64,000 nucleotides of DNA. Origin: Caerostris extrusa. Its lineage: Eukaryota. The first letter of the stretch is position 1, and every line of letters starts with the position of its first letter. Of this stretch, positions 1-64,000 are shown one piece after another. The notes beneath the pieces were generated by a model that had not been told where the DNA came from, did no database searches, and saw only the letters and a list, made by a program, of their open reading frames with translations. The translations under genes and the position numbers were made by a program. The stretch spans positions 2,414 through 66,413 of the forward strand of contig BPLR01000781.1 in assembly GCA_021605095.1 (NCBI GenBank). The letters are read 5' to 3'.

Positions 1-1417
1 ATATCCTTATGTAGGTAATATACTGTTTTCAAATTTATATCTCAATTATTTATACATTTTTGTATGCTTAAAGTTTGTCGACACAAACTTTTTTTTTACA
101 AATTCTTAGTTTAAAAACTAAAATAAAAATAATTTATGAATTTAGGGTTAATTTCCATGTTCTATACCTTTCATACATTTAAAGAAAACTTTTACATGAA
201 GTTTCAAAGCATTTAGAACAGATATATTTTTATTGTGATGTTTTGAATGAATACAAAATGCATAAAAATTCAAATAAGAAAATAATTAAAACCAACTTTT
301 AAATATAAATAAAAACAAATGTATATACATAAAAATGTTATTGAGCTTTTAAATTCTCCTTTTATTAATATAAACACTTATTTATTTGTTTTGTTTTCTT
401 TTAAATAACTTCCAACTTAAAGTACCATTTATCGATTTTTCTTCGACAATATTTAAATCACTCAAATATCTTTTGTTTTTCAAACAACAAAAGTTTTTAA
501 AAATAAAATGTCCTTGATTTTCAACTTGCAACTATTATAATACCTTTTATAAAATTTTAATGTTATCATTATATCAAATAATTGCAGAGTTTACTTCATT
601 TTCACACTTTTCAAAAAATTATTGAAAATTCATCATCTTTTCTTTAAAATTATATTGTCTATATTATATTATCTTGTTAGATCACATTTCATTTAGAATT
701 CTTAATCAAATACAACACATGTTGACAAACTTTAAGCATAGAAAAGTTCAATGTTTTGATTCACAACTTTTCATTCAATATATTTTATTCCAATTCAAAT
801 TCAAACTTAGAAAATAAAAAAAAATATTGATAATCAAATCAGGTAATACTTACATACATTTGATTTATTTCTCAGAAATAATATAAATTTCATACAATAT
901 AATTTTCACAAAAATTTAAAGTAGTACATAAAACAATATTCAGAACATGAGAATTTTATGGTTATGTAGTACAGGCATCGATACACGGCGCCATCCTTTT
1001 ATTGTGGTATATCTTTCGTCTGTGGTGGAAACAAACTTTTACTCCAACGATGAAATTAGTGTAAATAAGAATTCTGCAATTAATTATCGAAATAGCAATA
1101 AAATAGTCATTATATTGTTCGAAAAATGAAGCTACGAATTCTCTAATTGCAGTATTGCAACCCTAAAGAAATTGGCGAAAATTCAGGGTTGCAAGATTGG
1201 CGTCTCCCTCAATGGTAGATTTTTTAAAACGATTGTTGCCACTACATTGGTTTGCCAAAGAAATTTTAAAAATATTTAGGGGTGGACCACCCTTATCACT
1301 TAGGGGTTTAAAAGATTACGACCGATTCGCAGACCTACCAAATATATTCATAGACACCATAAGATGATGATGAATGAAGTGGCATATGATGTGAAGCAAC
1401 CTATAAAAACCAAATCA

Positions 1418-1567
1418 CAACGCTGCCAAAGCCTCTACGATCGTGTTAGACCAGGACCTACGGTTTAAAGTGGATTCCGAACCACTACAAACATCCATGG
1501 CACAGCCGGGACTCGAGAAACCTGTTACCGAGCGCCGAGCGCCCCAGCCACTCGGCCATTCGGCCCA
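1418..1567 (-). mobile_element. tRNA-derived SINE copy (head+core; 3' body diverged/truncated)
   Basis: Reverse complement carries tRNA-like head (gggccgaatggccgagtggctggggcgc...) and the family core ccatggatgtttgtagtggttcggaatccactttaaaccgtaggtcc shared with >15 other copies in window. Confidence 0.6.
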
Positions 1568-1624
1568 TTTTCATAAGAACGAGCTCGGAGGAGTTTGGCA
1601 ACAACGACGTTTGCACACGAGAAT

Positions 1625-1850
1625 TTTATATATTAGATATCCATCTCCTTTTCTACTTCGATTAAATATTTTTTTCATCCTTTTTCAAAGGACTGATGAT
1701 CTTTTTGCTTTCTTTTTTGTTCTACAAAACTAATTGACGATAATCAAAAGCACAGAGAGCTTTCAATTGGTAAAAAATGTTAAAAGCGGAAGTTCTTTGT
1801 CAGTTTAGCTGTAGATTGGCGCCAACAAGCGTTACCTCTTTCTCGGGGAG
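1625..1850. repeat. dispersed repeat, copy 1 (second copy 4300-4500)
   Basis: ~200 bp alignable to 4300-4500 (tatatccat(c/t)tc(c/t)ttttctact(t/a)(c/t)gattaaatattttt...caaaggactgatgatctttt..ctttc...ttgttctacaaaac...agctttcaat.ggtaaa...gctgtagattg.gccaacaag). Confidence 0.5.
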
Positions 1851-2169
1851 CAGACGTATGGAATCCAATATAGGTGAATTAAACCTCACTTGTGGCAGAC
1901 CGCGCATTTTAGTGGCTCCAGCCAGACGGATTTTCTTTGCCGAGAGTTCTAATATTATTGATTGCAGATGGAAAGATTGCGGACATATAACATCATTGTG
2001 AATAGTGATGAAGTTATTAAAAGTATAGCGTAGCTAGTGCTTGTTTGGGTTATTCGTAAAATATTTCAAAAAATAAAGTATATATATTACTGGTTAATAA
2101 TATTATAAATATTATGGTAATAATAAATGATTATTAATATTATAAATATTTTTAAATTTTAGTAAAATT

Positions 2170-2247
2170 GATCTTGGCCCGCCAAACTTTTTTTTTTTCT
2201 TCGATTATTGGCCCGCGACTGAAAAAGTTTGCCCATCCCTGCTTTAT
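2170..2247. mobile_element. MITE end fragment (gggcaaact/ggcccgcg family), copies also 6281-6347 and 4205-4290
   Basis: gatcttggcccgccaaac...ggcccgcgactgaaaaagtttgcccatccctg repeated nearly identically at 6281-6347; inverse orientation cagggatgggcaaact... at 4205. Confidence 0.4.
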
Positions 2248-2575
2248 AGATTAAACCGCAGACTTATCTAAATTATCTATCATTTCCTTAACTAGTGTTA
2301 TTGAACAATTTGTTATTTTTCAGAAATATTGAGTTTTTCAACTCCTTCAAAAGTGTGGCATGAAACCGAAAGTTTTTGGTGATGTATTTCCACCACAAAT
2401 TTTCCGTGAAATCTTATTGTCTCCATTGCTCGATTTTGAGTTTTTGTATCCTCTTCGTCTTCATTGCTGTTATCCTCCAGTGGCTTTTGTTCTCAGTTCC
2501 TGTATCATTTTCCCACGCGAAGAGTTGTGGCATTTCTTACCCGAGAGGGGAATGTATATTCTTTGACAAGAACAT

Positions 2576-3230
2576 AATAACAATCTGTGAAATATATCAC
2601 TCAAATTTGACAGCAAAGGCCTGAATGCCCTGAGTGGCTAGCGCTGGGTACCCACAGGTTTAGGATTCGAATCCCGGCGGTGCCCATGGATATTTTGTAG
2701 GGGTTCGGAATCCAATTTAAACCGTAGGTCCCGGTCTAACAGATAGTAGTGCGTTGTCCGCTATTGTTACTCCGCGTCCATGGTTTATCTTCAAGCTACG
2801 CATTTCCTTGGTTATGCTAAGTGAGTAACGTTGGTGCAGCGTTTGCCTTAAGGCATCAAAGACAACTGTCTAAGTGTTTGCCAGCTGCATTAAGAAAAAA
2901 AAAATTGACAGCAGATAAGCAGTGTTATGGGTAGTTATATTGCATGCAATTGGTGTTTTGTACTAATGGGAACAACTTGTCACTCAAATCTGATAGCAGA
3001 TAATCAGTGTCATGGATAAGGATATCATGAAATTAGCAATTGTCTGTGCGACCGTACAAAAAATGATCGAAACAATTATAGATGGAATACTAATGGGAAC
3101 AACCTGTCACTCAAATCTGATAGCAGATAATCAGTGTCATGGATAGTGATATCTTGAAATTAGCGATTGTCTATGCGACCTTACAAAAAATGACCGAAAC
3201 AATTACAGATGGAATATGGACTACACCATG
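2576..3230. repeat. ~128-bp satellite, ~3 tandem units (first unit split by SINE insertion)
   Basis: Units tactaatgggaacaac(t/c)tgtcactcaaatctgatagcagataatcagtgtcatggata(a/g)(g/t)gatatc(a/t)tgaaattagc(a/g)attgtct(g/a)tgcgacc(g/t)tacaaaaaatga(t/c)cgaaacaatta(t/c)agatggaa at 2951-3087 and 3088-3220; partial unit at 2576-2615 + 2905-2950. Confidence 0.65.
2616..2904 (+). mobile_element. tRNA-derived SINE, full length with poly(A) tail and 9-bp TSD ttgacagca
   Basis: tRNA-like head ggcctgaatgccctgagtggctagcgc..ggattcgaatccc (A/B-box-like), conserved core, 3' body, A10 tail 2895-2904; direct repeat ttgacagca at 2607-2615 and 2905-2913; inserted inside a satellite unit. Confidence 0.75.
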
Positions 3231-3570
3231 AACTGTCGCATCGTGATTGATGATATACCAAGGACTAAGAAAATGTCTACTCGAAGAAGTGGGGAAAGCT
3301 GAACCCCCCCCTCTTAAAGGGAGGCTTTTGGAGAAGACGAAGAGAGTTCTGCAACGAGTCGACAAGCAGTGTTGTTTTTTCTCTTTTTCTGAAAGTGCAA
3401 GCCGGAGTATCCTCCTGTTTTACAAAATGAGCCCTTGTGATTTCGTGTATTACGACGTGTGTTAATTGATGTCTGCCGCAGACCACGTGTTTTAAATTCG
3501 TTGTAGACTCGAAAATGTGAAAATCTCCGTCCTTGGAGAAAAATGCACTTTTGAAATTCAAATTTAGATC

Positions 3571-3856
3571 TTTTTTATTTTTATAATGCGATTGGCAATA
3601 GACCGTTATCTTTTATGCCATAAGGGCTGCATAGACATTACTCACTTTGCTCTACACAGGGGCGTGTAACTTGAAGATAAGCCACGGACGCGGAGTAACA
3701 ATGCCCCCGCAACGCTCTACGATCCTATTAGGATCGGGACCTACGGTTTAAAGTGGATTCCGAACCACTACAAACATCCATGGCAACGCCGGGATGCGAA
3801 CCCGATACCTTTGATACCGAGCGCCAGAGCGCTAGCCACTCGGCCATCAGGCCCAT
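3571..3856 (-). mobile_element. tRNA-derived SINE, full length, 10-bp TSD aatttagatc
   Basis: rc begins gggcctgatggccgagtggctagcgctctgg..., core + 3' body matching copy at 2616-2904, A-rich tail (ttttttatttttat on + strand); aatttagatc at 3561-3570 and 3857-3866. Confidence 0.75.
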
Positions 3857-4204
3857 AATTTAGATCTTCAATTTTCTTTTTTGTAAATAATAAATTGTAT
3901 TAAACAAGAGTTCAGTATATATATAATGCTTGTGAATAAAAATTTGGTGTTCCTATGAACCTGAAGGTATCGCTTTTTGAAGTCGTTATAGGTCTAGTGA
4001 GGGAGAAGTTACAGTTTCATTTGACTTTCTGAATCAGCATTACCAAACCAGTTTCTCTTATTATATAGCCTTTATATTAAGATGTGCACGTTAATTTTAC
4101 AATTTCACTGAATTCTTCTTCAATATCATCAATAAGAGAATGAATATAAGTGTCTTCATCTAATTGGAATCCTTTTTTTCTTTCCTTTATGTGCTTTGTT
4201 GGTA

Positions 4205-4290
4205 TAGTACAGGGATGGGCAAACTATGGCCCAGAAAGTTCTATCCGGTCCACGGATAGAATTTTAATTTGCCGGTCCAAGGCAAATTAA
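4205..4290. mobile_element. MITE fragment (cagggatgggcaaact... family)
   Basis: cagggatgggcaaactatggccc... is inverse of ...gtttgcccatccctg ends at 2247 and 6347. Confidence 0.35.
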
Positions 4291-4299
4291 AAGAAATAT

Positions 4300-4500
4300 A
4301 TAGTTATATATCCATTTCTTTTCTACTTTGATTAAATATTTTTTTTTCCTTCCTTTTTTTCAAAGGACTGATGATCTTTTACTTTCTCTATTTTTGTTCT
4401 ACAAAACAAAAATCGATAAAAATAGCTTTCAATCGGTAAAGTGTTAAAAACGGTTCTTTGTTAGTAATAGCTGTAGATTGAGCCAACAAGTTTTACAAAT
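4300..4500. repeat. dispersed repeat, copy 2 (see 1625-1850)
   Basis: Alignable to 1625-1850. Confidence 0.5.
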
Positions 4501-4741
4501 CATTAACGAAAGTAAGTTTTCCAAATTTAATATCTCACGCCCAGAAAATCAGTGCTATGTTTGCTTCATCTTATATATGTGAACAAGTGCTTTCAATTGT
4601 GAACCTTAGAAAGAATTGTTTCAGAAATAGACTGACAGATTAGCATTCAGCTCGTTCCTTAGAATCAGTACATCTCACTTTAAACCTTAATATAAGAACT
4701 TTTAAAAATGAAATCGCAATTTCATTCATCTCATTAACATA

Positions 4742-6227
4742 CACTCATGTCCATAAATTAAGGATAATTCAGAATCACACAGAAATTGAATTCTAAAATA
4801 AAAATTTCACCTGTAGAATTATGACACACATCTTGAAGAAGAATATGCAAATTACAGGAAACCACCAGATGGCGCGGATAGTACGTCACAATGACGAGAG
4901 TGTAAGAGAGGGGTATATAAGGAAAGGTGGCAGAGAAGTAAAATTGTTCCCAAGCTCTTTAAAAGCCTTTCAGTGCAATAACCGCATAGTTATGGCACAA
5001 AGGAAGCATTTGGATGATTTTTTTACGTGGTAGAATTATCCGACGACTGTAATGTGGACGTACCCAGCTGGAAGTATCCGAGGAACTTGGAATCGCCCAG
5101 AGTGTCATCTCCAGGCTTAGGCAACGATTCTAAGATGATGGTAATGTGAGTAGATGTTACAGCACAGGTCGCCCCGAGTTACAACGCCGAATGAGGACCG
5201 GTATTTAGCAGTTACTGCCAAAAGAAACAGACGGAGCACAGCATCAGACCTGTCTCGTCAGCTACCGGTACGACAGTTTCAAGGCAGCCGTGTACAGACG
5301 CTTAAGGCACATTGGTCTATATGCTCGTAGGCCTGTCAGATGTGTTTCACTTTACCGCAACTCACTGTCGCCTGCGATTAACCTGGAGTAGAGAGCATGC
5401 ATTGTGGACACCGCAACAGTGGTCTGGTGTGATGTTTTCCGACGAGTCCAGGTTTAGTTTGCAGTCTGATTCTCGCCGGACTTTCATATGGAGAGCGCCA
5501 GGTACCCGTTACCACCACGAGAACACCATTGAACGACACCGTTACGGTGGTGCAGGATGGCTCGTTTGGGGAGGAATTATTCTTGGTTCCAGAACTGACC
5601 TGCATGTTCAGAGTGTAACGATGACAGGCCATATTTATCGGGATGTCATTCTGGAACAACATGTACGTTTGTTTCGGGGCGCCATGGGTGCTGAATTTCT
5701 GTTTATGGATGACAACGCCCGTCCTCACCGTGCAAACATTGTAGACGAATGCCTTCAATTGGAGGATATCACCCGTATGGATTGGCCAGCATACTCACCG
5801 GACTTGAATCCAATAGAGCATGTGTGGGATATGCTTGGCCGACGAATTGCAGCCCGTCAACCCTCTCCCACCTGTCAACCGGAACTTCGGAGGGCATTGC
5901 TGATGAGTGGTGTAATATTCCCAAGATAAGATTGATAATTTGATACTCAGCATGCCTAGGCGTTGTAAGGGCTGTATTGCATCGTCCGGGAGACTTACAT
6001 ATTAACCATATTAACCATGTTATACTGTTTTTGTAAATAGGTTCTTTTTTTAAATTTGCTCCAGGGAGTAAAAATCGCAATTTTTATTAATTATGTCAAA
6101 CATATAGCATCTTTTTTTGCTCTTTACTTTTGTTTAATAAATAGACTTTACAAATAAGTCAAATTTGTTTTGCTTCTGTCTCTTTCTTTGCCTGAACTTC
6201 ATTATCCTTAATTTATGGACATGAGTG
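4742..6227 (+). mobile_element. Tc1-family (DD34E) DNA transposon, ~1.49 kb, TA target duplication, ~30-bp TIRs
   Basis: TIRs cactcatgtccataaattaagg (4742-) and ccttaatttatggacatgagtg (-6227) each flanked by TA; internal transposase with HTH N-terminus and DDE domain. Confidence 0.8.
5040..5932 (+). pseudogene. Tc1-like transposase, DD34E catalytic domain, one frameshift near 5300
   Basis: N-terminal frame GRTQLEVSEELGIAQSVISRLRQRF..GRPRVTTPNEDRYLAVTAKRNRRSTASDLSRQL; ORF 5312-5929 ...WSREHALWTPQQWSGVMFSDESRFSL...WLVWGGIILGSRTDLHV...FMDDNARPHRA (34 residues) YSPDLNPIEHVWDMLGRRI; C-term SMPRRC..AVLHRPGD after stop. Confidence 0.8.
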
Positions 6228-6280
6228 TATTTAAATTGTAATACTTGTATATTGTTCTTAAAATTTTAGAAAAATGATCT

Positions 6281-6347
6281 TGGCCCGCCAAACATTTTTT
6301 TTCCCGATTTTTGGCCCGCGACTGAAAAAGTTTGCCCATCCCTGGTA
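6281..6347. mobile_element. MITE end fragment (same family as 2170-2247)
   Basis: gatcttggcccgccaaacatttttttt...ggcccgcgactgaaaaagtttgcccatccctgg. Confidence 0.4.
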
Positions 6348-7261
6348 TAGCATAACTATTATTATCATCAGATTCTCTTCTTAACTCTCTGCTTTCCTCA
6401 TCGCCAATATTCATCTCTTTTTCTGACACAGTTGCCTTGTATACGCTACTTTCATCATTCAATACAGCTATAAAAGCAAATATTATTCAGAACAACTTGA
6501 GAGAGAAAAATTAATCACGTTTGTTCAACATAATATTATATATAAAGAAATTGTAAATATCATAAAGTAATTCATTTGAATGTGATTTTACTTTTTTAGG
6601 GATAAAGAAATACTTTTTTTTCCTTTCAAAAGGAAGGCTTTTAAAATGAAATTCCTATTTGTTTGATAAAAAATGTTTTTCACTTCGATCAGTTCATCTT
6701 TAAAAAACCAGTTGATAATTTTCCCTCCTCTCTTTTATCTCTTTCTAAAAGAGTGTTATTTAGTTGCTATTTTTATGATAACAGTGCTATTAGGCATAAC
6801 AGTGCATTATTTATAGCATGCACAATTTATTAATAGCATTGTGAACATAGTTGAATCAAGACATATAACATAAATGTGCTTCATGAGAAAAATAATTTTA
6901 AATCAAGAATCAGAAATTTTAAAATATTTTAACATTGTGCTCTATTGAAAGTACAATTAATAATCTATTATATATAGTATACAGAACAGTCATATTATAT
7001 ATAGCATACTGGTATTATATATACCAGTCTTTTATATTTTTTTTTTATTGAAATGTTGGACGAGTAAAAAAAGTTCAATGTACATGTTTGTTTCTTGAAT
7101 ATCAAAATATGATAGATTGCATCATAATTTGCCAAATGGCTCTCCAAAACAAGAGTAATTTGATTTATGCCATATTATTTAACGAAACTCAGAAACATTG
7201 TTGAGATTTAGATATACTAATCAGGGTTTATTATGTTTTTACCTAAAATGCTAGCTGATTT

Positions 7262-7452
7262 AAAGACGGGTAAAAACACAGAATAGGGGCTGTTGGAATT
7301 TGGTGTCAAAAAGTCTTTTCGCCAAAATGCGTCAAGTAACGGGTTACAACTGTAAATGAAGTGAATTGTAAATAATAAAAGAAAACCGGTTACCATATTT
7401 GGCGACTTATCACTCAGTTGGCCCCACAGAAATGTCACCAAATTCCAACGAC
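7262..7452. mobile_element. foldback/palindromic MITE-like element (copy 1)
   Basis: Terminal inverted repeats aataggggctgttggaatttggtgtca ... tgtcaccaaattccaacgactcctatt; internal secondary inverted segments (ttcgccaaaat / atttggcgac); second copy at 7862-8056. Confidence 0.5.
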
Positions 7453-7861
7453 TCCTATTTTGCGACTTGGCCTAAAGATATTTAAAAGGATTTGTTTCCT
7501 GAATGTCAAAAAGTGATATATTGTATCTTAATTTGCCAAATTACTCGCCGAAAGCCATAGTAATTAAGTTCTCTTCATATTACTTAGTGCCTAAATTAAA
7601 AATATAAATAGAATTCTTCTATACAGTGTATTACATAATAATCTCGTAATATATTCATATTACTAGCTCCGTATTACAGATTCTTCTCTAACCTGGTATA
7701 TGATTTCTTGATCTCTGATGAAAACGATATTGGCAATATCTTGCATAGTATTCAGTCACATGAGATGGCTTGTCAATTACGCTAATCCGCAATAATGAAA
7801 TAATCTCCTCATGCATTTCTATCATAATAATGTTTTAGGTCTCTTTTGATCGGCCTACAAA

Positions 7862-8056
7862 AATAAACTGCAAAATTGGGTTGTTGGGATTTGGCGTCAA
7901 AAATTCGTTTCACTAAAATACGCCAAGAAAAGAGTTGCTATTGTAACTGAAGTGAATTGCAAACAGTTCTAGATATCCTGTTTACCACATTTGGCGACTT
8001 ATTGCTCAGTTGGCGCCACAAAAAATTGCCAAATCCCACTATTTTGCGATTTGGCC
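7862..8056. mobile_element. foldback/palindromic MITE-like element (copy 2)
   Basis: gggttgttgggatttggcgtcaaaaa ... ttgccaaatcccactattttgcgatttggcc; same architecture as 7262-7452; both sit in a ~600-bp tandemly duplicated unit (7090-7460 / 7490-8060). Confidence 0.5.
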
Positions 8057-8317
8057 AAATAAATACCATGCTTAATTACATTGCTTAAACTTACGAGTTA
8101 TGTTTTACATTTCGCATCTTCAAAAAGTATTATGTAATTACCACGTTCCAGCTAAAATGTGTGTGTATGTTTTCAAATACAATTACCCAGCATATCTTGT
8201 AAAACGCAGTGTAAGCACTACTTTTAAGTACATATTGGAATTAATTAAATAGCACTTTTTTTTTTTAATGTTGCTAGTTTATAAAAACATCAATTTCCTG
8301 TAACAAAGCAAATGTCA

Positions 8318-8552
8318 CCTACTACTACTACTACTACTACACCACACCGCCTAGAGCTGAGTTGCCCTTTCCAGTTTGGGAATGATGTGGGTGAGAAGTC
8401 TGACTGGGCTCCGTGGCGCTCTTACAGTCATATGAGACTGGGGCTTATGGCTTAAAGTGGATTCCGAACCACTACAAACATCCATGGCTCTACAGGGACT
8501 CGAACCCGAAACCTGTGGCACCAAGCGCTGAACACTCGGCAATTCAGGCCCC
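8318..8552 (-). mobile_element. tRNA-derived SINE with (GTA)n 3' tail
   Basis: rc head ggggcctgaattgccgagtgttcagcgcttggtgccacaggtttcgggttcgagtccc, core, then tail appearing as (tac)7 at 8320-8340 on + strand. Confidence 0.7.
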
Positions 8553-8899
8553 GAATTTTTATATAAGAATTATAATATTTAACTTTCCTTTAATACTTGA
8601 AATGTTTGTAAACATTGCAAGGCCCGGGGACATGTGTTTGTGCAAGCAGCGTCATCTGTAAAGCTCTACGGGGAACCCTCGAGTTTAAGCAGAGTTGTAT
8701 GTGTGTGTGAATACAGATAGCGTGGCGAGACCCTCCACGAGTGTGATTTCGGCCAAAATAAAAGCCCACTTTAATAAATAATAAAAGTTCAGCACAAATA
8801 AAAGTCAAAAAAATTTACAGTCCACATTGTTTTCATTTGTTTTAAATTGAAGAAAAGAGCTGTCAAACAGCAATCAAAAATGGGGTAAATTGTATTTTA

Positions 8900-9904
8900 C
8901 TATTCAAGGTGGGAAAATTTTTCTTCTTTTAGTTTGGGGCTTTCTAGATGTCGTTTTTTTTTCTGTGCATCGTTCTCGATTCGACCTTTTCCTTTTCTGC
9001 GCTCGCTTAACACAAGAATCTTGTGCCCGCCTTCTTCGAACACTTGATTTTGGGTTTTGTGTCCGCTTTGCCGCCTCATGTATCTCAAGTTTCCCTTGCG
9101 ATATGCAGCGACATCAGAAGTAGCCTTCATTAGAGCGTGTTCTTTGAGCAGATACGAAAATGCTCTCAAAACCGCCTGTGTCAGCTCTTCGTCCCCCATG
9201 TCAGCTTTTTTTTTATCCGACATATTTCTGAAGCTATCTCTGCCAGATGCTCAGCGATCTCGATTAAAAGGAGTCCCAGGTACTTTGGAGGCTTCGAGTC
9301 GATGTGGGACAACGGATCCACTTCTAAAAAAGCCTCTTGATGGAAGAGGTGAAACGTTCCGCGAATTCCGGTTTAGAAAAACCATCACCCCACAAACTCC
9401 TTTTCTTCAGTTTTAAATCAAGTAAGCTGTTTTCGTATAGAGCTAAATACCTATTCGCTTCGTTGACAGCTGCATTGAAAACGTTCTTTTCAAAATATTG
9501 GGGTAAGATGTTTTTTAAATGCAGAGGTCGGAGCTCTTCGTTTTGACCATAAGTTACAGCTGCTTTGGCGGTAATTGCCTTTCCGAATTGATATATATGT
9601 AAAGCTAACGTATCCCTGGCTTTTCTGTCAAATATTAAATTCTGTAGGCATTTTGAGCTCAGGTTTGCAACTCCGGATTTGAAAGGGTTAGTGCTTCTTC
9701 TAACATCAACATTTTGGCGGGTTTCTTTTTCTTTGCTTTCACTTTTAATGCACCATTGCCGCTATACGTCATACAACCACTCTGTAATAAAGCTAATTGC
9801 TTAAAAGCTTCTGATAAAGCGTGCCTTTTCAAACCTCCTTCAAAATATGTGGCAATTACTTTATGAGCGATAAGTTGTATGGTGTGTCCATTTATTTTAT
9901 TCAC
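8900..9904 (-). pseudogene. broken minus-strand ORF series of unknown family (possible transposon-derived gene remnant)
   Basis: ORFs 9659-9904 (MNKINGHTIQLIAHKVIATYFEGGLKRHALSEAFKQLALLQSGCMTYSG...) and 8900-9223 (MSDKKKADMGDEELTQAVLRAFSYLLKEHALMKATSDVAAYRKGNLRYMRRQSGHKTQNQVFEEGGHKILVLSERRKGKGRIENDAQKKKRHLESPKLKEEK...) joined by frameshifted stretch (..YEKLLDLKLKKRSLWGDGFSKPEFAERFTSSIKRLF..); no family recognised. Confidence 0.3.
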
Positions 9905-10889
9905 AGCATTATATTCTTCTTCAATGAGTGATTATTGTTGAATTTACTTGGTTCAGCAACTTTGAAAGTAGTTCAAGGAAATTGTTTTCTACTTTTAAAG
10001 CCAAGACCTGATCACTAATTAAATTCTCCAGGCCTGTTTTGTAACTAATATCTTTAGTGTAAACCATTATTAATCTTCGGGAAGATGATTTGAATTTGTA
10101 AAAAGTGATTAATAATTTGAAGTGAAGATGATTCGAATTTCTAACCTAAATTTTGTTACATTTCATTTTGATATAATTAATAACAAAACAAAACATGTAA
10201 GGGAAAATAAAAAGGATGTTCAAAACATGATGCCAAAAAAATTACCATTACCGAAATTTAATAAAAATCTTGTTAAAAAACCATACAATTTGATATTTAA
10301 AAATTCTGCCTTCAACTGAGATTCAAATCATTACCTGATTATCTGGATCAGTGTGTGTAGTTTCTTTTAGATAAAACTTTCCATTTATGAATACTCCTCT
10401 TCTTTCAGAAAAACCTCTACCCTTCTTTCTACGTACAAAACCAGTTTTGATTTTACAGTTTAAACCAATTTTTTAACTGGCTTAATACAAATCAAATAGC
10501 ATTATAGTAATTTTCCACCACATTAACTTATGATGAACGTTCACAACAATTACTTAATTTCATAGGAAGCTTTTCAAGAGCTAGTCTTCAAGAATTTCAA
10601 TGTGAATCATAGAACTTGCTTCATTAATATAAGTTTTATAAAATCAGGCTCAGACGAAGGCAAATATATCTGAGATTATTTCAATATTTATTCTTCATAT
10701 GCGCATATTTGAGAACGTGAAAAACCATAAATATTTTATTGTTTACAACTTAGTTCTTAGTACTCTTCTATTGCTGTTGAGAAATTAATAAGATTTCTAT
10801 TTTTGAAATCATATAGTAAGGAAGAATAAGGTTAAAGTTCAATCAATATTTTCATTTTATGAAGCTGATAATTTTTTAGCTTATTGAAA

Positions 10890-11049
10890 GGTTTTGTTTG
10901 GTTTGTTGCTCTCCGGTCATTTTTTGCACACTTTGGACTAATTATACCGGGACCTACAAGTTAACGTGGATTTCGAACCACCAAAAACATCCATACCACC
11001 GTCAGGATTCGAATCTGAAGCCTGTGGTACCAAATGGCTATCAGGCAAC
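10890..11049 (-). mobile_element. SINE subfamily B (shared core, distinct 3' body gcacactttgg.ctaatta; head internally deleted)
   Basis: gttgctctccggtcattttttgcacactttggactaattataccgggacctacaagttaacgtggatttcgaaccaccaaaaacatcc...; same subfamily at 12510-12673, 54614-54776(+), 57519-57674, 60905-61082. Confidence 0.65.
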
Positions 11050-11457
11050 CAGCTTACTGAAGGAACAAATCATGAAATTAAAATCTTGAACAAATTAGAA
11101 ATAAAATGATCTTCACTCCATAGCTTTGGGAAATATTGTTTGAAGGACACATTATGTCCTTTTCAGTGCTCCTCCAATTAATGTATTCTTTTCAGTATGA
11201 ATTAGAGTGGTTGTGCATGTATTAAAGGGTTTGGACAAGAATACGGCATTAGATCCATGAAGAGCAACTTCTTTTGGTGAGAGAGCATTATTATGTATAG
11301 TAGCCAAGCATAGATTTTTCAACATCCGAGCAAACATTACAGCATATGACCATCTAAGTCCATTTTCACAAAAATAAACCTGAATAACATTAAATATATT
11401 ATTTCATGTGCATCTTTTAACGATAGGATAGCATTATATAATATTTTTAATCTAGCA

Positions 11458-11949
11458 CATTTTTTTTTTTTTCTTCAATGGTGCAACAGCCTCATGGTAG
11501 ATTAAGGCCATCTGCCTACTGGCAGATTTCGGGATAGGAGATGTCGGTACTTACGTATTAACGCCACCGCAGCTACAGATTTGGTGGTTTTTAAGTGACG
11601 CCAATCTACACTTAAAATTTTTGTGACAAATCATAAAAAATATAAAATCAAAACACTTTATTTAAAAACAAAGTAGTCAATCGGATTTCGGTGGAAAATG
11701 GGCCGATACAGAGTTTAACATAGATTCAAAACAGTTTCTATTTTGGCGCATTGGCAGCTCTTTATTGGCGCGTTAGCACAACTTCTGCTGCGGTGGCGTT
11801 AATAAGTAAGTACCGAGATGTCTTTTTACGGATAAGGTTGCCAGCCCTAAGTTCAACAGTTATATCAGACCGAGACCTACGGTTTAAAATGAATTCCGAA
11901 CCACTACAAGCATCCATGGCTCCACTGGGACCCGAATCCGACACCGTGG
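11458..11949 (-). mobile_element. SINE subfamily C copy (5'-truncated head) interrupted by MITE insertion; part of tandem duplicated unit 11295-11950
   Basis: poly-T (rc poly-A tail) 11461-11474, body ttcttcaatggtgcaacagcctcatggtagattaaggcc...ctactggcagatttcgggataggagatgtc | insertion | tttttacggataagg...gacctacggtttaaaatgaattccgaaccactacaagcatccatgg; paralogous uninterrupted unit at 11975-12373. Confidence 0.6.
11545..11814. mobile_element. 270-bp MITE with 28-bp TIRs and 8-bp TSD gagatgtc (hAT- or P-like), nested in SINE
   Basis: TIR ggtacttacgtattaacgccaccgcagc (11545-11572) vs rc of 11787-11814 (27/28 match); gagatgtc at 11537-11544 and 11815-11822; empty site gggatatgagatgtttcc in paralog at ~12225. 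Confidence 0.75.
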
Positions 11950-12142
11950 ATTAGCATGTATAATAGCCAATGTATATATAATATGTATAATAGCATAGAT
12001 TTTTCAACATCCATGCAAGCTTTACAGCAAATAATCTAACTAACTCCTTTTTCACACAAATAAACTAGAATAGTATTAAATGTATTCTCTCATATGCATC
12101 TTTTAATGATAGGATAGCACAATATAATATTTCCATCTAGCA

Positions 12143-12373
12143 AATTCTTTTTCTTCTTCATTGGTGCAACAGCCTCATGGTGGACTAAGGCCCTCCCGCC
12201 TACTGGTAGATTTCGGGATATGAGATGTTTCCTTTTATGGATAGGGTTGTGAGCCCTACATTCAACAGTCATATTAGACCGGGACCTAAGGTTTAAAGAG
12301 GATTCGAACCACTACAAGCATCCATGGACTCGAATCCGAAAAATATGGCACCAAACGCTAGTCGCTCGGCCAT
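12143..12373 (-). mobile_element. SINE subfamily C copy (uninterrupted; empty-site paralog of 11458-11949)
   Basis: caaattctttttcttcttcattggtgcaacagcctcatggtggactaaggccc...gggacctaaggtttaaagaggattcgaaccactacaagcatccatgg...gctcggccatcaggcccc. Confidence 0.6.
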
Positions 12374-12509
12374 CAGGCCCCATTTAACACATTGCCATAG
12401 AAATATTTTGCAATAACAAAAAATTGCGAAATTGGAAGCATTCGTGTTTTCATCCATCTCTATCGAACAGAAAGAATTTTTTCTTTTTAAATTCTTTTAA
12501 TTACTGTTT

Positions 12510-12673
12510 CGGTTTGTCGCTCCACGGTCATTTTGTGCACACTTTAGGTTAATTAGACTGGGACCTACAGTTTAACGTGGATTCCAAACCACTAACAAAC
12601 ATACATGCCACTGCCAGGATTCGAACCTGAAGCCTGTAGTACCAAAGGCCAGAGCGCTAGCCAATTGGCCATC
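12510..12673 (-). mobile_element. SINE subfamily B copy
   Basis: ggtttgtcgctccacggtcattttgtgcacactttaggttaattagactgggacctacagtttaacgtggattccaaaccactaacaaacatacatgccactgccaggattcgaacctgaagcctgtagtaccaaaggccagagcgctagccaattggccatcaggcaa. Confidence 0.7.
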
Positions 12674-13082
12674 AGGCAATTTCAATTACTGTAGATTCAA
12701 TGTCGTTAGATATGTTCTCCGAGAAATTATATTTTATTTGAATCAGAATACTGTAAATTTTTCTGGCATGGTCTTACTGAACAGCTGGTCATGACAGTGC
12801 AGCTTCTTCAATATAAGATATCAAATGTTTAGCTATTGTAGGATTTTTATCGCTTTTAGCAATACGATAATTTTTTCTGTACAATGCTTCAACGCCCATT
12901 GTATGCAGATATTACAAAAATAATGTAAGATTTGGGCACTTTGATAATCACTAAAAAAACTAGTGTTTTATGTTTACAAATTGGAATCTTTAAATGGCCT
13001 ATTAATAGAGATGTTTTTGGAACCTTTGGACAAAATTTCCACACAAACAGCTCACAGTTTTATCTCGTGTTATTGAAAATTC

Positions 13083-13332
13083 GGGCCTGATGGCTAGTGG
13101 CAAGAGCTCTGTCGCTCGATACCACAGGTTTTGAGTTCGAGTCGCGGCAGTGCTATGGGTGTTTGTTGTTGGCTCGAATCTACTTTAAATCGTAGGTCCC
13201 GATCTAATATGACTGTAGAGCGTTGGGTGGACAACCTTAAACAGTAAAAAGAAAACATCTGTCTCAAAATCTGCCAATAAGCAGAAGGTTTTGGCCCACC
13301 ATAAGGCTGTTACGCCAATGAAAAAGTTATTG
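13083..13332 (+). mobile_element. SINE subfamily C copy (+)
   Basis: gggcctgatggctagtggcaagagctctgtcgctcgataccacaggttttgagttcgagtcgcggc..core..gatctaatatgactgtagagcgttgggtggacaacc...ggcccaccataaggctgttacgccaatgaaaaag matches rc of units at 11458-11949/12143-12373. Confidence 0.6.
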
Positions 13333-14003
13333 AAAATCCATATGACAAGCATCCATCGCAATATTTTTTTTCTTTTTTTTTGACAAACACTTTTCTTGTG
13401 CTTTTCTTACATGTTACTCTCTTTAATTTGTAAGTCATCAGACTGCTTCGAAGTACTTTGCAGCTTCCAATTCAAACTGTCTGATTTTCAATGCTATTTG
13501 CATCTTTCTTAAGAGTCAGTTTTCAACTAATTATTAATTTCGTGGCACAAACAAGTATCAACAAAAATTCCCTTCAAAACACTAACATAATAGATAACAA
13601 TCGTAATTTAAGAACTCTTTAAAAAAGAAAGATATTAGGCTATTCAATTGTCACTGAATAAAACACTAAAATGATGGCCTGCTTTTAAATGTAATGCCAA
13701 AAGACGATTCGAAATTATCCTAGAATAATTACTAGACACGAAAAGAACAAAAGAATACATGTTTAATCACCCAACATAATGGCTAGTGGACAGCGGCTGT
13801 TAGCAATCAGTTATAAATCACATACACATATCCTAGATTGAATAACTGATAGAACCATTGATCTGAATAGCTGATTCTAGTAGGGATATGATGAAAATAA
13901 GTAAGGAATAACTCCAGTTGCAAATGTACACTTTACAAATATTGTTAAAAAACAAACTTTAAAATATTATTAAACGTAAGTTTTTTTTTTTCTTTCTCTA
14001 AAT

Positions 14004-14488
14004 CAGTGGTCTCCAAACTACGGACCGCGGGCCAAATCCAGCCGGCCCGCGACAGCGCGAATAGCTTATTGTTGCTGTAATAAGTTGGATAACTTATTGT
14101 GACAAACTCGGCTTTATTACCTGCTAGGTAAAACTTAGTAACAAGCATAATAAGCAGAAAATTTAACTTAAGCATAACAACTAACAAATAATTGAAATGA
14201 ATCTCACTAACATTATAAACTAGTGAACATCCCGCAGTTACCCTCGGTAGTTATACCCACCTATTTCCGCTTTTGACCACTAGATGTCGTCAAGTATCCC
14301 GGTCATATTGATACACACAATAGTAATTGTAATAATTGAACCAGCGAATTTAGCACGCTCAGAGCGCGTATTGGGCGACTAGTGTAGAAATTATAGATAA
14401 TGGCAGAAAAAATTAAAATGGTTTTAGCCCTTGGTACTTACTGGAGTAAACAGTGTGGCCCTAAGGCTGGAAAGTTTGGAGACCCCTG
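14004..14488. mobile_element. MITE family 1 (TIR CAG(G/T)GGTCTCCAAACT..., ~485 bp) with 8-bp TSD ctctaaat
   Basis: cagtggtctccaaactacggaccgcgggccaaatcc...ggccctaaggctggaaagtttggagacccctg; ctctaaat at 13996-14003 and 14489-14496; other copies 48069-48375 and 53498-53992. Confidence 0.75.
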
Positions 14489-16256
14489 CTCTAAATGTTG
14501 GATTTTATGCTTCTTAAATCTCATCTATAACTAATAACCTTAAATTTCACTTATACCCAATAATGAAATATCTAGTGAAATAGTTTCAACATATCTAAGG
14601 AGTATTTTTAGGTATTGAACATTTTTAACAAAAATAACTTTCTGCTTTCATAAAAGAGGCGATTCAATAGTGATTATAACAGCAACGTATCGTTTCTGAC
14701 TCAGCAATGATTGTGTATGAGTCTGTCGTGGGCAAACAGGATTGACAGCAAGAGTTCTTTGGATTTATTTGCATATGACACCCAAATGCTGCTTATAATT
14801 CAATTTTTTTATTAAAAGTAATTTGTAAAACTAACAAAATTTTTATATTAATGGAGTAAAATGCAATAACAATTTTATTTTTAAATGGCCATTTATTTGA
14901 AAAAAAAAAAATATATGATATTAGTATGTTTACTTAAAAGACAATCTAATAGTATGCGAATTATTTTTAAAATTCTACATTAATAATATATATTTCAAGT
15001 TACTCAGTTGTATCAAATATATTATGTTACTTTATTTAAAGTATTTTTATCAGTAAAAAAAAAAAATGTATGTTTGCATTTCTTCAAATTCCAGAATTTA
15101 TTATGATAAAAAATAATTGATTACCATACTTTTATGTTATAAAATATTTTATACTTTATATCAGCAACATACAACTTTATATTTTTGAAAATAGAACTTA
15201 AAAATTTTTTTTTTTAAGAATTAACATTAGTAAATAGTTTTTTTTAAGAGTTAACATAGTTCACAAATTATTATAGCATTTATTGGTCTGTGTGGCAACA
15301 ACAAATAATTTTGTTGAACATCAGGTTTTAAGAAACAAAAAATATTCTAAAATGATATTTCACTAATAACTTAAAATAAAACATTTTAAAATATACCGTT
15401 ATCCAAAACTGGCATTACGGCATTTTCCACAATATTTTGGTTTTTTATTTAACAATATTGTAGTACTGAAATTAAAGTCAATCATATATGACTAAAATTC
15501 CAATATGAAAAATCTCACTTGGAAGAAAAGTCGTAGCTATCTTCATTTAAAACCTTTTAGTCCACATTTCACAGAAAAAGTAAACATTCATAAAAATACT
15601 TTTAGGTGTTGATATTAAAAATAACATATAATAAAGGCATTAATAGCAACCAAAAATAGGAACTATTAAATTCATAATCCTTCATTCCAGATGTGATGAT
15701 AAGACAGACATTTAACACAATTCTTTTAATTTTTTTAAACATTGTAAAATCATGCATAAATTAAATTTTTTTAATTTATACATGAATTGAATGTTTATAT
15801 TATTGTTAATATTATATGAATTGAATGATTGATGAATTATAATTGAATGATTTACTCTTTGAGTTTTCTTTGGAAATACATTCTTGGATTGGTATCTTAA
15901 ATTGCTAAATTCATAATCCTACATTTTTGATATCATGATGATGCAGGCATTCAATCAATTCTTCTCTTTCCAGTTTTTTTACTGGTGAACATCCTAAGTT
16001 CATGCATAAATTAATTAAGTTTTTTGGTATAACATATTTTACCTCCTGGACATGTTTTGGAACAACATTCTTGAATCTTTTATCATAAAAAAGATTCTCA
16101 TTGAAGGATACAACGAATAAATGGCAATAAGAATTTTTCCAATCTGCAGCAGTGAAATCCAAAATCATCTGAAATGCTCTTTCTTCAATATGATCCTAGA
16201 AAAAAAAATTTTTTTTTAAACAGAAATATTTCAATTTCGACAAAGCTTATCATTGC

Positions 16257-16289
<33 letters not shown>

Positions 16290-17334
16290 AAATAGCAATA
16301 AAACATTATGTAACCGTGCTTCCTCCCACGCACTGCAAGAGCGCCCCATGTGGCATTCGGGAGAAATCAGTCAGGCACGAGACTCTCACACGAGAGACGT
16401 TTAACTTAGTCTCTCCCTCCGAAAGAAAATATAGATAGCACAACCCTGAGCATAAGTTGGCCTACAAACTCTCATCCTGAGAGGAAGTATATATCTTGAG
16501 TATAGGAAGTATATCTTGTGCATCCAAAGCAAACCTGAATATCTTTATTTTGGGTTTTGAAGTGGAATCCTTCCACAAATCTTTAATTAGATGTCTTTAA
16601 ATGTTTTAACTATGTTATGTGTGTTGTGTTTATGCTAATGTAAAAATAAAGCTGTGTCTCAAGTCTCAGCGGAACACACCCAGATCTAGCTGCACAAACA
16701 ACAGACTCCACTACAATTATTTATTATTATTTAATCCTAATTAAAAATGATTACTTACAGTTTTACTCTTTTTAGCTACTAGAAATCAATTATAAAGGAA
16801 TAAAAACAATTATTTATTTATTCATTTCCATTATTATTTATTAATTATTGATTTATTTGTTTCTGTTACAATAATAATGTTCTAAAAATAATATGGTAAA
16901 ATTTAATTTTTATGGATAAACTTATCTATGAATAATATTTTAAAAGCTACACAATGTTAAACAATGAGCAATTAAAAGTTAAACTATGAACATTTATTTA
17001 AGTGAAAACTGTAACTGATATTTTTGTATATTTTGTGCACAACTAAATCAGAAAAATTGGTTTTTTTTGCAGCAATTTAATTATCTGATAGCCCTTTTAT
17101 AAAATCATTGTTTGTAATTTTATGAATAATTAAATGCAAATTACTTATACATAAAATTAATATTTATGAACACAGTCATATCAATGAAAGCATATTTTTT
17201 ATTCTTTCATTAAATATCTTAACTCATAAGCATGGTTTTGATTTGATTAAATGTGTTAGCCTTTTTAATTACTTAAAATAACCTTTTAATGTCATTAATG
17301 ATAAAAAAAGTTGAATAATTAGAAATGAAAACAA

Positions 17335-17684
17335 TTAACAAAATTTTTGTGATACACAATTCAAAAAAAGTCTTACAGAAATAATATCTTCAGAATTTGC
17401 ATTCCATAGAACTCTTTCAGAAATAACTATAACAAATTTTTTGTTAGAAACACAATATTTTCCAGTCCCAGGGCAATCACATTCTAAAATTTTTGAAATA
17501 CAACGATGACGTTGTTCTAGAAGATCATGTATCATGTCATCAAGTGTATAAACATTTAATAGAGCACATTCTTGAAGAAAATTTTTCAATAAAGCAACAT
17601 CATTTTGAATGGAATGATCATCAAGAGAATGAAAAATATACACTTTGTCCACAATTTGAGTCAATATTGGAAGATTTTCTTCAG
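17335..17684 (-). CDS. terminal coding exon of multi-exon gene, unknown product
   Basis: Acceptor tttcttcacag|CT; 116-codon open frame to TAA in a very AT-rich context (..ILECDCPGTGKYCVSNKKFVIVISERVLWNANSEDIISVRLFLNCVSQKFC*); phase-compatible with upstream exon. Confidence 0.55.
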
Positions 17685-18874
17685 CTGTGAAGAAAAAAGC
17701 ATACATAAATTTTATTGAAGAAATAAAAAATAATAATTGCTCGATTAAATTATTAATTAAAATAAATACATAACTAAAAATAACTTTCCTATCTTTTTCT
17801 TTTGCAGATTTAAAATTGTTGAGATTTTCTACTTAAAAGATGAAGTATTATTAATTATAATATTTTTAACACTGGTCAATAGTTACATGCTATTTTGAAG
17901 GAATTAAAAATAAATAATTGAAAAAAAGCTAGATATATGTAATTTAAAAAGTAAGTGTGTTGTAAGATAATATCACATTAAAGTTATTATTAGCTAATTA
18001 TAAGTTAAAATTAATGTTAAAAAATATTACAGCATATTAATAAGAGTATTAAAAATTTAAAAAATTAAGGTATTATTTTTATGTTTTAAAAATCTGCAAT
18101 TAATAATAAAACATTTTAAATTATCTCTCAAAAACTTATTTAATCTTGCACTAAATTTAAATAAATAATATTAAAATTGAATTTAATATAGGCTCTCAAT
18201 ATCTGAATAAAATAAAAATGCATCTAAAAAAAGCTATGATTAAATTTTTCTTCTTTTATTATAAATTGAAATATCTTTATAAGCCTTTTAATATCTGATT
18301 GCTAAATTTTCGAATATTTAAAAATACTATAAAGCCTTTTAAAAAAGTCAAATGATTGAAACATTAGACTTTTTCTTCTTTTCCCCGACAAACTTTATAA
18401 TTTTAAATATCAATAAAAGTAAAGCCATATATAAATCAAGACATAAATACATAGGAATTGGTTAACATTTGAAAAATTTTGTATAGCATAGTCAAACATT
18501 TTTATGTAACTTGGGCTTATGTAGATGACAGCATTAATGGCAATTTTTATATAATTTCCCATTTATGTACATTATAAATAATTAAAATTAAAATTTTAAT
18601 TTGTATTTGAATTAAAAATTAAAACATGAGAGATCTATAAAATAATCTATAGTGTAAAATGGTGTTTAATTATTTTTTTCTTAAATGTTTTTAAATTCAT
18701 TATCTCTAAAGGATTTTTGAAAAATAATAAACATTTATGATGAGATAAAAACAAAGATTCCAATATTAGTTTACTTAAATAAAAACAATATTTTACTGCT
18801 ACTGTATTAATCAAGTATAAATAACACAAGTATGAAAAATTAGCATTTAAACAAACCAAATAAGCTTGGCTTAC

Positions 18875-18913
18875 CATAAGCAGACAAGTCCACACCCTTC
18901 TTAATTTTTGTTT
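18875..18913 (-). CDS. internal exon (39 nt)
   Basis: tttttag|AAACAAAAATTAAGAAGGGTGTGGACTTGTCTGCTTATG|gtaagcc; phases (1 in, 1 out) fit both neighbours (..K TKIKKGVDLSAY A..). Confidence 0.5.
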
Positions 18914-18998
18914 CTAAAAAAATATAATTAATTTTTAAATATTTTCAAAAAATTTTATTCACAAATTAATTTATAAATAAAAAGATGAAAGTACTTAC

Positions 18999-19145
18999 TT
19001 AGTATAACTTTAAAGCAAGACCATAAACTACAAGTAGTGATAAACAAAAGAATACATATAGCTAAAATGACTTCATTTGGAAAATTTTGTCTCTTATTTT
19101 TTTTAATATCCACATCATCTATCTCTGTACTTGAAATATTTTCTA
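18999..19145 (-). CDS. internal exon (147 nt) encoding predicted transmembrane helix
   Basis: ttttag|TAGAAAAT...GTTATACTAA|gtaagtac; frame ENISSTEIDDVDIKKNKRQNFPNEVILAICILLFITTCSLWSCFKVIL; phase compatible. Confidence 0.55.
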
Positions 19146-20292
19146 CTAAAATAATAATATGTGTGGTTAGATAAATATATCAAGATGAAAAAAAAAAAAA
19201 AAATCATAAAATTTTTAAAACATGTATATATTATTTCATAGTGTTTGATGAATATACTCAATTAATACAACATTTTATTTTAGTTTAATGATTTTCAAAA
19301 GAAAAGCACTTTCGCTAAAGGACGATCTATGGTGGTCTACTATAATACACTCACATATTGCAACTACAATTAAAAAAAAAACATCCTCATACATGGTATC
19401 ACAAAGGTGCCTGTCCACCCTCATCCTCTTTGAACCCAACAAAATGGCTTTATTTTATGCAGATAAAATAACGGATTTATGCTTCTTTTCCACAAAGATA
19501 GGGAACAAACATTGTTTTTGTTCATCTACACTTTAAACCATGTTCTTTTGGGATCAAAATTCATCCACCAACCTACTCCACCTTCTTGCATTTCGTAATA
19601 ATACAAACAATATATTTATTATAAAAATAATTATTTTAAATGTCACTGATTAGAACTTGTCTATTCCATTGGTAAATTTATAACAAAATGAAAAGAAATT
19701 GATTTCAAAAGGTAAGAATTTTTTTTAACTATAGTATAGCCTCTCTAAATATCAGTATTTCAGCCTTCATATATCAGTATTTCAGCCTTATTCTTTAAAG
19801 AGAGAAAAGCTTTAAAAATTTTAAACAATCCATTAATTCTCTGTTTTTCCCTAAAGTGCATTAAATTCTGTGTTAGAGAATTTATGATTATGCATTAGGA
19901 TTCAGTTAGTAAGCATACATTTTTTATTTATTTTGCAGATGTTTTATTAGATAAATGTTTTTGAAACATTTATTAAACACACTATTAAAACATTTATTAC
20001 AGCAGTTAATTCTCTTGCATGAACTTAAACTAATTTAACAGCAATGTCCTTTTTTATTATAATTTTCACTGTATTTTCAAACAAAGAAATTATGTAAAAT
20101 AAAATAACTGTTCCCATTAACTTTTATTAGCTTTATATCTACAAATAATTACATTTTATGGAATGAGTCTATGTTTACATGAACTGTACATAAAACTTTT
20201 TATATTATCTCTGTCTTGAGAAACATTGGAATTTCAAAATATTCATAAATAATAATCAATAAAAGGAAATGCAGATGTCTACAAAAATTTAC

Positions 20293-20362
20293 CAGTAATA
20301 TTAAAGATATCAGAATTTAACGCCCATGTTCGCAATGGAGTTCTTTCAATAAAAGGTACAAC
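20293..20362 (-). CDS. internal exon (70 nt)
   Basis: tttctag|GTTGTACC...ATTACTG|gtaaat; VVPFIERTPLRTWALNSDIFNIT; phase 0 in, 1 out matches next exon. Confidence 0.5.
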
Positions 20363-20413
20363 CTAGAAACATACATAAAATTAGTAATAAAATAAATTTC
20401 TAAATACGAAAAT

Positions 20414-20476
20414 AAATTAGAATTAAACATTACCAATATGCAATAATATCCAGATTTTTTTATTGGGAAAACAAAT
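20414..20476 (-). CDS. internal exon (63 nt)
   Basis: ctttcag|AATTACAG...CATATTG|gtaatg; NYSIEEIFVFPIKKSGYYCIL; phase 0/0. Confidence 0.5.
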
Positions 20477-21159
20477 ATTTCTTCAATACTGTAATTCTGA
20501 AAGTACATGAAAATAATAATCATTATTATTTATCAATTAAAAACAAAAAAAAATCAATATTAATTAAAAAATTAAAATAATAAATGAATTTTTAAGTGAA
20601 AAATATTATAGAAACATAAATAAAAAAAAATTAATATCATTTCTAACAAATTACATATCAGAATTTATGTTATAACTAAATTAGTCCATGAATAATAATA
20701 TAGATATTATGTGGCAAATTTCTGCATTACTAGTAATTTTAAATGCTTATTTCAAAATCAGCAATAGTTTAAAATTATTGTCATTTATTTCTCATATAAA
20801 TATAACAATGTGAATAAAATACATCAACTTGAAATGAGGAAAGGAAAATACACAGTTTTTGGAATAAAAACAAACATAATAAAAACAAATAGAATATAGT
20901 ACTTATAAAAATTTAATGAAAATTGATTAACAAAAAACAAGACAAATTTCATGAATTTATTATTCAAAAATATTTACATATTTTAGACTAAATATCACAG
21001 AACAATTTAATTAGGTAATATTTTAAAAAAATCAATTACCATAATTTTTAATTTTAAAGAGTGCATTCAAAAATATTTTATTTAAGAATATTTTTATGGA
21101 AAACGTATGTATACTTATATGAAATATGAGAGGAATCATGCAATAAAACAACAAGTTAC

Positions 21160-21316
21160 CTTATTAAATTTTGGATTAATTCTGAAAAAATCTGGCTGTA
21201 CTATTCCTCTTTTTGGTTTACATTCAAAATACTTGAATTTATACAAATATACATTATAAAAATCGAAACATTTTACATACTCATCCCACAAGCTAATTTT
21301 AACAGTTATTTCTTTT
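21160..21316 (-). CDS. internal exon (157 nt); gene probably continues upstream (candidate exons 26660-26840, 27420-27546)
   Basis: tatttcag|AAAAGAAAT...AATTTAATAAG|gtaact; KEITVKISLWDEYVKCFDFYNVYLYKFKYFECKPKRGIVQPDFFRINPKFNK; ends phase 0 matching next exon. Confidence 0.5.
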
Positions 21317-22692
21317 CTGAAATAAAAATAGAAATAATATTAATTCAATCATCACTGAACTTATTCCTCTGCAAAAAAAAAAAAAAAGTTATATCTAATG
21401 ATTACAACTCATCATGGTCAAAGTAGAAATTTTATTCTTCCTTCTATTTTGCAAATAAGTAATTATAAAAACTGAAAGTAATTGTAACTGCAAATAATTA
21501 TAAAAACTGAAAGCTGCCATATTTTTTTTTTATATTGAAATACAAATTGCATTAATCTATATTTATGTGAAAAATTCTTTCATCCATATTTTATATTTAC
21601 TGTCACCTGTGAAAAGGGCAGTTTTTCAAAAATTAAAATCCTTATGAATGTATTGATTAACAAACCTCAGTCTTTTTTTCTCTAATTTGCTCTGATTCGA
21701 GATTCTCTTTTCAATAATGGCAAGAAATATTTTTTCGTTTCTCAAATAACTGTGAAATTGTGTGACATTCAACAACAAAAGCACCTCTTGCATGTAGACT
21801 TTTGTGACACCAAATTTTACATTTTTATTTTTATTTTATTTTTTTGCATATTCTGCAGAGATAATTTGTATTTTATCACTTATTTTTATAACATAATTGT
21901 TTAACTTATAATATATAACCTTGTTGTAAAATTAATTATTTTAAGATATTTATAATTTCTTAAATCTTCTTATATGTTGACTTTTATGACGGACTGTATA
22001 GGTATTTTTATCTTCATAAATTTGCATTACAGTCAATAATATTTATTCTAAAATTACAAAAAAAAATTTTTACTTTTGTGTACTCTAAAATTGCTTAAAA
22101 GTTGTCACATGAATTCTGACTCATTCTGTATATTATATATATAATTTACATATGTATATAAAGTGACTGAGAATTATTGCACACATTACAGAAGTATGTA
22201 AAAACACTCTAGAAAAAAATAAAATAACTTATAATGAAACAACAAAAGAAGCTATGTGAGAGATTTTGGCTGCTGGTACACTGAATGCATTTCTTCTGTA
22301 ATTTTTTTGTGTGCATTGGAATACCAGAAATGTTTTTCATACATTTTATTCACTTTAATCAATTAACTTGAAGTCTAAGTTAGAAAAAATTTTGTCCATC
22401 AAAAGCTAACTTATAAGCTTTAAACCATAACATTCTCATTTTAACTAAGAAAATTACATTTTATACACATTAATAGAATTGCATTTAATATAATTGCACA
22501 TTAAAAGATTTGAAATTTTAGTTAGCCATTTTACAATGAATTAGAGCTTATTTAAATACTGTAACATTACACTGCAATTATTAATGATTTAAATAAAAGA
22601 AATTACTTAAATGTATCTTGTTTCACCGAGGCATAATCTAAGGTCAGATTCCAATTTTCGCAAGAATATTTTGATTCCTCAGAGAAAAGGGC

Positions 22693-22955
22693 ATTGAAAT
22701 CAATGCTCTTTGAAGAGCTCTTTTTCTCGAGATCAATTCTCTTAGGAGAGCTCTTTCTCTCCAGATCAATGCTCTTTGAAGAGCTCTTTCTCTCCAGATC
22801 AATGCTCTTTGGTGAGTTTTTCTCTCGAGATCATTGCTCTTTGGCGAGCTCTCTCTTTCCAGATCAATGCTCTTTGGAGAGCTCTCTCTCTCGAGATCAA
22901 TGCTCTTTGGAGAACTCTCTCTCTCGAGATCAATGCTCTTTTTGGAGATACTACA
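22693..22955. repeat. minisatellite, ~33-bp unit x8 (caatgctctttg(a/g)agagctct(t/c)tctc(t/g)(c/a)gagat)
   Basis: Eight contiguous variant units; unit is a near-palindrome (gagctct..agagctc); overlapping 'ORFs' 22694-22960/22776-22982 are repeat translations. Confidence 0.8.
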
Positions 22956-25049
22956 AATAAAATTTGTACATTAAATAATTAATTCAGATTATGTAGATAC
23001 AAGAAATTCACATGAAAAAAATTCTTCAACAGAATAATTTAAAATAAAAGAAATATAATAAATATTTAATTTTATACAAAAATAATAAATTAGTAAAATC
23101 TAATGAATATTTAAGGAATTACAATTAATTACAAAATGACAATAATTTAAGGAATTTAAAAACTAATTTAGCTTATCAGAACAAAAATATCCTTTTTATA
23201 ATAAAAAATGAGTTTTTTAAAACTATACTGTTTTTAGTAATTAGATTTTTTTTAAAAAAATGAAAGTGTTAGCAACCAGATTAAATAAAATAATTGCATC
23301 AAAAATGGATAATATGAATTAATTCTTATCTACTTAAATTGAAAAACTTTTTATCTTATAAAAATTATTAAGTTGTTTATGATTTTCACACATTAAGTTA
23401 ATGATTTTAAAAATACTTTTTTTCAAAACTAATTGAAAGAAGATTATTATATTTTTATTTTGTAATATTTGTCAATAAATCGAAAATTCTGATTTAAAAT
23501 TATTAAAAATAATAAGGCTTATTTTACAATGATTAATATTAATATAAAATCCAGATTAATTGGAGATTTTTTTTTTTTCGATTTGTGAATGAAAAATTCT
23601 ACTTATGCAAAAATCTATTACTAATATTATATAGATTGTGCAATGTTTTAACATTTTATAGAAATAGAAATACAAATACTAGAGAGAAAAGTAGCAATTT
23701 GAATGAAAATTTATGACTAATAATTTTGTAAAAAAAATAGAATTACACTGAAAAACTGATTTCAATGAAGCTGTTGGGATGTGTATTGTCACAGTGCAGA
23801 TGTTTTGTAAAAATAGCCTGAAATAAAGGGTTAGTAAATTTTAAAATAATTAATACATAAAGGAAAATTATTTAAAAATATTTGCAGAAAATGCTTAAAG
23901 TATTTTAGCCACTTATATTAGTATTTAGCCACAAAGATAGCAAAATCTTAAAATGATGCAAATGTTAATGAATTTTTTAATTTGTGATAAAAGTTTATGA
24001 ATTTATATAAAACATAACACTTCATATATTACTTGTCCAGTTTTTTTTCGGTTTATTTAAATAATAATTTGAAGTAAAATAGAAAATAATTAGTATCAAT
24101 AGGATAATTAAACTATACTAACATATGTTTCTATAAAAAAAATATTTTCACATAAATCACATATATTCTCTCTCTTATAATATTACTTTATATCTTTCAA
24201 AAATTATATCATAAATATATCTTTTAGTACTATTAATTTAAATGTATTAAGAATTGATATAAATCTTTGGAGTTGTATATTACAGGTACTAAAAAGCTTT
24301 GTTTAAATAATTTCTTAAAATTTTACTTACATAAACACAATACCTTTGACAAGTTGTAAGAAGGCTTCTATTACAGCTCTTTGTATGACGAGACTAATAA
24401 AAATATTAAATATGCTAAGAATATTTTAAATAAATTTAAGCCTGCAAATAAAAAAGTACTAAAAAACAATGCATTGTTAGCTATATATTTACAGATTAGT
24501 TAAGTCTATTAATGCTGATAGACTTAAACAGTATACTGAAATAGGAATTACTTGTTGAAAACACTTAAAATTTCCATAGACACTAGATAAAACCACTCCA
24601 TACAATCTTCATGAATTATTTTTTATTTCTAAAAATATCAGTAAAAATGAATTCCTATAAAAGTACAGTATAAAAGTTTTATTTTTTTTTCTTCTCAGAA
24701 TATATTAGATAAGAAGAATGAAATAAATAATTTTTTTTTTTTAAATGAGAAATTTAAAAGATGACATACATTCTAAATCAAAAACAAAAAATAATGCCTC
24801 AAGAAGTAGTTACCTGCAAATGAACTTCTGGAAGTGAAAAAGGAAAAATTTCATTTCTAGGGCATAACTTCATTTCACATATCTACTCATTTTTTACTGT
24901 ACCAAGGATTTGCATATGGGTTTGAGTATATGTCACTATTTGAAATAGGATGTATGATTAAGGTGATTAATGAAGATTAAGGTATGATGATGATGATTAA
25001 AGTAAAGGAAGCAATGGTTAAGGTAAAGGAAGCAAAGTGATCAAATCAA

Positions 25050-25700
25050 AGATTGGCTCAGATTTGGGTCAGAGTGAAGTCACCATTTGCAAATGTTGTC
25101 AGGAATGCTTAAACTATCCCAAAATGCAGTATCTTGAAGGCAGCTATCAACCTAGAGAAATGACAGAGCGACTCTGACAGAATTTAATCAGTCAATATCA
25201 ATAATTCAACATGAACATCCGGGACACCAGAGTAAGAGCTTGACTTTTGGCAAGCATATTTGTGGTGTATATTTGTGTTTGCACCTATTCGACTAGGAAT
25301 TTCACATAGAATAAATTGCTTTTAACAATGAGTTTGGTTTTGAATCAAGCCTCAATGGTCAACAAATATCAGGAGAAATCCAGTTAAGTGGTGAATCTCA
25401 TTGAGGATGCCACATAACCTAGAATTATGGTCTGGGGTGTAATTTATTGCATAGTCAGACCTTTTAAATATTAGCCATGATGGCCTATCAACATGTCCAT
25501 ATGCCCACAATAAATACACTCTGTTGTGTGTTTGTGGGCCTGTTTTTTCATGGACCCTTGGGCTAACTTTTTTAATATATTAATGCTCTGCAACATATAA
25601 CAATTATTTCTATAGATTAACTTCATGCTTGTTAAATGCTTTCCAGACCACATAAATAGTCATATTTCTCTCCTTGATAGAGCTCATTTGGAGTATGATA
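25050..25700 (+). mobile_element. highly degraded Tc1/mariner transposase remnant
   Basis: Only a short motif IMVWGVIYCIVRPFK (cf. VMVWGGIS..GRT.L of Tc1/mariner, and WLVWGGIILGSRTDL at 5560) plus weak flanking similarity; many stops. Confidence 0.25.
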
Positions 25701-28700
25701 ATAGGTGCCTTCAAATGTGCCAGAATCTCACAGATCCAACTCAATAATTGGAGATTGTTTTGCAAAATTTACTGCATTAGGACATCTTATGAATGTATGA
25801 ATTTTTATCCCATTTAGATAACAAATTCTTGGTGTGTTATTCTTTTATTAAATATAAGCAAAACTCAGATATTTTTTTATAATTAATTTGTGTCACTTGA
25901 ATTCTACCATAAACTCTGAACATTTCTATTCAATGAATATCAAGTTTCTTGTAGAATTTCAAACTATTTTTTATTATAGTTATTTAAATAAAATAAAATC
26001 TCCACATCTGACAAACTTCATGGATATTAGAAAAATATAAGGACATGAATCGAATGTGTAGAGATTAAATGATAGACAGGACTTAGCAATCCCCAATCAT
26101 ATATTTTATAAACAGACTATATTATGATATGCATATTGATTCATATTTGTTAAGTGAATAACATTTAAACTATTAAACAATTTATTATCAAAAATTTAAA
26201 TAATAAATTTAGAGAATGGAAAAAAAGTCCATTTTTTTAAAAATTAAAAACTAAAATTGGACATTGCAAATATTATGCATATTTATAATATTTTGCACAA
26301 GTAATAATAATACATTAAATATTAGGATGTATTATTAATAAATACATCATAATAATTCATTGTAATTAATACATGAGAGTACAATATATGCTTAAAATTA
26401 ACTGCAACAACTCAAAAAAATATACTGGGCTAGAAAGTGTGTATAAATTAATATTTACTTAAATTGTCACTGTTTTATTTATATATTAACTATTAGTTGC
26501 TTGTTTCTAAATATAACTAAATTTAAACTCTCCAAAATGTATCTAAACAGTTTTTTAATTAGCAGTGAAAGCAGTAAATAAAATTTAATTTCTATTTCCA
26601 AAATAATTCTTAAATATAGTGAAAAAAAAAAAATCACTTTCTTGGAATCAAATGACCACCTATGAACTAGAGCATTTGTATCACACATATGATCTCTGGA
26701 TGATTTATATATTGAGATATTGTAGTTAAAAATACAATATAAATGCTGCTTGGTTCTCAAAGTGAGGTAAAAATTATTTTTATTTATAGCATGGTTATAA
26801 TTAAATACATTCCCTCTGAACTCATTCACTTTTGTGACATCTGAAAAGAGGAAAAAAAAACAAATCATAATTAATTCATAGAAATTTAAAAAGTCTTAAA
26901 TATTCAACACACACTTTCATTCTTATTTTAATAATAAACATATTTTTCATAATTTTTTCAAATTAAATAATTTTTAAAATTACACTAAGAAAAGTAAAAC
27001 TTAAATACATGTTATAAACATTACATCAAAGCCCATTTCGATCTTTAAAAATTCAATTACAACATATAATTAAATATTAAAAATTACTTTTCATATATTA
27101 AATGGCATTATACTTCCCATATAATTTTAAAAATAACAACTTTAAAATATTACTATTTCAGCTTATTTTTTAAAAAATAATTTTGGAAATTGAAATTTTA
27201 TGCTAATAAAAATTTTGTCTTTTAAGCACACAAAACTTTTGAAAGATAAAGTTAATTATAATAATGTTTTACTGATATCATTTATAATAAAATACTGAAA
27301 TAAATTAATATATTTAAGGTCAAAAATTAAAATTTGAATTTTTTTTTTTTTTAATCTTTCATATTTTTAAATCATTGCAGCAATTAAAAAAATTCCATAA
27401 TTATTTTTAAAAAGCATACTTTTAAGAGAATAATTGGTTGCTTGTAAGAAAACCATTTCCATATCTTCCTGATGAACAGACATATAAATTATTAAATGAT
27501 TCCAATTGAATGGTTGTAATTTGATGCAAGGAAGAATAAAATCACCCTAAAAATATAACATTTATATTGGAATATTATTATTCAAGTGATATAAATGAAA
27601 GAAAAGAAACAATTTTCCAAAGATTCCTTTCCTTGTACATTTCTATGAATTAATCAAATGCATATATTTTTCATTTAAAATAGTCTTATTAAATTAATGT
27701 AACAATTAGCCATCTAAAAACTTAGATTTAAGATATAATGATGAAGATGATAAATAAAAGTTAACTAAAAAAGCCAAAAATATTTCTCATACTGATACTA
27801 AGTGAAACTTATAAGTACTTATTGATTATTTCATTATAACATATAATAATGATAAAAACCCAATATTAAAATGAATATAAATGATAATTAACATACTGTA
27901 CCAAATTTGAACTCTTTTGACTTTTTAATGTATGACATTTCAAGTAAATAAAAATACAATTTAAAAAGTAGTTTTATTACATCTAACTATCAAACAGCAA
28001 ACAGAATCAAAATGAATACCAAGAAATACACAGCTCCCATGCAAAAAAAATATCACAGAGACAATTATGCTAGGTTCACTGTTTAAAAACAAGCACTCAA
28101 CTAATTCCGATTATTGCTATATGGAATACTTTTATTTAATTTTGCATGGCTTTTTGTGAGAATTTTTGGTTTTTCAAGAAATTCTCTCAAGTTAAGCTCT
28201 TAGTTGTTTCTAAAAAGCTTCACGAAATCAATCACTAATATGAGTATCTCGGGAAACATTGCCAAAAAAATCACAAAATTTGCTGCCAACTTGGAAATAC
28301 TTTCAGTCTTTTTGCTTAATTAATTAACTATAACCAATTATTTATATATTTGAAAATTTAATACTACTAAAAATTAATCCAAAATTACTAACCTTTAGGT
28401 GAATAAAAAAAGAAAATGGAATTATAAATTCGTAACAGGATTCATATCCCACAAATGAAATTCTTATGAGAAAAGAAGAAGACATGACAATATCTAAAAA
28501 GAAAATTTGATATAACATGAGAATTTTGAGAAAACTTGATTAATTTTTAAAAATTTTAGCATAGGATGCAGAACTAAAAAAATATCAACAACTAATTTAC
28601 ATAGAATAGTAAAGTATATTTGACTGAAATTTAATGGAACATGGGTCGCCATGCATGAAAACATGTACTTCAAAATATTGACAGTATTAAAGGAACAAAA

Positions 28701-28944
28701 AACAAATCAAATGGAAAACCATTAAAAAAGTAACTATAAATAACAAAAAATCAATAATAAGATTAGAAGAAAAATAAAATAATCAAACAAGTGTTACAAA
28801 AATGATGAAGGCTGTAATTTTGATGATGAATAGGAAAACAAGGAGAGGATATAGAACGAAAAAGATCACTGGTTACCCGAATCATGACACTCAAACACAT
28901 ATAAAAGAAATACATAAAGAGAGCTAAGATATTTTTTTATTCTG

Positions 28945-29851
28945 AAAAATATCTTACTACTGTGTCCAAAAAGTAAGATCAATTTTCAATTTAAAATTAC
29001 CGGAGCTTATGGAATTTCATTTTTTTTTTCTTTTTTAGGTTGCTGGCACTGTCCTTGACATCTGTGTGAAATTTGACGTCAAAATATTCATTAGTGTTTG
29101 AGTTACGTTTGGCTTTTGAGACGCTAAAACTGATACCGACGATTTTTGAAATGTCTCATTAATTGAGCAAAGAACTTGCATTAAATTTTGTTCGCGAAAA
29201 CGTATAGAATGTTGCAGAAGACTTTCGGTGAGCATTTCTATATCGCAAAGAAATGTTTAGAAGTGGTATAAACAGTTCAAAGAAGGCAGAGAACGCGTTG
29301 AAGACGAAGAGCCTCTGGTCGACCATGAACCTCAACCAACGAAGCTCACGTTCCAAAAAATTAAAGATTTGGTGTTTGCAAACCGTCGATTTACAATTAG
29401 AGACCTTGCTGATGATGTTGGAATTTCAAAAGCATCGGTCAATTCCATTTTGGGCCTCAAACGCGTCAAATCTTGATTGGTACCGAAAACACTGAATGCG
29501 CCAGCTCACACTGCATTGATTCTTCGTGACTTTTCGCCAAAAATGAAACCCATATCGTTCCACAATCACCGTATTTATACCGTACGACTTCTGGCTATTC
29601 CCTAAACTCAAAAGACCATTCCAGTCCCACCGATTTGAGTCGATTGAAGATTGAACGTGAATCGCCGCGCGCTTTGAAGGCCATCCCCTGCCGATGACTT
29701 TTTAGTAAGCATTGAGGATTGGAAAAAGAGTTGACATACGTGCATTGTGTCCGGAGGGGATTACTTTGAAGGCAATGAAAAAATTTGGAAGAATAAATAA
29801 AGAGTTTTTGAAGAACAAAATAATTGGTCTTACTTTTTGGGCACAGTAGTA
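28945..29851 (+). mobile_element. mariner-family DNA transposon, internally deleted (~0.9 kb), 31-bp TIRs, TA-flanked
   Basis: TIRs ttactactgtgtccaaaaagtaagatcaatt (28944-28974) and aattggtcttactttttgggcacagtagtaa (29823-29853); retained N-terminus ..WYKQFKEGRERVEDEEPLVDHEPQP..KIKDLVFANRRFTIRDLADDVGISKASVNSILGLKRVKS..LVPKTLNAPAHTALILRDF and C-terminus ..YSLNSKDHSSPTDLSRLKIERESPRALKAIP..IEDWKKS.HTCIVSGGDYFEGNEK; DDE catalytic middle missing. Confidence 0.8.
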
Positions 29852-30799
29852 ATAAAATTAAGTAAATGATAGAAATAAATGGATAAAAATAAAATAAAAT
29901 GGATATTAATGCTAATTATAAATACAAATAAACATGATGTCCCTAAAAAATTGCATTTTATATGAAAGAAAGCTAATAAGCGTCATTTAGTGCTTTTAGT
30001 TATGCTACCACCTTAAGTAGTGAGGGATTTACAGAGAGAATATTGGACTTCCAATTATTTTTTCTTCTCTGTATAATTTTTAAGCAATAAAATGAAAAGT
30101 TTGCATATGCGGCTAGTAATTAATACGTAAAATTTCGTGTGAAAACTTTCTGCCCGCTGCTGGGAATATTTATACCAGTAATTAAAAGCGTGGGAATTAT
30201 ATAGGTTGTATAGAAATTGTAAGATTTTTATTTACTTTAAGAGTTTCTGTTGCATCATGAGAGAGAATTTTTTTTGAAACTGAAACTAATTAAGAAATGT
30301 CTGGAATCCTCTGTGAACCAAGCACGACCGTCTAGCTTAGAAATTTTATCAATTGAAAATAGTGTAGCTGAAGATATCGATTTTCTTGACATAATAGAGT
30401 ACACTTTGTTGTATTAGAGCTTGAATGAAAAGTAAAAAAATTGAGTTTTCATTAAACTGTATTCTAATAATAATGAAGATATGCACCAGAAAAAGATTTA
30501 TTACATTGCACATTAAACTGGCTTATTAATAAAATGGCATTTTACCTTTTTTATTTATTAAAAAAAAAAATGTTACAAAATAATTAACATGAAACTCTCT
30601 TTATTTAACCAATTGAATAAAAAATGATTTCTCAATGAACAAGATTTATATTTTGGTGTAGAGAGGGGGAGGAATTGTGCAGGGTTGATAAGTTTCAACT
30701 CCGTACCAGGGGTTATCAAACCTTGCTATAACCTACTAGGCTTTTTAAAAAAAATATCGGTTTTTTACACTATTTTCCAATTATCAATATTTTCTTTAT

Positions 30800-30866
30800 T
30801 GTTGGAATGGAAAGTTTTTGAAAAAAAAAAGTAATTGGTCTTACTTTTTGGGCACAATAGTAATAT
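30800..30866 (+). mobile_element. solo 3'-end fragment of the same mariner family (TIR + ~25 bp internal)
   Basis: agtttttgaaaaaaaaaagtaattggtcttactttttgggcacaatagtaat nearly identical to 29802-29853. Confidence 0.6.
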
Positions 30867-32699
30867 AGAAATCAACCTTAAAGCTAAATTCTACATTTGA
30901 CTTAAGGACCATCTTAATTTGATAGAATGACATAAAACTTAATAGTTATAAAAGAGAGTTTTTTTTTAAAATATTTTACACATATGAACAGTTTAAAGAG
31001 ATATAAATGCTTAACAAAATTAATGTTAACTTAACATTAATTAATGTTATAAACAAATATATATGTATAAATCTTTTAAAAACACATATCATTTTTATAA
31101 AACCCAGTTTACTTAAAAGTAACAATTATAAAAATATGCAATAAAATAGAAAATATACATTAAGAAGTTATAAAAAATTTAAAGAACTTGAATTAATAGA
31201 ATAATCTATATAAACAAACTCAATCAAAACTTGGGTTAAATAAAAAGCATTAACTTAAGGTATGTTACGACTCTACAGAAAAAAAAAATATATACATGGA
31301 TTACACCTTTGTCTTTGCTTAACTGGTATCACTTAAAATAGTTGACTAATATGCACTTGGAAATTGCACTGTTCTTAAGTTAGTTCTAGTATTGTTTTCA
31401 AGGTTTTCCTCGCATATTTTGCCAGAAAAAAATAGATCCAAGAATTTAATATATCATTATTATCTCCCATAACTAAATTTGATTATTTAAAAAAAAAATT
31501 AGCCAACCTATTAGCAGAATTTCAGAAGCAAAATACTAAAGTGCAAATATTTCCTATATTGAAGAAAACTATAACTAAAATATTCTTTGACTTAGAAAAT
31601 CTATGCTATTACTTAATATTTTTATTAATTATATAGTTAATAAAATAAAGGATAGTACTTTTTTTTACAAAATGGTTTTCATATTTTTTAGAAAGAAGAA
31701 ATTTGATTATAAAAAAGAATCTTAGTACTGTAATTTCTTGGCTATAATCTACAGTCATAATTTTTTGAAGATTAAATGAAAACGATCGATTATTATTATT
31801 ATTACTACTACTACTACTACTATGAATCCTTTTTTGTGATTAGAAATTAATTGATATTTTGAACTGTTTTGAACAATTATAAAAGCTGTTATAGTTTTCT
31901 GTTTTAATTTGAAAATTAAAACAGGATAACTGCAACGTTTACTCGAGAAAACAGTAAGCTGTTAAAATATCATTAGATTTCTATTGTTAGACGACATAGT
32001 TTTAATTATGTATCAGAAAAAAAAACGAGAAATACGAAGATAAAAAAAAATACTTAGCCCACAAATTGAAAGAGATAATTTTGTTAATAGAAAGAAAAAT
32101 ATGTTATTTGGCAAAAAATTAAAGAACTTTTACAACTAAATAAGCATAGTTTTAATTATGTACTTCTACAGAAAAAATGAAAGAATGGCATTAACGGCAT
32201 TAATTGGATCTTAACTGCTTGGACCAAAGACATCTTATAATGATGGAAAGACAGTTGGATCTTCCATTTCAGCTTTAACAAGGTGAAATGTTCAATACAT
32301 TGCTCAATCTAAAGAAAAACATATTCTATTAGTGTTTTACTACAAACTCTGGTTGTGCTTCTTCGAGTTTGCAGTGATGGAAAGGGCTATTTTGATGTCG
32401 AAAGTCACAAATCGTAGTTTATTACGTCACAAATCGTAAAGAAACAGTCGCTAAGATGAAATATCTCGTTAAAAGAAGAAAGCCTTTATATTTTGTTTGG
32501 AGGAGTTGAAAATCACCCAAAGCATTTGAAATATAAGGTTTTTGTAAGTGATTTAGTTGAATACTCTTAGAAAGATCATCAAACTCAAACTCTGTAAGCA
32601 GTATCCTGATAGTAACAAACCTACTTGTTTAATTTAATTTAATTAATGCCATTAGTGACTTGTAGAAGTTAGAAGCCCTTTCCAAAAAAAAGTTCATCA

Positions 32700-34400
32700 A
32701 GATACTTTGAGTATTTTCGAGACACTAACGATCAATGAGGAAGGCAGGTACAAGGTTCCTTTACTTTGGGTATTAGAACTCTCATTCACCCGGTTTTTTG
32801 ACAACGAACAAATAGCTGAAACAACCTTATTTCTACTTATAAAGAAACTCATGCAATTTCAGAGGCTGAAGAAAATCCAGATGATTTTGACAAACAGATC
32901 GCTGAGATAACCATTGAAGAAGTCAATATATCATTGAAGAAAAAAAAAGTAGGGGAGTGTATTATCTGTCACACTAGACCAGTTATAAATTAGCATAACG
33001 TTACAATTAAAGTGAGGCCTGTTTTGATACTTTAGCACACTTAAAAGGTACACCATTAGTCAGTACTTGCTTCGAGACTGGTACTAATTTGATTGAACTT
33101 TCCTTTCTACTGAATCATTTCAGATTTCCTGTGGAATAACATCGAACACTGAATACGCATTTGTTAAGATCAGAATCAGACAGAAAGACGAAATTACCAG
33201 AGATTTTTTATATAAAACTGAAGACAATAAAATGCAGATTTTACATGAAAAGTGGTGGTCGGTATCAACACTAGTTCATTTCTCCTGCCAACTATCTTAA
33301 ATTTCCATCTGAAAAATGCACTCAAAGATCTCTTAGATGCTGCACAAATTTTGAGGGGACTTCTTCTATGCGGACAATTGTATTAGCAGTTTGAAGGTCA
33401 CGTCAAGCAAATGGATTTATTCTTGAATCTCGAACATTGATGTCTACAGGGAAATTCAATCTAAAATATCGGCAATCTAGTGCCCTTCTTAAAATCAACT
33501 AGTCTGACAACAACCAAATTGCACCTATGTTGACTAAACTGAACCTTGAGAAAAAATACTCTGTCTTGTGACATTAATTATCTGAACAAAGAATAATTGG
33601 ATTTTACTAAAAAGAATGCTGCTGTCTTTGACACAGAATATATATGATCCCCTTGGTATTTGTTCTGTATCATTCCAAAGTCTGAAATTAATCCTCGGCT
33701 AACAAGCGGGATGTTACTTTTCTTGTAGATAAAATAAGATTTTTAATCATCTAAAGATGATACAGTGCCTGCCGAAAGTCAAAGTACCTTGGTGGATGAT
33801 ACTTGGTCAAGAGGAAGAAGCCATCGATTTTCATGTGTTTAATGATGTAAGTGCTAAACCATATGCCACTTTTATTTTTCTGCACTTAAAAGTAAATCAT
33901 CAAGTTTAAATTAGATTTGTTCATAATGAGGACAGAGTATGTTTTGAAGAACTTAACCATTACCGTTTTGTGCTATTGGTGTGTCGTATTGTTTTTAGAC
34001 TGTGTTCAAATGTTATTAAAGACACAAATTAATGAAGATATTTGTGTGAAATTGAGTCCAAGAAGTAAGCAACGAATATAACGACTGAGTAATGGCAAAC
34101 AAAATTCAGCAAACCATCCCACCAGTAACTTTTGCACTTGAAATGATGGGAGAAACTTTCGTTGCTTTATGACAGAAGACATTTGGCCACCAAACATAGA
34201 AGTAGTAGATGAAGATTTAATAAATGCAAGAATAAGAAGAATTTGCAATAATGCTAGAAAAATGGACTCTTCAGAGTTTCCAACTCCTTTCTGGGAGAAA
34301 AAAAACTTTTGATCCTGAAAGAATGTTCTGTGGACCTTCACCAAACTTGTCATGAGAGAATTTGCAAAAACAGAACTGTAAGGTAGTTTTATTACGAGAA
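32700..34400 (+). mobile_element. BEL/Pao-type LTR-retrotransposon pol fragment (degraded, frameshifted)
   Basis: EEGRYKVPLLW (Pao RY.V.LPW motif), ..ICHTRPVIN (cf. YLPHH.V), RDFFYADNCISS (degenerate YVDD RT motif), LLKRMLLSLTQNIYDPLGICS (TKR.LLS..A..FDPLG), VPWWMILGQEEEAIDFHVFNDVSAKPYATFIFLH (WW.G....HVF.DAS..AY.A) in successive frames. Confidence 0.6.
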
Positions 34401-37400
34401 CTCAGCACTTCCCACACCTTTTGGCACTGGTTCTTATACATTATAGGAATTTACATATGCATGGTCTAGAAGTTACCAGATATAAATTAATTAAATAAAA
34501 ACTTACAAAAAAAAAAAAAAAAAAAAAAAAAAAGACGCGTTTCAATCAACAAACTGGGTTCGATAAATATGGGATTCAAACCGAAAGTTTCATTTATGGG
34601 GCAATATTAACTGGTTGACAAAACGGAGTATTTTCAGTTAATTTTTTTAATGCTTCTGAAAAAATAAAATGCAAATTTTAGGCAGGTGCAATAATCTCCA
34701 CCCAAAAAAATTCTACTATTTTAAGTATAATTTATGAGTTATAGGCAAAAAATTGACAGACAAAAATTTTTCAGTTACAATGGTCTTAAATAATTGAGCA
34801 CAATATGAAATATCTTTTAATAATTATAAAGAATATTTAATAGAAGATTGGCAAGACATGCGAATTTAATTTTTAGAAAATTTAAATAAATTTAATTCAT
34901 TCATTGCGAGGGAGTCATTTCATATTAAATACTTATCACAAAATCATATTTGTTAAATGTCAGTCAGAAATATTACCTTTTATTCCTAAAATTAAAAGAT
35001 GAAGTTAATTTAAGTTGAATCCAAGTATCTTCTTTTTCTTGCTTTACAGTGACACCCTTTAAACCAATATGAAAATATTGATTGGATGAAATAGTAGTAC
35101 AAGTCGAATTGGTTCCAACTAAAATATCATGTAATATTATACTAAAATAATTTTACAATACTAAAAATATTTTTAAATCTTTTAAGGTTTGTGTAAACAT
35201 TATTCATGTATAGTTTGATAAAAATATTAATTATTTATATTCTTTTCTCCATAAAGCCCTTTATTTTCTAAAAGTCTCATCACTATTTTTCTTCTTTGAA
35301 GAAAATATTTACAAAAATCTCACAAAAGTGTAATATCAAGTTGAATAACTACAAGTACAATGACAAGTAATGACAATATTGTCACTATTCTCCCAGTTAA
35401 TATTATATAAAAGATTGCCATTTTTTATTCTTCCTTGTATAAGTTTGATCTTATGTGCATTTTAAATTTAATCTGGTTGTTTCATTAATTTAACCTTACA
35501 AATAAATGGATGAGTCCATTTACAAACTGCTTTGCATCATATCAATCATGAAAACAGTTAAAGGCCTCTTTAGGGCTAAGCTATTCAGTAAACTATCATA
35601 AATAAAATAAATTATTTAAATAACAGCTAGCTCGAAAATAATAATATTGAATGACAAAATAAAATTAATATAATTTACATTTAAAATTAATAAAATCTTT
35701 TTTCCATAAACTTATTTAAGTATATTTTTCATTAAGTTACCTGTTAAATTCATTGTACAATTTAATGTATTTCAGAGTTTTTGCTATCTTAAAATATAAA
35801 AAAAACCCCCATATTTTCTTTTCTATCTTTAAATTTCTATATACAGGAACACTTTCAATTCAATATATTTTAGCATTAGTAAATTAGGCATGTTATGTAA
35901 AAAGATATATTAATTCTACTTATATTGTTATTGATGTAAAAAATATTAATTTTAATATTGCTAAAAATGCATTGTTTTAGCTACTTAATTGTTTTTTTTT
36001 TTTTTTTTTTTTCAAATTTCAAAGCAATATATTTAACAATTAAATTATATGAATAATAATAAAAATTGTCACATAAAGGATAAATTGAAAAATTTGTTAA
36101 TTTCCCAGCTAAAATTTGCTAACAAATTAAAAAACAACTACAAAAAGTATAATGAATTCATCCACTAGCTATTAAAAAAAAAAAAAAACACATATACAAA
36201 TTATATTCATATGCAAATAATAAAAAATGCACAAAACTAAAACTTTATTATTATTATGTTAAATGCACATAAAAAATAATATTTAAAATGAAACAGCATT
36301 CATCACAATTACTACAAATTGATTTATTTTTATGTTTTCAACTCGCATGAAAGTAGATTTAGCTTGCGATCCCATAATTAATTTATATTTTCGAAAAATT
36401 TATCAAATTAGAAAATATTTTACAATTCTTTAAAAATTAAAAAATATTACCAAGCATAGGGCATACTGATGTTACTGCACATTCAATTGTTGTTGAGTTT
36501 ATGACCTACAAGCAAATTCAAAAAGTAATTAATACAATATATCCTACACATTTAATAAAAACTGTATTTATACAGCTACATATAGCATTTATTACAGTTA
36601 TATGCAAATATTTATAAATTCAATTATGTTACAAGGATATTAAACATTTTGTCCTCTCTAAGAAATGTGACAATGTAAAAGTGTATTATATAGAATGTGT
36701 ATTATAAAGATTAAAATGTGTATTATAAAGATTTATCTTAAAATAAATCCTAAGTCCAGTCAAATTTAAACAGGAAACTTTTTAGATAAACATTTATCTG
36801 AACCATCAATGAAAAATTAGTAATTTTTAGCTTATTATAGATGTAAAAACATAAATTTTTAAACTAATTTGTTTTTAAGGATTTTGAAAATTCTGTTCTA
36901 TATTTATTTTATTGAATATTTTCAATTAAAATAAGTTCTTGCTGTTTCTTAAAAAATAAAATGTCAGTTATACTATTTTAAAAATATATATATTAGCCCC
37001 TTTTTATGCAATTTTATTTTTTACACAAATTTAGAGTTATAAAATTGGGATATAAAATATATATATATATATATCCCTAATTTTTATTAAATTTTATACA
37101 GTCAACTCAAAGTTCGATTTAAAAAATATTGAAATTTTGCAGAAGTGCATTCTGTTTCAATTAAAAAAATTCAAAATACTCAAATTGCATAGTGGTGTCT
37201 GTAATAAGATTAGTCAGTATTTTTTTATTTCAATGTGAATTTTTTTACTACTTAAATTTTAAGAATGTATCAATTGTGAAAAAAAAAAAGACTTAGGTGT
37301 TCTAAAAATGTATTCCCATTCAGTATTGCTAAGAAATATGGTTAATATGATAAATAATATTTTTAAAAATTTATTGGAACTTTGCATTAACCTAATTGTA

Positions 37401-39829
37401 TATATATATATATTTTTTTTTTTTTTTAAATATTAGCATTTTGCATCACCTAATTTTTTTTTTTTTTTTTTTTTTTATCTTGCTCAAGAATTCAATAGAT
37501 TTTGCAGGCATAATTGCTTACTAAAAGAATAAATTTAAAATCATAAAATTAAAACTTTTTTGTAAAAACTATAAATCTATGACAGTTGAAAAAGGTGTGA
37601 TTAAACAGTCATTAGATTATAATTACAGCAAACTTAACAGAAATGTTTATGCAGGACAGTATAATTGATTTGATCAATCTTTTACAATATTTCTATAAAA
37701 TATTGTACTTTGTAAATTATTTGCCACTGAGTTTTACATTGCAACTAGTTAATTTGTTTTTTTCTTTTAAAATAATTTAGAAGCAATAAGAGATGGTAAC
37801 AATTAGGTTGTAGTTAGCCACAATTCTTCCAAACAAAATGTGGTACTTTTTCTATTTGTCAAAGATATTTTGAAGGAAATATAATTTTTATTTTTAAAAT
37901 ACTTGCTAAAAACAACAAGATTAAAGATTTCGTTTCTTACAATAAAATACACAAAGAAAAACTTTCATTTAGCTGTAAGCATATTTTTTTTTTGTTAGTC
38001 TTGATATATTGTCCTTCATTTTAATGTACATTCATTGACTTTTTAGGGAAAAAAGTTACACAACCTTAAAAGTCACTTGTAACATTATGCTTTTCTTTGT
38101 CTCTTAATAAAATGAGCAACTATATTACTAATTTAAAAAAATAATAAAAAAAGACAAAACCATAATGTTATAGAAAAGAAAATTTGATGTATGTATGCAT
38201 TATTTCGGTTATTTTGATGGTTTAGCTACAGAATATTGCTTTTAGGTAGCAGGAAATAAAAGACTTTCATATGAACAAAAAAAAAAAAAAAAAAAAAGCC
38301 TTAAAAACAGCTACTAAAATACAATCAAATGTTTCAGAACAAGATTCATTATCTAATTAAGAAAATTCATTCTCGTTTTAAAAAAATTACGACATATATA
38401 AAAATTAATTTTTAAAAATAAGAAGATATCTATGATATACAAATGGCAAAATCTATAATATACAAATGGCAAAATCTATGATTATGATTTCAGAGTGATA
38501 CCAAATGCATTGATTTAAAAGCACCTTTCTGAGCAGAATTGCTAGCTACATAAATATAAAATTATAAAGAAATGTATTATTGTAATGTGTTCTTGTCTGT
38601 CAGGAGTAAACATTTGATCAGAATTACTATGCTTTTAGGCATTAATTGAATTCACTTATTCCAGGATTTGCCGTCACAAAATCAGCATCAAATTCATCAT
38701 CAGCAAGCATCAAATTAGACACATTCTAAACTTGATGATCTTTTGGATATCAAGAGCAGTCAGGGTTACTCAGATATTTCAATCATCTATATCTATAGGG
38801 GCATTGATTTACATGCTTAAAAAATAAGAGAGAGAAATTATGCAATAAAAATAAGTAATCAAGTAAGGAATTCAAAGGCAATCTCTTCTTCTGATAGTGC
38901 AACAAACAATAAAAATTAATCAAATGATTTCATCGAAATAAATTTGTTTATGAAAAGCATGAAAAACTGTTACTAATTAATATATAAAAATTATTACAGG
39001 AGAAATTTAATTTATGCTTTTTAAGCCCCAAGTTATATTTTATTATTATTTTTTTTTCATTTTAATTTGTAAAATACTCATTAATTTTACAGAATTAGTT
39101 TTTATTCAGCTTCAAGAACATTACATTTGATATAAATAATTTTAAAAATCTGAAGAAAATTTAAAACTACTTTAATTGCAATGGCAGTTAATTGTATGTT
39201 TGTAATTAAGTGAAATTTCATACAGAGATTGGCAGATGTTCATTCATACAGCCAGGATATAAATCACAGCCACTTTCTTGAATTACAATAGAATGTATTC
39301 CAGTGTTTCCAATTAAAAAATAAAACCACAATATATATGAAATAAACATAATAAAATTCATTTAATTTTACAATTTAGTTTAGCATAACGTAGGAAAAAA
39401 ATAATAATTAAATAAACTTCGCCATAATGTGCAATAATCAATGGTTGCAAACACAAAAAGATAACTTGACTTTTAGATAATGCTCAGCTTTATATGTTTT
39501 ATCTCAAATTACTGATAAATAAGGGGAAAAAAAAAAAAAAGAAAGATTACGAATTTATAGATCGCAAAATTAAATATATATATATATATATACGAAAAGT
39601 TTTATTTATAATTCAACAAGAATTCTATACAAGAAATGTGTCGCACCACAATTAGAAATTTTCAGCATTTGACATCAAAACAATTTTTGAACTATATTAA
39701 ATTTTTTGTTATGTCATTTTGTATCAATAAAACACCCAGAAATTTGCATTATGAAATAGCAACATGGTGCAAATTATATGATCACTTTAATGTGATCATA
39801 AAATGAGACTTGCGGTAAGCATGACTGTT

Positions 39830-39960
39830 TGGCGAGCCATCTGCATCCCATTGGCATTTTGGATAGCCCAAATTGCCCGCTCTGTGGAAAAGATGAGATC
39901 ACGGACAGATACCACATAGCAAAATGATCGGCCTTGCGTGTTCCTTCGAGGTGAAAATAT
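39830..39960 (+). mobile_element. small remnant of non-LTR retrotransposon RT C-terminal zinc-binding region
   Basis: Frame gives ..ILDSPNCPLCGKDEITDRYHIAK.SAL.. resembling the C..C...ET..H...C zf-RVT motif; fragment only. Confidence 0.3.
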
Positions 39961-40618
39961 ATTGAAACGCTAGAACTTTGCTGATGAGACAATGAGTTTT
40001 TTCTTATTGTTTTCTTTTTACCTGTGTGTGTCTTGCACTGTTTTGATGCCGTAAGAATTTGTCATTTTCTCTTACCATTGGAAATAATGATAAAAAAAAA
40101 CAAGTATTATAAAAAAAAAACAATTTTTAAAGTCAATAATCATTTTTTAAAGTCAAACTTTTTTTTTTTCACTCTATTGCAGAAGTCCTTTATAAATAAT
40201 TTTCATTCATTTTTTTTTAAATTTATGTGGCGCCATCTATTGGTAGATATATGCAACTTAAATCTAAAAAAACTAAAATTAATCAATTAACTTTAATTAC
40301 TGAATTAATATTTGAGAAAACTGTATTAACATCAAGTGTCATCCACTACAAGTTTAAAAAAATGTATTTGAACTTGAGTGGATGAATAAAAAGTATTTTA
40401 TGAACGATTGGAAATTTGAACAAGATATATATAGGGAGAGTGTGAGCTAATAGAAGGAATTGAAAAAAACACGCCACACTTGAATTAGTGAGATGATTCT
40501 TCATTTATTTACGAATTCTAGATCACCAGAGTGAGACAGAGATGGGGGTCTTTAGGGAAAGGGAATTTATTATGGAAGTGATCGATTTTCTTACGTCAAT
40601 TATCGTAAGGAAGAGCTA

Positions 40619-40920
40619 TCGTTATTTTCTTTTCTTTTTTTTTTCTGATGCAGCTGACAAAGACGTAGATAGCTGTATTGGATGCCTTAAGGCAAGAACT
40701 GCACAGACGTTAATCACTTTGCGCGTGGAGGGGGCGCATGTAACTCGAAAACAAGCCACGGACGCGGAATAACAATGCCCCCGCAACGTTCTACGATCAT
40801 ATTAGACCGGGACCTACGGTTTAAAGTGGATTCTGAACCACTACAAACATCCATGGCACCGCCGAGACTCGAACCCGAAGCCTGTGGTACCGAGCGCCAG
40901 TCACTCGACCTTTCAGGCCC
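40619..40920 (-). mobile_element. tRNA-derived SINE, full length, 12-bp TSD gctatcgttatt
   Basis: Core + 3' body (gccacggacgcggaataacaatgcccccgcaacg..), rc head ends ggcc at 40920; gctatcgttatt at 40607-40618 and 40923-40934. Confidence 0.75.
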
Positions 40921-41349
40921 GTGCTATCGTTATTATTACCCATAAAATTATGGGTGTTGTTTAGAGGAGTGAAATTTTCGAGTCTCGGACGTCCTTCAAC
41001 GTTTCCTATTCGTAATTTTTTTTTTTTTTAATTTCTTTACAAGCTATAGATTTATTATAAATTTCTTTCACGAGCTTTCTTATATATAATATTTATTTAA
41101 ATTTTTTTCACCAACAAATAATTATGTAATTAAATAATTACAACATACAATTGTTCTAAAAAGATCATCTGGGGTAAGCAACAAACATTTTATTTCAAAG
41201 TGAACATGAGATTTTTTCAAGAAACGAAAATCCTTTGGAATTCTATATTTTATTTTTTAGGATTTTTGTTATGCATTTTGGTAATGGTAAAATTGTGTCA
41301 TTGGTTATTGATACCAAGAAATTGGGTTCAATTTTAATGAATAAGTATT

Positions 41350-44300
41350 AAATAATTATAATGTGTGAACATGATGTTGAGGTTAGAGGTCACATTGGAT
41401 ACCGAATTGGATTGAGTTTTTGCGAACTTGACATCGACTTGAGTTATCATTTCAAAAGATATTGGATGTTTTTTTCAAAACGGCTGCCTTTGATTGGTGA
41501 TATATTTTGTCTTAAGCGATTTTTATTTGAGTTGAAAGTTGATATTTGGTCTTGATTCTTGAGGTTCTTCGAAGTATATTATTTCGGTGATTGAATTTTG
41601 CCTAGATACTTACAATCTTGTGACTTTAGTTGAACTATTTTCATTGTATATGGTGTGATGAGTATTTTTGCTGGTGTTGCAAGCATGATGCAGATGGAAG
41701 TGACCGACGGTTGTTATTCCCCGGAGGGAGTACCATTGCTGGGAGCTGAAGCGAATGTGTCGACAAATGTGCCAAAGAAAGCTTCCCCAGAGGATACGTG
41801 TCGGCAGTTAGTTACTGCAAAGAAGGAAATGAAGATTCTGGACGATATTATTGCCACAACCAAGAACTCTGACCTTCAAAGTGATTATGATCAGATGAAC
41901 GCTAATCTGATGCAAAAGCGCCAACTGTTGGCGAAATGGGCGAGTCGAGTTCCTTGTCCTCTTGCCAATTGTAATATTCATCATAGTAATGTTAAAAAAT
42001 CTAAAAGACCTGTTGACGAACTAACCAATCAAAATGATAAAACTAATGCATCCTAAGAGTTTAAAACTCCTAATAAAAACGTATTAAAAAGCAAACTTCA
42101 TCCCTAGCACTCAAAATTCTGTTAAGACTATTAACAAATTTGATACCTTGAGCACTGATGATAATGTTGAAGTAGAGGAACCCGTCCAAATTGTGAGAAA
42201 AATGCCTCCTATTATGGTTAAGCCGAAATCAAACTTAAACGAAATGCTTAAACGTTTCGATCAAGAATTTGATGGTAATGTGAATGTTAAATTAGCAGGG
42301 GAGATGTTGAAAATGTTCCCTAACAATGAAGATCAACATAGGGAAATTACTCGTTATCTTAATCAGCATGAAATTGAGTATTTCGTAATAACGCCAAAAT
42401 TTCTTCGACCCTCAAAGCGGTTATTAAAGGCCTTCCAAAGAACACCCCCACTGAGGAAATTAAGGAAGCGCTTGCTGAAAAGACTTCATCGTAGAAAAAG
42501 TAGTACAATTAACCAGGGCTAAGGATAAACAACCCCTACCAATTTTTCAGGTTACTTTCGCTCGGTCAAATAAAAATAATGAAATCTTTCAGCTCACCAA
42601 ATTACTCTATCTATCCATTGTTGTTGAAAAGTATAACAAACGTCCTCTCACCCTACAATGTTACAAATGTAACTTTTTTCATCACAGTTCGAGTAATTGT
42701 GGTTTTAAAGCTAGATGCCTTAAATGTGGAGAGGAACATTCTCATAAGGACTGTCAACTTCAAGAAAAACTAGAAATACCCAAATGCATCAACTGTGGGG
42801 AGCCAGGACACATTGCTGCCTGGCGGGGATGTGCGAAATTTCACAAGATTAAGACTATTTCCACCAAATACGCTACCATTCCAAAATTCACCCCTGCACG
42901 ACAGGTCACACCTAACTTCTCCTATGCCGCGGCTGCTAAGAATATTACTCCACAACCAATCAATACTAACTCTAATTTTACTTTTATTATTCTTACGTAG
43001 AGCAATTGCCACATATAAAAATGACTGTTGGGATCGCAAACTGCAAACCGTCAATGTTGAAGATGGATCCATGTGGAATTTCTGTAAAAATTTTAGGAAA
43101 AAAAGGACTAAAATAACTCTCTCCAAACTCCGCAATCCACTGTTACAACAGCCACTGATAAAGCTGAAGTTTTAGCTACGACTTTACAGGATCAATTTAA
43201 AGAAAATGAAACTAACAACACTAACATTGTAACTGAAGTAGAAAACACCATTACTTCCTTTCTCGTCCAACCTCACAATAACGATGATTTTCCCAACACT
43301 AAAGCTTCCTTCATAATAAACTGCATCACTAACCTTAAAATCGGTAAAACCCCTAGCTTAGAACGTATTACTAACAAAATGCTCAAAAATATTCCTTTTA
43401 AAATAGTTATACAAATTTGCAAAATAACCGATGATATCCTTTCTACTAATCCTTTCCTAAGAATTGGAAGACTGCTCGCATTCTTCCAATCCTTAAACCC
43501 GGCAAAGACCCATCCTCTCCTAACAGCTACAGACTGATCTCTACTCTCCTGCCTAAGTAAACTAATTGAACTCGTAATTGTTAACATCCTAAATGAAGAA
43601 TCTGATAAACTTAACATTTTAATTTCGCAGCAATTCGGGTTTACCAAAAACTTGTCAACTACGCATCAACTTTATAATCTCACAGAAAATATTTCAGAAG
43701 GGTTTTCAGGAAATTCGACACTGCAGTAGTTTTCCTGGATGTCGCTAAGGCGTTCGATCGTGTTTGGATCAATGGTTTAATATATAAAATGATAAAATAT
43801 CAATATCCTACCTACTTAATCCGTACCATACACAATTATCTTACAAACAGAAATTTTGTTGTTTCTGTAGATAACACTCAAAAACTGTCATATCCTTGCC
43901 GGTGTTCCTCAGGGCTCGATCTTGGGACCATTTTTGTTTAACAGATACACCAACGACATCCCACAAGATCACAAAATTAAATTAACACTTTACGCGGACG
44001 ATACTGCTATTATCACACAGGGGCGAAACATAAACATAATCAAGAAAAACTTACAAAACTACATACACACGCTTGAAAATGGGCTCATTAACTGGAAAAT
44101 AAAAACTTAATGTCTCGAAAACTGAAGCAGTGCTATTCACCAGGAAAAATAAACTAATTCCCCCTAACATAACTATTTATAATGCTAATATTTCCTGGTC
44201 CAAAGAAACTAAATACCTTGGCATAATACTTGACAGCAAATTAATATATAAATCGCATATTAATTATCTACTCACTAAATTCAATAATCAATTAAGAAAA

Positions 44301-45100
44301 CTCTTCCCCGTAATTTGTAGAAATTCCTCACTAACAATTGAACTAAAAAAATTAATCTACCTTTCTTATCTTAGACCTGTCATTGCATATGCGAGTCCAG
44401 TTTGGGGTTCTACAGCCAATAACAACTTTCTCGTGCTCGAAAGACTCGAAAATAAAATTATTCGTATGATCTCTGATGCACCCTGGTATTTCAGAAATAG
44501 TGATATTCGGCACTCTCTTGATATTCCTAGTTTCCGCGCATTCGTCGAGAAACTTGCAAAAACTTTTATGACTCCGTTTCCTGATCCACTAACCCTGTTC
44601 TAAGTGATTTAAAAATATACGACTATGACGTCACTCTACCCAGAAATCGCAAAAAGACCTCGCTATACTCTTAACATTAACAAATAATTTCCTCCTTTCT
44701 GGAGATTTTTCGATTTCGGTTTCGCTGTAGCCTCGTTAATGTTTTTCTTTTTTATTGCATTTTTGTTATTGGATTTATCATCAGTGCTTATTCCTTTAAT
44801 TTTTTAATATTTTTGCTTATGGGATGATTTTTGTATTTTTACTCTTCTTTTGTAACTTTTACTTTCTGTCTTAATTGTAATGTTTTTGTTCTCTGATGTT
44901 AGAAATTATTCCCTCTCTGATTTATTTAATTTTTCTTACAATTGGCAAAAAGGGCTCGACCACCAGTCACTGTTCACCATTCGCCAAGTGGAGGTGTGGT
45001 CGTTGCGCGACCAAAGCGCTCCATCAAGTCACCAATAATAATGACGTTAGAGGCCTAAGGCATCTCCCTAAAAGTGAAGCTATAAAATAAAAAATAAGTA
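41350..45100 (+). mobile_element. Jockey-clade non-LTR retrotransposon (LINE), ~3.7 kb, frameshifted, endonuclease region apparently missing
   Basis: ORF1 41655-42056, 42148-42522 and CCHC zinc knuckle (CYKCNFFHHSSSNCGFKARCLKCGEEHSHKDCQ...CINCGEPGHIAAWRGC) ~42640-42900; ORF2 RT motifs FGFTKNLSTTHQL, KAFDRVWINGLIYKM, GVPQGSILGPFLFNRYTNDIP, LYADDTAI, EAVLFTRK, PVWGSTANNNFLVLERLENKIIRMISDAPWYFRN; structured 3' UTR to ~45100. Confidence 0.8.
43140..44603 (+). pseudogene. LINE ORF2 reverse transcriptase (frameshifted)
   Basis: RT motifs listed above in three shifting frames; ORFs 43922-44110 and 44130-44603. Confidence 0.75.
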
Positions 45101-45649
45101 AGAGTTTTAGTTATTATTTAAAACAGATTAATCTCATCGCGCCACAAGAGAAACTTTCGTTTCAAAAGATCGTTTTCGATAAGCGCTGATTTCACTTGAT
45201 TTTATTTATGTGTGTTTTAAAATTGGCATGAAATATGTGGTTGCTAAATATAACATTGACCATTATCAAGTCAGGTGCTTTGTAATTCATTTTAAATTGT
45301 CTGACTTTCAAAATATAAGCAGATTGTTTCAATATCCTCAAAATAATAGAATAATTTGTTTATATAAGTTAATTTAACCATCACTTAAGATTTCTCTGAC
45401 TGAATTTAGTAGTTATTCTTGTAGTATTTGAACAAGCGTTTCATAAAGTGTTAAAATTTCTGGAGTTATTAAATTTTCTTATATTTCAGTCACTATTGAA
45501 TTTGATAGTTCTTGTAGAGATTCTACACTTTAGAGTTCCGATTTTGCCAAATCTCCTTTCCGCGCCAAATGAAATCGCCAAAACCGCAGTATTTTGTAAC
45601 CGCAGCTGCCATTTGTTGGCGAAACCAGCAAGGGAAAAATTCGCCAAAT

Positions 45650-46322
45650 AAACAAGCAGTAATGATATAAAATCGAAAGCGTTTGATCGAATCTCGATTA
45701 ACGGTCTTATTTTTAAGCTTATCACTTCAAAATGCCCTCCGACCTTAATTAACCTTACCCATTCTTTTCATACTTACAATAAGTTTATTGTCAAAACCAT
45801 TAAGACGCGTTCCTCCTTAAATAACATTTTAGCTGGAATTCCACAAGATAGCAAATTCTCTCCTGTCTTTTTTTTTTTTCCCGTATTTTTGATGTTCTTA
45901 CTGGTCTTAATCTCCATACTAAAATTTTTGCCGATGACACCGTTTTTCCCTACAAAAAAAATATAAGAAATCCAAGTTTATTTCTCGCATCGTTAAAAAT
46001 CCCTTAAAAGTACTTGACAACGGTTCGACAAATTGAAAATTGCAATTAATATTGAAAAAAAAAAAGACAAAACTGAAGCTGTTCTCTTTTTCTAGAGAGC
46101 ATAAAAAAAAAAAAAAAAAAAATACTATTCTAAAAATCAAATTCTTCTTTGTTAGGACATTACCAAATATTTAAGCATCTTTTTTTTATCAACATCTTAC
46201 TTAGCAAAGTATATTGCTTACACAAAACAATTTTATGCGTTAAATTTACCCTATGAATAAAATTTGCTTGTTGATAAGCAGAACAAAAATAAACTTCTCT
46301 TATACAGAGCAGTCACCTCTGA

Positions 46323-46356
<34 letters not shown>

Positions 46357-46560
46357 GACTGCTCTGACTAAATTAAAAAAACACTCCAAAACATTACCAT
46401 CCGACAAATTACAAATGCTAAATGGTACGCGAGAATTGTGATATTACACAAAGTTCGTAACCTTCCTTAACCTCATAAATTCTTCAATAGCCTCAATTAT
46501 CATGAGAATACTTCAATTCAGAATGTATATTACTACTTTCAATACTGTAATATTAAAAGA
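45650..46560 (+). mobile_element. second Jockey-like LINE fragment (RT C-terminal half), with two internal poly(A) runs
   Basis: ..KAFDRISINGLIFKLITSKCPPTLINL..AGIPQDSKFSPV..IFADDTVF..EAVLF..KLLLYRAVTSDL..ITNAKWYARIVILHKVRNLP; A24 at 46107-46130 and A30 at 46325-46356. Confidence 0.65.
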
Positions 46561-48068
46561 CTTTCATCAAATTTCATTTGGAATTTGTTTTAATTTGTAT
46601 TTATAAAAATTTTACTTGATATTTGTATAAATTTTAATTTCAGATTTTTAAAAAAATTCCCTTTGTATTTATATTTTCTGGTTAATGAATTCTGGACAAT
46701 TTTTTCATGCTCTGTCAACTTTAAACTTACAATTACAGGATATGAAGACCTTTGTGGCTGGCATACTCCATTAAAATTAATTAACTATCTGTACCTGGTC
46801 TCTATTTGGTAAGTCAGCTAAGCCTCTTTGCAAATCTTGATATTCGACCAATCTACGAATCACGACAGGGCGATGGCGCATATCGGTTCTTTTAAGAACC
46901 ATCATGGGAAACGTTCCACTAAAGCAGATGAACTTATCTTCCCCAACAATTTATCCAAATTCTAGATTTGCATATCTCACAAAAAGAAAACTTGTCACTC
47001 CAGCGAAATATACTTATAATATTCGCAACAGTTTGAAGTATGGAAGCAACTAACCTATGAACTTGAAGGTCCTAACGACTTTACAGAACCCCCAACTATA
47101 GGGAACAGCCTTAAGGAATTCATGTCTCCCTGAAGATTGTAATTAACAATCTTAAGCAAGTGCATAGCAAGAAAGCAGCGTCTCCTTCTATTCAACACCA
47201 TGATTTCAGCAATACCACTGCAAAAAAAGCATTTAGTACGAAGTAGTCAAAACTTTTCGCTAGTATAGATTGAGAATTCAATTCTCACCGAAAATAAATT
47301 TGAAAAAAATTAACATTGATGAGAAAATCCCTCCCAGACCACTCGTCAGATTACCGCCCATGATAATCCTTCAAAATGGTCATCTCAAAGAAACCCGGAA
47401 GCTTATCGAGGGCGAATTAAAAAAACTGGTCTAAGCTTTCCCGTTATCATACGAAATGTTACCCTGAAACAGAGTCACGAAAAACAAAGTTTTGATCATC
47501 TTCCTGAAAAAGAAGAAAATCTATTATTTCCACATCCCGTCGAAATATAATAGAATCAATTAAAGCAGTTTTCAAAGCACTGAATGAGCACTGTTGATAT
47601 CGAAGATTCATTCTACTACCTGGGATTCATACAAAGTTCGGCCAACTTAAAAATAAGCTTGAAAACTCATTTCAATCTGGCAACTCATTTTATCAAGGAG
47701 TGAGAACAATATGAAAATATTTGATCTCAAGAAGCTTCTCTACTTAAGCTTATTTTTCCAAGATGAACAATCAGGGCAGAAAAATTCAATTACAGGCATG
47801 GTGCAACCCTATATTTTTTTTTTGCAACTACTCCGTCATGAAGTAGTAACTGCAGAAACCAAACCGAGATACCTCAAATGAGGAGTTTTTCGCTTTTTTT
47901 TAAAGAATGAACCACAGCTGAACTTATCGCCTTCTTTTGCTATCGAAACTATCTCCAAATTTTCCTCAAATCATAATCGTGTAATTCTTAATTTCAACAT
48001 TAATTAATTTTCTCTTAAACTTAATTACTCTCAATTCACTAATTGAATAATTTTTTAATACTATAAGC

Positions 48069-48375
48069 CAGAGGGTCTCCAAATTACGACCCGCGGGCCA
48101 AATCCGGTCCGCCAGTGTCATCAATCCGGCCCGCGACAGCGAATAGCTTATTGTTGCTGTAATAAGTTGGATAAAAAATACAGAATGATAATAACTCAGT
48201 TTTATTGACTTGCTAGGTAAAGCTTAATGACAAGCATAATACGCAGAAAATTTAACTTAAGCATAACAACTAACTGGAAATTATAAATGATGGCAGAAAA
48301 ATTGAAATGGTTTTGGCCCTTGGTACTTACTGAGTAAACAGTATGGCCCTAAGGCTGAAAGTTTGGAGACCCCTG
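48069..48375. mobile_element. MITE family 1 copy (internally deleted, diverged TSD)
   Basis: cagagggtctccaaattacgacccgcgggccaaatccgg...ggccctaaggctgaaagtttggagacccctg. Confidence 0.65.
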
Positions 48376-48879
48376 CTCTAAACGATTTTGCTTTTGGACA
48401 CCTTTCTATTGACTCCATTTCTGATATTGATATTGAAACACCTCCGATCATTGAACTTGTTCGCAATGTTCATACTTCTTCCTCTATAATTTTTAAAGTT
48501 AAGAATATTCTGTTTTTCTTGCTTATATTAAAACTCTAATTTCTGATCTCAATCGTGCTCATAAATTATAGCAGTTTTTTAAGATCCTCCTTAAAAATAT
48601 AATTACAAAGACCTCAAGCGATATGTAGGCATGATATCCGAAAAACACTTCTGGACTGAATTGCAAAATCTTGATTCGGTGGATAGCTCTCTTTGGAAAG
48701 AGATGAATAAATTCAAAACGCAAAGCTACTAAAGTTCATATTCGGAAAGATCCAAATACTACTCCTCTAATTCCGCCATCACTGGCACTCAAAACACTAC
48801 GCCTAGCCACCTCCCTTCGGGATCTGCTTCAACCTAATAAACTTTCTAATCTTGGCGGGTAGTTCAGTTCCTCCATCAT

Positions 48880-48968
48880 TAACCTGGCCTTTGGTACCAC
48901 AGGCTTCAGGTTCGAATCTTGTCGGTGGCAAGGGATGTTTGTCAGTGGTCTGGAATCCACGTTAAATT
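48880..48968 (+). mobile_element. 5'-truncated SINE fragment
   Basis: aacctggcctttggtaccacaggcttcaggttcgaatcttgtcggtggcaagggatgtttgtcagtggtctggaatccacgttaaattg. Confidence 0.55.
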
Positions 48969-48989
48969 GAAACACCTCATAACAATAAA

Positions 48990-50640
48990 TTTACTCATAA
49001 TAGCACCTCTTTAATTGATGAATACATTGGAAAAGTTCAAACTAAAATAGCTGCAGTCATTGACCGCATCACTAACAAAACGTTTAATAATTTCCCTTTC
49101 AAAATAATTCTTCGTATTGCTTTTTTTACTATGAATTCCAATATCACCCCTTTTCCTATTTTATTCAAACATGAAAACAGCAATTATTCTTTCTATTATC
49201 AAGCCAAAAAAAGGATCCTTCTAACCCCAATAACTACTGGTCTATCCACTCGCACTAAAATTGCTGGATTGTCAACAAAATTAACTCGTATCATTACTTC
49301 TAACTTTATAATCCCGCAATAATGTAGATTCACTTCTAATCTCTTTGACAAAGACCACTAACTCTCTCAAATCCCCAACTTAATTACTTGAACTAACTCT
49401 GAAGGACTCGGGACTAAATCTATCATGAGAATTGTATCTTTTTTTCTCATGTGGATCGAAAGACTCTTCTGTAGATTAATATCCTTAATTTTCACATCGT
49501 CTTGTTCGGCTAATTTTTCCTATATTTCCAATATATAACATTATCAAAATTCAGGACTCTTTCTTTCTATTGAAAGCCAATGTTCCACAAAGTTCTCAAC
49601 TATTGAACTCATTTTCTTCAAATTCCAAATCAATAAGATACATTTATGTTCTATGCTGCTGATCTTTCTATTGCTGTCCAGTCTAATAGTATTCGTCTTC
49701 TTACTAATTAACCTTGAAACTTGGTTTGTCAGGGTGGAAATTTCTTCTTAATGCTGATAAAACTAAAGATTTCTCTTTTTACTTAAAAAAAATCATTCTT
49801 CTGTTACGTTATTTACGATCATTTGATCAAACGAGGTCAAATGCCTGGGTACAATTCTTGATAAAAAGACTAACTTTATATTATGTTAACTATAAGAAGG
49901 AAAAAATTTGATTCTTATATTTGCACCTAATATGCACCATTAATTGAGATTTCTCCTTCTCTGTTGAAAATGAACTACTAATCTATATGTTCTATAGACG
50001 TCGCATTATCACATATGCTTCCAGCTGCAAAGATTAGAATTAATAGTATTCAAATGTTAAAAATAAAATTCTTCATATGATCACTAACGCACGAGGGTTC
50101 TTCAGAAATTATGACAACCGTAATTCTCTAAATCTTTCCAGTATCAAAATGTTTATTTTTAAATTTTCCACCGATTTGCTAAAAAAACTTGACATTTCTA
50201 ATTTAGTAAAGCTATAGTAATTTAGCTGCGATCACACCCTTCCCCTCCAACTCCAAAAGCTCAAAATATTTTATCACAGATTCCTCGTCACCATTCCTAA
50301 GTTTTCATTGCTGCCTCGCAGCTGCTAACTCCACCCGTTTGGGTATTGACTTTTTATTTTTATTTACTCTCTTTATTGTTATTTAATGCTTTGTTTTTAT
50401 TTATCCTTTTTTTAATTTACCTATTTTTAGACTATTATGTTAAACTTAGTTTTATTTTAACTTTTTGGGGGAGGATCTGACTTATTGTGATCATATCTTG
50501 CAAATGTGGATCTGTTACCTTCCCCCGTTTGAACCAATTTAAACATTTAATAGTGTCCATTCCCCACCATGTACTTCAAATCTTTAAGTTTATCAATTTT
50601 TAGCCCCGAGGGACCAAATTCTTTTAATTAATTCCGTGAT
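48990..50640 (+). mobile_element. third Jockey-like LINE copy (5'-truncated, degraded)
   Basis: ..IDRITNKTFNNFPFKIILRIAFF.. and ..RRIITYASSCKD..ILHMITNARGFFRNYDNRNSLNLSSIKMFIFKFSTDLLKKL parallel to LINE at 43300-44560; 3' UTR layout similar. Confidence 0.6.
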
Positions 50641-51244
50641 CAAAAATGATTCAAATGTATTTATTGTAGATATTTAAACTACTCACCATGCAATTGGACG
50701 TGAACAAATATTGTTTTTGTCGTTAAAATAAAAATAATGTACTAAAATAATAGCAATAATGAAAGATCATTTCTTAAAATAGATGCAATAAAATTGCTTA
50801 TTTCTCTTTATAATTTAAATCTATCCACAAATATACAAACGTTTGTGGCCCACTAGAACACTTAAGACTTTGGGTAAGTTTGGCATTTTAGATTCACAAG
50901 GGGAATTGCTAATAATTTATGATATTCTTAATGTCATTATATTGAAAACGACTTTCGGAACAATCGTGAGTTTCAAATATGCAAGTCATGTAAAATACAA
51001 ATTATATTAATTTACAAAAGTCGCACTAGAGGAACTTCGTTGATTTCAAACCTTTACAAAATATCTTTTTAAATGGGGCTTGATCTGTATAAAAAAAGAA
51101 ATAATACAATTTGATTTTCTTTTTCATTAATTTTATTACAGAAAGGTTAAAAAAAAAACTTTTCATACATTGAAAAAAAAAATACAACCAACGCATATTT
51201 TTGTATGAAAATCTATCATTAAATTTTTTGTTCGAGAAAACTCG

Positions 51245-51418
51245 TGACGTCACAGCGCTAAATTTAAAATAAGAATAAAAAAATGTTTCCGTGATGTCAT
51301 GATATTGTGATTGGTTATAAAGTGTTAACTTTAAAACTGATTGGTCGAGCAATCCTGAAGCCTATTACGAAGTCCACGTTAAATCGAAATTTTTTTTTTT
51401 CTTTCTGAGTAATAAAAG
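51245..51418 (+). promoter_or_regulatory. H2B promoter elements: CRE-like palindrome, two CCAAT boxes (inverted), TATA-like boxes
   Basis: tgacgtca 51245-51252; gattgg 51309-51314 and 51339-51344; tataaag 51316-51322; aataaaag 51411-51418, ~65 nt upstream of ATG. Confidence 0.5.
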
Positions 51419-51481
51419 CGTACGTTGTAGGAGAAGGAAAATCATTCGAGTAGAAGATTTCTTACACTGATTTAAGTAATT

Positions 51482-51849
<368 letters not shown>

Positions 51850-51872
51850 AATCAACCAGTACTGAATATCTG

Positions 51873-51896
51873 TGAACATTGTTACAACAATGTTCA
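51873..51896 (+). other. perfect 10-bp-stem hairpin 24 nt after H2B stop (candidate non-canonical histone 3' stem-loop)
   Basis: tgaacattgt taca acaatgttca; position typical for histone 3' SL but sequence not the canonical GGCYCTTYTNAGRGCC. Confidence 0.45.
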
Positions 51897-52780
51897 ACGA
51901 ACTCTTTTAAATTCTAATTCTAAGACTCTTGTGACTTGTCATTTTAATTCTAATGTGCCTGGTACGAACACTGACAGAACTGTGCCAAAGAGGCTTATCT
52001 TTGAACACTAGTTGCTTCAATGTGAACTTTTCCTTTTGCGACTATTAAGTAATTTTTTAATCCTTTATTTTTGCAATCTTTATTTCTATGTGACTAATTC
52101 AAACTTCCTATTTTGCGTTCTTTTTAAAATCTTAAACTTTCAATTCCTTGTAATGAGTAGTGCTCTTATTAAAATTTGAATGTCATTCTTATCTTTGCTG
52201 TTCATTTCATATTCAGTATTGTTAAAATAAAAACTTTGTTTACATTTAAGTGTCTTTTATTTAGTGTTCAATGCTATTAAATGTTTAAAGAGTTACTATG
52301 GAAACAAAACTTGCGTGGAAACGAAAGTGACATTTTTGTTGCATTGTACGATTAAATTTTTTCTGCCATTGTTAAATTATTGAAAGAATTGCTGTAAAGG
52401 AGCCTTCGCCTATTTAATAGCTCCTTATTTTAAAGTGGATTAAAAAAAATAATTTGCCTTGTGTTCCTATAGAAGGTGTGATAACGTTCCTTCAATCTCT
52501 CGTACAAATGACCCTGTCAATGTTTTGGAACTTCTATTTCCATTACAAATTGTACCTAAATGGAAATAATAATAGCTGGAATATATGTTCAAAAAATTAA
52601 ACAAATATTAAGTGACTACCTATAATGTACGTTTCTTTGAAGCGAGAGACTTGGACATAGTTAAAAATTATAAATTTTCTTAGAGTATAGATTCGAAAGT
52701 GATTTAAAATAACCCCTTTTATTAAAGTGTATTAAAAAAATAAAAATTAAAAATTAAACAAAAATTCCCTCGGTTAAAGC

Positions 52781-52836
52781 ACACATGCACACTGCGCACA
52801 CACACACACACACACACACACACCCACACTCACACA
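52781..52836. repeat. (CA)n microsatellite
   Basis: acacatgcacactgcgcacacacacacacacacacacacacccacactcacacac. Confidence 0.9.
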
Positions 52837-53497
52837 CTATAAATAATATTATACTAAATGTGTGATGTGGGGGGAAAAAATAAAATGCATTCAATTTTTT
52901 TTATATAAGAATGTAAGAACAATTGCTTATGAAAATTATTAAATAGAAATTTTAGGGATACTAACATTTATTCAGTTTCGATAAAACATGTGTAACATTA
53001 GCAGAAAATGCGTTTTGTTATAGAAACTGCGGTGTTTCTAATTCGTATCTTGTCGGTTCTATATTCGTATAAATATGTTGTGTTCTTTATATAAGTACGT
53101 GTTTTATTACATAATTATAAATTTTCGTTAATTTAAGACAACTCTAAAAATGGCTACTGAAAACTTTTATTAAGTTTAGTATCAGACTAATTGGTAACCT
53201 AGTCATATTTGATCAAACTATTGTCCCTCAAATTAAACTAAAACAATTTTCATTCTATTAAAATATTTTTACATGGGCATTTAGAAGGATTAATGTGTAA
53301 AAACATTCTTAAAATTTGTGATGTGTGTTTGTCAAAAGCTTAATTTTTAGATGTGAATAAAAGGACATGAAAATCTAAAAATTATCAAAGATGCATACAC
53401 GATAATAGAAAAATAAATATGGATAAAAGAAAAATAAATGAAGAAATTTGTCCGAAATACAAAAGCAAATAAATCATCTATCATCTATACTCTAGAA

Positions 53498-53992
53498 CAG
53501 GGTCTCCAAACTACGACCCGCGGGCCAAATCCGGCCCCCTGTGTGAATAACTTATTGTTGCTGTAATAAGTTGGATAAAAAACACAAAATGATAATAACT
53601 AGGTTTTATTTACTTGCTAGGTAAAGCTTAATTACAAGCATAATACGCAGAAAATTTAACTTAATCATAACAACTAACAAATAATTGAAATGAATCCCAC
53701 TAACAATTATAAACTAGTGAACATACTGCGGTTACCCTCGGTAGTTATGTTGGGGTAAAGAGTATCGCATATGTATGTATAACGATGTTTTTAATGTATA
53801 TATCCTGAATCAAGCATATGATTTTTATCCTGAAAATCCAAGCGTATGCAGCAACAAACAAGCAAGCGTATGCCCGCTCAGATCGCGTACTCTGCGACTA
53901 ATCTAGAAATTATAGATAATGGCAGAAAAATTAAAACGGTACTTACTGGAGTAAACAGTATGGCCCTAAGGCTGGAAAGTTTGGAGACCCTG
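53498..53992. mobile_element. MITE family 1 copy with 8-bp TSD ctctagaa
   Basis: cagggtctccaaactacgacccgcgggccaaatccggcc...ggccctaaggctggaaagtttggagaccctg; ctctagaa at 53490-53497 and 53993-54000. Confidence 0.8.
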
Positions 53993-54613
53993 CTCTAGAA
54001 GAATTAAGGAAAAATTCAAAAAGAATTCGAGCAGATATGCAGTAGACTTCAACTAGGAGAGGGATATAGTTTGTGCTGAGCATCTAACGGAAAAATTCAT
54101 TGACGCGTAGGTAAATCGAGTTGAAAAAGTTAATAAGAATATTACTTGACACGCAGATCTGTTGATATTAATTGCCATCGAGGCTTCATTAAATTATTGA
54201 AGTCATTATTGTGAAAAAAGATTGATGAAAGTTGATTGAGGATAAAATATGTTGATTATAAATAAAAGTGTTTAGTGTGCAGGTTAGGCAATTAGATTGT
54301 AACTTTTTTTTTTTTTTTATTTCCAATGGCAGATTATGAACAGTTACAGCAAAAAAAGGAACAACGAAAAAAAAAAAAAAAAAAAGAAAAAGAAGAAGAA
54401 GAATTAAGAAAGAAGCCTCAAAATAATACAACAAACATGTTGAAACAGAGTTCATTAATTTAACAATAAAGCCAAGTTGCAGATCTTTTAGCCACTAAAA
54501 AGTGTTACCAGGTGCACCACGGGGAGGTAGATCTTCTGCGCATCCATTAGATTGTAACTGGGTGTGGTTATGTTGAGATAGTTGAGGCACAGGTTGGAAA
54601 ACTCAGTTTTAAG

Positions 54614-54776
54614 CAGCCTGATGGCCAAATGCCTAGCGCTTTGGCCTTTGGTACCACAGACTTCAGAATCGAATCCTGGCTTTGGCATGATGTTTGTGTT
54701 TCGGAATACCGGTCTAATTAGCCTAAAGTGTGCAGAAAATGACAGTAGAACTGCAAACCAAACCAAATCACAGCTT
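54614..54776 (+). mobile_element. SINE subfamily B copy (+)
   Basis: gcctgatggccaaatgcctagcgctttggcctttggtaccacagacttcagaatcgaatcctggc...ggtctaattagcctaaagtgtgcagaaaatgacag...caaaccaaacc. Confidence 0.65.
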
Positions 54777-55447
54777 TTTTTACACACTCATAGATATTAC
54801 ACACATACAGTTAGAGACATACACTATTTAACACATTGAAAGATAGATAATGATAGATTCGGGGAAGGACTCCCCTTCTAAGCCGAAAACCCGAAACTCG
54901 GCTACGTGCAGAGTGCGCGAAATTTACTTCCTCTCAGAGTCTGTAGGCCAGCTGACCATTTCTCCTGAACCCCATAGGAGGAACTCTTTCCAATACGTAA
55001 GAGGAACCATGGTTACAAGTGTACATATTCTATAAAACCTGGAAGTATCTTTATTGTGGAACCAGTATGGAAAACAACATTACAATTTAGCATCATATAC
55101 TTATAAGAATATTGGATGTTTAAAACTGCGCTTAACATTCTACTATTTCTTCACTACTTTTTGTTTTTTCTCATAATAAAGAATCATTAAATATATTTGT
55201 TATTAACATAATGTATTTTAATTCCAAATGAATAATTCGTTTCTTTTTATTGAACGCTTAGCTAATAAGTCAAAACATTCCTAATAAATTCGTTGATAAT
55301 AAAATGGAGGAATTTTTTATTAAATATCAAAAATTGTAACTTTTAAAAATATAATCACGTGATATTTTACTGGATTTGAACTATAGCAATTTGAATAAAA
55401 TAGACAAAAATATATTTAGATAGATTATAAGAGTATATAGTATTAGA

Positions 55448-55463
55448 ATATATATATATATAG

Positions 55464-55502
<39 letters not shown>
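55448..55502. repeat. (AT)n/(GA)n compound microsatellite
   Basis: atatatatatatagatatatatatatatatatagagagagagagagagaga. Confidence 0.9.
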
Positions 55503-55504
<2 letters not shown>

Positions 55505-55735
55505 TTATATTATTTTGGATTATATAATTATTTCGGATTTAATATAATTAAATTATTTTGGATTTTATTGATTTCATGGAGAACTTGTTTCACCCTTATT
55601 GTATTATATTGTACCAAAGAACACAAATTTCTTTGGTCTGCCAATATAGTTTTAGTTGTTCATTCTTTTGATATTTGTGTTTTTCGAATGAATTTCGATT
55701 TAGTGGTTGCAGCTTAAACGCATTTATGAACCATA

Positions 55736-55975
55736 TACACAGTCCAGTCACATTAATGTGCCCACCTGTCAAAAAGCCTGAATAACCACCTTTGGCAGAG
55801 CGCACCGATTGCAATTCGATCAAGGTAATTAACGATTGAAATGCTTTCCGACGCCCTAGGACATCCTTTATATACACTCCACTGCAATGTGCTGCCACCT
55901 GCCTTTTGTGATTGGTTATTTGACGTTGACGTCGAAAGAGCAGGTGGTGGTCACATTAATGTGACTGGACTGTGT
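55736..55975. repeat. inverted repeat pair (30 bp arms) flanking ~180 bp; foldback/MITE-like
   Basis: acacagtccagtcacattaatgtgcccacc (55736-) vs ggtggtcacattaatgtgactggactgtgt (-55975). Confidence 0.5.
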
Positions 55976-57386
55976 ATTTCTTTATCTCTTTTTCTGTTTT
56001 TGAAGTGTCTAAATGTGAAGCATTTCAGGATAGCGAATGTTTTTATGGTTTTGTTACACAATTTAACTGTGTTTTGATGAAGCACATGATAATTTATGTG
56101 AAGCCAGTATTGTTGTGGCTTTTGTTAGGCAAAATGTATTTCTATTTCCTATCTTGTTAGTTCACGTTTGATTCTTGTATTAATATGATGTTGATTGATT
56201 ACACAACACACAAATTGAATTGATTACACAAATTTTCTTCAGAAGTACTTTCATCTAAACGGCATCACTGAAATTTTCAATAAAATATACTTTATCTGAA
56301 TTTCTATGCCAGTAAATTTTGTTTCACAATAGTCTTTTCAAAACTTCTACATTGTTTCCCAGAGTTTTATCAAGCCTCAATAATTATATACAACATAGTA
56401 ATATGTTTTAATTTATTTCAAAAATATTATTAAGAAAAAAAGAATTCTTATTTTTATTAAGAAAAATGGAACAATTTTTCAGTATTTATTTTTTAAAAAA
56501 ATATGAATAGAATTAAATATTTTTAGTATCCTATATATTTTTATATTATTATATCTTTTACTACAAAACTATCTTAATAAAATCAATTAACTCATTTTAA
56601 TGTAATTTTACCAATAAAATATATGGGCATTGTTTTTTGGAGAACGTGCTTTTTCGTGTTCTTGATCATTTTCAATTTTAATTACGATTCGTTCACAAAC
56701 TTTTTTTTTTAAATTTATTTCCCCCAATTTTTTTTTTTTTTTTATTTCTTTAACAAACATATTTATACATAATATATTTTTGCAAAATTATTGAAAAATT
56801 ATTATATAATTTAGTATAAAAATTGTTTCAGAAGAAAAATTAAAGTAAAGGGGGTTGCTTTTAAAGAATCGTCTTGTGAAAATAAAGACAATTTTAATTT
56901 AAAGTGAAGAAAAAAGAAAAGAAAGAAAATCGTTTGGATTTCTACAGTTTTTTTTTTTTTTTTATTATTATTATTATTTTTTTTTATTTTTAAGATAGAT
57001 TTTATGCGTTTTGTTCTTTGATTAAATTCTAAATTATATGGGCAACCTGTATATTGGCCGATCCGATTACAATTTTTTTTTTTTTTTTTTTTTTTTTATG
57101 TAATATGGCTAGAATATTGTTTTGACTTCGAAACATTGCATGGCAACAATAAAGATAATGTAAATATATTTGGCATTTACTTTAATTTATTAATATTTTT
57201 GTTTCTTCTTAAAATAGATTTCGACTTACAATTATCGAGTTTCAGGTATGCACCTTCTCTCTTATTTAAATTTGTTTGGTATTTTTGTACCCAATCACAC
57301 ATTAGTGATAAAAGAATTGGGAACTGAATTGTAAGTATAAAATTTTAATATACAATAAAATGGTATACATTAAATTGATAAATTCA

Positions 57387-57447
57387 AATAGTAATTTATA
57401 ATTCCTACTGCGGTATATATATGCAGTAGGAATTATAAATTACTATT
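57387..57447. repeat. perfect 25-bp palindrome arms with 11-nt AT spacer
   Basis: aatagtaatttataattcctactgc ggtatatatat gcagtaggaattataaattactatt. Confidence 0.8.
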
Positions 57448-57448
57448 A

Positions 57449-57479
<31 letters not shown>

Positions 57480-57518
57480 GTTAGATATTATTCCATATAA
57501 TTATTTCTGTGGGCTTGG

Positions 57519-57674
57519 TTTGTCGGTCTACTGCCATTTCACGCACACGTTAGGCTAATTAGACAGGGGCCAACAGTTTAACGTGGATTCCAAACCACTC
57601 TCAAACATACATGCCACTAACAGGATTCGAACCTGAAGCACCAAAGGCCGGAGAACTAGCAAATTGGCCATCAG
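57519..57674 (-). mobile_element. SINE subfamily B copy
   Basis: ggtttgtcggtctactgccatttcacgcacacgttaggctaattagacaggggccaacagtttaacgtggattccaaaccactctcaaacatacatgccactaacaggattcgaacctgaagcaccaaaggccggagaactagcaaattggccatcaggcc. Confidence 0.65.
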
Positions 57675-57763
57675 GCCGCCTGTCTGAATGGAGAAGATTG
57701 ATGAAATGAAGAGAAATACAAGGAATAGAAGAATCGAAAGTTATTAAAAGTCCTCCTCATTGT

Positions 57764-57975
57764 GGGCCTGAATGGCCAAGTGGCTAGCGCTTTGGCACTC
57801 GGTACCACAGATTTCAGGTTGAAGTCCCACCGGTGCCCTTGATGTTTGTAGTGGTTCGGAATTCACTTTAAATCGTAGGTCCCGATCTAAAAGGATCGTG
57901 GAGAGTGACGTATTAAAATAGGAAAGCGAACTGTTCCTATATAGTCCTTGTTGCTTCGTATACTCATTCATTCAA
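57764..57975 (+). mobile_element. tRNA-derived SINE (+), 12-bp TSD tcctcctc(a/g)ttg
   Basis: gggcctgaatggccaagtggctagcgctttggcactcggtaccacagatttcaggttgaagtccc..core..gatctaaaaggatcgtggagagtgacg; tcctcctcattg 57751-57762, tcctcctcgttg 57976-57987. Confidence 0.7.
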
Positions 57976-58793
57976 TCCTCCTCGTTGGGTGTTATCAGGT
58001 CAATCCGTTCTATAGATTAATTTTCCAGATGAGTGGAACCGATCTTGATAATTGAGAAAGATTTCTAGTATAAAGAAAATAAATTAAGCAAATAGATTTA
58101 TTAGCTCTGACGTCGCGTATTTTCCATTTTAAATTGTGTAATGGAGCATTTATTGAACATGAAAACAAAAATTAAGAGGAAACCATAGAAAAATTAATAA
58201 ATAAAAAAAAAATGGTGTCTAAACTTCTTATTTAGCTCTCTGAACTGATTGTTAAGCTGACCACTATGTTGTTTAAATCTTGCAGAATTTCGAACCCCAA
58301 TTTTCCTACTTTTAATTTTTTTTATCTTTAAGAGTACTTATTAGTAGTGTACTGATGGGGGTGATAGTTTCTTCATCACTTGGCTGAGTGAGGTAAGGGA
58401 CACAGTAATGTTTCCAGTCAAACTTTTAATAGTTAGAAAGATTATAGGCGAAAGATTTCTTTGGTTATTACCTGAGTTTCAGTGGCTTGCTGCTTTAATA
58501 TTGTAATGAGTTCATCTTTAATGTTACCAGAATTTACAACAAGGGTAGATTTAAGTTTAGAAGAAAAGGAATCCTCTTACTGAAACGAATATGATATAAC
58601 CTCCAAGATACTATAAAGGAAAGACGATTAAGAGTTTTAAATTTTAAACAATGTTCCAATGTTCCTTAGTAGTATCCATGGTTTTGTGTTCCGCATTGCA
58701 ATTAACTCATTTTGGAATTGTGGTCGAGCATTAGTCCACTCGATGTTGGGCGCTGCAAAACTCACGAACAACGGGGTTTTTACAAATTGTTGT

Positions 58794-59024
58794 TGTTGCT
58801 GTTGTATCCCTCATGGAAGGAGGGAAGAGGGGTCAGGCTTCTGTTCTGATGGAGCACCCATAGGTAGAAGTCTGACTTCTTCTCCGTAACGCTCTTACAG
58901 TCATAGGAGACCGGGACCTACGGCTTAAAGTGGATTCCGTACCACTACAAACATCCATTGCACCGCCGGGACTCGAACCCTAAACCGAGCGACAGAGCGT
59001 TAGACACTCGGCCATTCAGGCCTC
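58794..59024 (-). mobile_element. tRNA-derived SINE with (TTG)n-type tail, 13-bp perfect TSD ttacaaattgttg
   Basis: rc head ggcctgaatggccgagtgtctaacgctctgtcgc..., core; ttacaaattgttg at 58781-58793 and 59025-59037; simple-repeat tail ttgttgttgctgttg adjacent. Confidence 0.75.
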
Positions 59025-60904
59025 TTACAAATTGTTGGTTGAGTATATGAAAAACAATGGCGAGGTCTATAAAAAAAAATTATCTTTATAAAGAATAATA
59101 ATCGTACATGTTCTGCAACATGCAAGCCGTAATCGTACACATAGTTCCAAAACTGTAACCAACACCGAAGTGGCGAGATTAGATTTATTTCCTTTGCCGG
59201 AAAATTGGCGCAATTCAGTTACTGTAGGATTATTCTTTTGCGAGTTCAGCTAAGGACATATCGGTAGGGATGTTGTGAAATAAAAAAAAAAAAAAAGAAG
59301 CTATTTTTCGGGATAATGTAATCAGGATAATTTTTGGTGATATTGTAATCAGGATTTCTGAGGATTGCTTTCACATCGGCCAATCTCAAAATCATCAGTG
59401 GAAATAATTTATTTGCCTTTATTTTGAACGATATATTTTCTTTGGGAATCTTGGGGGCATTTTTTACTTTGAGTTTTTATTCTAGCAATAGTGTAAGACC
59501 GTGCGCCGTATTGGAATGTTATCTGTAAATTCGCAAGAATGTCGCGGTGAATCGTAAAAATTGATATCAGCATCGGAAGAATATTCCATTAAATTTGAAT
59601 TTATAATGTTAGCCGCCATAGAAAAACACACCTGTATAAAATGTAAACTTTCTTGAAACTACATGGATAAATAAACGAAAACTAACAAGTTGCAGTAAAA
59701 GTAGAATGTGCTAAAAAAGAAATATAGATGACTTACCCAAAAAGAATACTAAAACAAAAAGAAACAGACAAAAAAAAAAAAAATAAATAAAATACAACCA
59801 GAATAAAAATAAAGTAATCCTACGAGTCACAAGAAACATCTGTGGCCTCCCCAACTACTTTTTAATTTTTAACAATAGGTTAATTCCTGTCTATGATGAA
59901 ATCTGTCACATACCTCCTCATGAATATTGACTTGAGGATGATAATGTAGATTAATATGGAGAGCCTTAGTAGCGTATCACCGTCCAGCCTCATCATTACT
60001 AGATGCTGTAACACAGAGGTGGTCGCATGCCCTTTGAGTTAAAAAGAATTAAAAATTAAGTAAATGCCCTTTTTTAATATAATTATAATTGAATATTTAA
60101 CTTTAATTAGAAACAAATTTTTGAAAAAGAAAAAGAATTAAATGAAGTGTAGATGTTTGATAAAAATAGTTGCATAATCGAAAAAATAAAACAGAAATAT
60201 GGAATTAATTTTAAATATTTAGAACAGTACGAGTTCTGTTACTATTTTTTCCGGTAAGAATTATCATAATCGTAATTTTGTAGTGTATTTAAAAGTGGGT
60301 TATTGATGTCTTGCATATTATTATAGAAATATATATTATGCGATATTAGTAGAAACTTTATGAACAAACTGTCTTAAACTTGGAATCCAGAAAATACGTC
60401 TAATATCGTCATTATGAAAGCACCAGGGTGAATTTGTTAACATCTTAAAAAGTATTTTTCTCAAGTCTTTTGTATGCTTTTAAAATTGTACGTGTAATAG
60501 AACCTCCAAAATTGGGCTTGTGTAAAGTAGTTTGTAAATCAATCCAAACTCTATTAAAAGCCTTGCCATATACAGAAAAATTACATATATCCAAAAACCA
60601 ATATACATATACAAAACATATAACACATATCCAAACACCAATTTCACATATCCAAACAAATCTTTCAGAAATAGTTTCTATGAGATTATATAGTTGATGA
60701 AAAAGTAAGTTTTTTTGATAAATCCAAATTACCGTTTGATGAAAAAGTTATTTTGATTTGACTCACTTTTAAGAAGATTCAGGATGACATTTTCAATTAG
60801 TTAACCAATAGAAGAAGATAAAGAAATTGGTCTGTAATTAATAGGAGAAGTACCATCTTTTGCAAGCTGTCTCTGGCTGTTTTCCAAAAACTTAGATAAC
60901 TAGT

Positions 60905-61082
60905 TTAATTTAGTTCTGACTCTGCGGTCATTTTTTGCACACTTTGGGCTAATTATACCAGGACCTATAGTTAAACATTTATTCCGAACCACCAACAAAC
61001 ATCCATACCACCGCCAGAATTCGAACTTGAAGCCCGTGGTTCCAACGGCCAGAGCACTAGTCCATTGATCATCAGGCAGCTA
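60905..61082 (-). mobile_element. SINE subfamily B copy
   Basis: ctgactctgcggtcattttttgcacactttgggctaattataccaggacctatagttaaacatttattccgaaccaccaacaaacatccataccaccgccagaattcgaacttgaagcccgtggttccaacggccagagcactagtccattgatcatcaggcagc. Confidence 0.65.
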
Positions 61083-61099
61083 TACCCAACACTAAGAAT

Positions 61100-61800
61100 A
61101 GTGTCAATACTTTAACAAATCTCAAGTATTATTTTGAAAGAAAGGGTTTTTTAAAAACATTTTATTAGCAATTTTATCTATGCCACGAGTTTTGTTAATT
61201 TTAAGGAGGAAATACAATTAATATCGAAAATTGCTTTAGTCATAGGATTTTCAAAGGTTTGATAAGCATTAATAAAATTAGTAATAATAGACTCGACAAG
61301 ATTTTCAGTATCAAAATTATGGATATTGTTCTCAAGAAACTGTACCTGAAGGCTGTTAGTTATAACTTCAGCTTTTTGACTATTATTGGTGGCCAACGAA
61401 TTGTTAGAGCCTAGGGTTCTAATGGGAGAACTTGTACGTTTAAAAGCCCTGGGGTAAGACCAGGAAGAACCATCTTCACAGTTTGTCGGTGTCTATCCCA
61501 AGTTTCATAATTATGAAGAGCAATAACTCATCTTAATAAAGCCTGCAAGTGATTAGTAGCAATATCGGCAGTTTTACTTTGCGGATCGCGAAAGATTTAC
61601 CCAAGTGTTACGTGCATGAATATGGTGTTTATGTGTGGAGGATGATAGATACTGTTGTTAGCAATAATTTGTTTTGAGGCTGCATTGTAAGCATCAGTAA
61701 TTATTTTAGTGAAATTTTCAGCGGCGTTATCAATTTCAGTAGCATTGTTAAGTTTATGAACAGAGTAATTAAAAAAAAATGTTTTTTCTTAATTCATACG
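61100..61800 (-). mobile_element. Jockey-like LINE fragment, minus strand (region upstream of RT)
   Basis: Minus ORF 61178-61396 ATNNSQKAEVITNSLQVQFLENNIHNFDTENLVESIITNFINAYQTFENPMTKAIFDINCISSLKLTKL parallels ..ATTLQDQFKENETNNTNIVTEVENTITSFLVQPHNNDDFPNTKASFIINCITNLKIGK at 43150-43350 of the + strand LINE. Confidence 0.5.
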
Positions 61801-62079
61801 ATTACTATTAGCTATTCATCCTGACTTTTCTTTTCTACTTCCATCACATACGATTGAGTAGATGAACGCCTCGCGTTCAGGCACCGCGATTTTGACATAA
61901 ATTGCCAATTTTTAGTTTGTTGTGATTATGATCAAATTATGATTTAAGCATTGTTAATAACATAGCGTTTGTGTTCAAATTCTAATTTTGTTATGGAACA
62001 AAATATGTTTAATGATAATCCTTGTATGGATAGCATTGCATTATTTAAAAATAATCATGTGAATATTAATTTACTTACT

Positions 62080-63300
62080 GACACCAAAGAAAACCTTCAC
62101 TTGTGCAAGATATGCCACAAATCATTTCCTGAAAAAATTTATTAGACTTGCTGTACACATACTGAAGAAAAGCCATATGTGTGCAATATATGCAGTAAAG
62201 CATTTACATTAATGAGTAATTTTTTATAAACATATAACAATTCATGATAAAGAAGAACCTAAGAAATATATCTGTAATATATGTGGTAAAGATTTCTCTT
62301 ACAAAAGTTGCCTAAAATCTCATTTACTGACATATAAAAGAAAAGTCTTATTCTTGTGATATTTGCTTAAAAGGATTTTCTCAAAAGTGCATATAGAAGA
62401 CTCATTTTTAATCATTCAAAAGGCAGGCCTTATGTTTGCGATGTGTGCTCTAAAACATTTACTCGAAAAGATCATGTAAGTTGTCATTTACATTCTCATA
62501 AGGAAGAGAAACCCTTTGCTTGTGATATATGCCAACAGAGATTTACTCAAAAAAATCCTTTGAAAAGACACATGGTTCTACATACTCAAATAAAACAATA
62601 TGTTTGTAAATTATGTGGTAAAGAATTTCTTTGCAAACAAGATTTGAAACAGCATTTATACATTCATGCCTTTGGAGAAAAACCATACAAATGTAACAAG
62701 CACAAGAAAGGTATTTCTCGGAAAAGTTATTTGAATGAACATTCCCTTACTCGCATGGAGGAAAAACCTTTTATTTGCGATATATGTAATAAAAGCTTTA
62801 TGTGGAAGGCAAGTTTAAAAACTCATTTACTTAGTCATGCAGAAAAGGGAACTTTTTCTTGTGTTTTATGTAATAAAAGTTACATTTATAAAGAATCTTT
62901 TTAACCAAACATTTACGTACTCATACAAATGAAAAACCTTATGAGTGTGAAGTAGTAAAAAAATTTCATACAAGATCAGAGTTAAGGCAACATTCAGGAG
63001 TTCATGTTATTGGGAAACCATTTAAATGTAACAAGTGTAAGAAGGGTTTTCTCGGAAAGGTTATTTGGAGGAACATTCCCGTACTCATGTATAGAGAAAA
63101 CATTTATTGGAGGTATATTTAATAAAGATTTCATTTGAAAGGGAAGTTCAAACATTCATTTATTTAATCAAGTATAGAAAAATAAACTTTTCTTAAATTT
63201 TATGTAATAAAAGTTACATTTGTAAAGTGTCTTTAATCAGGCATATATTTGCTCATACAAATGAAAACCCTTGTGAAGTATATAATAAAAATATTTTATA
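62080..63300 (+). pseudogene. C2H2 zinc-finger array (~10 finger units) with multiple stops/frameshifts at both ends
   Basis: Repeated C..C...(F/L)....L..H..H TGEKPY-type units: ..CKICHKSFPEKIY*..EEKPYVCNICSKAFTLMSNF.. upstream; ..EKPYECEVVKKFHTRSELRQHSGVH..KPFKCNKCKKGF.. downstream, all broken. Confidence 0.55.
62443..62904 (+). CDS. intact 153-aa ORF of five C2H2 fingers inside the decaying array
   Basis: MCSKTFTRKDHVSCHLHSHKEEKPFACDICQQRFTQKNPLKRHMVLHTQIKQYVCKLCGKEFLCKQDLKQHLYIHAFGEKPYKCNKHKKGISRKSYLNEHSLTRMEEKPFICDICNKSFMWKASLKTHLLSHAEKGTFSCVLCNKSY.. Confidence 0.45.
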   Translation: MCSKTFTRKDHVSCHLHSHKEEKPFACDICQQRFTQKNPLKRHMVLHTQIKQYVCKLCGKEFLCKQDLKQHLYIHAFGEKPYKCNKHKKGISRKSYLNEHSLTRMEEKPFICDICNKSFMWKASLKTHLLSHAEKGTFSCVLCNKSYIYKESF

Positions 63301-64000
63301 AAAAAAAATCAGCAAGGCAACATTCATTAATTCACACAAATGAAAATAGAATATCTTTGTTTGAGATGATTGTAATAACATTAGTGTCATAAAAGTATAT
63401 TTTAATTAGTTTTATTGGTTTTATTAAGTAAAGAAGTTATTAAGTGTTTGTGATATATGTAATTTGAGCTTTGTTAAAAAAAAAAATTGATTGATCAGAT
63501 AAATTAATTCATACAAAATAAGCATTGCGAATAATTTATAATTTAGATATTTATATTTATTTAAAATCTATTTTTTAACAGATACATTTGATATCTAAGT
63601 TAACAAAACCAGTTTTTTAATAAAAAATTTCAGATTGAGAAACAATTTTAGATAATTTTACACATTTTTATGCATATTTCATTTACATTTTTTTCCAAGT
63701 ACCATTTATAAAATAAATGAAAAAATGTAGTGCAAAAAGGAAGAATTTAATTCTCAGTGAAATGGGAAACCAATTTAAACTTGTTCAAAATCATAAACAT
63801 TGAATTATTGCAGTAATTATAAAAGGTGATATTTTCAAATTTGTAATGCAATTAACACCTTTTAGTGGCTATATTAAAAATTTATTTCAATGTAATAAAT
63901 GTACTCTCAATTTGAATAATGTAAATTTTTTTTAAACTGAAGAATTGAATTTTTTTAGGACAATTCTTGATCATTTCCAAATTATGTTGTTTTTATACAA

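Follow-up and report, generated by a model that had tools for sequence, protein, structure and literature searches.

A probable SINE family with a tRNA-like head, a conserved 54-nt core and alternative 3' modules in Caerostris extrusa

Analysis of a 64,000-nt stretch of Caerostris extrusa DNA (hereafter, the window) showed the presence of 16 copies of a SINE head and core, located on both strands and occupying 5.3% of the window. A SINE family composed of a tRNA-like head, a 54-nt core and at least five alternative 3' modules is the best explanation of these copies as a whole, and we regard it as highly probable. The SINE identity, which had been proposed in an earlier reading of the letters without database searches (hereafter, the sequence-only reading), is supported by the A and B boxes, the short length of the copies, target-site duplications (TSDs) of 9-13 bp and poly(A) or microsatellite tails. 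Conservation is higher in the core than in the head by identity to the consensus, also when only non-CpG sites are counted, and pairwise comparison of the modules places the core above both the head and the bodies.

Copies, target-site duplications and 3' modules

A BLAST search with the element flagged by the sequence-only reading (2616-2904) found 15 copies of the 5' part, and self-BLAST of the window added the copy at 54613-54769, in agreement with the earlier count of more than 15 copies with a tRNA-like head and a near-invariant core in 64 kb. The 47-mer core as originally given occurs four times with at most 3 mismatches, two of these occurrences being exact, while none is expected from shuffled sequences. 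The full core is present in 14 of the 16 copies, with 80-98% identity to the consensus; the remaining two are the fragment 48883-48969 and the copy 54613-54769, which has an internal core deletion. The copies are 155-296 nt long, with class lengths of ~172 (B), 213 (D), 232 (E), 245 (C) and 285-296 nt (A). The sequence of the window has no N and is rich in AT; its GC content of 0.30 fits the range of 28.6-33.6% reported for spiders (PMC8693713). The copies, with the parts of the flagged copy given separately, are as follows:

2616..2904 (+): class A, flagged copy, 289 nt; TSD TTGACAGCA at 2607-2615 / 2905-2913
2616-2685 (+): head of the flagged copy, with an A-box-like motif at 2626-2637 and a B box at 2663-2674
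2686-2740 (+): core of the flagged copy, with a second B-box-like motif, GGTTCGGAATCC, at 2702-2713
2741-2891 (+): class A body of the flagged copy, followed by an A-tail at 2892-2904
3573..3855 (-): class A, exact 47-mer core, poly(A)-like tail; perfect 12-bp TSD AAGATCTAAATT at 3857-3868 / 3561-3572
40626..40921 (-): class A, poly(A) tail; perfect 12-bp TSD AATAACGATAGC at 40923-40934 / 40615-40626
12506..12680 (-): class B, short body with terminal GACAAACCGAAAC; TSD ACAGTAATTGAAA / ACAGTAATTAAAA (12/13) at 12680-12692 / 12495-12507
10891..11044 (-): class B, 5' part of the head lost or diverged
57509..57680 (-): class B
60903..61074 (-): class B, 5' end short by a few nucleotides
54613..54769 (+): class B, internal core deletion; missed by the first BLAST search, found by self-BLAST
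13083..13325 (+): class C, RTE-type 3' end by alignment; perfect 12-bp TSD GTTATTGAAAAT at 13069-13080 / 13326-13337
12147..12381 (-): class C; 3' end GAGGGCCTTAGTCCACCATGAGGCTGTTGCACCAATGAAGAAG aligns to the 3' terminus of RTE-34_LMi
11460..11949 (-): class C, 5'-truncated and MITE-split; SINE parts 11815-11949 and 11460-11545
1363..1567 (-): class D, exact 47-mer core, (CATT/CAT)n tail; only a weak 7-bp TSD
57763..57975 (+): class D, (CATT)n tail; TSD TCCTCCTCATTG / TCCTCCTCGTTG (11/12) at 57751-57762 / 57976-57987
8319..8552 (-): class E1, (GTA)7 tail; no TSD recognised
58790..59024 (-): class E2, (CAA)n tail; perfect 13-bp TSD CAACAATTTGTAA at 59025-59037 / 58780-58792
[quoted passage not shown]

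TSDs of 9-13 bp, differing in sequence, were found at 7 of the 16 copies, all five classes being represented, and a direct-repeat search around each copy showed that they directly adjoin the poly(A) or microsatellite tails. The five TSDs listed by the sequence-only reading are all present, with the one given at 40607 lying about 8 nt off (40615-40626 is correct), and two more were found, at 12680-12692 / 12495-12507 (class B) and 13069-13080 / 13326-13337 (class C). Since each class contains at least one copy whose TSD adjoins its own tail, the 3' bodies belong to the inserted unit; the possibility that the 3' regions of classes B and C are unrelated flanking repeats was checked, and these bodies lie inside the TSDs. 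The flagged copy is located in a tandem repeat with a unit of ~75 bp (TCACTCAAATYTGAYAGCAGATAAKCAGTGTYATGG..., window positions 2905-3000). An apparent second TSD of this copy, 2597-2610 / 2980-2993, was rejected as spurious because the insertion target is this tandem repeat.

The 3' ends are represented by at least five tail types: poly(A) in class A, (CAAAC)n-like in class B, GAA/A-rich in class C, (CATT/CAT)n in class D and (GTA)7 or (CAA)n in classes E1 and E2, respectively. All bodies (A, B and C) and tails (poly(A), (GTA)n and (CAA)n) described by the sequence-only reading are present, but the number of 3' classes is at least five instead of three. Classes E1 and E2 are alike for ~50 nt past the core and differ thereafter.

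Two of the class C copies are not independent insertions, the copy 11460-11949 being a local tandem duplicate of the copy 12147-12381 together with its flank. The tandem duplication, 11289-12381 (-), contains the class C SINE and ~230 bp of 3' flank twice (12381..11979 and 11951..11289). An insertion of 269 bp inside a class C copy, 11546-11814, is MITE-like and has 28-bp terminal inverted repeats, GGTACTTACGTATTAACGCCACCGCAGC, with one mismatch.

Other elements of the window include a Tc1-like DNA transposon, 4740-6229 (+), which is bounded by terminal inverted repeats of 29 bp (4740-4768 / 6201-6229) and in which 207 aa of the transposase are open (5306-5926). The protein search with this open reading frame gave thousands of matches, and all of the best belong to spiders, with 93-96% identity for Araneus ventricosus, 89-93% for Trichonephila clavipes and 81-84% for Stegodyphus mimosarum. 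Compared as DNA, this transposon shares 95.6% identity with a copy from Araneus ventricosus, 91-93% with those from Trichonephila and 87% with one from Stegodyphus; horizontal transfer could be another reason for so close a match between families. Together with a second repeat shared with Trichonephila (40274-40468, see below), these matches by themselves point to an araneoid spider as the probable host, in place of an insect (Lepidoptera or Polyneoptera) considered earlier from likeness to Bm1 and Lm1; this assignment draws on transposons, which are able to move horizontally. A histone H2B-like gene, 51483-51849 (+), has an intact, arthropod-like run of residues to the stop codon, the N-terminal tail being out of frame with the ATG, and no canonical histone 3' stem-loop was found downstream; it may represent a variant or a pseudogene. 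At 46880-46924 (+), the model of the histone 3' UTR stem-loop gave a weak match (23 bits versus a gathering threshold of 34, E=0.047), with no histone open reading frame adjoining it. Another weak match, to an HDV-like ribozyme, at 54480-54544 (-), ~70 bp upstream of the SINE at 54613, is at chance level (25.6 bits versus a gathering threshold of 44, E=1.4). An internally repeated region, 62049-63630, encodes arrays of C2H2 zinc fingers (open reading frame 62443-62904 and others); the protein search with the zinc-finger open reading frame found no relatives at E<=1e-10.

Head and core in the window and in a second species

The head, ~70 nt long, contains an A box, TGGCCGAGTGG, and a B box, GGTTCGAGTCC, which were identified by motif match and are in register across the copies. 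No tRNA match was obtained with Rfam, either at the gathering threshold and E<=5 for the window or at E<=10 for 171 nt at a well-preserved copy, nor with ARAGORN at default settings at the heads; no other Rfam family was found at the SINE copies. A relaxed tRNA fold of the head, suggested by the sequence-only reading as a way to the parental tRNA, gave inconsistent identities in ARAGORN. [quoted passage not shown] Judged by these alignments, the head is tRNA-related in the usual loose sense applied to SINEs.

The core, ATGGATGTTTGTAGTGGTTCGGAATCCACTTTAAACCGTAGGTCCCGGTCTAAT, is located directly 3' of the head. The shared conserved block described by the sequence-only reading is therefore borne out, with a length of 54 nt instead of ~47. 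About 20 more nucleotides (CTAATATGAYYGTAGAGCG; also written ATGAYYGTAGAGCG) are shared past the core in every class but B, after which the sequences diverge. Identity to the consensus per copy is 80-98% for the core, in every full copy, and 73-92% for the head. For 16 full-length copies, 12 from the window and 4 from a second species, identity to the consensus is 91% for the core versus 77% for the head, and 93% versus 79% at non-CpG sites; a Fisher test on these identities counts related copies as independent, so that its p-value is inflated.

Pairwise comparison of the modules gave the same order. Within classes, the core is 15-20 points above head and body alike; in the class A pair A_3855 and A_40921, for example, identity is 0.74 for the head, 0.95 for the core and 0.73 for the body. 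Between classes, the mean identity is 0.82 for the core and 0.64 for the head. The bodies, which are not CpG-rich, are 0.54-0.74 identical in the same pairs in which the core is 0.73-0.95 identical, and are as diverged as the head. Several copies have perfect TSDs of 12-13 bp, which indicates little decay since insertion; the difference in heads and bodies therefore probably predates insertion, much of it having arisen between source elements while the core was kept.

RNAalifold analysis of 19 cores predicted a hairpin GTGG/CCAC extended by GTTTG/TAAAC, with compensatory changes at none of its 13 pairs. The loop and stem of the predicted hairpin include GGTTCGGAATCC, which is a B box apart from an additional G; the canonical GGTTCGAATCC is present in one copy.

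Metagenome contigs were scanned by exact pattern with a degenerate 31-mer of the core, which gave six loci (L001-L006), three of them distinct. Five different SINE copies were found in these AT-rich eukaryotic contigs of a second species. In comparison with the window consensus, the core of the second-species copies is 89-94% identical and the head 73-79%, which suggests that the core outlasts head divergence between species, yet remains attached to the same head lineage: judged from the alignments, the heads of both species are all homologous variants of one head. The joining of the core to differing tails recurs in the second species, in which a class B tail and a different type, represented by L003, were found.

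Contig L002 contains an LTR-retrotransposon-like element, 7032-10678 (+), with gag (372 aa) and pol (866 aa, open to the contig end) and with protease and integrase motifs; accordingly, these 'metagenome' contigs are eukaryotic host DNA. An AT-rich repeat of ~190 bp is present in a single copy in the window (40274-40468) and, with 87% identity, in L002 (2285-2475), as well as in Trichonephila, in three copies with 85-86% identity (L015 4786-4924 and 7553-7737; L011 21845-21923). In both the window and L002, the repeat lies 115-150 bp downstream of a SINE of the same orientation, but the SINE class and TSD differ. An orthologous locus was considered for this block and rejected, the repeat being also present in Trichonephila, and its nearness to the SINE is taken as coincidence.

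No copy was found with the core profile in a spider sample of 129 kb, taken around Tc1-like transposase genes from Araneus, Trichonephila and Stegodyphus, which indicates that the family is not a common one in these three genomes; it may be lineage-restricted. Viral contigs gave no match with three patterns; for contigs of prokaryote genomes, the first scan gave no match and the second scan three chance matches, in GC-rich bacterial MAGs. A full-text literature search with k-mers of the core, head, tail and Bm1 returned nothing relevant.

Partner LINEs, known SINE domains and alternative explanations

LINE-derived tails, which had been proposed for the different 3' bodies, are suggested for class C. 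The 3' end of class C is identical at 33 of 43 positions to the last 43 nt of Locusta RTE-34_LMi (z=6.3, none of 200 shuffles being as good), and the tails of Talua and Sbg8 can likewise be aligned with it. Cockroach Sbg8 shares the RTE-34_LMi 3' end and is reported as RTE-tailed (PMC9191728 supplement). By comparison with the locust RTE, class C thus appears to carry an RTE-type terminus. Talua and Sbg8 have the same tail type as class C (GAGGGCC..TAG.CC....GGCTGT.GC.CCA and a simple repeat), but the heads and middle bodies of Talua, Taluc and Sbg8 differ from those described here, in which the RTE tail occurs in class C only.

The partner LINEs themselves were not found: neither the window nor L001-L006 nor the spider samples contain a LINE with a 3' end matching the SINEs, matching tails are likewise absent from the spider samples, and a tblastx search of the window and L001-L006 with RTE-34_LMi detected no sequence coding for an RTE. 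Within the window, the 3' bodies match SINE copies only. A degenerate Jockey-like LINE is located at 41650-44610 (+) and consists of gag-like open reading frames with CCHC knuckles, followed by frameshifted fragments of reverse transcriptase; its 3' end matches no SINE tail, and its last open reading frame (44130-44603) has no relatives in the protein search. Further fragments resembling reverse transcriptase are present near 45.9-46.2 kb and at 61-62 kb.

The window is rich in DNA transposons, such as the Tc1-like element 4740-6229 and the MITE 11546-11814, so that the copies themselves might be taken for MITEs or other DNA-transposon derivatives; tRNA genes or pseudogenes might also be considered. 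Such an origin is hardly credible and is refuted by the anatomy of the copies, which have no terminal inverted repeats, vary in the length (9-13 bp) and sequence of their TSDs, end in poly(A) or simple repeats and are not recognised as tRNA by ARAGORN or Rfam. Another explanation accepts a SINE family but denies that the core is under any special constraint: one young lineage would have changed its tail several times, and its head would only seem more diverged, being CpG-rich, indel-prone and harder to align. The homology of all heads agrees with this, as do the share of CpG positions (16 of 73 in the head versus 6 of 54 in the core), a 9-nt indel polymorphism in the head and the lack of covariation in the predicted hairpin. 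Nevertheless, the difference persists at non-CpG sites (93% versus 79%), the bodies, despite having no CpG enrichment, show as much divergence as the head (0.54-0.74, with 0.73-0.95 for the core), the perfect 12-13 bp TSDs of several copies indicate little decay, and the pattern is repeated between species. We therefore consider a core free of special constraint quite improbable.

A less remote alternative, although still an unlikely one, is that the core is a diverged copy of a named SINE domain (Nin/Deu, V, CORE or Meta) and that the family falls within an existing superfamily. Nin, Inv, Pln, V and CORE domains are reported from arthropods (PMC5804259, PMC4824008): Nin in tick; V in termite, mantis and firebrat; CORE in crustaceans and horseshoe crab (PMC5804259, PMC5786205, PMC4824008). 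Talub is reported as V-containing and Taluc as containing Inv and Pln (PMC5804259); cockroach Sbg6 resembles Taluc. Positions 122-190 of Talub align with the 3' body that characterises the L003 type in the second species (z=7.6 locally and z=10.9 for the whole element), which means that the core can adjoin a Talub-like body in that species, while no element of the window has this body. The beginning of the core, TGGGTGTTTGTAGTGG, resembles by eye TGGGATTTGTGGTGG of Talub, located just past the Talub head, but the profile search gives no support to this likeness, which was rejected; between Talub and the core, no significant similarity was found.

The profile HMM of the core and hairpin, built from the core and the next 22 nt of 19 copies and run with all filters off, matched none of eight termite and cockroach SINEs, namely, Talua, Talub (V), Taluc and Sbg6 (Inv+Pln), Talud, Sbg1, Sbg2 and Sbg8. 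The comparison with known domains proposed by the sequence-only reading was thus negative for the V representative, Talub, and for the Inv/Pln representatives, Taluc and Sbg6; for the V domain, this covers one curated representative and an approximate DANA sequence. Approximate sequences of MIR, a fish Deu-like SINE, DANA and Bm1 likewise gave no match to the core. The only match, 14 nt in an approximate sequence of Locusta Lm1 (E=1.3), was dropped. On balance, this is a SINE family of an ordinary kind, in which tails have been swapped and the core is constrained, and it is probably a new member of that kind.

Conserved-domain superfamilies are defined by a domain common to SINE families with different heads, across orders or phyla. 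Similar to CORE-, V-, Deu/Nin-, Meta-, Ceph- and MESC-SINEs, the family described here has a tRNA-related head, a better-conserved central block and interchangeable, putatively LINE-derived tails, and, as in those superfamilies, the core has been retained in more than one species, at least two being documented. Unlike these superfamilies, its heads are all homologous and its core is documented in two species only. Of the superfamily of CORE/Deu/V type suggested by the sequence-only reading, the SINE nature, the swapping of tails and the constrained core are retained, whereas independent heads and wide taxonomic spread were not found; since the heads are all homologous, a superfamily on the scale of CORE, V or Deu is unsupported, and one head and core module with swapped tails is left.

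[quoted passage not shown] In HaSE1/HaSE2 and PxSE1/PxSE2, a tRNA-related region of 70-74 nt is followed by a 'conserved central domain' of 44-62 nt, and different 3' regions, one of them RTE-derived, occur in one genome (PMC3272025, PMC8010984, PMC5786205). The likeness, based on comparison by description, consists in the shared module of head and central domain with different 3' regions. The lepidopteran families belong to another host group, and related families show no strong conservation of their domain (Kojima, PMC5786205), whereas the core is the best-conserved part here.

Proposed mechanism and significance

In the proposed mechanism, Pol III would transcribe the whole unit, and a partner LINE, belonging to the RTE clade in the case of class C, would supply the reverse transcriptase that recognises the 3' module of the transcript. 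Target-primed reverse transcription would insert the copy, with a target-site duplication of 9-13 bp at its flanks. New subfamilies would arise when the head and core module gains a different LINE-derived tail via template switching or recombination, and selection on active source copies would keep the core. Our best guess for the core, guided by the predicted hairpin and its B-box-like motif, is an auxiliary role in Pol III/TFIIIC binding or in the stability of the RNA or RNP.

More tentatively, the 54-nt core with its second B-box-like motif might represent an undescribed arachnid SINE domain, kept by selection in active sources while heads drift and tails are exchanged, and might mark a large unannotated SINE fraction of spider genomes; we consider this possible, though short of probable.

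SINEs account for ~0.08% in the Argiope annotation (PMC7788392), compared with 5.3% of the window here, and 20-33% of spider genomes is assigned to unclassified repeats (PMC7788392, PMC8693713). These values leave room for an unannotated family, with modest value for annotation. If the family is absent from Repbase and Dfam, part of the 'unclassified' repeats of spiders would move into SINEs, and the family would supply insertion markers for spider phylogeny. The understanding of how SINEs work would be unchanged, and the family would provide one more case for why some SINE bodies stay conserved while their heads and tails turn over.

Follow-up and report, generated by a model that had tools for sequence, protein, structure and literature searches.

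The locus and its repeats

The window, by which we mean the whole 64-kb stretch of DNA analysed here, contains a short non-autonomous, MITE-like element of 269 bp at positions 11546-11814, which its TIRs and its alignment with a parent element identify as an internal-deletion derivative of a Merlin transposon. The element's own 5' to 3' direction is that of the minus strand of the window. A pattern search of the window showed that it is bounded by 28-bp TIRs matching at 27 of 28 positions, just as the first-pass annotation had described, and the 28-mer found no match in 100 shuffles of the sequence. The size given in that annotation needed a small correction: a short TIR element is indeed present, but it measures 269 bp rather than 270 bp. 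The 3' TIR (11546-11573), which reads GGTACTTACGTATTAACGCCACCGCAGC on the plus strand, matches both TIRs of the intact autonomous element exactly, while the 5' TIR (11787-11814, minus strand; GGTACTTACTTATTAACGCCACCGCAGC in element orientation) carries the single mismatch, a T for G at position 10, where autonomous Merlin copies have G. Both ends start with GG (GGTACTTACG...), and the TIRs pair when the element is folded as single-stranded DNA (z = -7.0). Direct reading of the sequence confirmed that perfect 8-bp direct repeats surround the element, the TSD GAGATGTC being found on the left at 11538-11545 and on the right at 11815-11822 (8/8 identical).

No second occurrence of the element body, the TIR or the TIR's 16-nt core was found in the 64-kb window, and exact-pattern scans with the TIR returned 0 matches in viral, metagenome and prokaryotic-genome collections. 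The element is short, non-coding, TIR-bounded, TSD-flanked and derived from an autonomous element, as a MITE should be; with one copy in 64 kb, the label 'MITE family' is a structural one.

The insertion lies in the first of two tandem units, both on the minus strand. Unit 1 (11289-11950) consists of ~170 bp of non-SINE flank (11289-11461) and a SINE interrupted by the Merlin element, the A-tail of the SINE appearing as a T run at 11462-11474 and its head being truncated near 11950. Unit 2 (11975-12380) consists of the same flank (11975-12144) followed by a full SINE (12145-12380). When the units were aligned pairwise after in-silico removal of 11546-11822 from unit 1, they were 84.3% identical over 376 columns, the ~170 bp of non-SINE flank included, which bears out the earlier proposal that flank and SINE were duplicated in tandem. 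According to self-BLAST, this flank occurs nowhere else in the window. Since the duplication takes in the flank, and the SINE of unit 1 loses part of its head where the units meet, the arrangement reflects a local tandem duplication and not two SINE insertions, and the ~16% divergence implied by the unit identity makes this duplication an old one. A motif, ATGTATA(A/G)TAGC(C), opens each unit and is present once more at the junction of units 1 and 2 (agcatgtataatagccaa tgtatatataat atgtataatagcat; copies located at 11283-11306 and 11944-11996). The extra motif at the junction suggests that slippage occurred at the duplication breakpoint or that part of a third unit survives there.

The host SINE is one of a group of at least 16 dispersed copies in the window that share a common head of ~120 nt (self-BLAST and a 16-copy alignment). 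Approximate starts of SINE copies are 1446, 2618, 3736, 8424, 10895, 12484, 13069, 40786, 48884, 54616, 57517, 57766, 58897 and 60925. The shared head is tRNA-like (GGGCCTGATGGCCGAGTGGCTAGCGC...GGTTCGAGTCC...CCACTTTAAACCGTAGGTCCCGGTC), and several copies have motifs resembling the pol III boxes A (TGGCCGAGTGG) and B (GGTTCGAGTC); neither ARAGORN nor Rfam gave a tRNA match in the head. The copies carry at least three different 3' bodies. That of the tandem-unit SINEs recurs in the window only in a third, dispersed copy in the opposite orientation (13155-13326, plus strand). Exact-pattern scans with the SINE core found 0 matches in viral, metagenome and prokaryotic-genome collections, and the window SINE was absent from ~110 kb of DNA from four spider species and an isopod, comprising 30 kb from A. 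ventricosus (L001 and L006), ~20 kb each from A. bruennichi, T. clavata and C. darwini, and 20 kb from Armadillidium vulgare. Four further repeats of the window have counterparts, 70-84% identical, in a 20-kb locus of Caerostris darwini taken at random, and C. darwini is the only one among the sampled loci to share them with the window.

Several other features were recorded in the window. A degenerate Tc1/mariner element at 4740-6229 contains an ORF (5312-5929, plus strand) with the Pfam domain DDE_3, whose best relatives are from Araneus ventricosus (96%), Trichonephila clavipes and Stegodyphus. At the nucleotide level this copy is 95.6% identical to one in Araneus ventricosus (L006) and ~94% identical to contigs of several unrelated read sets, a metagenome scaffold among them; it is another widely shared DNA transposon. 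Judged by such transposable-element matches, the window most likely comes from an araneoid spider other than those sampled, although at least the Merlin family described below is also seen in an isopod assembly. Retrotransposon remnants extend over 41655-44700, with two ORFs without domain matches at 41655-42522 and overlapping ORFs on both strands at 42770-43647. Within them, a 157-aa ORF at 44130-44603, which we read as the C-terminus of a non-LTR reverse transcriptase, has a sub-threshold HTH_45 hit as its sole Pfam match, and 43919-44688 has a 70-81% match in a C. darwini locus. Finally, an ORF at 62443-62904 (plus strand) encodes at least five C2H2 zinc fingers by Pfam; no relatives were found at E <= 1e-20 in a large protein database, and the ORF may be an exon of a host gene.

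Order of the duplication and the insertion

Alignment of the two units upheld the view that the element is nested in a SINE and that the adjacent unit retains a paralogous empty site. In unit 2 the corresponding sequence, gagatgtt (12222-12229), runs on uninterrupted as first reported. The description of this site as a precise empty site needs a small correction, as the alignment showed that unit 2 has two more T-run bases than unit 1 and the empty site is not base-for-base identical. The dispersed SINE copy at 13155-13326 provides an independent empty site, being likewise uninterrupted at the insertion point, and it shares the longer T run. For this reason, the extra bases are ancestral SINE sequence and no excision footprint.

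The relative ages of the two events can be compared through the sequence pairs that each of them created. The paired TIRs and TSDs differ at 1 of 36 sites, against a difference of 15.7% between the units, and a result of one mismatch or fewer would have a probability of ~0.017 if insertion and duplication were of equal age. The point estimate for the age of the insertion is ~0.16 of that of the duplication, with an upper bound of ~0.8. The Merlin insertion is therefore younger than the tandem duplication, as had been claimed, and the two uninterrupted SINE copies agree with this. The window copy is not obviously very recent either, given its ~5% divergence from an intact element elsewhere.

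The alternative is that the element was already present before the duplication and was later excised from unit 2, in which case the 'empty' site would be an excision site. A 2-nt indel does fall exactly at the site when unit 2 is compared with the in-silico excised unit 1, and on its own this would look like a footprint. Excision by cut-and-paste, though, as a rule leaves behind one or more copies of the TSD together with additional bases, and unit 2 has no such TSD copy with extra bases, while the occurrence of the longer T run in the independent copy at 13155-13326 marks it as ancestral. The TIRs and TSDs are moreover far less diverged (1/36) than the units (15.7%), so an early insertion followed by excision must be considered very unlikely. 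Insertion of the Merlin element into unit 1 after the duplication remains our reading. The filled and empty sites together fix the succession of SINE insertion, tandem duplication and Merlin insertion, and the complete order is demonstrated as SINE insertion, tandem duplication, contraction of the T run in unit 1 and then Merlin insertion. Because the SINE and its flank were copied before the element arrived, the sister unit keeps an empty site.

Derivation from an autonomous Merlin parent

Relatives of the element were recovered by a protein search with GBO35922.1, followed by inspection of the encoding contigs. The one used for the anatomy of the window copy is the element L018 of Logan SRR2592959 (544-1699), which is 1156 bp long, has perfect TIRs identical to 11546-11573 and carries an intact 293-aa ORF; the contig ends there and its TSD is unreadable. 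Aligned with both ends of this autonomous copy, the 269-bp element is identical at 235 of 248 positions (94.8%), and a single internal deletion of ~898 bp together with ~19 nt of filler separates the short form from the 1156-bp parent. At the 5' end, positions 1-51 of the parent are kept at 11764-11814 on the minus strand (48/51 identical). The filler at the internal deletion, AAAGAGCTGCCAATGCGCC (11745-11763, minus strand), in part resembles the adjoining 5' subterminal motif GCGCCAAT, and some of it is also found in a variant 5' region of L002; the global alignment places 4 of its 19 nt (positions 52-55 of the short element), leaving the other 15 unaligned. Parent positions 950-1156 are kept at 11546-11744 on the minus strand (187/197 identical, with 2-nt and 10-nt indels) and hold the last transposase codons, the 3' UTR and the 3' TIR. 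A 17-nt blastn extension into the flank of L002 was treated as a chance match.

The only coding content of the 269-bp element is a remnant of 24 codons, the last of the Merlin transposase, with its stop (...NCFESMLNSVSAHFPPKSD*), detected by tblastn at 11677-11751 on the minus strand. The queries included GBO35922.1 and were two A. ventricosus Merlin proteins from the supplement of PMC8101967. Positions 11736-11680 (minus strand) encode NCFESMLNSVSAHFPPKSD followed by the stop, while the C-terminus of GBO35922.1 reads DCFESMLKSVSAHFPPKSD, giving 17 identical residues of 19; against the transposases P0122 and P0251, 19 of the 24 residues are identical (E = 7e-9). No further Merlin-like coding sequence was found by tblastn in the 64-kb window, and the statement that the window holds no autonomous partner thus stands. 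BLAST also joined HLGTYL (11803-11832, minus strand; TSD and outer TIR) to HLGSYL of the Merlin transposase, a coincidence; the match is a chance extension, since it crosses a stop codon, requires an 8-residue gap and lies outside the homology to parent coding sequence.

Other copies were delimited in three orb-weaver genomes, and TIR mismatches in them were counted against the left-hand (3') TIR of the window element, 11546-11573. A copy in A. ventricosus (L001, BGPR01059972.1, 6396-8012; 1617 bp) has 1 and 3 TIR mismatches, a degenerate ORF and the TSD GATTGTTT / GATTGTTT. The T. clavata copy (L004, 9863-11066; 1204 bp) has the same 15-nt terminus, an intact 292-aa ORF and the TSD GATAAGCT / GATAAGGT. 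The C. darwini locus L005 contains three copies: one of 1156 bp (9520-10675) with 1 and 0 TIR mismatches, an ORF truncated to 171 aa and no recognisable TSD, and two without an ORF that share the same 16-18-nt terminus, of 244 bp (5208-5451; TSD AAAAATAA / AAAAATAA) and 196 bp (9201-9396; TSD TAAAATGC / CAAAATGC). A 16-nt terminus is common to the A. ventricosus, C. darwini, T. clavata and Logan copies. The TSD length first noted in the window recurs at TIR-bearing copies elsewhere, 8-bp TSDs being present in four of the five other fully delimited copies (8/8, 8/8, 7/8 and 7/8).

Some of these relatives have peculiarities of their own. The 1156-bp C. darwini copy, flanked by CTTCATTG on one side and CGAAATTC on the other, alone among the delimited copies lacks a TSD; its TIRs are near-perfect, and it sits 124 bp from the 196-bp Merlin-type MITE, a distance at which rearrangement between the two copies is possible. 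The A. ventricosus copy contains ~6-7 partial TIR copies in tandem (GTTAATACGTAAGTAC + CCGCCAAATTGG; 7677-7949), with a period of mostly 34 bp, immediately internal to its true 3' TIR, and this array accounts for its length of 1617 bp in place of 1156 bp. An intact Merlin copy with one and the same 3' flank (GTCAACTT...) was found in ten read sets (L013-L017, L019-L022 and L002), all Logan contigs (SRR234348xx, SRR2791632, SRR2797238 and SRR2829245). The longer contigs L013-L017 carry a PIF/Harbinger-type transposase gene (HTH_Tnp_4 and DDE_Tnp_4) 3' of the Merlin copy, and the shared flank is that of one fixed or shared insertion adjoining another transposon.

The complete elements with a TIR identical to that of the window element, L018 and L002, encode the proteins P0251 and P0122. 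The 293-aa product belongs to the ISXO2-like Pfam family DDE_Tnp_IS1595 (PF12762; E = 3e-14, with a score of 53.7 that exceeds the curated cut-off of 27), and this is the only transposase that the complete elements with the identical TIR encode. The segments VEIDES, YSDSWKGY and HTQTVERMW align with Merlin proteins of Linepithema and Strongyloides, reference sequences taken from the supplement of PMC8101967, and represent the conserved D, D and E blocks.

Taken together, the parent alignment, the coding remnant and the shared termini leave us with little doubt that a 1156-bp DNA transposon of the Merlin superfamily gave rise, by internal deletion, to the non-autonomous 269-bp insert. The anatomy of the insert, its homology to autonomous Merlin and the 8-bp TSDs at this and other copies are, like the order of events, established by direct comparison, and a mechanism can be proposed on this basis. 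The loss of ~898 bp with nearly the whole transposase gene may have arisen by abortive gap repair, of which a deletion accompanied by ~19 nt of filler is a typical outcome. As the short form has no transposase capacity of its own, we infer that a Merlin DDE transposase encoded elsewhere in the genome acted on it in trans. This transposase would bind the TIRs, excise the element and join it to a target cut with an 8-bp stagger at GAGATGTC, and repair of the staggered ends would produce the two direct repeats. The insertion hit the body of a putative tRNA-type SINE that had already been duplicated locally along with ~170 bp of flank.

The first-pass annotation had pointed to the hAT or P superfamily, and this assignment had to be given up. 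In its favour, an 8-bp TSD suits hAT and P elements as well as Merlin. hAT TIRs, however, have the terminus consensus YARNG and hAT transposases combine BED, RNase H and hATC regions, while the P element has a TIR of ~31 bp starting CATGATG and a THAP-domain transposase. The TIR of the window element starts GGTAC, which agrees with neither consensus. For hAT the TSD length fits but the terminus GGTAC and the Merlin partner do not; for the P element the TSD length alone fits, the partner again being Merlin. The interior of the element shares homology with the 3' part of a DDE_Tnp_IS1595 (Merlin) gene, namely its coding end and UTR, and the autonomous elements that share its TIR encode the transposase of that family only, so that a MITE mobilised by a hAT or P transposase is hardly credible. 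Least probable of all, to the point of being negligible, is a chance inverted repeat or locally generated palindrome that is no mobile element, for which nothing speaks beyond the single copy in the window, and against which stand both the 0 matches to the 28-mer in 100 shuffles and the presence of the same termini in several other genomes, around elements that each lie at a different site and have an 8-bp TSD of their own.

Spread of the family and comparison with known elements

The parent Merlin family occurs widely among orb-weaving spiders, and an isopod assembly seems to contain it too. Several public read sets hold intact Merlin copies whose TIRs are perfect. In Armadillidium vulgare, a copy lies at 9451-10511 of locus L023 on JAWIIT010000001.1, a chromosome-scale isopod scaffold of 58.43 Mb; its 28-bp 5' TIR is identical, and at the nucleotide level it is 93-94% identical to the window element. 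Transposases at least 90% identical at the amino-acid level (the P0122 cluster) come from Araneus, Caerostris and the isopod Armadillidium vulgare. NCBI has labelled the isopod Merlin protein 'UNVERIFIED_CONTAM', and a 72-aa fragment in the same cluster is filed under Klebsiella pneumoniae. The isopod match points to either horizontal transfer between spiders and the isopod or contamination, and the occurrence of the parent family in spiders and in the isopod assembly makes it a possible case of horizontal transfer. A stronger claim, that the 1.16-kb Merlin family is currently active and spreading horizontally among arthropods and that the window copy is the product of a recent non-autonomous burst, we regard as doubtful.

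In itself the window element is a routine case of nested insertion, as Merlin elements, Merlin-derived MITEs and the abundance of Merlin in A. ventricosus were already known. Its value, mainly one for annotation, lies in the correction of the superfamily call from hAT or P to Merlin and in the tie between a short orphan element and an autonomous parent.

The Merlin superfamily (Feschotte 2004) is related to the bacterial IS1016/IS1595 elements, and its members have TIRs of 24-462 bp that begin with GG and TSDs of 8 or 9 bp (PMC8101967). A survey reported 112 Merlin protein matches in the spider Araneus ventricosus, among them GBO35922.1 (PMC8101967), the closest named relative used in this work. 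The window element resembles the superfamily in its 8-bp TSD, in its terminal GG and in its 28-bp TIR, which lies within the 24-462 bp range, and its autonomous relative encodes the single DDE_Tnp_IS1595 transposase of ~293 aa with D, D and E blocks; it differs in being a 269-bp deletion derivative without a transposase.

Merlin-derived MITEs are described from the microsporidian Nosema (PMC4405373), and the insect MITE catalogue iMITEdb (PMC5199201) serves as a further example. Such MITEs are likewise short and non-coding and keep the TIRs and subterminal sequence of autonomous Merlin, but they are defined as multi-copy families, whereas here there is one copy in the window. The MITEs of hAT and P elements share with the window element an 8-bp TSD, short TIRs and small size, but its termini and the transposase homologous to it are those of Merlin.
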